Assembly: GCA_035656655.1 (NCBI GenBank) | Contig: DASRSE010000125.1 | Span: 1-48,595, forward strand | DNA: 48,595 nucleotides | Origin: Pirellulales bacterium | GTDB lineage: Bacteria > Planctomycetota > Planctomycetia > Pirellulales > DASRSE01 | Reading direction: 5' to 3' | In this document: positions 1 through 48,595 of the stretch, one piece after another | How the letters are laid out: every line of letters starts with the position of its first letter | Numbering within the stretch: position 1 is the first letter of the stretch | Translations under genes and position numbers: made by a program | Notes under the pieces: generated by a model | Told to the model about the DNA's origin: nothing | Seen by the model: the letters and a program-made list of their open reading frames with translations, nothing else | Databases searched by the model: none

Positions 1-783
1 GGCCAAAAGCCGCTGGAACTCGAGAACTTGCTCAAGTTCCGTTCGGTCTGCCCGGAGATGGTCGCCTTGCTGAGCGCTGCAATCGCGGGGCGGATCAATA
101 TTCTCATTAGCGGCGGGACGGGCGCCGGAAAAACGACCCTCTTAAACTGCGTGTCGCGTTTCATTCCGCCGCACGAACGCCTGGTCACGATTGAAGACTC
201 GGCCGAATTGCTCCTTCAGCGGAATCATGTCGTGAAGCTGGAGACGCGGCCCGCCAATGCCGAAGGATTGGGCGCCGTCACTCAGCGCGATCTGGTCCGC
301 AATAGCTTGCGAATGCGGCCCGATCGGATTCTGCTGGGCGAAGTCCGCGGCGGCGAAGCGCTCGATATGCTCCAGGCGATGAACACGGGCCACGAGGGTT
401 CGCTCTCGACCATTCATGCCAATGATACGCTCGATGCGCTGTCGCGGCTGGAAGTGATGGTCAGCATGGCAGGCTTCGAACTGCCGGTCTCCGTGGTGCG
501 GCGCTACATCGCCTCGGCCGTTACGCTGCTGGTGCATGTCGCACGGCTAAAAGGAGGCGTTCGCCGCGTGACTCGAATCTCGGAGCTGGCGGGGCTCGAA
601 AACGGCGAATACCGCCTCCGCGAGTTGTTTGGCTTCCAAACGACCGGCGTCGATCAAGAGGGGCTCGCGACGGGACACTTTTATGCCACGGGCGAACGGC
701 CGAATTTCGCGCGGCGCTTGGAAGAAACCGGAATCCCCCTCGCGCCCGAACTGTTCGCCCCGCGCACTTTAACCTCGACCTAA
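1..783 (+). CDS. cpaF: CpaF/TadA-family Tad (type IVc) pilus assembly ATPase, C-terminal part; 5' end lies outside the window
   Basis: The frame is open from base 1 to TAA at 781-783. Walker [13 protein letters not shown], Asp box [15 protein letters not shown] and His box [13 protein letters not shown] are present. tadB/tadC-like genes follow directly. Confidence 0.9.
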
Positions 784-795
784 GCGCAGATCATC

Positions 796-1725
796 ATGGT
801 AATCTTGCTGCCGATCTTTTTGGGAGCGACGTTTGTCGCCGGATTGCTCGCGGTTCTCGCGCTGGGCATCTTTCTGCGCAGCGGCGACGCGCCGCAGTTT
901 ACCGGCAGCGAGGCGGAACTCGATGCCTTGGCGGCCGAACTGCCGCGTGAATTCATCGACCGCCAGCAGCCGCCCGGCGCACTCGACGCGGCCTTTACTC
1001 GGCTCTTATCGCAGGCCGGTTCAAACCTCTCGGCCGGCAGCGCTTCCATGGTCGCGCTCGGCGGCCTCCTCCTCGGCGGCGCGGTTCTATTTGTTTTAAC
1101 TGAAAACCTCTTGGCGACGGCGGCCGGAATGTTCGTTGGAGGAATTGTGCCCTTCCTCGGTTGGACATTCCGCCGCTGGCGTCGCCAGAAGGAAATGCGC
1201 AAATCGTTGCCGGAAGCGCTGGAAATCGTCGCCGACGTGGTTCGCGCCGGGCGCAATCTGGAACAGGCCTGCACGCAGGTCGCGCGCGAAATCGCCGGTC
1301 CGCTGGGCGAAGAGTTTGCCGCCGCCGCGGCCCATTTACGACTTGGTCAAGCGGCGCCCGCCGTGCTCGAACGGATGTTGCAGCGCGTGCCGTTGCCGGA
1401 GTTCAAGATTTTTGCCACGGCGGTTCTCGTTCATCGGCTGACCGGCGGAAATCTCGCCTTGCTCACGGAACGGCTCGCGCGCGCCGCCCGCGATCGGCAA
1501 GAGTTTCAAGGTCACCTGAGCGCGGTGACGGCCGGCAGCCGGCTATCCGCGATCGGTTTGATCCTCGGCTCCGTCGTGGCGGTCATCGCCTTGAGCACGC
1601 TGCAACCCACCTATTATCAAAAGTTTTTTGAGCATCACTGGGGCTTCCCGCTCGCGTGCGCGGCGGTCGGTTTGCAGTTGACGGGCATCGCGTGGGTTTA
1701 TCGCTTATTGAAGGTGAACTACTAA
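796..1725 (+). CDS. tadB: Type II secretion system F-family membrane protein (TadB-like)
   Basis: ATG at 796, 12 nt after the cpaF stop. 309 aa with hydrophobic N- and C-terminal segments and a T2SSF-like core (ALEIVADVVRAGRNLEQA). Gene order is cpaF-tadB-tadC. Confidence 0.8.
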   Translation: MVILLPIFLGATFVAGLLAVLALGIFLRSGDAPQFTGSEAELDALAAELPREFIDRQQPPGALDAAFTRLLSQAGSNLSAGSASMVALGGLLLGGAVLFVLTENLLATAAGMFVGGIVPFLGWTFRRWRRQKEMRKSLPEALEIVADVVRAGRNLEQACTQVAREIAGPLGEEFAAAAAHLRLGQAAPAVLERMLQRVPLPEFKIFATAVLVHRLTGGNLALLTERLARAARDRQEFQGHLSAVTAGSRLSAIGLILGSVVAVIALSTLQPTYYQKFFEHHWGFPLACAAVGLQLTGIAWVYRLLKVNY

Positions 1726-2831
1726 TGAGCGCGTTTTTCGATCATCTGACTGAGGCCGCGGGTTCCGTTTGGCAGCACGCCGTTTCCGGCGCGGTGGGGG
1801 GCTGGGCCTCGTTTGCAATTGGGTTTGGCTTGTTTGCGATCGGCGTGGTGGCACTGCTCGTTCGGCTGAACCGCCGACCGAAAACGCTCGGCGAGCGGCT
1901 CGATGCAATCGATCTGGGTTTCGATGACGCAGAACAAGCCGGCGGACTATTTGCCGCGCTCGCTCCGGCGCTGGCCGCGCAGATTCCCGAATCAAAAAAA
2001 GAGCGGCACGATTTCCAAAAGCTGCTGCGCGGGGCCGGGATGTATCGACCAGACGCCGCGACTTCCATCTATGCGTTGCGGTTCGTCCTGCTGTTCGCGC
2101 CGCTGGTGGCCACCGGCGCCCTGATTTTAATGTCCGAAAAAGCCGCAACCGTGCCGCTGCTGGTTGGCGGAGTTTTGCTGGCGGTCGGCCTGTCAATTAC
2201 GCCGCGGCTCTATGTTTACTGGCGCCGCCGCGAGCGCGGCCGTGCGATTCGCAATGGCTTGCCCGACACCATGGACATGCTCAGCATGTGTCTTGGCGGA
2301 GGGATGGCCTTGAGCCCTAGCTTGGATCACGTAGCGCGGCAGTTGAACGCGTATCCCGAATTGGCGGAAGAACTACTGATTCTCAAGCGGCAAGCCGAGG
2401 TTGGCAGTCTGCCGCAGGCGCTCGCCGACTTCTCCGCCCGCGTCGATCTGCCCGAGGTCCGCCAACTGGCGGGCCTGCTGACGCGCGGCGAACGGCTGGG
2501 AACGCAGTTGGCCGGCACGTTGGTCGAGCATTCGGACCATTTGCGCTCCAGCCGCAAGCAGCTGGCGACGCTGCAAGCGAACAAGACCCCGGTCAAGTTA
2601 GTGCTGCCGCTGATGTTCTGTTTTGCCCCCGCCGCGCTCATTCTGCTGATCGCTCCGGCCCTGGTCGAGTTGAAGGAATTTGTGTCACCTTCAAAAGGAG
2701 CCGGCGCGGACGTCCGCCGCGCCTCGCTCAATACGCAGAGCATATTCTCGACACTCGATCAACTCGATCTCGATCGAAGCGAGGCCGCTGCGGCCGGCTT
2801 CTCGACCCCGCGAGCCAAGACGGAGCGGTAA
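1725..2831 (+). CDS. tadC: Type II secretion system F-family membrane protein (TadC-like)
   Basis: ATG at 1725 overlaps the tadB stop (TAATG). 368 aa with a T2SSF-type pattern (GLPDTMDMLSMCLGGGMAL) and TM segments at both ends. An alternative GTG start at 1656 is less likely. Confidence 0.75.
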   Translation: MSAFFDHLTEAAGSVWQHAVSGAVGGWASFAIGFGLFAIGVVALLVRLNRRPKTLGERLDAIDLGFDDAEQAGGLFAALAPALAAQIPESKKERHDFQKLLRGAGMYRPDAATSIYALRFVLLFAPLVATGALILMSEKAATVPLLVGGVLLAVGLSITPRLYVYWRRRERGRAIRNGLPDTMDMLSMCLGGGMALSPSLDHVARQLNAYPELAEELLILKRQAEVGSLPQALADFSARVDLPEVRQLAGLLTRGERLGTQLAGTLVEHSDHLRSSRKQLATLQANKTPVKLVLPLMFCFAPAALILLIAPALVELKEFVSPSKGAGADVRRASLNTQSIFSTLDQLDLDRSEAAAAGFSTPRAKTER

Positions 2832-3904
2832 AGCTCGGCGAATTTGGCGGCCATCGTCGCCGCGGAGAATTCCGCGAGCGCCCGCGAGCGGCCCGCCGCG
2901 CCCAGTTTTTCGGCCAGGGCGCGATCGGTGAACAGCCGATTGGCCGCGTTGGCGAACTCTGCCCGCGCACCCACGGGCACCAAGAGACCATTTTCGCCCG
3001 CGCGGACCCAATCGCGATGGGGCCTCGTATCACTAGCGACAAGCGGAATGCCGGCGCCCATGGCTTCGGCCAGCGCCGCGCCGCTGTCGGCCGGCTCGGA
3101 GGCGTCCCAGAGCAGATCGCAAAACGGCAGCCACCGCAATATGTCGGCGCGATTGCCCAAAAAATGAAGACGATCCGCGACTTCGCATTGGCGGCTGAAC
3201 TTCTCCATTCGCCAGCGCTGCGGACCATCGCCGAACACGAGAACTTGCACCGGCGACCCATAGAACTTCAGCATATCCGTTGCCCAGATCAAGTCCTTGA
3301 CGCGATTGCGGAGTTGCAAAGGACTGATTATCGCGGCGCAGCGAGCATTGTCCGGCAAGCCAAATTCCCGCAGAAAATCGGCTCGCGCCACGGTTGCCGT
3401 CGTTGCGGTTTCAAGCGCCGCGACTCCGGGCCGGATGCAGACAACACGGGCGGCGGGTCGCCCGGCGCGAATCGCTTGCTCGCGCAGCGCAGGCGACGAC
3501 GCAACCCAGCACGCGGTCGCAGCGCCCCACTTTTCGCGCGCGAGCCGCGCAAGCCAGCCCGCACGCACGTCCGCCGGGTGCTGCGCAACCAGCGGAATGT
3601 TTCGTGACGCGGCCAATTGTCCAGCATACAAAGCGGACTCGTCGTCCCAAGCCTGGACCAGATCGGGCCGCCCGCGATCGATGGCCAACCCGAGTTGCCG
3701 CCAATACGATAGATCGAGCCCGCGACCGCGAGTCGCCATTCGGACCGTCGTCTCCGGCGGCAGCCCAGCGAGATGCACATTTCCCCGCGTTTGCGCGACG
3801 AAAATCTCAAACGTCCATTCGGGCGGGCGCAATTCGGCGAGCAGGCGCGTAAGCTGCCGGGCGGTCGGACCGTCCAGCGAGTTGATTACGTGCAAAATCC
3901 GCAT
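2759..3904 (-). CDS. Glycosyltransferase, GT4/GT1 (GT-B fold) family
   Basis: 381 aa. N-terminus MRILHVINSL. C-terminal EX7E-type motif region SEPADSGAALAEAMGAGIPLVASD, typical of GT4 enzymes. Confidence 0.85.
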   Translation of the reverse strand: MRILHVINSLDGPTARQLTRLLAELRPPEWTFEIFVAQTRGNVHLAGLPPETTVRMATRGRGLDLSYWRQLGLAIDRGRPDLVQAWDDESALYAGQLAASRNIPLVAQHPADVRAGWLARLAREKWGAATACWVASSPALREQAIRAGRPAARVVCIRPGVAALETATTATVARADFLREFGLPDNARCAAIISPLQLRNRVKDLIWATDMLKFYGSPVQVLVFGDGPQRWRMEKFSRQCEVADRLHFLGNRADILRWLPFCDLLWDASEPADSGAALAEAMGAGIPLVASDTRPHRDWVRAGENGLLVPVGARAEFANAANRLFTDRALAEKLGAAGRSRALAEFSAATMAAKFAELYRSVLARGVEKPAAAASLRSRSS

Positions 3905-3936
3905 GAGGCCGGCAATGCTGCAAAAAGGCGGCGTGC

Positions 3937-4467
3937 TTATTTCAAGGGAGTCAACTCAGAGGCTTCAAGCGCCGCCACATAGGGCAAATTGCGATAGGCA
4001 TTGTCATAATCCAGCCCATAGCCCACCACGAACTCGTTGGGAATTTCAAAGCCCACGTGATCCGGTTCGAGGCCGACTTCGCGGCGGCCGTGCTTTCGCA
4101 GCAAGACGGCCGAGCGGACCGAAGCCGCGCCAAAAATCTTGATGTCCAGCACGAGCCGCGACAAAGTGCGGCCAGTGTCAAAAATGTCATCCACAACCAG
4201 CACGTCCTGGCCATGCAAATCGGGCAGAAAATCGGCATGGATCGCCAAGCTCCCCGGCTGGGTGTCCTGGCCGCGGTAGCTGCTCGCTTGGACAAAGCCA
4301 ATCTTCAGCGGCAATTCAAGGCGGCGCATCAAATCGGCGATCATCACCACGCTGCCCGTGAGCACGCCAATCAGCGTTAAAGGCCGGTCGCGGTAATACG
4401 CGCCGATTTCCGCGGCCAGGCGTTCCACCCCGTCGCTTAACTGTTCCGGCGTCAGCAAAGTCTTCAC
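3937..4467 (-). CDS. hpt: Hypoxanthine(-guanine) phosphoribosyltransferase
   Basis: PRPP-binding loop VLVVDDIFDTGRTL, plus IGVLTGSVVMIADL and the C-terminal GYGLDY motif. I chose the GTG at 4465-4467, which is preceded by GGAAAGAG and gives 176 aa, the normal HPRT length. The ORF track extends to a TTG at 4572. Confidence 0.88.
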   Translation of the reverse strand: MKTLLTPEQLSDGVERLAAEIGAYYRDRPLTLIGVLTGSVVMIADLMRRLELPLKIGFVQASSYRGQDTQPGSLAIHADFLPDLHGQDVLVVDDIFDTGRTLSRLVLDIKIFGAASVRSAVLLRKHGRREVGLEPDHVGFEIPNEFVVGYGLDYDNAYRNLPYVAALEASELTPLK

Positions 4468-4758
4468 GACGAACTCTTTCCGTGCCAAGAGAAGGGGAAA
4501 GCGAGACCGGTCGCAGCGGTTTTCCGCGACACGCTGGTTGGCTCGCGCGCCCATTCTAAAGGCTGGCAGCAAGGTAAGATAGGGCTGTTAGGGAAGGGGG
4601 CGGAACGAACTTTCTGGACTCCTCAAATTCGCCTTTGCAGCGGCCGGGGGATAAGATACCTTTTCGGCCCTCGTTCCGCCGCAAACCGTGTTCGTAATCT
4701 TCACGTTACGGAGTTGGTGCGGAGGGTGGCCCGTTTTGTGTTCTACCTGCCAGGGAAA

Positions 4759-6651
4759 ATGCCTGCCGCGTCTCCGACCGTTCCCGCCGTCACCAAGCTT
4801 CAAAGTGCGTCGCTCAGCAACGGGGCACTCGTTCGCCGGTTGCTGGCGCTAGGTTGGCGCTATCGACTTGGCTGCTTGGCCGTTCTCGTCCAGCAAGTCA
4901 CGCTGGTCGCCTTCAGCACGGCGGGCCTCGGGCTGACCGGATTGGGCATCGATCTGTTGCGCTTCGATCTTGATCCGCAAGCCGGGCCGCCGCAAGTTCC
5001 CTTCGGCCTGAGCTTGCCTCAAGGCGTTTCGACGCTGGGGGCACTGGGAATCATCGCTAGCGGAATTCTGCTGTTCGCGGTCGCAAATTCGTTGCTGAAG
5101 TTCTTCGCCACGGTGACCTCGGCGCGGCTGGCCCAAAAAATCGTCGTCAATCTCCGCTCGGCCGTCTACAACAAGCTGCAACGGCTCAGCTTCCGCTTTT
5201 TTGATGCGAATGAAAGCGGCTCGATCATCAATCGGGTGGCCGGCGACGTCCAAGCCGTGCGAATGTTTATCGACGGCGTCATTATCCAAGTGCTGGCCGT
5301 CGGTTTGTCCCTGGTGATTTATCTGAGCTACATGCTCCATTTGCACGTCTGGCTGACGATTGCTTGTTTGGCGACGACCCCCTTGCTGTGGTTCGGCACC
5401 GTTTATTTTGCTCGCAAGGTGCGGCCGGGATATGTGCGCAGCAGCGAGCTTGTTGATCGGGTCGTGCGGGTCGTGACCGAAAACATCCAAGGAGTTCACG
5501 TCGTTAAAGGCTTTGCTCGCGAGCCAGAGGAAATCGCGAAATTTGAAGCGGCCGGCCGCGCCGTCCGCGACCAAAAGCAAAAAATCTTTCGCCAGATCAG
5601 CGTCTTTCAGCCGGTGATGGGCTTTCTCACCCAGCTCAACATGCTGGTCCTGCTGGGCTACGGCGGAGATCTCGTGATTGAAGGCAAGTTGAGCCTCGGC
5701 GGCGGGTTGTTTGTCTTCGCGAATTTGTTGAATCAGTTCGCCAACCAAATCGGCCAGATCACCAATATCGCCAACAGCATTCAAACCAGCTTGACCGGGG
5801 CGCAGCGCGTGTTCGAAGTTCTTGACGCGCCTTTGGAGATCGAAAGCCCCGCTCATCCAGTCGAACTCGGCAAGGTGCGCGGCGAAGTGCGATTTGAAAA
5901 CGTCTCGTTTGCGTATCAACCTGGCGAACCGATCCTCGCAGGGCTTGATTTCACGATCGAGCCCGGCCAGTGCGTGGCGATTGTCGGCGCGACCGGCGCG
6001 GGCAAAACGTCGCTCTTGAACCTGATTCCACGCTTCTATGACCCGACCGAAGGGCGAATTCTGATCGACGGCGTCGATCTCCGCGACCTCGATTTGGACG
6101 AACTGCGGCGCCGGATCGGGCTCGTGTTTCAAGAGAGCTTCATCTTCAGCAACACGGTCGGCGCGAACATCGCCTTTGGCCAGCCGCACGCCGGCCAGGA
6201 GCAGATCGAACAAGCGGCCCGAATTGCCGCGGCGCATGAATTCGTCGAGCACCTCCCGCATGGTTACGACACGGTAATCGGCGAATACGGCTCCAATCTG
6301 TCGGGCGGACAGCGGCAGCGGCTCGCGATCGCGCGCGCAGTCCTGCTCGAGCCGCCGATTTTGATTTTGGACGACGCGCTCGCGGCGATCGATCCCGAAA
6401 CGGAACACGAAGTCTTGCAAGCCCTCGATCAGGTGACGACCGGCCGGACCACGTTCATTGTCGCCCATCGGCTCAGCACGTTGCGCCGCGCCGATTTGAT
6501 TCTGGTGCTGGAAGAGGGGCGGATCGTCGAGCGCGGAACGCATGAGGAATTGATGCAGCGCTCCGGCCACTACCGCCGAGCGGCGAAATCGCAGCTCTTG
6601 GTCGACGATCGCGCTGTGGCGACCGTGGAGGGATGGAGGGAATCCGCATGA
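4759..6651 (+). CDS. ABC exporter half-transporter (TMD-NBD), subunit with the degenerate catalytic site
   Basis: N-terminal 6-TM type-I exporter domain. Walker A GATGAGKTS, canonical signature LSGGQRQR, Walker B ILILDD (Asp where the catalytic Glu is expected), H-loop AHRLST. ATG at 4759 is preceded by AGGGAAA. The ORF track starts at a TTG at 4714. Confidence 0.88.
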   Translation: MPAASPTVPAVTKLQSASLSNGALVRRLLALGWRYRLGCLAVLVQQVTLVAFSTAGLGLTGLGIDLLRFDLDPQAGPPQVPFGLSLPQGVSTLGALGIIASGILLFAVANSLLKFFATVTSARLAQKIVVNLRSAVYNKLQRLSFRFFDANESGSIINRVAGDVQAVRMFIDGVIIQVLAVGLSLVIYLSYMLHLHVWLTIACLATTPLLWFGTVYFARKVRPGYVRSSELVDRVVRVVTENIQGVHVVKGFAREPEEIAKFEAAGRAVRDQKQKIFRQISVFQPVMGFLTQLNMLVLLGYGGDLVIEGKLSLGGGLFVFANLLNQFANQIGQITNIANSIQTSLTGAQRVFEVLDAPLEIESPAHPVELGKVRGEVRFENVSFAYQPGEPILAGLDFTIEPGQCVAIVGATGAGKTSLLNLIPRFYDPTEGRILIDGVDLRDLDLDELRRRIGLVFQESFIFSNTVGANIAFGQPHAGQEQIEQAARIAAAHEFVEHLPHGYDTVIGEYGSNLSGGQRQRLAIARAVLLEPPILILDDALAAIDPETEHEVLQALDQVTTGRTTFIVAHRLSTLRRADLILVLEEGRIVERGTHEELMQRSGHYRRAAKSQLLVDDRAVATVEGWRESA

Positions 6652-8486
6652 AAGCAAACGCCACGACCAAGCAGCGGCGGGTCGATCTGGCCCACGGCCT
6701 GACCCGTCTCGACCAGCGCGAAGCGCGCGAGAACGAGCAGCGGCCGCTCGAGCTCGGCCTAATTCGGCGGCTCTACCGCTACACCCAGCCGTACACCGGC
6801 AAACGCAATTGGCTCGTGCTGCTGGTGATCCTCCGCTCGATTCAATTGCCGTGCCTCACCTGGATCATCGCCGCGGTCATCAAAGGTCCGATTGCCGATC
6901 GCGACCCCATCGGGTTGGCGTGGGGCGCCGCCGGGTTCGCTCTGCTGGCGGTCAGCACGCAAATCGTGATGCATTTTCGCCAGCGGCTGGCCCTCGAGTT
7001 GGGCGAGGCGGTCGTGTATGACCTGCGCTGCGAAATGTTCGCGCAGCTCCAGCGGCTGCCGATGAGCTTTTTCAATAAAACCAAGCTGGGCCGCATCATC
7101 AGCCGCATGAGTTCCGACGTGGAGGACGTGCGGGTCGGCGTGCAAGAAGTCTTTTTTGTCAGCATTGTCCAGCTGGGGCAGATGGCCGTCGCCGGCGGAT
7201 TCATGCTCTGGTACGATCCGATTCTGTTCGGCATGGTGCTCTTGCTCGTGCCGGTTCTGTGGACGATCAACCATTACTTTCATCGCAAGATGAGCGTGGT
7301 CTTGCGGCTGATGCGCGAGTCGTTCAGCCGAGTGACCGCGACCTTGGCCGAAAGCGTCAACGGCATCCGCATCACGCAAGGCTTTGTCCGCCAAGATTTG
7401 AACGCCGAACTCTTCCATGAACTGGTCCATGACCATTCGCAGTACAATGTCTCGTTCAATCGGACGCAAGGACAGTTCCTTCCGTTGCTCGATTTGAACA
7501 GCCAGGTGTTCATCGCCTCGTTGCTGATGGTCGGCGGCTATCAAATTCTGCATGGCCACGGCGTCGTGATTGGCGACCTGGTCGGTTTCTTCTTTATGGC
7601 GAACATGTTCTTTTCGCCGATCACTTCGCTCGGCAATCAATACCATCAGGCCCTCACCTCGATGGCCGGAGCCGAGCGCGTGTTCAAGCTGCTCGACATT
7701 GCGCCGGAATGGTCCGACGCGCCTGACGCGCAAGATCTGCCCCCGGTCGAGGGTCGCGTCGAATTTCAAAATGTCTCCTTCGAGTATGATCCTGGCCGAA
7801 CTGTCCTGCACGAGGTTAATTTGAGCGCTCGGCCGGGCGAGACGATTGCGCTCGTGGGCCATACCGGCAGCGGCAAAACGTCGATCATTAATCTGCTCGC
7901 CAAGTTTTATCTGCCGGCCGCCGGCCGGATCTTGATCGACGGCCACGACCTGCATGCCGTCCGCGGCGTTTCGCTCCACCGCCAAGTGGGCATTGTCCTG
8001 CAAACCAACTTTCTGTTCAGCGGCACCATCGCCGACAACGTCCGCTATGGCAAACCCAATGCGACCGACGCCGAAGTCGAAGCCGCGATTCGCGGGCTCG
8101 ATTGTCTCGATATGCTGGAAAGCTTGCCCCAGGGCTTGCAAACGCAAGTGGGCGAACGCGGAGGGAGCTTGTCGCTCGGCCAACGGCAAGTCGTCTGCTT
8201 TGCGCGCGCGCTGCTCGCCGATCCGCGGATCTTGATTCTCGACGAGGCGACCAGCAGCGTGGATACGCTAACGGAAGCTCGCATTCAGAAGGCCCTGAGC
8301 CGGTTGTTGGCTGGGCGGACCAGTTTCGTGATCGCCCATCGGCTCAGCACGATTCGCCATGCCGATCAAGTTCTGGTGCTTGATCAAGGCCGCATCGTCG
8401 AACGCGGCACCCATCGCCAATTGCTCGAGGCCGAAGGGGTCTATGCTGGTTTATATCGGCGGTTCGCCCAAGCCGCCGCCGCATAA
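6648..8486 (+). CDS. ABC exporter half-transporter (TMD-NBD), subunit with the consensus catalytic site
   Basis: The ATG at 6648 overlaps the upstream stop (ATGA) and is preceded by GGAGGGA. Walker A GHTGSGKTS, non-canonical signature LSLGQRQ, Walker B ILILDEATS (catalytic Glu present), H-loop AHRLST. Confidence 0.88.
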   Translation: MKANATTKQRRVDLAHGLTRLDQREARENEQRPLELGLIRRLYRYTQPYTGKRNWLVLLVILRSIQLPCLTWIIAAVIKGPIADRDPIGLAWGAAGFALLAVSTQIVMHFRQRLALELGEAVVYDLRCEMFAQLQRLPMSFFNKTKLGRIISRMSSDVEDVRVGVQEVFFVSIVQLGQMAVAGGFMLWYDPILFGMVLLLVPVLWTINHYFHRKMSVVLRLMRESFSRVTATLAESVNGIRITQGFVRQDLNAELFHELVHDHSQYNVSFNRTQGQFLPLLDLNSQVFIASLLMVGGYQILHGHGVVIGDLVGFFFMANMFFSPITSLGNQYHQALTSMAGAERVFKLLDIAPEWSDAPDAQDLPPVEGRVEFQNVSFEYDPGRTVLHEVNLSARPGETIALVGHTGSGKTSIINLLAKFYLPAAGRILIDGHDLHAVRGVSLHRQVGIVLQTNFLFSGTIADNVRYGKPNATDAEVEAAIRGLDCLDMLESLPQGLQTQVGERGGSLSLGQRQVVCFARALLADPRILILDEATSSVDTLTEARIQKALSRLLAGRTSFVIAHRLSTIRHADQVLVLDQGRIVERGTHRQLLEAEGVYAGLYRRFAQAAAA

Positions 8487-8596
8487 GAACCGCGACCGCT
8501 CTCCATTTGCCCCCGGACTGTGACGTGGCAGCGTGTTAAATAACAGTCTGCGGTGGGGCCGGCGAATGGGCGCCGAACCGAGGGGGCCTTTCGATT

Positions 8597-9769
8597 TTAC
8601 GACCGGCCGATTGATTCGATGGATTCGTCCTTGGGCGCGGCGAGCGTGGCGCGGCGCGACCACTTTTTCAAGTGGTCCCAGAAACAGCGGACGACTTTCT
8701 GCGGCGACAAATCGAGCGCGCCGGAAACCCGAGTAAAGGCCCGCAACGAACCGATCGTCGCACGCGGATAAGCGCACACGTAGCGGTTTTCAAATTGCGG
8801 CCGAAACCGGCTCTTGAAATGATACAATCCCTTCACGTCGTACAGAAAATTGAAGTATTGGCTGACCGCCAAGCCCCAGCGAATCAAGCGGCTATCGCCG
8901 GCGAGCGGTTGATTGCAGCGCAGCGCCGGCACCAGACAGAGCGATGCGCGGCGCAATCCCTCGCGCTGAAATTGCTGTAAGGTCTCGTGCATCAAAAACG
9001 TGACGGTCCCACGCACGCCGTCGGGCCGTTGGCGATACATCTCCAGCGACCACTCCGCTCCGCCCTGGCACGGATTGCAAATTAAAAAACCTTCGATGCG
9101 CGCGGCCGAGCGGGCAATAAACAAGCGCTTGCGTCCTAACCGTTCGGGATCGAAGCGCCCATCGAGAAAGCCGGTCTCAACCGCCTGCGGCTTCGTCGCG
9201 AGCCGAGCGGTGGAAATCGCTTGGAGTTCGTCGACGAGCGAATGCCACTCGAATGGCGACATGGCGGCTTGGCGGCATTCGGACCAAACGAGTCCTTGGC
9301 GGCGGCAAAAATTCGATTGTCGGCGGACCCATTCAAAAGACTTGCCGCTCCAGGTCAGCGCGCCTAGGTTCATAACGGCGTCTTCGCCCCATTTGGTCGC
9401 TTGAAAACCTGCTTCGCGAAAAACGTCGAGTTCATCTTCCGCGATGTTATAGAACGAGGCATGCAGGCGATTCGCGCGCAGATAATCGATGAATTCGGCG
9501 AGCAATTCGCGCTTGTCCGCGGCTGCCGCCAGCAGGCCGCCGCCGACACTGAGATACTTTCCTCGCCGCAAAAAGACGATGGCCCCGTCGCGCGCCGCAG
9601 ACCAGAAGCACTCGCGCCCCGGCTCCGTGACCAAATACGAATCATAGGAGCGGCCAAAGCGATACGCCAAATCCTCGAGCAGGTCGGCTTCGGCCCGCCG
9701 CGGGGCGCGGTGCGGCACAAGTTCGGCCGCGGGGGCGGGCATCCGTGCGATCAACGTCGCTGCGCTCAT
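8597..9769 (-). CDS. DUF2156 / MprF C-terminal-like (aminoacyl-phosphatidylglycerol synthase-type) domain protein without a membrane domain
   Basis: 390 aa starting from the ATG at 9767-9769 (MSAATLIARMP...). The sequence resembles the GNAT-like lysyl-PG synthase domain (GAIVFLRRGKYLSVGGGLL, FIARSAARIEGFLICNP, YHFKSRFRPQFENRY). The 181 codons further upstream in the ORF track look non-coding. Confidence 0.7.
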   Translation of the reverse strand: MSAATLIARMPAPAAELVPHRAPRRAEADLLEDLAYRFGRSYDSYLVTEPGRECFWSAARDGAIVFLRRGKYLSVGGGLLAAAADKRELLAEFIDYLRANRLHASFYNIAEDELDVFREAGFQATKWGEDAVMNLGALTWSGKSFEWVRRQSNFCRRQGLVWSECRQAAMSPFEWHSLVDELQAISTARLATKPQAVETGFLDGRFDPERLGRKRLFIARSAARIEGFLICNPCQGGAEWSLEMYRQRPDGVRGTVTFLMHETLQQFQREGLRRASLCLVPALRCNQPLAGDSRLIRWGLAVSQYFNFLYDVKGLYHFKSRFRPQFENRYVCAYPRATIGSLRAFTRVSGALDLSPQKVVRCFWDHLKKWSRRATLAAPKDESIESIGRS

Positions 9770-10088
9770 CCTTGAGCCTCGTTTTTGAATGGTCGGGCGG
9801 CTGCGGGGCGACGATCCTTGGCGCTCGTCGCATGCGCGGCATTTTTTTAGGCGGCTCATTGCAGGTGCCCGTCTCGCGGCAGGAGCCAGTGCAGAGAAGC
9901 AGTTTAACCCGGCCAAAAAGACGTGTCTATCCCAGTCGTACGGCGCCCAATTTGGGCCCGCAGCGACGGCGAGAATTTCGCGGAATTCATCTAGCAACGC
10001 TACATTTCCGCTGGCTCGATGCTTAAACTGCATTTGGCCCGACTGCTCCTCTGTGCTTTGCCCACCCTTCGTTTTGAGGTCGCTGATC

Positions 10089-12398
10089 ATGTCTCGTCGT
10101 TTCACTGCACGCGCGGTTTCGTTGCTCACTTCGGTTTTGCTTTCGGCCTTATGGTTTAGCGGACTCGTGCTATTGTCCGCGCCCAGCCACGCGGCCGAAG
10201 CGTGGAAGCCGGCTGCGGGCCCCCTAATGACGCGCTGGGGCAAAGAGGTCACTCCCGCGAACGTGCATCCGGAATACCCCCGGCCGCAACTCGTACGCTT
10301 GGAAAAGGGCAAACCGCAGTGGCAAAATCTGAATGGGCTATGGGATTATGCAATTCGCGCCAAAAACGAGACGCAGCCGCCACAGTGGGACGGCCAGATC
10401 CTGGTGCCGTTTCCCGTCGAATCGGCTCTCAGCGGCGTCATGAAACCGGTCGGCGAACCCAACGCCGTTTGGTATCATCGCAGCCTGAAGCTGAGCAAAC
10501 CGGCCGGCGACCAACGACTCTTATTGCACTTTGGCGCCGTCGATTGGCAAGCGACGATCTACGTCAATGGCACTAAAGTCGGCATGCACGAAGGGGGTTA
10601 CGATCCGTTCCAATTCGATATTACCAGCGCTCTGAAAGCGACCGGCGAACAAGATCTCGTCGTCCGCGTTACCGACCCAACCGACAAAGGAACGCAGCCG
10701 CGGGGCAAGCAAGTGCTCAAGCCAGGTGGAATCTTTTACACCGCGGTCACTGGCATTTGGCAAACGGTTTGGCTCGAGACCGTTCCGGAGCAGCATATCG
10801 CCGCCCTCAAAATTGTTCCGGACCTCGATGGCAAGAGAATCCTCGTCACCGTCCAGGCGTCGGACGCAAAAGCCGGCGGCAAAGTGACTGCGACCTTGCT
10901 CGACAAGGGAACGACCGTAGCCACGGCCGAGGGGCTGGCCGGCGAACCGTTGGCGCTCGAAATCAAGACGCCTAAACCTTGGTCGCCGGACGATCCGTTT
11001 CTGTACGGGTTGAAGGTCGAACTCGCTGGCGGTGACGCCGTCGAGAGTTATGCCGCGCTCCGCAAGATTTCGCTGGGAAAAGACGAACAAGGGATCCCAC
11101 GCTTGCTGCTGAACAACAAGCCGCTGTTTCAATACGGCCCGCTTGATCAGGGCTGGTGGCCCGACGGCCTGTATACGCCGCCGAGCGATGCCGCCTTGAA
11201 ATCGGATGTAGAAATGTTGAAGAAGCTCGGCTGCAATATGATTCGCAAGCACGTGAAGGTCGAGCCTGACCGCTGGTATTACGATTGCGATCAGCTCGGG
11301 ATCATGGTCTGGCAGGACATGCCTAGTGGTGATCGCGGGATCGGCGGCAACGATCCAGACTTGAAACGGAGCCCTGCTTCGGCGGCCGAATATGAACGCG
11401 AGTGGACGGCGATCATCCATGCCCTCGAAAGCCATCCGTGCATTGTGATGTGGGTGCCGTTCAACGAAGGCTGGGGCCAATTCGACACGGCTCGAATCGT
11501 CGACATGACGCATAAACTCGATCCCTCGCGGCTGGTCGATAATGCCAGCGGCTGGACGGACCGGCACGTCGGGGACGTCAGTGACATGCACAACTACCCC
11601 GGCCCGGGCATGCCCCGCGTCGAGGAGCGCCGGGCCGCCGTTCTGGGCGAGTTCGGCGGACTCGGCCTGGCGATTCACGGCCATCTGTGGGCCGAGAAGA
11701 ACAACTGGGGCTATGTCCAATTCAAGAATAAGGAAGACCTGGGGGCGGAATATCTGCAAATGATGGGGCGGCTGCGTGGCTTGATCGGCCAAGGGCTCTG
11801 CGCCGCGGTCTATACCCAGACGACCGATGTCGAAGGGGAAGTGAACGGGATGATGACCTACGATCGCGAGGTGCTGAAGTTGCCTGAGGCCGCCGTGACC
11901 GCGGCGCATCGCAAGTTGTATTTGCCCCCGCCTCGGGTAGAGGTTGTGCTGGCCACTTCGCAGCACTCTCCGCAAATGTGGAAAACCACTGGCAGCAAGC
12001 CGGCCGACGACTGGTTCAAACCCGGCTTTGACGATTCCAAATGGACGTCGGCGGGCGGAGGCTTTGGCACCAAAGGAACGCCCGGTGCGGTGATCGGCAC
12101 GGAGTGGAAATCGCAGGATTTGTGGCTGCGGCGGTCGTTCGAGTTGAAAGACGCGCACCTCACCGATCCGCAATGGCTGGTCCACCACGACGACGATGCC
12201 GAGATTTATCTTAACGGCGAGAAAGTCGCCAGCCTGGCGGGCTATACCAGCAGCTATGCGCAATTTCCCCTTAGTGAGAAAGCCCGGGGGTTGCTGAAGT
12301 CGGGCTCCAATACGGTGGCGATCCACGTTCATCAAAACGCGGGCGGACAATTCATCGACGCCGGGATTGTGAACGTCCAAGAGCAAAGCGAAAAATGA
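10089..12398 (+). CDS. Secreted glycoside hydrolase family 2 protein
   Basis: ATG at 10089 gives a signal peptide (MSRRFTARAVSLLTSVLLSALWFSGLVLLSAPSHAAEA). GH2 sugar-binding, Ig-like and TIM-barrel order with NMIRKHVKVEP and VPFNEGWGQ (acid/base NE). There is an extra C-terminal galactose-binding-like domain. Confidence 0.85.
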   Translation: MSRRFTARAVSLLTSVLLSALWFSGLVLLSAPSHAAEAWKPAAGPLMTRWGKEVTPANVHPEYPRPQLVRLEKGKPQWQNLNGLWDYAIRAKNETQPPQWDGQILVPFPVESALSGVMKPVGEPNAVWYHRSLKLSKPAGDQRLLLHFGAVDWQATIYVNGTKVGMHEGGYDPFQFDITSALKATGEQDLVVRVTDPTDKGTQPRGKQVLKPGGIFYTAVTGIWQTVWLETVPEQHIAALKIVPDLDGKRILVTVQASDAKAGGKVTATLLDKGTTVATAEGLAGEPLALEIKTPKPWSPDDPFLYGLKVELAGGDAVESYAALRKISLGKDEQGIPRLLLNNKPLFQYGPLDQGWWPDGLYTPPSDAALKSDVEMLKKLGCNMIRKHVKVEPDRWYYDCDQLGIMVWQDMPSGDRGIGGNDPDLKRSPASAAEYEREWTAIIHALESHPCIVMWVPFNEGWGQFDTARIVDMTHKLDPSRLVDNASGWTDRHVGDVSDMHNYPGPGMPRVEERRAAVLGEFGGLGLAIHGHLWAEKNNWGYVQFKNKEDLGAEYLQMMGRLRGLIGQGLCAAVYTQTTDVEGEVNGMMTYDREVLKLPEAAVTAAHRKLYLPPPRVEVVLATSQHSPQMWKTTGSKPADDWFKPGFDDSKWTSAGGGFGTKGTPGAVIGTEWKSQDLWLRRSFELKDAHLTDPQWLVHHDDDAEIYLNGEKVASLAGYTSSYAQFPLSEKARGLLKSGSNTVAIHVHQNAGGQFIDAGIVNVQEQSEK

Positions 12399-12614
12399 TG
12401 GCCGCCGTCAACGGACGCGAACGTCCCGAGCCAACGCGGCCCGTTTGCGATTCGGTCGCGCAACTGCTACGTTAACAGTTCGAGAAAGATTCTGCGGCGG
12501 CTCGGGCCTTTTTGCCACAGCCTTTTTGCCACAGCCGATTGCCACCGGCAAACAAGGTAGTTTTGCCGTCGACCCGTTTGAAACTTGTATTCGCGAACCA
12601 ACCAGGGGATTCCT

Positions 12615-12845
12615 ATGTCGGAAGTTGTGGTGCGCTGCCGTCCGAACGGCCCATTCGTGATCGAAGGACCGGTCAAGGTCATCGACCAAAACGGCAATGC
12701 GTTCGTTGCCAATAGCGGCAAGCCAGTGACGGCGCTCTGCCGCTGCGGTGAGTCGAAGAACAAGCCGTTCTGCGACGGCTCGCACAAAGGGTGCGGATTT
12801 GTCGCCGAAGAGACCGCTCCGCCGACGCCGGTTCCGCAGCCGTAG
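12615..12845 (+). CDS. CDGSH-type iron-sulfur domain protein
   Basis: 76 aa. Textbook motif CRCGESKNKPFCDGSH. ATG at 12615 is preceded by AGGGGA. Confidence 0.85.
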   Translation: MSEVVVRCRPNGPFVIEGPVKVIDQNGNAFVANSGKPVTALCRCGESKNKPFCDGSHKGCGFVAEETAPPTPVPQP

Positions 12846-12866
12846 TTTTTTCGGCGAAAGATTCCG

Positions 12867-14012
12867 GTGAGATTCAGCAAACCACTTGCAATCGGGGGAG
12901 GCACGCCGGTTTTTCCCGACGGCGCGCCGCACTGGCCGATACCCGACGCGGCGGTGCAGCAAGCACTGTGCGCAGCCTGGGAGTCGGGTGACTGGGGCCG
13001 GTACCACGGTCCCTTTTGTGAACGGCTGGCGACCGAACTAGCGCTGCTGCATCAGGTGGAGTTTGTGCAACTCTGCTGCTCGGGCACGTTTGCCGTCGAA
13101 CTGGCCTTGCGGGCGGTTGGAGTTGGCCGCGGAGACGAAGTGATTTTAGCGGGGTACGACTTTCCCGGCAATTTTCGCGCGATTGAGGCGATTGGCGCCG
13201 TCCCTGTGCTGGTCGATCTGGCCCCGCAGCGGTGGACTCTCGATCCGGACCAAGTGCCGCTTGCCCGGAGCGAAAAGACGCGTGCCGTGCTCGTGTCGCA
13301 TCTGCACGGCTCGCTGGCGTCGCTACGCAAGTTGCGCGCGTTTGCCGACCACGAACGGATTGCGCTGGTCGAAGACGCCTGTCAATCGCCGGGCGCCGTC
13401 TATGATGGAAAAATCGCCGGAACCTGGGGCGATGTGGGCGTCCTCAGCTTTGGCGGCAGCAAGCTGCTCACGGCCGGGCGCGGCGGCGCGATTCTGACCA
13501 ATCGACCCGAACTCCACCAGCGCGCAAAAATCTTTTGCGACCGCGGCAATCAGGCCTTCCCCTTGAGCGAATTGCAGGCGGCCGTGCTGGCGCCGCAAGT
13601 TCGCCTGTTAACGGAACGCAATGCGCTGCGCCGCAACCGGTTCGATCGGCTGGCCCAGCGTCTATCCGCGCTCCGCGGCATCCAATTGCTCGATCCGTTT
13701 TGTTCGACCCTTCGCCAACCAGCGTTTTACAAGGTCGGCCTGCGATTTGTCGAAGAGCAGTTGGCTGGCGTTGCCCGCGCTGATTATGTGGCGGCCATGC
13801 AAGCCGAAGGGGTCGCGCTCGACACGGGGTTTCGAGGCTTCACCAAACGAAGCGAGCGCCGCTGTCGCCGGGTGGGAGAGTTGCCTCATTCCCAACGCGC
13901 CGTCGACTCGACGCTCGTGCTTCACCATCCTATTTTACTGCAACCGGAAGAATCAATCGACCGACTAGCCGAGGCCTTTCACAAGGTCAGCGCGGCGCTC
14001 GCGGGTTCGTGA
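12867..14012 (+). CDS. DegT/DnrJ/EryC1/StrS-family PLP-dependent sugar aminotransferase
   Basis: 381 aa with a GTG start. Family-typical segments EDACQSPGA and SFGGSKLLTAGRGGAILT (PLP lysine). Confidence 0.85.
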   Translation: MRFSKPLAIGGGTPVFPDGAPHWPIPDAAVQQALCAAWESGDWGRYHGPFCERLATELALLHQVEFVQLCCSGTFAVELALRAVGVGRGDEVILAGYDFPGNFRAIEAIGAVPVLVDLAPQRWTLDPDQVPLARSEKTRAVLVSHLHGSLASLRKLRAFADHERIALVEDACQSPGAVYDGKIAGTWGDVGVLSFGGSKLLTAGRGGAILTNRPELHQRAKIFCDRGNQAFPLSELQAAVLAPQVRLLTERNALRRNRFDRLAQRLSALRGIQLLDPFCSTLRQPAFYKVGLRFVEEQLAGVARADYVAAMQAEGVALDTGFRGFTKRSERRCRRVGELPHSQRAVDSTLVLHHPILLQPEESIDRLAEAFHKVSAALAGS

Positions 14013-14361
14013 CCTCGGGGTTCGGCGCCGCCTGCATTTTCGGCAACAGCGTCCTCCGAGCCAAGGCAGCGGGCAAAATGACTGCACGTGAAATTCCTCC
14101 CGTACCACCGGCGCCGCTCGCCGCGGCGACGGTTACGGAGGTGGAAAGCGTGCTGTCGGCTGTTCCCTCCGCGACGGGCTCCGGTTTCACCGGGACTTCG
14201 GCCGCGGCGTCGATCGGAGCCAGTTCGCCGCGACGAATCCGCACACTCACGGGCGCCTCGATCGCGAGCGTCACGCGTCCTCCAGCGATGCGATTGACCA
14301 AGACCGTAATTCCGTCGCCGATACAGATTCGTTCGCCAGGCTTCCGACTAAGCACTAACAT
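13987..14361 (-). CDS. csrA: Carbon storage regulator CsrA with a long C-terminal extension
   Basis: MLVLSRKPGERICIGDGITVLVNRIAGGRVTLAIEAPVSVRIRRGEL matches the CsrA fold consensus. ATG at 14359-14361 has GGAGGA 8 nt upstream. At 124 aa it is about twice the usual length. Confidence 0.85.
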   Translation of the reverse strand: MLVLSRKPGERICIGDGITVLVNRIAGGRVTLAIEAPVSVRIRRGELAPIDAAAEVPVKPEPVAEGTADSTLSTSVTVAAASGAGGTGGISRAVILPAALARRTLLPKMQAAPNPEVTNPRAPR

Positions 14362-14481
14362 GGGCCGATCCTCCCTGAAGTTTGGCAACCGCGTTTCGGT
14401 TCGGCTCTGAGAGCCAGCACACCTACAACTCACGGCCACGCAGAATGAGAACCTATGGATAAATCAATGCCATTGAATGAA

Positions 14482-14497
14482 TGCAATTGAAGTGCCA
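14482..14497 (-). promoter_or_regulatory. Candidate sigma-54 (-24/-12) promoter upstream of csrA
   Basis: The minus strand reads TGGCAC-TTCAA-TTGCA, an exact match to the TGGCAC-N5-TTGC(A/T) core. It lies about 120 nt upstream of the csrA ATG, inside a locally AT-rich intergenic island. Confidence 0.5.
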
Positions 14498-14646
14498 CCA
14501 ACTTTAAGGTTTTTTCATGGATTTTAAGAATAGCCTTAAGTCATTTTGTAGAAATACGTTATGCTTATCGTTGCGACATAATCGCCAGGCGGCGCTAGCT
14601 GCCGCTTTGCCATTCAGCTGTCAATTTCGTCTCGTTTTGATTTAAG

Positions 14647-14663
14647 ATTCTCACTTTGAGAAT
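14647..14663. promoter_or_regulatory. Perfect 7-bp inverted repeat ATTCTCA-ctt-TGAGAAT (candidate operator or enhancer site)
   Basis: Read directly from the sequence. It is about 150 bp upstream (in the minus sense) of the sigma-54-like element and about 30 bp upstream of the TPR gene ATG at 14692. Confidence 0.3.
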
Positions 14664-14691
14664 CGAATTCCCCTTTAGCACGCGGCAAAAG

Positions 14692-15459
14692 ATGAGCATG
14701 TTTTTCAAAGCTCGACGGTGGCTTTTGTTTTTTGTCGTCGCATGTTTCGCGACCTGCGTATCGGCCGACGAGCCAGAGGCGACGGAGTGGCTCACCCAAG
14801 CCCGTAAAGCCGCGCTTGAAAAGCACCACGATGACGCCATCTTGGCCTGCGACGCGGCGCTCAAACTCGACCCGCAGTTGGCGCTCGCCTATCAGGTCCG
14901 CGGCGAAGAGCAGTTCAAGCGCGGCCACATTCACGATTCGGTGCAAGACTTCGAACACTATTTGGAACTGGTGCCGGCGGCGCGGCCTGGCCATTGGCAA
15001 CTTGGCATCTCGTTGTATTACGATGGCCAGTTTGCCGCCGGCGCCAAGCAGTTCGAGGCCTATCAAAACGTTGACGATAACGACGTGGAGAACGTCGTCT
15101 GGCGATTTCTTTGTCAGGCTCGCGTGGATGGGGTGGAAAAGGCGCGGGCCGCGCTGCTCAAAGTGAAGAATGACACGCGCGTGCCGATGAAGGAGGTCTG
15201 GGAGATGTTCGCCGGGACGAAAACGCCCGACGACGTTTTGAAACGAGCGGAAGCCGGCGATCCGACCGCCGCCGAACTGAAAGTCCGCCGCTTCAATGCC
15301 AACTTGTATGTCGGCTTATATGAGGAAGCGCTCGGCAATCGCGACCTCGCCAAAAAATATTTAACCGCCGCCGACGAAAAGTACCGTATTCCCGAGTACA
15401 TGGGCGACGTCGCCCATGTCCATGCCGCGCGGTTGTCCAAACCGGCCAAGCCCAAGTAA
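14692..15459 (+). CDS. Secreted TPR-repeat protein of unknown function
   Basis: ATG at 14692 gives a signal-like N-terminus MSMFFKARRWLLFFVVACFATCVSADEP. TPR-like helices follow (AILACDAALKLDPQLALAYQVRGEEQFKRGHIHDSVQDFEHYLEL). Confidence 0.65.
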   Translation: MSMFFKARRWLLFFVVACFATCVSADEPEATEWLTQARKAALEKHHDDAILACDAALKLDPQLALAYQVRGEEQFKRGHIHDSVQDFEHYLELVPAARPGHWQLGISLYYDGQFAAGAKQFEAYQNVDDNDVENVVWRFLCQARVDGVEKARAALLKVKNDTRVPMKEVWEMFAGTKTPDDVLKRAEAGDPTAAELKVRRFNANLYVGLYEEALGNRDLAKKYLTAADEKYRIPEYMGDVAHVHAARLSKPAKPK

Positions 15460-15629
15460 GCTCGGCCACGCGCCGCCGCGCCGGTTCTTCCTTTCCGGAT
15501 GAGCAGCCGGGTGATGTGTTCGAGACGCCCATAGCCGCGCGCGTGCTTCCACTCCCCTTCGCCAAGAAGGTCGCTGCGCGAGGCCGGCGTCGGGCGTCGG
15601 AACTCATCCCATGTCCCAAACCGGGCTCG

Positions 15630-18161
15630 TTACCGCTTGCCGGGGCGGCGCTGCGCGTCGGCCTGAGTTGGGTCTTCGGGCCACGCGTGTTTGGGATAGC
15701 GGCGACGGAGTTCTTTTCGGACTTCAGCGTAGGCGGTTCTCCAAAAGCTTTCCAGATCGCTCGTCACTTGCTGCGGCCGGTGATTTGGCGCCAGCAAATG
15801 CATCAGGACCGCGATTCGACCGCCCGCCACGCGCGGCGTTTGCCGCAAGCCGAACACTTCTTGGATGCGGACGGCCAGCACCGGCGGCTTCAAAAATTCG
15901 TATTTCAGCGCAATTCGGCTGCCGCTGGGCACGGCGATTCGCTCCGGCGTCTCGCGCTCGACCGCCGCGCGCTGCGCGGCGGTGAGCTGCGATTGCACGA
16001 CCGAGGCGAGCTGCGCGCGGCGAACCTCGTCGATCGATCGCGCCCCCTGGCACAGCTTCGGCAACAACCGCCGCAGCGGATCGTCTCCCCATTCAGGCAA
16101 GCCTAGCTCCGGCATCCACCGCGCCAGACAACGGACGCGCGCGAGATAGTTCAAACCTTCGTCGTCCTGGAAAAAATTCGCGTCGAGACGCTCGGCGGCA
16201 GCCTGGGCGAGCACGGGTCCGAGTTCAAAATCGTCCGGCACGTTGGTCGCCGCTTCGTCCAGCACCAGGTCCAGAAATCGGATTCTCCGCAGCGCCACCA
16301 CGCGCTCTTTCGTGTGGTCAAATTCCACGTCGATCGTCGTCGAGAGCAGTTCGGGCGGGAGCCAATCGCGTTCGATCGCGCTCGCCTGGCGGACGAGCGC
16401 TTCGGCGGCGCCGGTCTCTTCGAGTTCGATGCAGACGAACAGCCGCGCCTCGCGGACCGCGCTTTGCTCGTGCAGTCGCACGCCGCGACCGCCGACCATG
16501 ATTGCGCGGCGGCTGTTCGGCTCGCGGCGCCGCGCCACGCGATCAGCAAAAGCGGCCAGCGCGGCCCGGCGGAGCGCTTCGTTCGATTCCACCCGCAAGT
16601 CCGGAGGAGCTTGGAAATCATCCGCCTTCAAAACGGCCGCCAGCAGTTGATCGCGGCTCCGCGAAATCTGCTTCAACGCGGCCCGCTCGAGCGGCCCCAG
16701 CGCGGTTTGCAACCGTCCGGTCTGCGCAGAATCTTCGCACGCCTGCACGCGATCCACCAGATCGCTGTCTGAAACGTCGTGCGCCGCGCGCGCACGGCTC
16801 GCGCCGGTGCGAAATGGGTCGCGCTCGGAAAGCAACGCCGCCGCCAGCGCCAATTGTTTGACGTGCCCGAGACGAGCCCCTTCGCAGAGCATCCGGCCGA
16901 GCCGCGGCTCGACGGGAAGCTTCGCCAAGCGCCGTCCCAGCGGAGTGAGCCGCCCGCGATTCGTTGCGCCCAGACGCTCGAGCAGCTCGCGCGCTTGCGC
17001 TAGTGCCGGCGGCGGCGGCGGATCAAACCAAGCAAATTCATCGACACCGCGATCGTCCCAACCGAGCAGGTGCAAGAGCGCGGCCGCCAGATCGAGCCGC
17101 GCGATCTCCGGCGTCTCATGCTCGGCGAGCGCGCGCTGGCGCGATTCGGTCCAGAGCCGCAAGCAAATCCCGGGCGCGGTTCGCCCGGCGCGCCCAGCGC
17201 GCTGCGCCGCGGCGGCCTGCGAAATACGCTCCAGCATGAGTCTATTTAGTCCTAGTCCCGGATCGATCCGTTGAATGCGCGCGAGGCCCGCATCGACCAC
17301 CGCCGTCACCCCTTCGATGGTGAGGCTCGTTTCCGCGACATTCGTGGCCAGCACGACCTTGCGTTGCGCTCCGCGTTGTAACACGGCCTGTTGGCGTTCG
17401 AGCGGCAGTTCGCCGTACAGTTCGGCTAAACAAACGTTTTCCGCCGCGGCCCAAGCAGCCAGTTCGGCAGCGGCGCGGCGAATCTCGCCGACCCCTGGCA
17501 AAAACGCGAGCACGTCGCCGCTCGTCTCGGAGAAAACTTGTTTCACCCCCGCCGCGACTTGGCTCGCGCACGGTTCGCGCGATTCGTGCCGCGAATATGA
17601 AATCGAGATCGGAAACGATCGGCCCGCGCTTTCGAGGCAAGGACAATCGCCCAAGAACCGCGCGATCGGCGCCGGATCAAGCGTCGCCGACATCACGACC
17701 AGTTTTAGTTCCGGCCGCAACTCAGTCTGCACGCGCCGAGCCATGGCGAGGCTCAGATCGGAATCGAGCGTTCGTTCATGAAATTCGTCGAACAGCACCG
17801 CAGCGATTTGCTCCAAAAACGGATCGTCTTGTAAACGGCGCAGAAAAAGACCGGCAGTCATTGCGATGATCTTGGTGTCGGCGGAGGCGCGGCGCTCGAA
17901 CCGCACGTGATAGCCGATTTCGCTCCCCAGCGCGGTGCCGCGTTCGCTCGCCATGCGCCAAGCCGCCGCCCGCGCGGCGATGCGCCGCGGCTGCAAAAGC
18001 AGAATCTGGCCCGGTCCGATGCACGCATCCAGAAGCGCCGGCGGGACGCGCGTCGTTTTGCCGGCTCCGGTTGGCGCCTTCAGCACGGCGCAAGGATGCG
18101 TGCGGAGCGCGGCGAGGAGTTGGGGCAAGACCTCGTCGATCGGCAGGCGTGGCAGCGACAT
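15630..18161 (-). CDS. hrpB: ATP-dependent RNA helicase HrpB (DEAH-box)
   Basis: 843 aa. Motif I APTGAGKTT, motif II DEFHER, SAT, and the HrpB-type C-terminal domain. The N-terminus LPIDEVLPQLLAAL is typical of HrpB. Confidence 0.92.
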   Translation of the reverse strand: MSLPRLPIDEVLPQLLAALRTHPCAVLKAPTGAGKTTRVPPALLDACIGPGQILLLQPRRIAARAAAWRMASERGTALGSEIGYHVRFERRASADTKIIAMTAGLFLRRLQDDPFLEQIAAVLFDEFHERTLDSDLSLAMARRVQTELRPELKLVVMSATLDPAPIARFLGDCPCLESAGRSFPISISYSRHESREPCASQVAAGVKQVFSETSGDVLAFLPGVGEIRRAAAELAAWAAAENVCLAELYGELPLERQQAVLQRGAQRKVVLATNVAETSLTIEGVTAVVDAGLARIQRIDPGLGLNRLMLERISQAAAAQRAGRAGRTAPGICLRLWTESRQRALAEHETPEIARLDLAAALLHLLGWDDRGVDEFAWFDPPPPPALAQARELLERLGATNRGRLTPLGRRLAKLPVEPRLGRMLCEGARLGHVKQLALAAALLSERDPFRTGASRARAAHDVSDSDLVDRVQACEDSAQTGRLQTALGPLERAALKQISRSRDQLLAAVLKADDFQAPPDLRVESNEALRRAALAAFADRVARRREPNSRRAIMVGGRGVRLHEQSAVREARLFVCIELEETGAAEALVRQASAIERDWLPPELLSTTIDVEFDHTKERVVALRRIRFLDLVLDEAATNVPDDFELGPVLAQAAAERLDANFFQDDEGLNYLARVRCLARWMPELGLPEWGDDPLRRLLPKLCQGARSIDEVRRAQLASVVQSQLTAAQRAAVERETPERIAVPSGSRIALKYEFLKPPVLAVRIQEVFGLRQTPRVAGGRIAVLMHLLAPNHRPQQVTSDLESFWRTAYAEVRKELRRRYPKHAWPEDPTQADAQRRPGKR

Positions 18162-18194
18162 CGCATTTGTTCCTGGGCCGCTGGGCGCCCCAGA

Positions 18195-18665
18195 TCAGGC
18201 GACGCCGCCGGCGACCATTCCCGCCGGCGATCGTTCGCGGAGATAAACAACCTCTTCGGCGCACACGACCCACCCGCGACAGCCAGCCGAGCCACAACGG
18301 CAAGGGATCGCGTGGTCGGCCGGCCAGCCATAGTCGATCGTCAATTCTTCACCGGGCTGGATGGTCCGCAAGGCGACCAGATAGAGCGCTTCGACCGGGC
18401 GGCCATCGGCCGTTTCCCAGTAGGTAATCTCGGCATTCGGCTCGCAACTATGATTCAGAAATCGAAACGGCGCGGCGGGTTCCAGAATGCGATCGTCGCC
18501 CAGGTCCATGCAATAAGAAGAGTGTTCTTGAGGATCTTCGATGATCTCGCCCGCAATCCGTCCGATCGTTTGATTGCGGCGAATTTTTCGCGACGCAAAC
18601 ACGCCTTGTCCAACAACACTCGGCTCCACGCACACCGGCAGCGGTTTCCTTGGCATTGCGCCCAT
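18195..18665 (-). CDS. SET-domain protein-lysine methyltransferase-like protein
   Basis: 156 aa. SET signatures FLNHSCEPN and ELTIDYG, plus a post-SET Cys cluster CRCGSAGCRG. Its stop is 33 nt upstream of the hrpB start on the same strand. Confidence 0.85.
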   Translation of the reverse strand: MGAMPRKPLPVCVEPSVVGQGVFASRKIRRNQTIGRIAGEIIEDPQEHSSYCMDLGDDRILEPAAPFRFLNHSCEPNAEITYWETADGRPVEALYLVALRTIQPGEELTIDYGWPADHAIPCRCGSAGCRGWVVCAEEVVYLRERSPAGMVAGGVA

Positions 18666-18921
18666 CCTATAAAAAGGGCAGATCGTATTTCAGCGATTCC
18701 GCTCGGAGAAGGCGCGCCGATTGGATGCTTCTCCGCAAGTCGCTCGACCAGCGTAGCAACCAGGGCGCGATTCGTCCAGCCGTTCCAAGGGTGCGATTGC
18801 GCGATCTACTTTGCCGCCTGAGGCGAATGATTCGCGACGAAGCACGCGTCGATCCGCTCAGGGGCCCTCCACTCACTCACCGTCGCCGACTCCGGTGACG
18901 ATCCGTGGTGCGCGACGATGA

Positions 18922-19599
18922 TTAGACACGCTTCTTATGCCGCTCCCTTTGAGCGACCGAGTGCCGCTGCAAAAACTTCGCAGCCGATTTCAAATCGTGA
19001 ACGAAACCGCGCCGCATGGCGTGGCGCGCAGCCTCATCCGGGGCTCGCAAGATCGCCGAGGGGTGAAATGTCGCCAGTACGGACGGACCTCCTGGCCGTT
19101 CGCAGATTTCGCCCCGCTGCCGGGTCACGCGAAACTCGCGGCCGAGAATCCCTTGAGCCGCCGTGGCGCCCAAGCACACAATCAAGTCGGGCTCGATGGC
19201 GGCAATTTCCGCTTCGAGCCAAGGGCGGCAAGCGTCCACTTCGCGCGCCGTCGGCATGGCGTGCAGGCGTCGCTTGCCGCGCGGTATCCATTTGAAGTGC
19301 TTGACGATGTTCGTGACATAGACGGCCTTGCGCTCGAGCCCGACTTCGGCGAGAACCGCGTCGAACAACTGGCCCGCGGGACCTATGAACGGCTTTCCCG
19401 CCCGATCTTCTTGGTCGCCCGGTTGTTCGCCGACGAAAACCAACCGTGCCGCCGCCGCGCCAGCGCCGAACACGGTCTGGGTCGCGTTCGCGAACAGGGG
19501 ACAGCCCTCGCAGGCCGCCGCCGCGCGGCGCAATTGGGTCAGGTTCTTCTTGACTGGCATGAAATCCAGCGCCGAACGGCGATCCGAATTTTTGCTCAT
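18922..19599 (-). CDS. Family-4 uracil-DNA glycosylase, UdgX-like subclass
   Basis: 225 aa from the ATG at 19597-19599. Fe-S Cys CEGCPLF, motif A VFVGEQPGDQED, motif B TFHPSAILR, and an inserted loop RGKRRLHAMP that resembles the UdgX KRRIH loop. Confidence 0.8.
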   Translation of the reverse strand: MSKNSDRRSALDFMPVKKNLTQLRRAAAACEGCPLFANATQTVFGAGAAAARLVFVGEQPGDQEDRAGKPFIGPAGQLFDAVLAEVGLERKAVYVTNIVKHFKWIPRGKRRLHAMPTAREVDACRPWLEAEIAAIEPDLIVCLGATAAQGILGREFRVTRQRGEICERPGGPSVLATFHPSAILRAPDEAARHAMRRGFVHDLKSAAKFLQRHSVAQRERHKKRV

Positions 19600-19750
19600 G
19601 AGGGATGGCTCGCCGCGAACATGAGGCTGCTCAAGGGGCAAAATAAAGCGGCAAATGCCGGGCCAACTTTCATTCGACTTGGCTCGAAAACTGCATCTGG
19701 CGCCATCAATCTTTCCTAAAACGGCTCTTGGGCTGCGAGGCGGGTGACGG

Positions 19751-20380
19751 ATGAAGCTATCAATCGTGGGATTTGGAAACGTCGGCCAAGCCCTCGCGCG
19801 GCGGTGGAGCGCGGCGGGACATGAGGTAACGGTCTGTGTCCGCGATCCGCAAGCGCCGCGGAAGCAAGCGGCGGCCGCACCGATGGGGGCCTCGCTCGAA
19901 CCGCTCAATCACGCCAGCCGGAACGCAGTCGTTCTCCTCGCAATCCCGTGGCGGACGGTCGCGGAGGTTGTGCCGCAGCTTGGCGATTTAGCCGGCAAGA
20001 TCGTGCTCGACTGCACGAATCCGGTGAACCCGGAACTGACCCATTTGACGCTTGGCTTTGAACGGTCCGCCGGCGAGATTTTGGCCGAAATGCTGCCTAC
20101 GGCCCGCATCGTGAAGATCTTCAACACGAACGGCTCGTCGAATATGGAGAACCCGCAATACGGCGACCATCGCGTCACGATGCTGTACGCGGGTGACGAC
20201 GCCGGCGCGAATCAGATCGGAGCGCAATTAGCTCGCGACATCGGCTTCGAACCAGTCTATCTCGGCCCCTTGAGGGAATCTCGACTCCTCGAGCCGCTCG
20301 CCATGGCCTGGATCAAACTCGCGCGCGAACGAAGGCTCGGTCGGGAGTTCGCCCTCGACGTTGTTCGCCGGGAGGCGTGA
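19751..20380 (+). CDS. NADP-dependent oxidoreductase of the F420-dependent NADP reductase / ProC-like Rossmann family
   Basis: 209 aa. N-terminal dinucleotide fold MKLSIVGFGNVGQALARRW. Length and C-terminal pattern match the NADP_oxidored_coenzyme-F420-dependent family. Confidence 0.7.
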   Translation: MKLSIVGFGNVGQALARRWSAAGHEVTVCVRDPQAPRKQAAAAPMGASLEPLNHASRNAVVLLAIPWRTVAEVVPQLGDLAGKIVLDCTNPVNPELTHLTLGFERSAGEILAEMLPTARIVKIFNTNGSSNMENPQYGDHRVTMLYAGDDAGANQIGAQLARDIGFEPVYLGPLRESRLLEPLAMAWIKLARERRLGREFALDVVRREA

Positions 20381-20430
20381 TTCGCAGGGCCGGTTATCGG
20401 TCGGCTGTGCCGCGAATCGCCTGGCGCACC

Positions 20431-20743
20431 GTCATTCCCGCGGACGGAAATGACGAGTGGAAGCGATGTCCATCGCGCTGGATTCCCGCCGTGCGTGACC
20501 AACAGAGCGATGTCTTGGCTGGCGGATGCGGATATTGCCCGTTCGACGTCATTCCCGCGCAGGCGGGAATCAAGCAATGCGTGCCGCCTTTCGACGCGGG
20601 TTTTGCTGCCTCACAGCGTTTCTGCGCACCCCGGGGATGCAACAATGCGTCCTGTCCTACGCGCTGGATTCCCGCCTGCGCGGGGATGACGACGAGTGGA
20701 AGGCATGACCTACGCGCTGGATTCCCGCGTGCGCGGGAATGAC
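20431..20743. repeat. Array of REP-like palindromic repeats (core GTCATTCCCGCG-N3-5-CGCGGGAATGAC)
   Basis: Copies sit at 20431-20454, 20480-20499 (half copy), 20548-20571 (perfect ATTCCCGC-gcag-GCGGGAAT), 20667-20690 and 20719-20743. The linker GACGAGTGGAAG..CGCGCTGGATTCCCGC occurs twice (20452-20490 and 20688-20729). The array fills the gap between two convergent genes. Confidence 0.8.
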
Positions 20744-20768
20744 GAGGGGATTTGATCTCTCGCCCAGG

Positions 20769-22571
20769 TCAGCCGGGCCCGTGCAGACCGAATGTTGGCG
20801 AATGGTGCGATTCGAGCGTCTTGCCATTGCCGAGATACATATGGACGCCGCACGGCAAGCACGGGTCGAAGCTCCGCACCGCACGCATGATGTCGATGCC
20901 TTTGAATTTGTCCGGTCCATTCTCTTCAAAGATCGGCGTATTCTGGACCGCGTCTTCATAGGGGCCCGGGGTTCCATAGGAATCGCGCGGCGTCGCGTTC
21001 CAAGGAGTGGGCGGATACGGATGATAGTTCGCGATTTTTCCCTTCCGAATCACCACGTGATGCGAAAGCACCCCGCGAACCGCTTCGTGGAACCCGCAAG
21101 CGATGGCCTCGTCGGGCACTTTGAATTCATTCCAGGTCTTGGTACGGCCCGCATGAATTTCCTTCAGCGCCTTTTCGGCAAAATGCAGCGCTGCCGCCGC
21201 CGCATACGCTTGAAAATAGGTCCGCGCCCGGTCGCGCTCGATCGCGTTGCTCCATTTCGGAATCTTCCATTCGAACTCGACCTCCGGCATGGTCGCCGTT
21301 CTCGGCAAGTAGATTTTGACGCTCTTGCCGGTCGCCTTGAGATAGCCGATATCGACCTTTCCCGCGAGTGCCGTGGACCAGAGCCGCGCGATGGGTCCGC
21401 CGCCGGTATCCAGCGCGAGATATTCCTTCGTGCGTTTGTCGTACCATCGAGGGCACATCACCCAGCTATATTTATCGTTGAAATCGCGCTTCTGCGGCCG
21501 CGGCAAGGTCGTTTGATTCCACGGATGCCGCTGATCGACCGGATTGCCCAGCGGATCGTTCTTCACGAACGTCTCGGATTGATTCCAGTCGTCATAGTAC
21601 GAATGGCCGAGCAGAATGCGAATACCGAGGTTGATGTCGACCAGGTTGGTGGTGACATGTTGACCATCGACAATCACGCCCGGCGTGACAAACATGTCAT
21701 TGCCCCAGGCGTCCATGTGCTCGTACTTATAATCGCAGCTATCGGGGTTGTTCCACGACCCCCAGCAGCCGAGGAGAATCCGGCGGCGGCCGACCTCTTC
21801 GTACCCCGGCAGGGCCTCATACCAGAAGTCGAACAGATCTTCGTGCAGCGGCAAACAGCGTTTCATGAACTCCACGTACTTCATCAAGCGGACCAGATAA
21901 TCGGTGATCAGTTGCGGAGTGGCGTGCGTGCCGACTCCGCCCGGATACAAGGTTGACGGATGGACGTGGCGGCCTTCCATCAAGCAGAACATTTCGCGGG
22001 TGTAGCGGCTGACGAGGAGCGTTTCGCGATAAAACTCGCCGGTGAAGGGGTTGAGCGCCCGCATGATGTCCGCGATGGTTTTATAGCCATGCAGCTTGGC
22101 ATTGGGCGCGTCCGTTTTTTCAGCCTTGGCGAGAACGCCCGGATTGGTCTCCTTGACCATCATTTCGCAGAAATCGACTCCGACGAGGTTGTCTTGAAAA
22201 ATGTTGTGGTCGAACATGTACTCGGCCGCCTCGCCGAGGTTCACGATCCACTCGCCGATTTCCGGAGGCTTCACGCCGAAGGCCATGTTTTGGGCGTACA
22301 TTGCGCAGGTCGCATGGTTATCGCCGCAGATGCCGCAGATGCGGCTAGTAATGAAATGCGCGTCGCGCGGGTCTTTCCCTTGCATGAAAATACTGTAGCC
22401 GCGAAAGATCGAAGAGGTGCTATGGCACTCGGCGACGACCCGATTCGCAAAGTCAATCTTGGTATAGATTCCGAGGCTGCCGACAATCCGCGTTATCGGA
22501 TCCCAATTCATTTCGACGAGGTTTTTCGGATCCGATTTGACCGACTTGCTAGGCATCGCGGCAGTGGACAC
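20769..22571 (-). CDS. hhyL: [NiFe]-hydrogenase large subunit, group 1h/5 (Hhy-type), copy 1
   Basis: 600 aa. L1 motif TSRICGICGDNHATC and L2 motif SFDPCLPCGVHMY, followed by a cleavable C-terminal tail. GTG start at 22571 has GGAGG 7 nt upstream. Confidence 0.93.
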   Translation of the reverse strand: MSTAAMPSKSVKSDPKNLVEMNWDPITRIVGSLGIYTKIDFANRVVAECHSTSSIFRGYSIFMQGKDPRDAHFITSRICGICGDNHATCAMYAQNMAFGVKPPEIGEWIVNLGEAAEYMFDHNIFQDNLVGVDFCEMMVKETNPGVLAKAEKTDAPNAKLHGYKTIADIMRALNPFTGEFYRETLLVSRYTREMFCLMEGRHVHPSTLYPGGVGTHATPQLITDYLVRLMKYVEFMKRCLPLHEDLFDFWYEALPGYEEVGRRRILLGCWGSWNNPDSCDYKYEHMDAWGNDMFVTPGVIVDGQHVTTNLVDINLGIRILLGHSYYDDWNQSETFVKNDPLGNPVDQRHPWNQTTLPRPQKRDFNDKYSWVMCPRWYDKRTKEYLALDTGGGPIARLWSTALAGKVDIGYLKATGKSVKIYLPRTATMPEVEFEWKIPKWSNAIERDRARTYFQAYAAAAALHFAEKALKEIHAGRTKTWNEFKVPDEAIACGFHEAVRGVLSHHVVIRKGKIANYHPYPPTPWNATPRDSYGTPGPYEDAVQNTPIFEENGPDKFKGIDIMRAVRSFDPCLPCGVHMYLGNGKTLESHHSPTFGLHGPG

Positions 22572-22688
22572 GAGATAACCTCCTGAGTTAGCGAATCGTG
22601 AGAAAACAGGTCCACAACACGGCGGACAGAATAAGCCGGCAAATACAATCCAAAGCGAGTTTTTTCGACCGTTGCGAAACCGCGCAGA

Positions 22689-23753
22689 TTAGTAGGTGGT
22701 TGGCTTGTAGCCGGTCGTCAAGCGGCCATCCTTGTGGCGCCACTTCGGCTCATGGTTGGCGATCCCTTGCGTAATTTTACGCAAGGCCTTGATCACTTTG
22801 CCGTACATATACGAACCGGCGGAAGACACCATGCTGCCCGGCGGAGCGTCCATAAAGGGCATGAATTTGTCGGGGAAGTTCGGCATCGTGCAGCCGATGC
22901 AAATTCCGCCGACATTGGGACAGCCGCCGATTCCGGCCATCCAACCGCGCTTGGGGACGTTGCAATTGACCACCGGTCCCCAGCAGCCAAGGCGAACGAG
23001 GCATTCCGCCTCGCCATAATGATGGGCGAATGTCCCTTCTTCGTAGTAACCGCCGCGATCGCAGCCTTCATGGACCGTTTTGCCAAACAACCACTTCGGG
23101 CGAAGTTGGTCGTCGAGCGGAATCATCGGCGCCAAACCGGCCACTTGATAGAGCAAGTAAAGGAGCGTTTCCATGAAGTTGTCCGGCTGCACCGGGCAGC
23201 CCGGAACATTCACAATCGGCAAACCGGCCTTCGATTTCCAATGCCAGCCGAGATAGTCGGCCAGCCCCATTGCTCCGGTCGGATTGCCTTCCATCGCGTG
23301 GATTCCGCCATAGGCGGCGCAGGTGCCGGCGGCAACGACGGCCAGCGCCTTCGGCGCCAGGCGGTCGATCCATTCGCAAGTCGTGATTGGTTGGCCCGTT
23401 TTGGGATCAGTACCGAGAGCCGCCCAATAGCCCTCTTTTTTGATCTTTTCGTTCGGCAGCGAACCTTCGATGACCAGCACGAACGGATCGAGCTTTCCTT
23501 GTTCCGCCTGGAACCAATACTTCATGAAGTCGTCGCCGACCTCATAGGCGAGCACGGGGTTGTGCAGATGGACTTTTGGCAAGCCGGGAATGGCTCCCAT
23601 CACCACATCTTCAATGCTCGGCTGCGAGGCCGCTGTGATCGAGACCGAGTCGCCATCGCAACTCAAGCCCGCGGTGATCCACAGAATGTGAACTTCTTTG
23701 ACGGCCGGCGGATGTTGGGTTTTTTTTCCATAAGGTTCCGTCGCAGCCACCAT
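22689..23753 (-). CDS. hhyS: [NiFe]-hydrogenase small subunit, group 1h/5 (Hhy-type), copy 1
   Basis: 354 aa with no twin-arginine signal. Proximal-cluster motif GLSCDGD (Cys/Asp instead of CxxC), then GTCAAYGG and PGCPVQPDN. The distal and medial Cys clusters are complete. RBS GGAGGTG. Confidence 0.92.
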   Translation of the reverse strand: MVAATEPYGKKTQHPPAVKEVHILWITAGLSCDGDSVSITAASQPSIEDVVMGAIPGLPKVHLHNPVLAYEVGDDFMKYWFQAEQGKLDPFVLVIEGSLPNEKIKKEGYWAALGTDPKTGQPITTCEWIDRLAPKALAVVAAGTCAAYGGIHAMEGNPTGAMGLADYLGWHWKSKAGLPIVNVPGCPVQPDNFMETLLYLLYQVAGLAPMIPLDDQLRPKWLFGKTVHEGCDRGGYYEEGTFAHHYGEAECLVRLGCWGPVVNCNVPKRGWMAGIGGCPNVGGICIGCTMPNFPDKFMPFMDAPPGSMVSSAGSYMYGKVIKALRKITQGIANHEPKWRHKDGRLTTGYKPTTY

Positions 23754-24177
23754 GGAAGCACCTCCGAATCAAAGGAGTGGGATCAGAGAATCGCGCTTAA
23801 CCCAAGGTCTCTAGCCGCCAGCGACTGGAGTTGGTCCAAGCAAAGCTGCAAATACTACGCCGCGCAGCGATGCATCTTCGCCTATGAATTAGGTTTGCGC
23901 TTCGCCGCTCAAAGACGGCACATCGCAGGCCCATTCTTCGCACAAGTCTCAAACAACAGGGCGCCTTGCCGCCGAGACCCGAGTGATTTTGCCCATGCCA
24001 TCAGCCAGGCGGATTCGCGTCAAAACTGGACTCAACTACGCCAGCTTGCTTGCTGTCGGACCAGACACGACCAAAGAGCCTATTGAGAACAGCTCCAATT
24101 TGGAGTCGTCAAAAGCGCAGTGCCGCGCGCGCTTCGGACCGACTCATTACCGCGGCTCGCCGCGGTTCACTAATTGC

Positions 24178-25182
24178 ATGGGTTGGATGGAAAATCGCTT
24201 CCGACGTGGCATGGCGCTGGTAAAAAGCGTGCTTCGACCTGATATGGACCGTCTCATGGCCGCCAAAGCGCACAAAAAAACGGCCGCGGAAAAGCTTCCT
24301 GACGACGCGCCGGCCACCGACCGCGCCAAGGAGCGCGAGGCCGAAGACGAAAAATTCGTCCCGGTGATCGTGAAGCGGACGGACGAAGCGCGGCGGCACC
24401 CGGATGATACGTTGCATCAGGCGGTGAAGGATGGCCTCGAGCAACTTTATCGCGGCGGTTGGTCGTTGCTCCTTTCCGCCATTGCGGCGGGTTTAATTCT
24501 CGGGTTTACGGTCTTGTTGCTGGGGGTCATGGCGGCGGCGGCGGCGCCGCTCCACTCGCCGAGTCTGACGCGTTTGTTTACGGCGCTGGTGTATCCGATC
24601 GGCTATATCATCTGCATCCTCAGCGCCACGCAACTGTTTACCGAGCACACGGCGACGGCGGTCTATCCGGTTCTTGACCGGCGAGCGCCCGCGGCGCGGT
24701 TGCTTCGGCTCTGGGGACTCGTGATTGTCGGCAATTTGCTCGGCACGTTAGCGAGCGCCGGCCTGCTGGCGCTCGCGGAGCCGGTCGTGCAAGCCGCGCC
24801 CGGCTATTTGGAGATGGCTCATAAGGCGGTCGACGTGGCGACCGTGCCGCTTTTGGCCAGCGGAATATTGGCCGGCTGGTTGATGGCCCAGGCGGCGTGG
24901 CTCGTCAGCGCCTCGCCGCAAACCAGCGGTCAATTCATGTCAATTTACGCAGTGACCTTCGTGATTGGCGCCGGGGGACTGCATCATTCGATCGCCGGGA
25001 CGGGCGAATGGCTGACCGGCGCATTTTTGTCGAGCGAAATCACCATCGGCGCTGGGGCGCGCTTTACCGGCCTGGCCCTGGTGGGCAATTTGATTGGCGG
25101 CTCGATCTTTGTCGCGATTTTGAATTACGTCCACATCCGAGCGTCACGCGAAAATGAAGCTGCAGCGCCCAGCAGCGAGTAG
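24178..25182 (+). CDS. Formate/nitrite transporter (FNT) family channel with a charged N-terminal extension
   Basis: FNT signatures SATQLFTEHT and GGLHHSIAGTGEW, with six predicted TM helices. The start is uncertain: ATGs at 24178, 24187 and 24211, and the ORF track begins at 23983. Confidence 0.8.
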   Translation: MGWMENRFRRGMALVKSVLRPDMDRLMAAKAHKKTAAEKLPDDAPATDRAKEREAEDEKFVPVIVKRTDEARRHPDDTLHQAVKDGLEQLYRGGWSLLLSAIAAGLILGFTVLLLGVMAAAAAPLHSPSLTRLFTALVYPIGYIICILSATQLFTEHTATAVYPVLDRRAPAARLLRLWGLVIVGNLLGTLASAGLLALAEPVVQAAPGYLEMAHKAVDVATVPLLASGILAGWLMAQAAWLVSASPQTSGQFMSIYAVTFVIGAGGLHHSIAGTGEWLTGAFLSSEITIGAGARFTGLALVGNLIGGSIFVAILNYVHIRASRENEAAAPSSE

Positions 25183-25288
25183 CGAGCGCGAGCGATTTCG
25201 GCTGAATCCTCCGCCGCGCGCCGGCTCGTTGGCGCTGGCGCGTTGTTGAACTCGAAACAGCGTTTTCTGGCCCAGTTGGCCTCTGGGC

Positions 25289-25804
25289 TCAATCAGCCGG
25301 TCGCGGCGCGGCATTCAAAAACTCGGCCACGAGCCGTTCGACGAGCGCGACGGCCGGGTCCACCGCCGCGGCGACCACCGGGCTGAGCCCCATCCGGCCT
25401 TCTTCCGCAAGGCCAAAGTCAAACGGTTCGCAGCCGACTACGAATAGCTTTTGCACTTCGCCCCCCAGCGTCCGCACTAGGCGAAGCACTTTCAGCGGGT
25501 CCATGCTGTGTCCTTCCAGCGGAGCCAACTCCGGCGGCTCGTCGGCCATGGCCGCCAAGTCCGGCTCGATCAGATAGACCGTCCCCGGCGCGTCGCCGCG
25601 CGGGGCGGCGTCCACCAGCACCGACTGGCCATACCCGTCCATCAGCGCATAGGCGACATCAAAACCGCGAATGCCGAAATCGCAAATTCGCACGCGTGCG
25701 GGCCAAGACTTCAGCAACAAACGCCGGACCACCTCGCAGCCGAATGCGTCGTCGCCAAGAAAGAGATTGCCGATCCCTGCGATTAGAATGTGGTCAGCCA
25801 GCAT
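25289..25804 (-). CDS. Hydrogenase maturation endopeptidase (HyaD/HybD/HupD family)
   Basis: 171 aa. ILIAGIGNLFLGDDAFGCEV and the later D..H metal-ligand pattern are typical of large-subunit C-terminal proteases. Confidence 0.88.
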   Translation of the reverse strand: MLADHILIAGIGNLFLGDDAFGCEVVRRLLLKSWPARVRICDFGIRGFDVAYALMDGYGQSVLVDAAPRGDAPGTVYLIEPDLAAMADEPPELAPLEGHSMDPLKVLRLVRTLGGEVQKLFVVGCEPFDFGLAEEGRMGLSPVVAAAVDPAVALVERLVAEFLNAAPRPAD

Positions 25805-25816
25805 GGGATGGGCGAA

Positions 25817-26131
25817 CTAGCTGCCGACAACGGGCGCGACGAGTTCGACTTCCTCCAGCAAAAAGAAAAAGCGGTGGCCGATGTGCCGCATCAGCCCAAT
25901 GTCGCGCCCCGGATCGTCTTCCACCACAATCGCCAAATGAATGCGGTTTTCAAAGTCTTGTTCGATCGCCTCGACGATGCCGATCTTGTCTCGCAGAGCC
26001 AGGTCCATGATGTCGGCGTTCGCGCGAGGCTTTAGCCGGACTCGATCGCCGGCTCGAATGGCGACCCCTTGAACGAGCACGCTTTGCAACCGCGTGCGGT
26101 CGTCGGGATCGAGAAAATCAAACGGGTTCAT
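25817..26131 (-). CDS. Small conserved protein of unknown function in the hydrogenase maturation operon
   Basis: 104 aa (MNPFDFLDPDD...HRFFFLLEEVELV). Its ATG at 26129-26131 overlaps the upstream gene end by 14 nt, and its stop is 12 nt before the protease start. I recognise no catalytic motif. Confidence 0.6.
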   Translation of the reverse strand: MNPFDFLDPDDRTRLQSVLVQGVAIRAGDRVRLKPRANADIMDLALRDKIGIVEAIEQDFENRIHLAIVVEDDPGRDIGLMRHIGHRFFFLLEEVELVAPVVGS

Positions 26132-27236
26132 GGCCCCCTCCCACACGCCGCAAGCCGCGAATCGCGCCGTGCATCTTCAGCAGAAATTCTTCGGGCAAGC
26201 TCTCGGTTCGTTCGAGCATTTGCCGCGTGCGGTCGTCGAGCCCGCGCGCCTCGGCCTTTTCCGCCTCGGTGAGCGTGAGAATTCGCAACGTCAGCAGTTC
26301 GTCGTTTTCGGTGCCATCGAACAAGTCGCCCGGGCTTTCCGGAGCGATGGCCGGATAATCGTAGAGAATGATCGGCGACGCCAGCAGCAGATCGGTCCGG
26401 CCCGGCGCGCCGATCAAGACGGGCCAAACCCCATCGTTTTGACATTCCGCCGCGAGCGATTGCCACGCCGCAGGAGGTTCGAGCAACGAGATAAAGGACC
26501 CGTGTTCGACCCCTGCGACCGCGTGCGCGGAAATCAGCGAGCGGCGCAAATTCTCTTGCCGGGCGTCGCGCATTGGTACGCCGCGATTGGATGTCTCCGG
26601 CGCCGCGGATACGCCGAGGGTCTCGTTTTGCACGACGATCCGCAACGACCAGCCGTGGGGCGCGATCGGCCGCGCGGAAAGTTCGATCTTGCCGCGCAGT
26701 GCCGCCGCGCTGCGGAGAGCGAGGCCGGCGATTTCGCCCGCGCGATTGCGCAAGACTTCGCGCTGCTGTTGCTCCGCGAACTCGAAGGGGTGTTCAAGCG
26801 GCGCGCGGGTCAAATTATCGAGCTTGACGCCCGCGACGACGACCTCTCGCTCTTCCGCCTCATCCCAGGTGGCGAACGTTTGACCATCGATGACCACGGC
26901 ATCGACCGGTTCGAGCTCCGGCGTTTCGCCCGCCGCGCCGCGCACTTCCGCCAAGCCAAGCCCAACCGGGCGGCACAGTTGCCGCGTGCGGAGGTGCAAA
27001 CAACGAACGCGCAGTTCGATCTCCGTCGGAGCGGGGCGCGGAGCGGGGGCTGCGATCAAGCATTCGGCCTGAAAGACGCCTTTCAGATGCGGATCAAGCG
27101 TCTCGCTGCCGCGTGGCGACAAGACCCCAAAATTGAACCGCTGCCGATTCTTGATTGCCGAGGCGCGATACGGATAGAGGACGTAGCCTTCGTACAGCAC
27201 GGCGCGGGCAATTTGATCAGCCGGTGCGAAATTCAT
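26118..27236 (-). CDS. Conserved protein of unknown function in the hydrogenase maturation operon
   Basis: 372 aa with coding-like codon usage. ATGA overlap with the upstream gene at 27233-27236. No recognisable domain and no Cys motif. Confidence 0.65.
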   Translation of the reverse strand: MNFAPADQIARAVLYEGYVLYPYRASAIKNRQRFNFGVLSPRGSETLDPHLKGVFQAECLIAAPAPRPAPTEIELRVRCLHLRTRQLCRPVGLGLAEVRGAAGETPELEPVDAVVIDGQTFATWDEAEEREVVVAGVKLDNLTRAPLEHPFEFAEQQQREVLRNRAGEIAGLALRSAAALRGKIELSARPIAPHGWSLRIVVQNETLGVSAAPETSNRGVPMRDARQENLRRSLISAHAVAGVEHGSFISLLEPPAAWQSLAAECQNDGVWPVLIGAPGRTDLLLASPIILYDYPAIAPESPGDLFDGTENDELLTLRILTLTEAEKAEARGLDDRTRQMLERTESLPEEFLLKMHGAIRGLRRVGGGHEPV

Positions 27237-27883
27237 GACGGCGCCTCGCGGTTGGAACTGTCAAGTAGCCGCGTCAATGCTTGCTCCCAACTCGGGATCA
27301 CCTGCGCTGCCTTGTACTGCTGTAACCGCTCGAACACATCGCGCCGGACGCGGAGCCAGACGCTATTTGGGTAAAACGTGTCCATCATCTCTTGCCAGAC
27401 CGCAACCGGCATCCGGTAAGCCGCTTCCAGGTCCCACGAGATTTGCGCGATTTGCAAGGGACCGGCCGCGGAGCGATAGAAAATCGTGCCGGAAAACAAA
27501 AACGTCAACGGCACGTCTCCTCCCGCCAGCCCGTGAAAATATTTTGTCGCGGCGACATTAAAATCGAACGTGCAAGGAATCGGCAATTCGATCGTTGTTT
27601 CTTCGACAAACGAGCCGACATTCGCGAGCGCATGGGTCCATAGCAGCCGACCCAGCGTCCGGCTCCATTGATCCGGCGCGCCGAACAACTCGACCAGGTT
27701 GGCCTGCTCCGCGGGAGAATAATGGCGGCGCGTCGCTTCCAACTGCAACTGGACGCGGAGGGCGATGTTCTGAACGGGCAATTCCGGTCGCAGATTCGCG
27801 ATCCGCAGACGAAAGTTAAGCGTCGGCACCGCCGCCGCCGGATCAGCGCGAGCGCTCAAGATTTGAAAGTTTAAGTCCGGCAT
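27233..27883 (-). CDS. Conserved protein of unknown function (possibly DUF6084-like) in the hydrogenase maturation operon
   Basis: 216 aa from the ATG at 27881-27883 (MPDLNFQILSARADP...). The 89 codons further upstream in the ORF track are Arg-rich and look non-coding. The family assignment is from memory only. Confidence 0.6.
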   Translation of the reverse strand: MPDLNFQILSARADPAAAVPTLNFRLRIANLRPELPVQNIALRVQLQLEATRRHYSPAEQANLVELFGAPDQWSRTLGRLLWTHALANVGSFVEETTIELPIPCTFDFNVAATKYFHGLAGGDVPLTFLFSGTIFYRSAAGPLQIAQISWDLEAAYRMPVAVWQEMMDTFYPNSVWLRVRRDVFERLQQYKAAQVIPSWEQALTRLLDSSNREAPS

Positions 27884-27927
27884 AAGGGGCACTCTACTCG
27901 ATTCGCAGTCGCGATCGCGCTGCCAAG

Positions 27928-28743
27928 TCAAGGTTCGCCGCGTTCGCCGGGCGGCGCGGCGGTGGATGCGGAGTCGAAAGGCAAATCGCGGCCTGGACGG
28001 GCGGTTGAATGGTCGGTGGCGGCCGGCCCGCGCTCGATCTTTGCGCGGGCCGATAGTCGCGCAAAAAACTCGCGGATTCGATCCCAGACATCGCTTCCGC
28101 CCGAGAGCCCGCGCCAAAAGCTCCGCATGAGTCCCACGAGCTTGTAGCATTCGTCGATGGGCGTGATGAAATACTGCGGATCGGTAAACCCGCGCCCTGC
28201 CCCCAGCCGATTAACCAGCAAGGCTTCGACATCGGGACGAAGCGCGGCGAGCGCCGCGTTGTCATCCGCCAGGCTTTGCCACGCCTCCAGCGAGAGGAGC
28301 GATTCGGTCGCGCCCGCCGGGCTGGGATAAATGGCGACAATCCGCGCCGCCGGCACGCTGTGAAAGAAAAACGCCAGCCCAATCGGAATCTGCAAGGCGT
28401 CCCATTGGCTGTCCGTCAAACGAAAGTCGGGCAAGGCGCGGCTGTCTCGCGGCACGCGGCGATATTGAGTTCGCCCTTCGTCGTCGAACAGCAACGCGCA
28501 AGCATCGCAAACGCACACCAGCCGCCGCTCTTCCGGCTGAATCAGGTGCTGATGCTCGGAGGCCAGTCCGAGCGAACAGAGACCGCAGGTTTCCGTCGGC
28601 TTCTTGTCGAGGTTGCTCGTAAATGCCCGCAGCGCGGCCCAGGGACGCCGCGACGACGAGGGGGCGGCCTCGCCTGATGGCTCGTGGAGGCCGTCCGGCG
28701 CTTCCGGTAGCGCGATCTTGTCGAACCGATTCATTATTTCCAT
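27928..28743 (-). CDS. Cys-rich conserved protein of unknown function (possibly DUF5947-like) in the hydrogenase maturation operon
   Basis: 271 aa. Cysteine pattern ETCGLCSLG...RLVCVCDACALLF (CxxC-x22-CxCxxC). It starts 22 nt after the NifU-like gene stop. The family assignment is from memory only. Confidence 0.65.
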   Translation of the reverse strand: MEIMNRFDKIALPEAPDGLHEPSGEAAPSSSRRPWAALRAFTSNLDKKPTETCGLCSLGLASEHQHLIQPEERRLVCVCDACALLFDDEGRTQYRRVPRDSRALPDFRLTDSQWDALQIPIGLAFFFHSVPAARIVAIYPSPAGATESLLSLEAWQSLADDNAALAALRPDVEALLVNRLGAGRGFTDPQYFITPIDECYKLVGLMRSFWRGLSGGSDVWDRIREFFARLSARAKIERGPAATDHSTARPGRDLPFDSASTAAPPGERGEP

Positions 28744-28765
28744 TCCTCGCGACGGGCCGACCGTG

Positions 28766-29311
28766 CTACACCTTGATGCTTACCAATTCCAGCGGAACAA
28801 AGCCGGCCGGCTCGGGTTCGGCAACCACTCCCTCGACCTGTAAATCGTCAACGTCCGGCGCGAACTCGCAAATGGCCGACTCAATCGCGTTTTTCAAGGT
28901 TTGCGCAGAAGAGGGACACCCGTGGCAGCTTCCATTGAGGCGGAGACGGACATTGCGGTCGTCGATCGCCAGCAGTTCGACATTTCCTCCATGCGACTGC
29001 AGCATTGGACGCACCTTTTCGAGCGCGCGTTGCACGCGCGTCGGAAAGTCGACCGGATGCAGGCCGTGCAACAACAAGAGGCTCGACGCCAACGAGTCCA
29101 AGCTCAAGCGTTCCTCGACTGAGGTCCCGGTCGCAATCGCCTGAGCAACCAGTTCGAGCACGCGTTCCAGCCCCCCGCGATGCAATTCCAACAGCAAGGA
29201 GACCAGTTCGGCCGTCCGCGCTCGCGTCGCCGGGTCCGTGGTCGCCTCGATCTCTCCGATGGCCTGTTCAATTCGTTGCATGCGGGCGGGAAAATCGCGG
29301 TCATCCGGCAT
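28766..29311 (-). CDS. NifU/Nfu-domain iron-sulfur protein
   Basis: 181 aa. C-terminal Nfu motif HGGNVELLAIDDRNVRLRLNGSCHGCPSSAQTLK. Confidence 0.8.
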   Translation of the reverse strand: MPDDRDFPARMQRIEQAIGEIEATTDPATRARTAELVSLLLELHRGGLERVLELVAQAIATGTSVEERLSLDSLASSLLLLHGLHPVDFPTRVQRALEKVRPMLQSHGGNVELLAIDDRNVRLRLNGSCHGCPSSAQTLKNAIESAICEFAPDVDDLQVEGVVAEPEPAGFVPLELVSIKV

Positions 29312-29353
29312 GAGTAGCCTTTCCGACGAAAGAGAGCTTGAAGTTCGAGAGCG

Positions 29354-30118
29354 TTAAGAGGAGATCGCAGCCGCGGAAGGAGGCGGAACCGCCGCGGCAT
29401 CCTGAATCAGATCGGCAGATTCGGCTGCGCTGGTCGCCGGCTGCCGCCGCGCGGCGTCCAAAAACGCGCTCCGCCGGCTCTGCAAGAAGTTGTACCACTC
29501 GGTTAGGCCTTCGCCCGTTTTAGCCGAGACTTCAAGAACCGGCACTCCAGGCCGCACCGCCTGAATGTTTGCGAGCGCCTGTTCACGTTTGAATTCGACC
29601 GCCGTGGCCAGATCGATCTTGCTAATGACGACGACATCGACCGTGTTAATCAGTGTCGGGTATTTAAGCGGTTTGTCTTCGCCCTCCGTGACGGAAAACA
29701 GGAGCACGCGCAGCGCTTCGCCCAGGTCCCAACTGCTCGGACAGACGAGATTGCCCACGTTTTCGATGAACAGAAAATCATAATCGGTGAGTGACCAAGT
29801 CGCGAGGGCGTCGCGAACCATATCCGCTTCGAGATGGCACATCGTTCCGGTCAGGATCTGCCGGGCTGGCGCGCCGCTGGCGGAGAGCCGCACGGCATCA
29901 TTATCCGTAGCCAAGTCGCCGACGATCGCCGCGACGCGATGGGTTTTATGCAATGCGGCGAGCGTTTTCGTCAGCAACTCGGTCTTGCCTGAGCCGGGGC
30001 TGGAGACAAGGCTGGTGGAAAAAAGACCAGCGCGATCGAAGTCCGACCGGAGCGCGCGCGCGAGTTCATCGTTTTTTTTCAGGATTTTCGTTCGCAACTC
30101 AAGAATGCGCGGTTGCAT
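29354..30118 (-). CDS. hypB: Hydrogenase nickel-incorporation GTPase HypB
   Basis: 254 aa. P-loop SSPGSGKTELL, metal-binding CH motif GTMCHLEADMV, NKxD-like ISKIDL. There is no N-terminal His or Cys nickel-storage stretch. Confidence 0.92.
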   Translation of the reverse strand: MQPRILELRTKILKKNDELARALRSDFDRAGLFSTSLVSSPGSGKTELLTKTLAALHKTHRVAAIVGDLATDNDAVRLSASGAPARQILTGTMCHLEADMVRDALATWSLTDYDFLFIENVGNLVCPSSWDLGEALRVLLFSVTEGEDKPLKYPTLINTVDVVVISKIDLATAVEFKREQALANIQAVRPGVPVLEVSAKTGEGLTEWYNFLQSRRSAFLDAARRQPATSAAESADLIQDAAAVPPPSAAAISS

Positions 30119-30464
30119 GCGGCTCCAATTCTAATGAGACAAGGTCGAGTTCCAATCCAGTCAAGATTTTCGCGGCAGGCATTCCGCAGCGAGGACAAAT
30201 CTGAACATAAACGTCATTCAACTGCGACGCCTGTTCACAACGATCGCAAAAAATGCTGACTGGGATCACATTGATTTGCAACTTTGCCCCCGCGCAACAG
30301 GTTCCTTCCGCCGCCAACTCAAACGAAAACCAAAGCGATTCCTTAACGACGCCCGCCAAGGCGCCGATCTGAATGGTCAGGGTTTTGACCCGCGCCGCGC
30401 CTGCTTGGGCCGCGGTCTCCTCAACCAACTCGATCAAACTTTGCGCGATGGAAAGTTCGTGCAT
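30099..30464 (-). CDS. hypA: Hydrogenase nickel-insertion metallochaperone HypA
   Basis: 121 aa from the ATG at 30462-30464. MHE N-terminus and zinc site CDRC...CPRC. It overlaps the hypB start by 20 nt. The longer ORF reaching 30860 is not supported. Confidence 0.9.
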   Translation of the reverse strand: MHELSIAQSLIELVEETAAQAGAARVKTLTIQIGALAGVVKESLWFSFELAAEGTCCAGAKLQINVIPVSIFCDRCEQASQLNDVYVQICPRCGMPAAKILTGLELDLVSLELEPHATAHS

Positions 30465-30836
30465 TCTGGCTGTCTGCCCGGTATGTTGAGAGAGGCCGCG
30501 AACCTTTGAACGCGCAAATGATGATGGGCGGATGGTGAGTCCACCTCGCTCATCATAGGGCGATCTCGGTTTGAGGGGAAGCAAATGATATACCCGGAGA
30601 TTGGGGGCGAGTCGGCGGCGACAAGCGACGTGAGGGGCTTCAACCGGCAGCGTGGCGGAATGGGCTTTGCGTGCGCAACCAACTCGGCAAGCTGCGTCGC
30701 GGAGCGCGAGGGCGGTCGGTCTCACCGCATGCGGCGCGAGTCGCTTGCTGGGATCTCGCCGTTTAACCCGGTGGCCAGACATGCTTTCTTCTCCCGGATC
30801 GGCTTGAACTATTTCACCGCACCCGAGTAACTTCTG

Positions 30837-31247
30837 ATGTGTTTGGCAATTCCGGCGCAAATCACCGAACTACAACCGGACGAGTCGTGGGCACTCGTCA
30901 ACATCATGGGGGTTCGGCGGCGCGTCAACATCGATCTGCTCTTGGATGACCCGCCTGTGCTGAACGATTGGGTGCTGGTCCACGTGGGCTTTGCGATGAA
31001 CAAAATCAGCGCCGAGCGGGCGGCGGAGCAACTGAAAATGCTGGCGATTTTGGGCGAAGACACGGCCGCCGCCGACGAGGTCGGCGGCTATGATCTTGAG
31101 CCGCCCAACGAGGTTGGCGGCTATGATCTTGAGCCGCCCAACGAGGTCGGCGGATATAATTTTGAGCCGTCCGACGCGGTTCGCAGTAACACCGAGCCGT
31201 CCGAGGGACGGCCGCCGTACTCGCCCGAGGAGCCGCGCGACCGATGA
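30837..31247 (+). CDS. hypC: HypC/HybG/HupF-family hydrogenase assembly chaperone with a repeat-containing C-terminal extension
   Basis: MCLAIPAQI N-terminus (essential Cys2) and a HypC OB-fold core of about 75 aa, followed by about 60 extra residues. ATGA overlap with hypD. Confidence 0.88.
   Translation: MCLAIPAQITELQPDESWALVNIMGVRRRVNIDLLLDDPPVLNDWVLVHVGFAMNKISAERAAEQLKMLAILGEDTAAADEVGGYDLEPPNEVGGYDLEPPNEVGGYNFEPSDAVRSNTEPSEGRPPYSPEEPRDR
31074..31172 (+). repeat. Three tandem 33-bp repeats inside hypC, encoding (D/N)EVGGY(D/N)(L/F)EP(P/S)
   Basis: The units are 31074-31106, 31107-31139 and 31140-31172. The first two differ at three positions (the first codon, gac vs aac, and ggtc vs ggtt). 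A degenerate fourth unit follows to about 31202. Confidence 0.85.
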
Positions 31248-32368
31248 AATATGTCGATGAATTCCGCGACCCGGAACTGATTCGCAAAACCCTCGGCGAA
31301 ATCCGCGCCTTGGCTGATCCGCGCCAGCACTTTCGCTTCATGGAAGTCTGCGGCGGCCATACGCATGCGATCTTCCGCTTTGGGCTGAACGATTTGTTGC
31401 CCCCGAATGTCGAACTTATTCACGGGCCCGGCTGCCCGGTCTGCGTCTTGCCGATGGGGCGCATGGACGATGGGCTGGAGTTGGCCAACGATCCGAATGT
31501 GATCTTCACCGCCTTCGGCGACATGATGCGCGTGCCCGGCTCACAAGGCAGCCCGCTCGAGAGCAAAGCCCGCGGCGCGGATGTTCGAATCGTCTATTCG
31601 CCCTTGGATGCGATCAAAATTGCGCAGCAGAATCCCGCCCGCAAAGTGGTCTTTTTCGCGATCGGCTTTGAAACGACGGCCCCCTCGACGGCGGTTACCT
31701 TGCGCCGCGCGAAGCAGCTACGCCTCGACAATTTTTTCGTCTTCTGCAACCATGTGACGATTGTTCCGGCGATTCGCGCGATCCTCGACTCGCCCGATAT
31801 GCGGCTGAATGGGTTTATCGGGCCCGGGCACGTCTCCACGGTGATCGGCTGCCGGCCGTTTGAATTCATCGCGCGCGACTATCGTTGTCCGATCGCCGTG
31901 TCGGGATTCGAGCCGGCCGACATTCTCCAGTCCATTCTCATGATCTTGCGGCAACTGCGCCGCGGCGAAGCCAAGGTTGAAAACCAATATGACCGCGTGG
32001 TTCCGTGGGAAGGGAACTTGGCCGCGCTCCGGGCGCTGGCCGAAGTTTTTGAAGTCCGCCCGCACTTTGAATGGCGCGGACTGGGTTTCATCTCGCACTC
32101 GGCGCTAAAGATCAATGCCGCTTATGCCCCGTGGGACGCCGAGCAAGCGATGCCGATGCGGGGGATTTCGGTCGCCGATCCGAAGGCAGCGCAATGCGGC
32201 GAAGTCCTCAAGGGGGTCCTCAAGCCGCATCAGTGCAAGCTGTTTGGCAAAGAATGCACGCCGGAACGGCCGATTGGCGCGTTGATGGTCTCGGCCGAAG
32301 GGGCCTGCGCCGCGCACTTCAAATATGGCGTTCACGAACCGCCCTTGGTTTCCTTGTCGACGAATTGA
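31244..32368 (+). CDS. hypD: Hydrogenase maturation Fe-S protein HypD
   Basis: 374 aa. MKYVDEFRD N-terminus, CGGHTH, GPGCPVCV, and the C-terminal FeS Cys cluster. Confidence 0.93.
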   Translation: MKYVDEFRDPELIRKTLGEIRALADPRQHFRFMEVCGGHTHAIFRFGLNDLLPPNVELIHGPGCPVCVLPMGRMDDGLELANDPNVIFTAFGDMMRVPGSQGSPLESKARGADVRIVYSPLDAIKIAQQNPARKVVFFAIGFETTAPSTAVTLRRAKQLRLDNFFVFCNHVTIVPAIRAILDSPDMRLNGFIGPGHVSTVIGCRPFEFIARDYRCPIAVSGFEPADILQSILMILRQLRRGEAKVENQYDRVVPWEGNLAALRALAEVFEVRPHFEWRGLGFISHSALKINAAYAPWDAEQAMPMRGISVADPKAAQCGEVLKGVLKPHQCKLFGKECTPERPIGALMVSAEGACAAHFKYGVHEPPLVSLSTN

Positions 32369-32442
32369 CGGCGCGCCGCGGTCTTATCCCAGAGCGCCGC
32401 GCCGAGTTGCCTTACGAATCCGCATCTTGAGAAGCTCTGTTC

Positions 32443-33483
32443 ATGGCCACGGCTGCGCGACCTGTTGTATTTCACGACAAGCAAATTGCGATGGCGCATG
32501 GGGCCGGGGGCGAAGCCTCGCGGCGCCTAATCGAAGGTCTGATTCAACCGGCTTTTGCCAATCCGTTTTTGGACGGGCTGGCCGACGCGGCCGTGCTCGC
32601 GCCGCAGGCCGGCCGCTTGGCGCTCACGACCGATAGCTTTGTCGTCCAGCCGTTGCAGTTTCCTGGCGGCTCGATTGGCGAGCTCGCCGTCAACGGCACC
32701 GTGAACGATCTAGCGGTTTCCGGCGCGGCGCCAATCGCTTTATCCGCGGCGCTGATCTTGGAAGCCGGGTTGACCGCCGAAGTGCTCCGCCGCGAAATCG
32801 CCGCCATGGCCGCCGCCGCCGCGCGCGCCGGCGTGTCGATTGTCACCGGCGACACCAAAGTCGTTGAGCACGGCAAAGCGGACGGGATGTACATCACCAC
32901 GACTGGACTAGGCTTGCTCGATCCGCGCGCCGAGCTTCAGGTTCAACGCGTCGAGCCGGGTGATCGGATTTTCCTCTCGGGTCCCATCGGTAGTCACGGC
33001 ATGGCGGTGATGCTGGCCCGCGCCGAGCTCGACATTGAGGCCGACATTCGCTCCGACACCCGCCCGCTGGGCTGCTTCACCTCGGCTTTGCTCGAGGCGG
33101 CCGGCAGCGGGGTGCGCTGGATGCGGGATGCCACGCGTGGCGGTGTGGCCACGGTCTTGAACGAGTTGGCGCGCGACGCCGACCTGACGCTGGTTCTCGA
33201 AGAAGACGCGATTCCGGTCGAAGACGCCGTGCGCGGAGCGTGCGAGTTGCTGGGCCTCGATCCGTTGCAGGTGGCGAATGAGGGGCAATTCGTGGCGATC
33301 TTGGCGGCGGACGTTGCCGACGCCGCGCTGGCCGCCGTGCGCGGGATCGCTGGCGGCGAACGAGCTTGTCTCGTGGGCGAAGTTCGCCGCGACCGGTATT
33401 CGCGCGTGGTGGCGCATAGCGCCTACGGCGGCGCCCGCGTCATCGATATGCTGATCGGCGATCCGCTTCCTCGCATTTGCTGA
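32443..33483 (+). CDS. hypE: Hydrogenase maturation carbamoyl dehydratase HypE
   Basis: 346 aa. AIR-synthase-like fold and the invariant C-terminal PRIC. Confidence 0.93.
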   Translation: MATAARPVVFHDKQIAMAHGAGGEASRRLIEGLIQPAFANPFLDGLADAAVLAPQAGRLALTTDSFVVQPLQFPGGSIGELAVNGTVNDLAVSGAAPIALSAALILEAGLTAEVLRREIAAMAAAAARAGVSIVTGDTKVVEHGKADGMYITTTGLGLLDPRAELQVQRVEPGDRIFLSGPIGSHGMAVMLARAELDIEADIRSDTRPLGCFTSALLEAAGSGVRWMRDATRGGVATVLNELARDADLTLVLEEDAIPVEDAVRGACELLGLDPLQVANEGQFVAILAADVADAALAAVRGIAGGERACLVGEVRRDRYSRVVAHSAYGGARVIDMLIGDPLPRIC

Positions 33484-33497
33484 GCATCGCTCCCGTT

Positions 33498-34679
33498 ATG
33501 ACTGTTGCAATTCCGGCCGACTTGATCGAGTTCGCCAACGAGCAATTCGCGCGGCGCAATCGGCTGTCGCGCGAATTCATCCCGCTCCAGAGCGCCGCTT
33601 TGGCCGCGGTCTGCCGAGAAATGTCGATCCGATTTCAAGCCGGCGGGCGCCTTTTGGCTTGCGGCTTCGATGCTTACGTGAGCGACGCCCAGCATGTCTC
33701 GGTTGAGTTTGTCCATCCGGTGATTGTCGGCAAGCGGGCCCTCCCGGCGCTCGATTTGTCGCTCGCGCCGGCCGCCATGTTGTCCGCCTTGGCCGGTCCG
33801 GGCGATATCGCCATGGTGTTTGGGCCGCCCGGGTCCGATCCGCGGTGCGAGCAGTTGGCGAATTTGCTCCGCAGCCGTGGAACCCTTCTATTGCAATGGC
33901 CCGGTTCCCTCGGTGAGTCGCCCTTATCTGCGGCGACGGACGATCCATTCATTCATCAAGAGTTGACCGAGATCATGTACCACACGCTTTGGGAAACGGT
34001 CCATGTCTTTTTTGAACAGCAAGGACGGGGCGAGGATGTCGGCGCGGCGGCCTTTCTGTATCCGTTTCTGGGAGACGGAGAGAGTTCGCCGGAGGCGACC
34101 ATGGCCGACGTGGCCCGCTCGATTTGCCAAAAAGCGCGCGACGACGAAGCGCTGCGAAGCGCCTTTGTGCGCGACCAAGCGACCGCGCTTGCCGCCGCGG
34201 CCGGCGCCATTCATGAACGGATCACAGCCGGCGGCGCCATTCTGGCGTTCGGAAACGGCGGTTCGGCCACCGACGCGAACGATTTTGTCCTCGATTGCGT
34301 CGCGCCGCCGCCAGGCATCAAGCCGATCCCGGCCATTTCGCTCGCGCTCGAGCCGGCCAACCTCACGGCGATCGCCAACGACGTCGGCGTCGAGCTCATT
34401 TTTCTCCGGCAACTCATCGCGAATGGCCGAGCGGGCGATGTGTTGCTCGCCATTTCCACCAGCGGCAAGTCGAAGAATCTGGCGAACACGTTGCAAGAGG
34501 CGCGCCGCCGCGGACTGCTGACCGTGGCCCTGGTCGGCTATGACGGGGGCGATATCGCGCGCCAGGCGCTTGCCGACCACACGCTGATTGTCCACTGCGA
34601 CTACATTCCGCGCATTCAAGAGGTGCAGGCCTCGGTTTATCATGTGTTGTGCCGGCTGTTGTCGGCGCTCGATCGTTGA
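33498..34679 (+). CDS. Tandem SIS-domain (GmhA/phosphoheptose-isomerase-like) protein
   Basis: 393 aa. The C-terminal half is a canonical SIS domain (ILAFGNGGSATDANDF, DVLLAISTSGKSKNL, GLLTVALVGYDGG). The N-terminal half is a degenerate SIS-like copy. An alternative TTG start at 33477 would overlap the hypE stop. Confidence 0.75.
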   Translation: MTVAIPADLIEFANEQFARRNRLSREFIPLQSAALAAVCREMSIRFQAGGRLLACGFDAYVSDAQHVSVEFVHPVIVGKRALPALDLSLAPAAMLSALAGPGDIAMVFGPPGSDPRCEQLANLLRSRGTLLLQWPGSLGESPLSAATDDPFIHQELTEIMYHTLWETVHVFFEQQGRGEDVGAAAFLYPFLGDGESSPEATMADVARSICQKARDDEALRSAFVRDQATALAAAAGAIHERITAGGAILAFGNGGSATDANDFVLDCVAPPPGIKPIPAISLALEPANLTAIANDVGVELIFLRQLIANGRAGDVLLAISTSGKSKNLANTLQEARRRGLLTVALVGYDGGDIARQALADHTLIVHCDYIPRIQEVQASVYHVLCRLLSALDR

Positions 34680-34748
34680 TCATCCGATCGCAGGCTGAAC
34701 CAGGCCGCCGGGCGGGACCGCCGCAGCGGCGCAGGCGCGGCGACTTGG

Positions 34749-37067
34749 ATGCCGCGGCGCAACAGTCCAAATTCCGACGGCGACTCGATGACTCCTCTTC
34801 CTTCCACTGCGAACCTCTTGGCAAAGCAACTTGTGCTGCGCGGCATCGTGCAGGGAGTCGGCTTTCGGCCGTTCGTGTTTCGCTTGGCTCAAGAGGAGGC
34901 GATTTGCGGCTGGGTTTGCAACGGCGCGACCGGCGTCGAGATTCACGCCGAAGGGGCAGAGGAAAATCTAGAGCGGTTTGTCAGCCGTCTGCAGGCCCAA
35001 GCTCCGCCGGCCGCGCAGATCGCTCGCCTCGAGGTGCAACCGAGCGCGTGGCAAGCGTACCGTGATTTTCAGATCGTCGACAGCCAACAAGCGCCGGTCC
35101 CCACCGCGCGAATCTCGCCCGATCTGAACCTATGCGCCGATTGCCGCTGCGAATTGCTCGATCCGGCGGATCGCCGGTTTCAATATCCGTACATCAATTG
35201 CACCCATTGCGGACCGCGTTATTCGATCGTGCTGCGGCTCCCCTATGACCGCGGCGCGACGACGATGGCTTCTTGGCCCTTGTGCGAGCGGTGCCGCGCC
35301 GAATATGAAAATCCGGCCAACCGCCGCTTTCATGCGCAACCGGTCGCGTGCGCCGAATGCGGGCCAAATTATCGGCTCGAAAATGGCGGTGCAACTTTGG
35401 CGCAAGGCATGCGCGCGATCGAACAAGCTGCCGCCTTGCTCCGAACGGGCCAAATCGTCGCGATCAAGGGAATCGGTGGATACCACCTCGCGTGCGCCGC
35501 GGAGAACGCGGCGGCGGTTGCCGCGCTCCGCACCCGCAAGTTTCGCAAGGAAAAGCCCTTTGCGCTGCTGGCGCGCGATTTAGCGGTCGCCAGCGGACTC
35601 GTCGAAATCGGACCGGCCGAGCAAAGCCTGCTCGAATCGCCGGCGCGGCCGATTGTGCTCTTGTGGGCCAAGCGCGAATTGCTCGGCGTGGCGCCCGATC
35701 AAGATCGGCTCGGCATCATGTTGCCCTCATCGCCGCTTCACGAGCTGCTGTTCGCGGCCGGCGCACCCGCCGCGCTGGTCCTCACCAGCGGCAATCGCTC
35801 GAACGAGCCCATTGCGTATGAGGATGACGACGCCTTGCGGCGCTTGGCAGGCATCGCGGACGCGTTTCTGGTCGGCGAACGGCCGATCGCTCGGCGAGTT
35901 GACGATTCGGTCGCGATTGTCCGTCAAGGCCGGCCGGCGCTTTTACGCCGCGCCCGCGGCTACGCCCCCGGCGCCATCGTGACGTTGCCGGCCACCGAGC
36001 CAATCTTGGCGCTGGGAAGCGATTTGAAAAACACCATCGCCCTCGTGGTGGAGGGACAAGTTTTTGTCAGCCAACACTTGGGCGACTTGGGCGAGGCCGA
36101 CGCCAACCGCGCCTTTGCCGAAACGGTTTGCGATCTGATGGCGATGTATCGAGTCTCGCCCGACAAGGTCACCGTCGTCCACGATTTACACCCGCAATTT
36201 CACTCGACTCGCTTCGCCGAGCAATTTCGTCCCTCGGCCACGCATGCCGTCCAACACCATGTGGCGCATATCGCCAGCGTGCTGGCGGAGACCGAACTGC
36301 TTCACGAACGGGTGCTGGGAGTCGCCTTCGACGGCACGGGCTATGGCTTGGATGGAACGATCTGGGGCGGCGAGTTTTTCGCTGGCGATCTGACGGCGGG
36401 GTTCAATCGGATCGCCTCCATTCGCTCGGTGAAGATGCCAGGCGGAGACGCCGCGGCTCGCCTTCCGCTCCAGGCGGCGGCCGGCTTTCTCGCGGACGGC
36501 GATGCACTGGACCAATTCGGCGCTCGGCGGCTTGAATCGATCGGACTCGCAGGCCGCTTCACACACGCGCTGGCGCTGGTCCGGCGAAACGTTCGCTGCA
36601 TTGAATCGACTTCGGTGGGGCGCTTGTTCGATGCGGTCGCCGCGATTGCCGGATTTCAGCGCGAGATCTCGTTCGAAGGACAAGCGGCGATGTGGCTGGA
36701 GCATCAAGCGCGGCAGGTCGCGCCCCAAGCGGCCTACGCTTTTCCGCGGTTCGATCATCGGCCGCTGTTCGCGGCCAGCTTGCGCGATCGACTGGAGGGA
36801 CGCAGCGCGAGTGAAATCGCCAGCGCGTTTCATGCGGCCTTGGCCGCCGCCACCGCGGACGCCGTGCAGGAGTTGGCGGCGCAGCACGGCTGCGCGACGG
36901 TCGCCCTGTCAGGCGGCGTTTTTCAAAACGAACTCTTGTGCGAACAAATCAGCGCGCTCTTAGAGACGGCCTCCTTGCGGATTGTGTTCAATTCGCTCGT
37001 CCCGGCGAATGACGGCGGAATCGCGTTGGGGCAAGCCGCTCTGATGGCGCTCCGCCGCCGGCGGTGA
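34749..37067 (+). CDS. hypF: Carbamoyltransferase HypF
   Basis: Acylphosphatase domain VQGVGFRPFV, two CxxC-x18-CxxC zinc fingers, a YrdC-like domain and a Kae1-like domain. An alternative ATG lies at 34788. Confidence 0.93.
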   Translation: MPRRNSPNSDGDSMTPLPSTANLLAKQLVLRGIVQGVGFRPFVFRLAQEEAICGWVCNGATGVEIHAEGAEENLERFVSRLQAQAPPAAQIARLEVQPSAWQAYRDFQIVDSQQAPVPTARISPDLNLCADCRCELLDPADRRFQYPYINCTHCGPRYSIVLRLPYDRGATTMASWPLCERCRAEYENPANRRFHAQPVACAECGPNYRLENGGATLAQGMRAIEQAAALLRTGQIVAIKGIGGYHLACAAENAAAVAALRTRKFRKEKPFALLARDLAVASGLVEIGPAEQSLLESPARPIVLLWAKRELLGVAPDQDRLGIMLPSSPLHELLFAAGAPAALVLTSGNRSNEPIAYEDDDALRRLAGIADAFLVGERPIARRVDDSVAIVRQGRPALLRRARGYAPGAIVTLPATEPILALGSDLKNTIALVVEGQVFVSQHLGDLGEADANRAFAETVCDLMAMYRVSPDKVTVVHDLHPQFHSTRFAEQFRPSATHAVQHHVAHIASVLAETELLHERVLGVAFDGTGYGLDGTIWGGEFFAGDLTAGFNRIASIRSVKMPGGDAAARLPLQAAAGFLADGDALDQFGARRLESIGLAGRFTHALALVRRNVRCIESTSVGRLFDAVAAIAGFQREISFEGQAAMWLEHQARQVAPQAAYAFPRFDHRPLFAASLRDRLEGRSASEIASAFHAALAAATADAVQELAAQHGCATVALSGGVFQNELLCEQISALLETASLRIVFNSLVPANDGGIALGQAALMALRRRR

Positions 37068-37172
37068 GTGGCTCGCCACGCTGAACCGCGGGCGCGTGAA
37101 CCGGGCAACCGCGTGACACGGGCGCCGTCTGTAGCCGGCGCCGTCGGCAATGGGAATGTGGCCGACACGCTC

Positions 37173-38786
37173 TCAATTCAGCGGCACGGCCTGCAGCGCT
37201 TTCTTGAGCGAATCCAAGGCGACCGGCTTGACGAGGTGCTGCGCAAACCCGGCGTCTTGGGTCCGGCGGCGGTCTTCCGGCTGACCATAGCCGCTGAGCG
37301 CGATTAAATGGACCTGAGCAAAGTCGGGATCGACGCGCAGCCGCCGCGCAAACTCGTACCCATCCATCTCGCCGGGCAGTCCCAGATCGGAGATAATCAC
37401 TTCCGGGTGCAGTTCCTTGGCGAGTTCATAGCCGCTTTTGCCGTCGTAGGCGACTTCGACCGCGTGGCCAAACAACGTCAGCAGCAATTGCATGCTTTTG
37501 GCCGTATCGCGATTGTCTTCGACGACGAGAATCCGCAATTTGCGCTCGACTTTGCCCGGCGAGCGCTGCGCGCTCTTATGGGGAATCGTCGAATTTTCCG
37601 CCAGCGGCAAGAGCACGATGAACTCGGAGCCTTGGCCTGGGCCGGCGCTTTCGGCGACAATCGAGCCGCCATGCAAATCAACCAGTCCGCGGGCCAGAGC
37701 CAAGCCGAGACCGAGGCCGCCGCGGGCTCGGTCGATCGTTTGTTCGGCCTGATTGAAGGGAATGAACAGTTGCTCCTTAACGTCGGCCTCCATGCCAATG
37801 CCGGTGTCTTTGACGCTGATACGCGCGGTCGCGCCCTCGGGCAAAGAGGCGACCTGGACGCTGACCGCGCCTTGCCGCGGCGTAAATTTGCCGGCGTTGT
37901 GCAATAGGTTGCCGATAACCTGGGCCAGACGCGTGCGATCTCCTTGCAAGAAGAGCGGATGATCGGGCAAATTCAGATCGAGTTTGATGCCGGCGCTCGA
38001 GAGCGCAGGGCGGTAGTCTTCGACCGTTTGCCGCACGATTTCGACCAAGTCCTCGCGCTGCGTGCGGAGATTCACCTTGCCGCGCGCAATCCGCGCGACG
38101 TCGAGCAAATCGTCGATCAGCCGCGCCATGTGGGCGATTTGCCGCGAAATGATTTCGCGGGCGTTGTTCAATTTGACATCGAAGCCGGCCGTGAGCCGCA
38201 GGATTTCCACGGCGTTTTGCACCGGCGCGAGGGGATTGCGCAGCTCATGCGCCAGCATCGCCAAAAAAGCATCCTTGCGACGGTCGGCCTCTTGCAGGGC
38301 GCGGGCGTATTGGCGGCTTTCCTCCAGCAGCCGCGCGTTCTCGGCCGTCGCCGCCCGCAATTCATCGCGCTGCAGCGCCACCTCTTGCCGCTGGCGATAT
38401 AAATCGAAGAAGACCTTGGCCTTGCTTTTGAGGATGTCGGGCTCGATCGGCTTGTGCAAAAAATCGACCGCGCCGGCCTCATACCCTTTGAAGCGCCGAG
38501 CGCGATCGGCCGTCCCGGCCGTGATAAAAATGATCGGCACGTGCTTCGTCCGCTCGGTGCCGCGCATGAGTTCGGCCAGTTCGAAGCCATCCATGCTGGG
38601 CATTTGCACATCCACGAGCGCCAAGGCGACATCATGTTTAAGCAACAACTCGAGCGCTTCGCGGCCGGAATTCGCCTTCAGCAGCGTCAAACCGGGCTGG
38701 CGGAGCAGGCCATCCAGCGCGAGCAGATTCTCCGGCAGGTCGTCGACCAGGAGAAAGTAGACCGGCGCGTTCGAGACAGCAATCAT
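37173..38786 (-). CDS. Hybrid histidine kinase / response regulator (REC-HisKA-HATPase-REC)
   Basis: 537 aa from the ATG at 38784-38786. N-terminal receiver (LVDVQMPSMDG), H-box LAHELRNPLAP, G-box GGLGLGLAL, C-terminal receiver (IISDLGLPGEMDG). ATGA overlap with the cheB stop. Confidence 0.88.
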   Translation of the reverse strand: MIAVSNAPVYFLLVDDLPENLLALDGLLRQPGLTLLKANSGREALELLLKHDVALALVDVQMPSMDGFELAELMRGTERTKHVPIIFITAGTADRARRFKGYEAGAVDFLHKPIEPDILKSKAKVFFDLYRQRQEVALQRDELRAATAENARLLEESRQYARALQEADRRKDAFLAMLAHELRNPLAPVQNAVEILRLTAGFDVKLNNAREIISRQIAHMARLIDDLLDVARIARGKVNLRTQREDLVEIVRQTVEDYRPALSSAGIKLDLNLPDHPLFLQGDRTRLAQVIGNLLHNAGKFTPRQGAVSVQVASLPEGATARISVKDTGIGMEADVKEQLFIPFNQAEQTIDRARGGLGLGLALARGLVDLHGGSIVAESAGPGQGSEFIVLLPLAENSTIPHKSAQRSPGKVERKLRILVVEDNRDTAKSMQLLLTLFGHAVEVAYDGKSGYELAKELHPEVIISDLGLPGEMDGYEFARRLRVDPDFAQVHLIALSGYGQPEDRRRTQDAGFAQHLVKPVALDSLKKALQAVPLN

Positions 38787-39376
38787 GAACAAGCGACCTC
38801 CTGCAAAAAGCCCGCAATTTCTCCCAGCGGCAAAACCCGCGCGCTGGGGCATGCGGCCAAGGCCGCCTCCGGCATGCCGGGAGCGTAAGCGGATTGCGGA
38901 GCTTGCACCAAAGCCAAGCCCCCCTCCGCTTGCACCTTGCGCAAGCCCGCCGCGCCGTCCTGGTTGGCGCCGGTCAGTACGACGCCGATCAGGCCGGCGC
39001 CGTAAGCGTCCGCGGCCGACTCGAACAAGACATCGACCGATGGCCGAGAGTAGTTGACGGCCTCCTCGCTGGACAACGACAACCGGTAATCGTCTTCGAC
39101 GAGCAAATGATAATCGGGCGGAGCAAAGTAAACCGTGCCGCGGACGATCGGTTCTTTGTCCTCGGCTTCTTTCACGCGGAGGTCGCACTTCGCCTGGAGC
39201 AGTTCGGCCATGAGACTATCTTTATGAGGACTGAGATGGATGACAACCAGTATCGGCAAGGGAAACTCCGGCGGCAAACTTGGCAAAATCGTCGACAGCG
39301 CTTCAAGCCCGCCAGCCGAGGTGCCGATGGCGACGGCGGCCGGCGGAATCGTCCTCCGAGGGACTCCGAGGTTCAT
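38783..39376 (-). CDS. cheB: Protein-glutamate methylesterase CheB, catalytic domain only (no receiver)
   Basis: 197 aa. Motifs GTSAGG (Ser nucleophile), VIHLSPH and PSVDVLFESAA. Confidence 0.88.
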   Translation of the reverse strand: MNLGVPRRTIPPAAVAIGTSAGGLEALSTILPSLPPEFPLPILVVIHLSPHKDSLMAELLQAKCDLRVKEAEDKEPIVRGTVYFAPPDYHLLVEDDYRLSLSSEEAVNYSRPSVDVLFESAADAYGAGLIGVVLTGANQDGAAGLRKVQAEGGLALVQAPQSAYAPGMPEAALAACPSARVLPLGEIAGFLQEVACS

Positions 39377-40200
39377 CAGTTCACTCGCTTTTGATAGATC
39401 CGCGACTCACGCGCAAATTCAGTGAAATCGGCGGCCGAACTCGTGAACCGCAGACTTTCCTTGGAACCCAAGCCGAGAAATCCTTGCCGATCGAGGGCGT
39501 CTTTGAACAGGCCAATCGCTCGATTTTGCAACTCGCGATCGAAATAGATCAATACGTTCCGACACGAGATCAACTGAACTTCCGCGAATACCGAATCGGT
39601 CACCAGACTATGATCGGAAATAACGACCCGTTGACGCAAGCTTTTGTCAAAGACCGCGGCGCCGTAGCCGGTCGAATAATAATCGGAGAGCGACGATTTG
39701 CCCCCCGCCAAGCGATGGTTCTCCGTGAATTGTTGCATGCGATCGAGTTCGTACACGCCGGCCTGCGCCCGTTCGAGCGCCTTCGGATTGATGTCGGTCG
39801 CATAAAAGATGGTCCGTTGCTCCAGCCCTTCTTCGCGAAACAAGATGACGAGCGAGTAGAGTTCTTCGCCGGCGCTGCAGCCGGCCACCCAGACCTTCAG
39901 CGACGGATACGTTCGTAAATAAGGAATCACTTGTTCGCGAATCGCCTTGAAATAGCTCGGGTCGCGAAATAATTCGCTGACCTGCACGGTCAGAAAGGAC
40001 AACAATTCGGGCAGGACGGCGGAGTCATGCAGAACTTGATCTTGCAATTGCGAGTAATTGGAACAATCAAAGCGGCGCAGCGCGTGCCGCAGCCGCCGCC
40101 GCAACGAAGCGAATGAGTAGCCCCGAAAATCGTAGTGAAACTGTTGATAGATCGCCTCCAGCAGCAGCCGAATCTCGAGTTCTTCCGTCTTGTCGCTCAT
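39376..40200 (-). CDS. cheR: Protein-glutamate O-methyltransferase CheR
   Basis: 274 aa. CheR N-terminal helical domain plus the SAM fold VWVAGCSAGEELYSL. Its stop overlaps the cheB start by 1 nt. Confidence 0.9.
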   Translation of the reverse strand: MSDKTEELEIRLLLEAIYQQFHYDFRGYSFASLRRRLRHALRRFDCSNYSQLQDQVLHDSAVLPELLSFLTVQVSELFRDPSYFKAIREQVIPYLRTYPSLKVWVAGCSAGEELYSLVILFREEGLEQRTIFYATDINPKALERAQAGVYELDRMQQFTENHRLAGGKSSLSDYYSTGYGAAVFDKSLRQRVVISDHSLVTDSVFAEVQLISCRNVLIYFDRELQNRAIGLFKDALDRQGFLGLGSKESLRFTSSAADFTEFARESRIYQKRVN

Positions 40201-40212
40201 GGCAACGCGTTT

Positions 40213-43200
40213 CTAACGAGGCATCCACACCCGCACCAGCGACAACAGCTTTTCCACGTCCAGCGGCTTCGGCATGTAGTCGTTGGCGCCGGCGGCCAGA
40301 CAGGTCTCTTGGTCGTCCTTCATCGCCTTGGCCGTCAGCATGATGATTGCCAGCTTCTTAAACTCCGGCTGAGCGCGAATTTTGCGGATCGCGGTGATCC
40401 CGTCCATCACCGGCATCATCACGTCCATCAGCACCAGATCGATCCGCTTGGCCGGGTCGGTCAGCGAATCGCGGAGCGCGTCCAAGGCCTCTTGGCCATT
40501 GCGGGCAATCTGGATGAGCGCTCCCCTGGGCTCCAGCAAACTCGTGATGGCGAATACGTTGCGCACGTCGTCTTCGACCACCAAGATGCGGCGGTCTTCG
40601 ATGGCGGCGTCGCGGCTGCGAGCCCGCTCGAGCATGCGCTGCTGTTCGGCGGGCAACTCGGCCACGACCTGATGCAGAAACAGCGTCACCTCGTCGAGCA
40701 ACCGCTCCGGCGACTTGGCTCCTTTGATAATGATCGATTTCGAATACTTGCGGAGCCGCTGTTCCTCATCCGCCGAAAGCTCGCGGCCAGTGTAGACAAT
40801 CACCGGCGGAAAGGCATACATCTCCTCGCGGCCGAGGATCTCGAGCAGGTTGTAGCCTGACGCATCGGGCAACGTTAGATCCAACACCATGCAGTCGTAC
40901 GTGGTTTCGCGCAGCCGCTGCAAGCATTCGACGGCAGTCCGCGCGCCGACCGTTTCCACGTCGTGGGAAGCCAGCAGTTTGCATAAGGCGTCCAACTGGA
41001 CGGGATCGTCCTCGACGACCAGTACGCGGCGCATCCGCTGCGCGAAATGCGACTCGAGTTGCTTGAGCGCCCCCTCCAACTCCTCACGCTTCACCGGCTT
41101 CAGCAAATAGCCAATCGCGCCCAGCGATAAGGCCGTTTCCGCGTTGTCGCTCGCGGACACGACGTGCACCGGAATATGACGCGTGCGCCGGTCGTGCTTG
41201 AGCCGGTCGAGCACTAGCAGGCCCGAATTGTCCGGCAAGCCGACATCGAGAATCACCGCGCTCGGGAGATACTGCGTCGCGATGGCGATTCCTTCTTCCG
41301 CGGTCGAGGCGAGCAAACATTGGAAATTGAGTTCGTGCGCCAGATCGTACAAAATGCGCGAAAAGGGCTCGTCGTCCTCGACAATCAGAATCACGCGACC
41401 ATTGCCGCTGAGCCGTTCGCGATCGTCGTCGACGCGGCTCAGTCGGCCGGCGCTCTTGCTCGGCCGAGCAACCCCTTTTTCTCCGGCCAGCCGCGGCGCC
41501 AGCGGCGCGTCGCCCTCGGCCCTGGGTCGATCAGGCGGCGAGACTCGGATCCGATCTTGATCGTTTGAACGCAAAATGGTCGCGTCGTAGACTTCGGGGA
41601 CGGTCACCGTGAAGGTGCTGCCGCGTCCCACCGTGCTTTCCAAATGCAAATCGCCGCCCAGCAGACGCGTCAATTGGCGCGAAATCGACAAGCCCAGCCC
41701 GGTCCCGCCAAACCGGCGGTTCGTCGTTCCTTCGACTTGCTGAAAGGCTTCGAAGACGATCCCTTGCTTGTCCTCGGGAATGCCGATGCCGGTGTCTCGA
41801 ACCGAGAAGTTGACACGCTGATCCTCGGCGGTGCGGACCGAGATCTCCACTTCGCCTTGCTCGGTGAACTTGATGGCGTTCGAGAGCAAGTTCTTGAGGA
41901 TTTGCTCTAAGCGCTGCGGGTCCGTCGTAATCTCTTGGGGCGCTTGTCCGTCGATGACCGTCTTGAGTTCCAAGCCGCGTTGATCGGCCAGCGGCTGAAA
42001 CGTCCGCGCGAGGCTCTCGAGCAGCCGCGAAATGGAAACGCTCTCCGGCCGGACCTCCATGTGGCCGGCTTCAATCTTGGAAAGGTCGAGGATGTCGTTG
42101 ATCAGCGCCAGCAAATCGTTCCCGGCGCTTTGAATGGTTTGCGCATACTGGACTTGTTCGGCCGATAAATTGCCGTTGGGATTGTCCGCTAGCAGCTTGG
42201 CCAAAATCAAGGAGGAGTTGAGCGGGGTGCGCAATTCGTGCGACATGTTCGCCAGAAAGTCGGACTTGTATTGGCTGGCCTGTTCCAGCCGCCGCGTTTG
42301 GGATTCGAGCGAACGATTGCTCCGATCGACTTCGTCTTTTTGCAACTCGAGGAGTTGTGCTTGTTCCTCAAGCTGTGCGTTGGTTTGCTCCAACTCGGCT
42401 TGTTGGTTCTCCAGCCGCGCTTGCGATTCGCGCAGCGCTCGGCTTTGCTCTTCCAATTCTTCATTGGATACGCGCAGCTCTTCGCCTTGCGTTTGCAGTT
42501 CTTCCGATTGCCGTTGGGTCTCTTCGAGGAAGTCCTGCAACTCCGTTCGATACTGAACCGCGCGAATCGCGACGCCGACGGCGTCTGAAACGCGCTCGAA
42601 CAACTCGGTCACCGCGGGAGTGAGCGGACGCAAGAAACCCAGTTCGATCACCGCGTTGGGCACCCCATCTTCGGCCACCGGCGCAATCAATAGGTGGCGC
42701 GGCTTACTGGAGCCGAGCGCCGAGCCAAAATGGAGATACCCCTCGGGCACGTCGTTGACGATAAACATCCGCCGATCCTTGATCGCCTGCCACAGCAGAC
42801 CGTCTCCCGGCGTGAGAGCTTCGGGCGTGCCGTTGGCCACGGGGACCCCGTACGTGGCGACGCGGCGATAACCCTTGTCATTGGCAAACAGGGCGCCGGC
42901 TTGGGCCCCGAGATATTCCGCCAACGTTTTGAGAACCCGTTCGCCGAGCGACTGCAATCCGGTGTCGCCAATCATGTTTTGGCTTAAGCGGATTTGGCCG
43001 GATTGAAGCCATTCCTCATGTGCCCGAGCGATGGAAGTGCGCCGCAGCAAGTACGCCACGACCAGCGACAACGCCACGCCAAGCACACCGGTTAACAGGT
43101 CGCTGGTCAAGGCCACGCTATACGACGCATCCATCTCCTTGACCCGCGCATCACGCGTGATCCGCTCCTCCTGACTCATCTCTTCGATTTCGTCGCGAAT

Positions 43201-43677
43201 GGCTTCCATGGTTAGCCGGCCTTGGTCCGTCAAGACGAACGCCTGGGCCGTCTCGAAACCCTCCTTCCGTCGGAGTTCGATCGACTTTTCGAGTTCCTTT
43301 AGTTTGTTTTCCAGGCGTGTGCGGAGCACGGGCAGATGCACCTGCTGCTTCACGTTCGCTTTCGTCAGCCGATCGACTTCCTCCAATCGTTCCTTGATTC
43401 GTGGGACGGCCATGTTGTACGGATCGAGATACCGATCCTCGCCCGTGATCACGTAGCCGCGCTGGCCCGTCTCGGCGTCCTTCGTATACGACAGAATATC
43501 GCTTAAGGCGGTGAGAACGCTATGCGTCTGCTGAACCAGCTCGCCATCGATGATCAGCGTGCGAGTGTTCAGGTACGAGACGAGTCCGCTGGCCACAAAA
43601 AAGGCGAGCATCGCTGCCAGCCCGAGAAACAGGCCGCTAGCCGTCTTGCGCGATTGAGATACCGGCTGCTCATTCAT
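40213..43677 (-). CDS. CHASE3-GAF hybrid sensor histidine kinase with three C-terminal receiver domains
   Basis: 1154 aa from the ATG at 43675-43677. A TM segment, a CHASE3-like periplasmic region (GQRGYVITGEDRYLDPY) and a second TM segment, then GAF and a long E/Q-rich coiled coil. H-box SHELRTPLN, G-box GTGLGLSI, and three REC domains (ILDVGLPDNSG, VLDLTLPDASG, LMDVMMPVMDG). Confidence 0.88.
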   Translation of the reverse strand: MNEQPVSQSRKTASGLFLGLAAMLAFFVASGLVSYLNTRTLIIDGELVQQTHSVLTALSDILSYTKDAETGQRGYVITGEDRYLDPYNMAVPRIKERLEEVDRLTKANVKQQVHLPVLRTRLENKLKELEKSIELRRKEGFETAQAFVLTDQGRLTMEAIRDEIEEMSQEERITRDARVKEMDASYSVALTSDLLTGVLGVALSLVVAYLLRRTSIARAHEEWLQSGQIRLSQNMIGDTGLQSLGERVLKTLAEYLGAQAGALFANDKGYRRVATYGVPVANGTPEALTPGDGLLWQAIKDRRMFIVNDVPEGYLHFGSALGSSKPRHLLIAPVAEDGVPNAVIELGFLRPLTPAVTELFERVSDAVGVAIRAVQYRTELQDFLEETQRQSEELQTQGEELRVSNEELEEQSRALRESQARLENQQAELEQTNAQLEEQAQLLELQKDEVDRSNRSLESQTRRLEQASQYKSDFLANMSHELRTPLNSSLILAKLLADNPNGNLSAEQVQYAQTIQSAGNDLLALINDILDLSKIEAGHMEVRPESVSISRLLESLARTFQPLADQRGLELKTVIDGQAPQEITTDPQRLEQILKNLLSNAIKFTEQGEVEISVRTAEDQRVNFSVRDTGIGIPEDKQGIVFEAFQQVEGTTNRRFGGTGLGLSISRQLTRLLGGDLHLESTVGRGSTFTVTVPEVYDATILRSNDQDRIRVSPPDRPRAEGDAPLAPRLAGEKGVARPSKSAGRLSRVDDDRERLSGNGRVILIVEDDEPFSRILYDLAHELNFQCLLASTAEEGIAIATQYLPSAVILDVGLPDNSGLLVLDRLKHDRRTRHIPVHVVSASDNAETALSLGAIGYLLKPVKREELEGALKQLESHFAQRMRRVLVVEDDPVQLDALCKLLASHDVETVGARTAVECLQRLRETTYDCMVLDLTLPDASGYNLLEILGREEMYAFPPVIVYTGRELSADEEQRLRKYSKSIIIKGAKSPERLLDEVTLFLHQVVAELPAEQQRMLERARSRDAAIEDRRILVVEDDVRNVFAITSLLEPRGALIQIARNGQEALDALRDSLTDPAKRIDLVLMDVMMPVMDGITAIRKIRAQPEFKKLAIIMLTAKAMKDDQETCLAAGANDYMPKPLDVEKLLSLVRVWMPR

Positions 43678-44260
43678 CTGCGATGGGGACCTGGCGGGAC
43701 CAGGCGACTTGTATTCGTGCGGTGGGGAAAAGCGAGGACAATCGGACTGGTCAGGCGGTAAAAAACGCGCAGCCGAAGGTTGCTCGACCGGCTGCATGGC
43801 ACGCGCGCCTACTCAAACCGGATCGCGCGGCCTCGTGAGTGTAACAAAGTTGCCGTGGTCTCAAAACAGGGCCATCGATTTGGCGAGAATGCTTCTGCTC
43901 AGTCCAGGGGAGGGACCGCTTTCGGTCCGGCTTGGCGATCGATCTTTATCATTTTTTTATTGCGAACCGTCAAACATCATGAACGTCGGTATTCCTCCCG
44001 CGGCATCAACCAGCGATCTTTGTAAGGCAAAAATTTCCGGCCGCTGGGCCGGCGTGCGAGCCGCGTCGCCCGCTCCGCTGATTGCGAAACGCTCAGACTG
44101 CGCGGCCACGGACCAAGCCGCCGCAAAGAGAGTGCGCCGCCCGGAAAAAAGAAGGAGTGTTGGAATCTTGCAAATCTGATACCATGAGTGAAAATGCAGC
44201 GCCTCGGTTGCGCTGGGCCTGTCTCCGCTCTGGCCTTAGATCCCTGGGGAATGGAGTCCA

Positions 44261-45322
44261 ATGGAACGCATGGAAGCTGTTCAACCTGCGAATTCTTCTT
44301 CGCTAGCGCCGCCCGTGCACGTGCTCTGGCTGAATGCCGGACTAAGTTGCGACGGCGATACGATCTCGATCACGGCGGCGACTCAGCCGAGCTTGGAAGA
44401 CCTCGTTCTCGGGCTGATTCCCGGCATACCCGTGCTGAATCTGCATCATCCGGTCTTGGCCTACGAAAATGGCAACGAGTTTTTAGAATCGTTTCGCCGC
44501 GCGGCGCGCGGCGAACTTGATCCATTTGTGCTCGTCGTCGAAGGTTCCATCCCTAATGAAACGATCAAGGCGGAGGGCTATTGGGCCGGTTTCGGGGCCG
44601 ACCCCTTGACGGGACAACCCATTCTGACTTGCCAATGGATCGATCGCCTCGCTCCTAAAGCTTGGGCGGTTGTCGCCATCGGCACCTGCGCCTCGTACGG
44701 CGGAATCCACGCGATGGCCGGCAACCCGACAGGCTGCATGGGCTTGCCCGACTATCTCGGCTGGACGTGGAAATCGGCGGCCGGCGTTCCGCTGGTTTGC
44801 GTGCCGGGCTGTCCCGTGCAGCCGGACAATTTCATGGAGACGCTGCTCTATTTGTTGCGGCAAGCGGGTGGAACTGCTCCGCCGATTCCGCTCGACGAGA
44901 AGTTGCGGCCGACTTGGCTATTTCAACAAACCTTGCACGAAGGATGCAACCGCGCAGGCTACTATGAGCAAGCCAATTTTGCGACCGAATATGGCGCCCC
45001 GCAGTGCATCGTAAAATTGGGATGCTGGGGTCCGGTCGTGCAGTGCAACGTCGGCAAGCGCGGCTGGATGAACGGAATTGGCGGCTGCGCCAGCGAAGGG
45101 GGCGTGTGCATCGGCTGTACGATGCCCGGCTTCCCCGACAAGTTCATGCCGTTTCTCGACGAGCCGCCGGGGGCGAAGTTGTCGACGACGGCGGTCGCCG
45201 TTTATGGCCGGACCGTCCGAGCGCTGCGCAGCTTTACGCAACACTCGATGAATCAAGAGCCGGTCTGGCGGCAGCGTTCCGCGGAGTTAACGACCGGCTA
45301 CACGTCGCCCTCCCAACCGTAG
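44261..45322 (+). CDS. hhyS: [NiFe]-hydrogenase small subunit, group 1h/5 (Hhy-type), copy 2
   Basis: 353 aa with no Tat signal. GLSCDGD, GTCASYGG and PGCPVQPDN are present, and all FeS Cys ligands of copy 1 are conserved. GGAG lies 5 nt upstream of the ATG at 44261. An alternative ATG is at 44270. Confidence 0.9.
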   Translation: MERMEAVQPANSSSLAPPVHVLWLNAGLSCDGDTISITAATQPSLEDLVLGLIPGIPVLNLHHPVLAYENGNEFLESFRRAARGELDPFVLVVEGSIPNETIKAEGYWAGFGADPLTGQPILTCQWIDRLAPKAWAVVAIGTCASYGGIHAMAGNPTGCMGLPDYLGWTWKSAAGVPLVCVPGCPVQPDNFMETLLYLLRQAGGTAPPIPLDEKLRPTWLFQQTLHEGCNRAGYYEQANFATEYGAPQCIVKLGCWGPVVQCNVGKRGWMNGIGGCASEGGVCIGCTMPGFPDKFMPFLDEPPGAKLSTTAVAVYGRTVRALRSFTQHSMNQEPVWRQRSAELTTGYTSPSQP

Positions 45323-45362
45323 CTTTCATTTTCTTCAAGCGCCTTCTCAGCCGCATTCCGCC

Positions 45363-47147
45363 ATGACTGCTCCCTTGCCTGCCGCTTCACCATCTGCCTC
45401 GAAACTGGTTGAGATGTCCTGGGATCCGATCACGCGGATCGTCGGCAGTCTCGGGATCTATACCAAGCTCGACTTCGAGCAGCGGCGCGTGGTCGAGTGC
45501 CATAGCACCTCGTCGATTTTTCGCGGCTATAGCATTTTCATGAAGGGGAAAGATCCGCGCGACGCCCATTTGATCACGAGCCGGATCTGCGGCATCTGCG
45601 GCGACAACCAAGCGACCTGTGCCGTGTACGCGCAGAATATGGCATTCGGCGTCCAGCCGCCCGCCTTGGCCGATTGGATCATCAATCTCGGCGAAGCGGC
45701 CGAGTACATGTTCGACCACAACCTCTATCAGGACAATCTGGTCGGCGTCGATTTTTGCGAGCGCATGGTCCAAGAAACGAATCCTGGCGTCCTGGCTCGG
45801 GCCGCGCAAACCGATGCGCCGCATGCCAAGCTGCACGGCTATCGGACCATCGCCGACATCATGCGAGCGCTGAATCCCTTTGAAGGGGCGTTGTATCGCG
45901 AAGCGCTGCAGATGAGCCGGCTGACCCGCGAAATGTTTTGCTTGATGGAGGGGCGGCATGTCCACCCCTCGACGCTCTACCCTGGCGGCGTCGGCACGGT
46001 GGCATCGGTTCAGCTCTTCAACGATTATCTGGTGCGGCTGCTCAAATACATCGACTTTTTGAAGCGTGTGATTCCGCTGCACGACGACCTCTTCAACTTC
46101 TTCTATGAAGCCTTGCCCGGCTATGAAGAAGTCGGACGCCGGCGCGTGCTGCTGGCTTGCTTCGGCTCGTTCAACGACCCGGCAGTCTGCGACTATCGCT
46201 ATGCATCGATGAGCCAGTGGGGACGAGCCATGTTTGTGACGCCAGGCATCGTCGTCGATGGCGAGCTGATCACGACCGACTTGGTCGAAATCAATCTCGG
46301 CATTCGCATTCTCGTGAACAGCTCGTTCTATGACGATTGGCAAGATCAGGATCGCTTCGTTTCGGTCGATCCGCTCGGCAATCGCGTCGACCCGCGTCAC
46401 CCCTGGAATCAAACGACCATTCCGCGGCCGCAAAAGCGCAATTTTTCCGACAAGTATAGTTGGGTGATGTCGCCGCGGTGGTTCAATCGTCGCACCGGAG
46501 AGCATCTCGCGCTCGACACGGGAGGCGGCCCGCTGGCCCGGTTTTGGGTGACCGCGCTGGCCAACAAGGTTCGCTTGAATCACGTCCAAGCCACCGGTCA
46601 CAGCGTGAAAATTCAACTGCCGAAGACCGCTTCGTTTCCCGAGATGGAACTTGAATGGCAGATTCCGAAATGGAGCAACGCCCTCGAACGCGACCGGGCG
46701 CGAACTTATTTTCAGGCGTATGCGGCCGCCGCCGCACTCGATTTTCTCGAGCGCGCCATGGCCGAAGTCCACGCCGGCCGCACGAACACCTGGTCCGCCT
46801 TCAAAGTGCCCGACGAAGCGATCGCGTGCGGCTTTCATGAGGCGGTCCGCGGCGTCTTGTCGCATCATGTGGTCATTCGCGAAGGCAAGATCGCGAACTA
46901 CCATCCTTATCCGCCCACGCCGTGGAACGCCAGCCCGCGCGATCCGTATGGAACCGCCGGACCGTACGAGGACGCAGTCCAAAACACGCCCATTTTTGAA
47001 GAGAATGGCCCGGACCAGTTCAAAGGGATCGATATCATGCGGACCGTCCGCAGTTTTGATCCGTGCCTGCCGTGCGGGGTGCACATGTATCTAGGGAACG
47101 GAAAAACGCTCGAAGCGCATCAGTCGCCGACCTTTGGCCGTTCTTAG
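45363..47147 (+). CDS. hhyL: [NiFe]-hydrogenase large subunit, group 1h/5 (Hhy-type), copy 2, with a variant L1 motif
   Basis: 594 aa. L1 is TSRICGICGDNQATC (Gln codon CAA at 45609-45611, where copy 1 has His). L2 is SFDPCLPCGVHMY plus a C-terminal tail. Confidence 0.9.
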   Translation: MTAPLPAASPSASKLVEMSWDPITRIVGSLGIYTKLDFEQRRVVECHSTSSIFRGYSIFMKGKDPRDAHLITSRICGICGDNQATCAVYAQNMAFGVQPPALADWIINLGEAAEYMFDHNLYQDNLVGVDFCERMVQETNPGVLARAAQTDAPHAKLHGYRTIADIMRALNPFEGALYREALQMSRLTREMFCLMEGRHVHPSTLYPGGVGTVASVQLFNDYLVRLLKYIDFLKRVIPLHDDLFNFFYEALPGYEEVGRRRVLLACFGSFNDPAVCDYRYASMSQWGRAMFVTPGIVVDGELITTDLVEINLGIRILVNSSFYDDWQDQDRFVSVDPLGNRVDPRHPWNQTTIPRPQKRNFSDKYSWVMSPRWFNRRTGEHLALDTGGGPLARFWVTALANKVRLNHVQATGHSVKIQLPKTASFPEMELEWQIPKWSNALERDRARTYFQAYAAAAALDFLERAMAEVHAGRTNTWSAFKVPDEAIACGFHEAVRGVLSHHVVIREGKIANYHPYPPTPWNASPRDPYGTAGPYEDAVQNTPIFEENGPDQFKGIDIMRTVRSFDPCLPCGVHMYLGNGKTLEAHQSPTFGRS

Positions 47148-47390
47148 CACGGGCACGACCGGCGCCGTTCGCGCCGCCGGCACGCGGCGCGGCGAACCCG
47201 CTCACGCCGAATCCGCAGTCGGGGTGGCGGTTGCCGCTCCGGTTGTGCGCGTGGTAGCGGTTGTGTCGGCGGCGCGTCCGCCCAAACGCGCGCTTCGCAG
47301 GCGGCGTGGCACGCCGCCAAGCCATCGCCGCGCCGAAAAACCTAAGCTTGCGAACCTGCCCCCCGCCCCGTGACCCCGCCCACCTTTGCC

Positions 47391-48595
<1,205 letters not shown>

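Follow-up and report, generated by a model that had tools for sequence, protein, structure and literature searches.

A CheR/CheB-containing two-kinase operon of a Pirellulales bacterium is a further copy of the widespread cfcABCDE/RsbKM-type cassette

Introduction

In the canonical MCP-CheA-CheW-CheY-CheB-CheR pathway, methylation sites of the methyl-accepting chemotaxis proteins (MCPs) follow the consensus Glu-Glu-x-x-Ala-Ser/Thr, and the receiver domain of CheB couples this enzyme to CheA. Enzymes of the same families are also found in clusters built around sensor kinases. The cfcABCDE cluster of Pseudomonas putida KT2440 has the order cfcA-cfcB(CheR)-cfcC(CheB)-cfcD (PMC4951495), in which CfcA (PP_3761) is a CHASE3/GAF hybrid kinase and CfcD a REC-kinase. 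Its output is the diguanylate cyclase CfcR (REC-GGDEF-EAL), and CfcA has been linked to salt sensing (PMC4951495; PMC10950880, citing Tagua 2022). PMC4951495 further states that a chemotaxis role of CfcB and CfcC was excluded (citing Garcia-Fontana 2013) and that the crinkly phenotype persists when the cfc genes, cfcA excepted, are mutated (cited as unpublished); the enzymes are therefore dispensable for this output. In Bacillus cereus, the kinase RsbK of the sigma-B stress module has the order CHASE3-HAMP-GAF-S-helix-HK-REC, and the adjacent CheR-type methyltransferase RsbM, which has no paired esterase, methylates the RsbK signalling helix in vitro, as followed with 14C-SAM (PMC4574943). RsbK has a single receiver and passes its signal on to RsbY, a PP2C phosphatase.

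Here we describe an operon from a Pirellulales metagenome-assembled genome (MAG, 84.5% complete) that is a further copy of this widespread cassette, known from Pseudomonas and B. cereus. Among the closest known systems is P. putida cfcABCDE, with which BmsA of P. alkylphenolica was grouped.

Results and discussion

Operon layout and gene products

The analysed window, a stretch of 48,595 nucleotides, contains four tightly packed genes on the minus strand. According to the open reading frames and their translations these encode the membrane hybrid histidine kinase HK1 (40213..43677; 1154 aa, ATG at 43677), CheR (39376..40200; 274 aa), CheB (38783..39376; 197 aa) and the second kinase HK2 (37173..38786; 537 aa). 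At the junctions, as read from the sequence, the HK1 stop codon (TAG) is followed by 12 nt and the cheR ATG, cheR and cheB overlap by 1 nt (TGATG), and cheB and HK2 overlap by 4 nt (ATGA). The order, gap, overlaps and domains given in the first-pass annotation were thus all borne out by the reading frames, the junctions and Pfam. An in-frame upstream ATG at 43797 would lengthen HK1 by 40 aa to 1194 aa; the 1154-aa form is the one called in an independent JGI assembly. Helix residue numbers below refer to the 1194-aa form and are 40 higher than in the 1154-aa form. The presumed promoter region of the operon is the 583-bp non-coding stretch (43678..44260) between HK1 and the divergent hydrogenase small-subunit gene; a simple scan of positions 36900-44400 found no sigma-70-like site, although the sigma-70 consensus may not be that of the host.

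Pfam domains of HK1 were CHASE3, GAF, HisKA, HATPase_c and three Response_reg stretches, and the CHASE3 domain was flanked by two hydrophobic segments. The predicted order is therefore TM, periplasmic CHASE3, TM, GAF, signalling helix, HisKA, HATPase_c and three receivers. CheR comprised CheR_N and CheR, and its SAM-binding and CRNVLIYF motifs aligned with solved CheR structures. It was 71-79% identical to its best database matches but only 27-30% identical to the two other CheR domains of the genome, and by sequence it is assigned to the cassette subfamily of CheR-type SAM-dependent protein-glutamate methyltransferases. In CheB, the sole Pfam domain was CheB_methylest, spanning residues 15-190 of 197, which confirmed that this protein has no receiver. 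Its Ser (GTSAGG), His (IHLSP) and Asp (NQDG) residues, which we take to be the catalytic triad positions, aligned with solved CheB structures; the catalytic motifs of both enzymes are apparently intact. HK2 is cytoplasmic, with the domains Response_reg, HisKA, HATPase_c and Response_reg.

Comparison with the Pseudomonas and Bacillus systems

Gene order and domain architectures are common to this operon and the cfc cassette. HK1 was 46-47% identical end to end to cassette kinases of the P. putida group, with which it shares EEL heptads before the H-box, and CheR was 55-57% identical to the cassette CheR of that group. The general features of the cfc/RsbKM cassette are all present, namely a GAF-helix-HisKA-HATPase-receiver kinase, CheR directly downstream on the same strand and Glu-rich heptads, as are those of the Pseudomonas form, a receiver-less CheB followed by a REC-first second kinase. 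HK2 is the counterpart of CfcD but has an extra C-terminal receiver. In Pseudomonas loci such as L039 the second kinase is followed by a small gene for a receiver, whereas there is no fifth gene here, and the genomic setting, a hydrogenase island, is unlike that of Pseudomonas cfc. The first receiver of HK2 is the domain most like the receiver of CfcR in P. putida; in the 84.5%-complete MAG it had no close paralogue, the best match (40% identity) lying within another hybrid kinase.

With B. cereus RsbK/RsbM the operon shares the type of kinase architecture and the adjacent CheR-type methyltransferase, and RsbK-like kinases of Bacillaceae and Paenibacillus were 33-35% identical to HK1 and carried the same heptads. 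HK1 differs from RsbK in having three receivers and a second kinase beside it. Unlike RsbM, CheR is paired with a CheB in the operon, so the modification should be reversible.

Glutamate-rich heptads in the signalling helix of HK1

The proposed methyl-accepting segment of HK1 is its signalling helix, a predicted coiled coil that occupies the interval between GAF and the H-box (42268..42558, minus strand) and was examined by column counts in an alignment of 70 cassette kinases. In the same alignment the H-box (SHELRTP) placed the codon of the phospho-accepting His at 42238..42240 (minus strand), and the H-box block, YKS(E/D) and the 14 residues that complete it, was nearly invariant across phyla. 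Near-invariant helix positions were E433, L434, Q437, E440, L441, N445, E447, L448, Q465, E468, L469, N473 and L476. The best-conserved residue of each EE pair was the second Glu (E433 in 61 of the 70 rows, E440 and E468 in 67 each), and one EE-pair position alternated between Glu (36 rows) and Gln (25). Gln at the candidate sites did not track CheB: position 475 was Gln in 21/55 rows with CheB and in 4/15 without.

The best candidate methylation sites are the three consecutive heptads EELQTQG-EELRVSN-EEL (42454..42504, minus strand). The Glu-Glu pairs are seven residues apart on the coiled coil and loosely resemble the MCP consensus. A scan for three or more [EQ][EQ]L heptads that covered every six-frame ORF no shorter than 150 aa (4.7 Mb) returned only two matches genome-wide, HK1 and a CheB-CheR fusion on contig C48, and the motif is thus associated exclusively with CheR/CheB. 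The fusion is of the type CheB_methylest-CheR_N-CheR-coiled coil-PAS_10-PAS, in which enzymes and helix reside in one polypeptide with no kinase core. Its CheR domain shares 30% identity with the cassette CheR and is followed by six EEL heptads. A search of both kinases for MCP-signal-like heptads had been proposed; the EEL heptads were present in HK1 and absent from HK2.

Distribution of the cassette

The cassette CheR subfamily was recovered at 80 loci from many phyla. At 70 of these a GAF/signalling-helix kinase lay beside CheR on the same strand; seven of the remaining ten loci were cut by a contig end, and three were full-length loci in which CheR had no such neighbour. At least two consecutive heptads were found in all 70 adjacent kinases and in HK1, and at least three in 48 of these 71 kinases, whereas none of 81 other kinases encoded at the same loci had three and one had two. 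CheB was present at 64/80 loci, and a REC-first kinase followed cheB or cheR in most. Firmicute cassettes consisting of kinase and CheR alone retained the heptad motif. Fusions in other organisms joined CheR and CheB (in both orders), CheR and REC-GGDEF-EAL, or CheB and REC-PAS-HK. Within the phylum the cassette is rare (8/201 genomes), and gene order was identical at all seven in-phylum loci bearing the cassette CheR. The arrangement, for which a survey of other genomes had been suggested, therefore recurs both inside and outside the phylum. A CHASE3-GAF kinase with no CheR nearby (L148) was considered as a control and rejected, as PAS domains precede its H-box.

CheA and CheW occurred at 0/80 cassette loci. 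An MCP was encoded at no more than two of them, in each case kilobases from the cassette and on the other strand. Five cassette-bearing Bacteroidota genomes had no MCPsignal match, yet encoded one to three CheR genes. In the window studied here, BLAST of the ORFs matched no MCP-signal, CheW or CheA, as first annotated; this absence does not extend to the genome, which has one complete che set (contigs C314 and C334). The only MCP detected, a PAS-MCP, adjoins its own CheY, REC-CheB and CheR, and CheA and CheW are on a different contig; since the MAG is 84.5% complete, further MCPs may exist. The operon thus departs from the canonical pathway in encoding no MCP, CheA or CheW and in having a CheB with no N-terminal receiver.

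Proposed mechanism

We consider it likely that HK1 is a membrane sensor whose signalling-helix EEL heptads are reversibly methylated by the co-operonic CheR and CheB, in a cassette of the cfcABCDE/RsbKM type. A periplasmic cue would be sensed via CHASE3, and possibly a cytoplasmic one via GAF, and the signal would pass along the dimeric signalling helix to the kinase core. CheR would methylate glutamates of the Glu-Glu-Leu heptads and the receiver-less CheB would strip the methyl groups from them, shifting the on/off balance of HK1 as in chemoreceptors. In contrast to the canonical chemosensory pathway, the proposed substrate is the HisKA-type kinase itself. We infer that phosphoryl groups would move to the receivers of HK1 and probably from there to the first receiver of HK2, as a second-tier kinase, with the final output regulator presumably encoded outside the operon.

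The first-pass annotation had held that one of the two kinases is the probable substrate and that methylation may tune a phosphorelay. Comparative evidence now points to the Glu-rich helix of HK1, together with the cassette genomes that have no MCP and the RsbK/RsbM precedent (PMC4574943), although the idea itself is not new (PMC4951495). The literature searched contained no report of methylation of HK1, or of methylation or demethylation of any CheB-containing cassette kinase. A complex prediction for CheR with two copies of the HK1 helix-DHp segment gave a score of 0.18 (mark 0.32) and is evidence neither way.

Action of the CheR/CheB pair on HK2, on a receiver domain or on an unlinked protein, rather than on the HK1 helix, appears unlikely. 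REC-first kinases of the HK2 type recur in the cassette almost as regularly as HK1, and one locus (L059) encodes the CheB-REC-PAS-HK fusion, which would be consistent with such a target. However, three heptads were found neither in HK2 nor in any of the other locus kinases, Firmicute cassettes reduced to kinase and CheR keep the motif, and methylation in B. cereus falls on the signalling helix of an HK1-like kinase (PMC4574943).

Relation to the hydrogenase island

The operon lies between hypF (34749-37067, plus strand), which converges on it, and a [NiFe]-hydrogenase small/large subunit pair (hhySL2; 44261-47147, plus strand), from which it diverges. The island had accordingly been proposed as its output. 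A functional tie, in which the cassette would control hhySL2 and the hyp genes or sense their activity, would fit this position and the 583-bp divergent region common to HK1 and hhyS2. A second assembly of this population also places the cassette next to the hydrogenase pair, which rules out misassembly as the source of the adjacency. Against such a tie, no hydrogenase or hypF was found within the fetched flanks of 87 other cassette loci, no CheR or CheB occurred at 80 loci of related hydrogenases, and the operon encodes no DNA-binding output. This hydrogenase type (2/401 genomes) is rare in the phylum, as is the cassette, and the adjacency may therefore reflect co-location of acquired DNA. 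We thus regard a functional link as very doubtful and find no support for the island as the output of the operon; it is just as improbable that an adapting kinase, tuned by reversible CheR/CheB methylation of its helix, was recruited here to control or read out the second atmospheric-type hydrogenase, the two having a divergent control region in common. The kinase that accompanies related hydrogenases (L156) is not a cassette kinase; its gene directly follows that of the large subunit, as does the gene of the PAS kinase at 47370 in the window.

Least credible of all is that CheR and CheB are an extra adaptation system for the chemoreceptor(s) of the genome and stand in the operon by chance: they are classically MCP enzymes and the incomplete MAG does encode MCP, CheA and CheW, but its MCP adjoins its own REC-CheB and a CheR to which the cassette CheR is 27% identical, five genomes that have the cassette lack any MCP domain, and chemotaxis was excluded for P. 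putida CfcB/C (PMC4951495, citing Garcia-Fontana 2013).

Conclusion

The principle of kinase methylation has already been shown for RsbK/RsbM, and the cluster has been named in Pseudomonas, so the copy described here enlarges a known group and brings no new concept. As a whole, the cassette, which is found even in bacteria that have no chemoreceptors, indicates that chemotaxis methylation enzymes probably have a second type of widespread substrate, namely ordinary sensor kinases. The conserved EEL heptads provide precise candidate residues for a possible reversible, adaptation-like tuning of kinases in its CheB-containing form.

Organization of the operon and the CheR/CheB sets of the genome

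The four minus-strand genes of the operon, with the order and spacing described in the first-pass annotation, were confirmed from the sequence. The first kinase, HK1 (40213–43677, minus strand, 1154 aa), comprised a CHASE3 domain with a hydrophobic segment on either side, a GAF domain, a helix of approximately 100 residues, HisKA, HATPase_c and three receivers, as assigned with Pfam. The start of cheR (39376–40200, minus strand) lies 12 nt beyond the HK1 stop, cheB (38783–39376, minus strand) overlaps cheR by one base, and the second kinase, HK2 (37173–38786, minus strand; REC-HisKA-HATPase-REC in Pfam), shares an ATGA overlap with cheB. CheB was indeed receiver-less, with Pfam detecting a methylesterase domain only. 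Alignment to solved structures showed the Ser/His/Asp triad motifs in CheB and matching motifs in the SAM-binding region of CheR, and the translations, read directly, had the acidic pocket residues in all five receivers of HK1 and HK2.

The proposed lack of MCP, CheA and CheW held for the window but not for the genome. The metagenome-assembled genome (MAG; 4.7 Mb, 345 contigs, 84.5% complete) contained three CheR/CheB sets: a canonical che cluster split across two contigs (CheA, CheW and PAS-MCP, then CheY, REC-CheB and CheR), a CheB-CheR fusion, and the operon at 37173–43677. CheA of the che cluster consisted of an Hpt domain, dimerisation domain, HATPase and two CheW domains, and the PAS-MCP was the only MCP detected in this 84.5% complete MAG. 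The last genes of contig C314 (L012:10202–13658) encode CheA, with its two CheW domains, then CheW and a fragment of PAS. Contig C334 (L011:11784–15797) starts within the PAS-MCP, whose reading frame is open at the 5' end, and continues with CheY, REC-CheB and CheR. These ends probably join, and the cluster appears to have been divided by the contig break. The fusion (1078 aa; contig C48, 6540–9776, locus L013:6540–9776, plus strand) continues beyond its CheR domain into a coiled coil, PAS_10 and PAS, and a receiver-bearing ORF of 459 aa lies downstream at 9811–11190. Pairwise identity among the three CheR domains of the genome was only 27–30%.

A candidate methyl-accepting helix in HK1

The segment between the GAF domain and the phospho-accepting His motif (H-box) of HK1 reads EELQTQG-EELRVSN-EELEEQ, a run of three EEL heptads. 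A six-frame scan of the genome for at least three [EQ][EQ]L heptads gave only one other match, a run of six consecutive EEL heptads (...STEELKASNEELQAMNEELRSATEELETSREELQSINEEL...) in the C48 fusion, located directly after its CheR domain and before PAS_10/PAS. Both motif sites of the genome therefore adjoin, or are fused to, CheR/CheB. As the only other site of the motif, the C48 fusion may carry a built-in substrate helix.

The same feature recurred in related kinases. At least two consecutive heptads were present in all 70 CheR-adjacent kinases compared and in HK1, and at least three in 48 of these 71, while among the other kinases of the same loci (n = 81) none had three and one had two. 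The consensus of the 70 helix-DHp segments was LLEETQxQxEELQxQQEELxxxNEELEEQ, then QQEELxQTNEELEE, with the second Glu of each pair, the Leu and the Asn near-invariant, and with Glu and Gln alternating at one pair position (36 to 25). By our placement, a parallel coiled coil would have Leu and Asn, at a spacing of four residues, in its core and the Glu pairs on its solvent-exposed face. In the same alignment, the YKS(E/D) block at the phospho-His (window 42190–42260, minus strand) hardly varied among cassette kinases of over 10 phyla, its conservation being far above that of the rest of the kinase.

Distribution and gene order of the cassette

The cassette CheR subfamily comprised 917 representatives (50%-identity clusters) at an E-value of 1e-30 or better. 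Its best database matches were 71–79% identical, the named ones being mainly Planctomycetes, yet a survey of 201 genomes from the window's phylum found it in only 8 (best identity 67%); the distribution is thus patchy, which points to spread of the cassette by horizontal transfer. In each of the seven in-phylum loci, the genes followed the order GAF-helix kinase, CheR, (CheB), REC-first kinase. A profile scan with one genome per species yielded 80 loci from Planctomycetes, Verrucomicrobia, Bdellovibrionales, Gemmatimonadetes, Desulfobacteraceae, Cyanobacteria, Bacteroidota, Alpha-, Beta- and Gammaproteobacteria (Pseudomonas and Stutzerimonas among them), Bacillaceae/Paenibacillus, Pyrinomonadaceae, Deinococcus and Polyangiaceae. 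A GAF/helix kinase adjoined CheR in 70 of these loci, and CheB was present in 64. Of the ten loci lacking an adjoining kinase of this type, seven were cut by a contig end; in L021, L051 and L056, a cassette-type CheR had no signalling-helix kinase within full 10-kb flanks, and the gene for the partner kinase may lie at another place in these genomes. L021 and L051 also carry CheB and a second kinase.

CheW and CheA were absent from all 80 loci, and an MCP occurred in two, on the opposite strand and kilobases away. Five Bacteroidota with the cassette (Chryseobacterium takakiae, two Flavobacterium, Sphingobacterium sp. and Sediminibacterium goheungense) gave no match to the MCP signalling domain genome-wide while encoding one to three CheR genes each, and there the enzymes cannot be serving chemoreceptors. 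The earlier proposal that a kinase of the operon is probably the CheR/CheB substrate was right at its core, the cassette occurring in MCP-less genomes; of the two kinases it had left open, HK1 bears the heptads, which the other kinases of such loci generally do not.

Fusions connect CheR/CheB with the phosphorelay partners, and one of them with a c-di-GMP output. Subfamily members were fused to CheB in both orders, and CheR-REC-GGDEF-EAL and CheR-CheB-REC fusions were also found (all among P0174, P0159, P0151 and P0155). In an uncultured Sericytochromatia MAG, CheB was fused to the following REC-PAS-kinase (L059:8985–11429, plus strand).

Hydrogenase neighbourhood

The operon is flanked by a convergent hypF and a divergent [NiFe]-hydrogenase small/large subunit pair, with a second pair and hyp genes further upstream in the window. 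A JGI assembly made independently from this population showed the same eight-gene arrangement, so that the adjacency is real. The two subunit pairs are inverted (20769–23753, minus strand; 44261–47147, plus strand), their large subunits being 77% identical. A formate/nitrite-transporter family gene (23983–25182, plus strand) adjoins the first pair, and a HycI-type maturation protease is encoded together with DUF5947 and DUF6084 genes at 25289–28743 (minus strand), within the hyp block.

The suggestion that the hydrogenase island is the output of the operon was unsupported. No hydrogenase was found in the fetched flanks of 87 other cassette loci, nor hypF in the 80 profile-scan loci; conversely, none of 80 metagenomic loci with 76–83% identical large subunits contained CheR or CheB, and only four contained any kinase. 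At the related metagenomic locus L156, a kinase gene immediately follows the large-subunit gene, as does that of the PAS kinase at 47370 in the window. The latter (PAS-PAS-HisKA, 47370–48595, plus strand) starts 223 nt past the large-subunit gene and is cut by the window end. Because the adjacency is not conserved and the hydrogenase type is rare (2 of 401 genomes of the phylum), the island was taken as a neighbour rather than a demonstrated output.

Relation to known systems and proposed mechanism

In Pseudomonas putida KT2440, the CHASE3/GAF hybrid kinase CfcA (PP_3761) is encoded by the first of five genes, cfcABCDE, and the diguanylate cyclase CfcR requires its phospho-accepting His; the closest paralogue of the CfcR receiver is that of CfcD (PMC4951495). 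cfcB and cfcC encode CheR and CheB, whose involvement in chemotaxis was excluded (PMC4951495). The four-gene set also occurs in P. brassicacearum and, as BmsA, in P. alkylphenolica (PMC8175716). Bacillus cereus RsbK has the order CHASE3-HAMP-GAF-S-helix-HK-REC, and RsbK-like kinases were reported from ten phyla (PMC4574943). The adjacent CheR-type RsbM methylates the RsbK signalling helix in vitro (14C-SAM) and thereby keeps RsbK off; RsbM has no paired esterase (PMC4574943). HK1 was 46–47% identical over its full length to P. putida-group cassette kinases and 33–35% identical to those of Bacillaceae/Paenibacillus. The literature searched contained no demonstration of methylation or demethylation of a CheB-containing cassette kinase.

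We propose that CHASE3 of HK1 would take up a periplasmic cue and that the signalling helix would carry the signal to the kinase core. In relatives, this domain has been linked to salt or ionic strength (PMC10950880). Exposed Glu residues of the EEL heptads would be methylated by CheR and this reversed by CheB, setting the kinase bias. Since this CheB has no receiver, any feedback would have to rely on access to the sites that varies with conformation, or on association with HK2. Phosphoryl groups probably pass from HK1 to its own receivers and to the first receiver of HK2, by analogy with CfcD, and the separate Hpt candidates encoded in the genome could pass the signal onward. The system itself is already known, and the operon at 37173–43677 adds a member to it.
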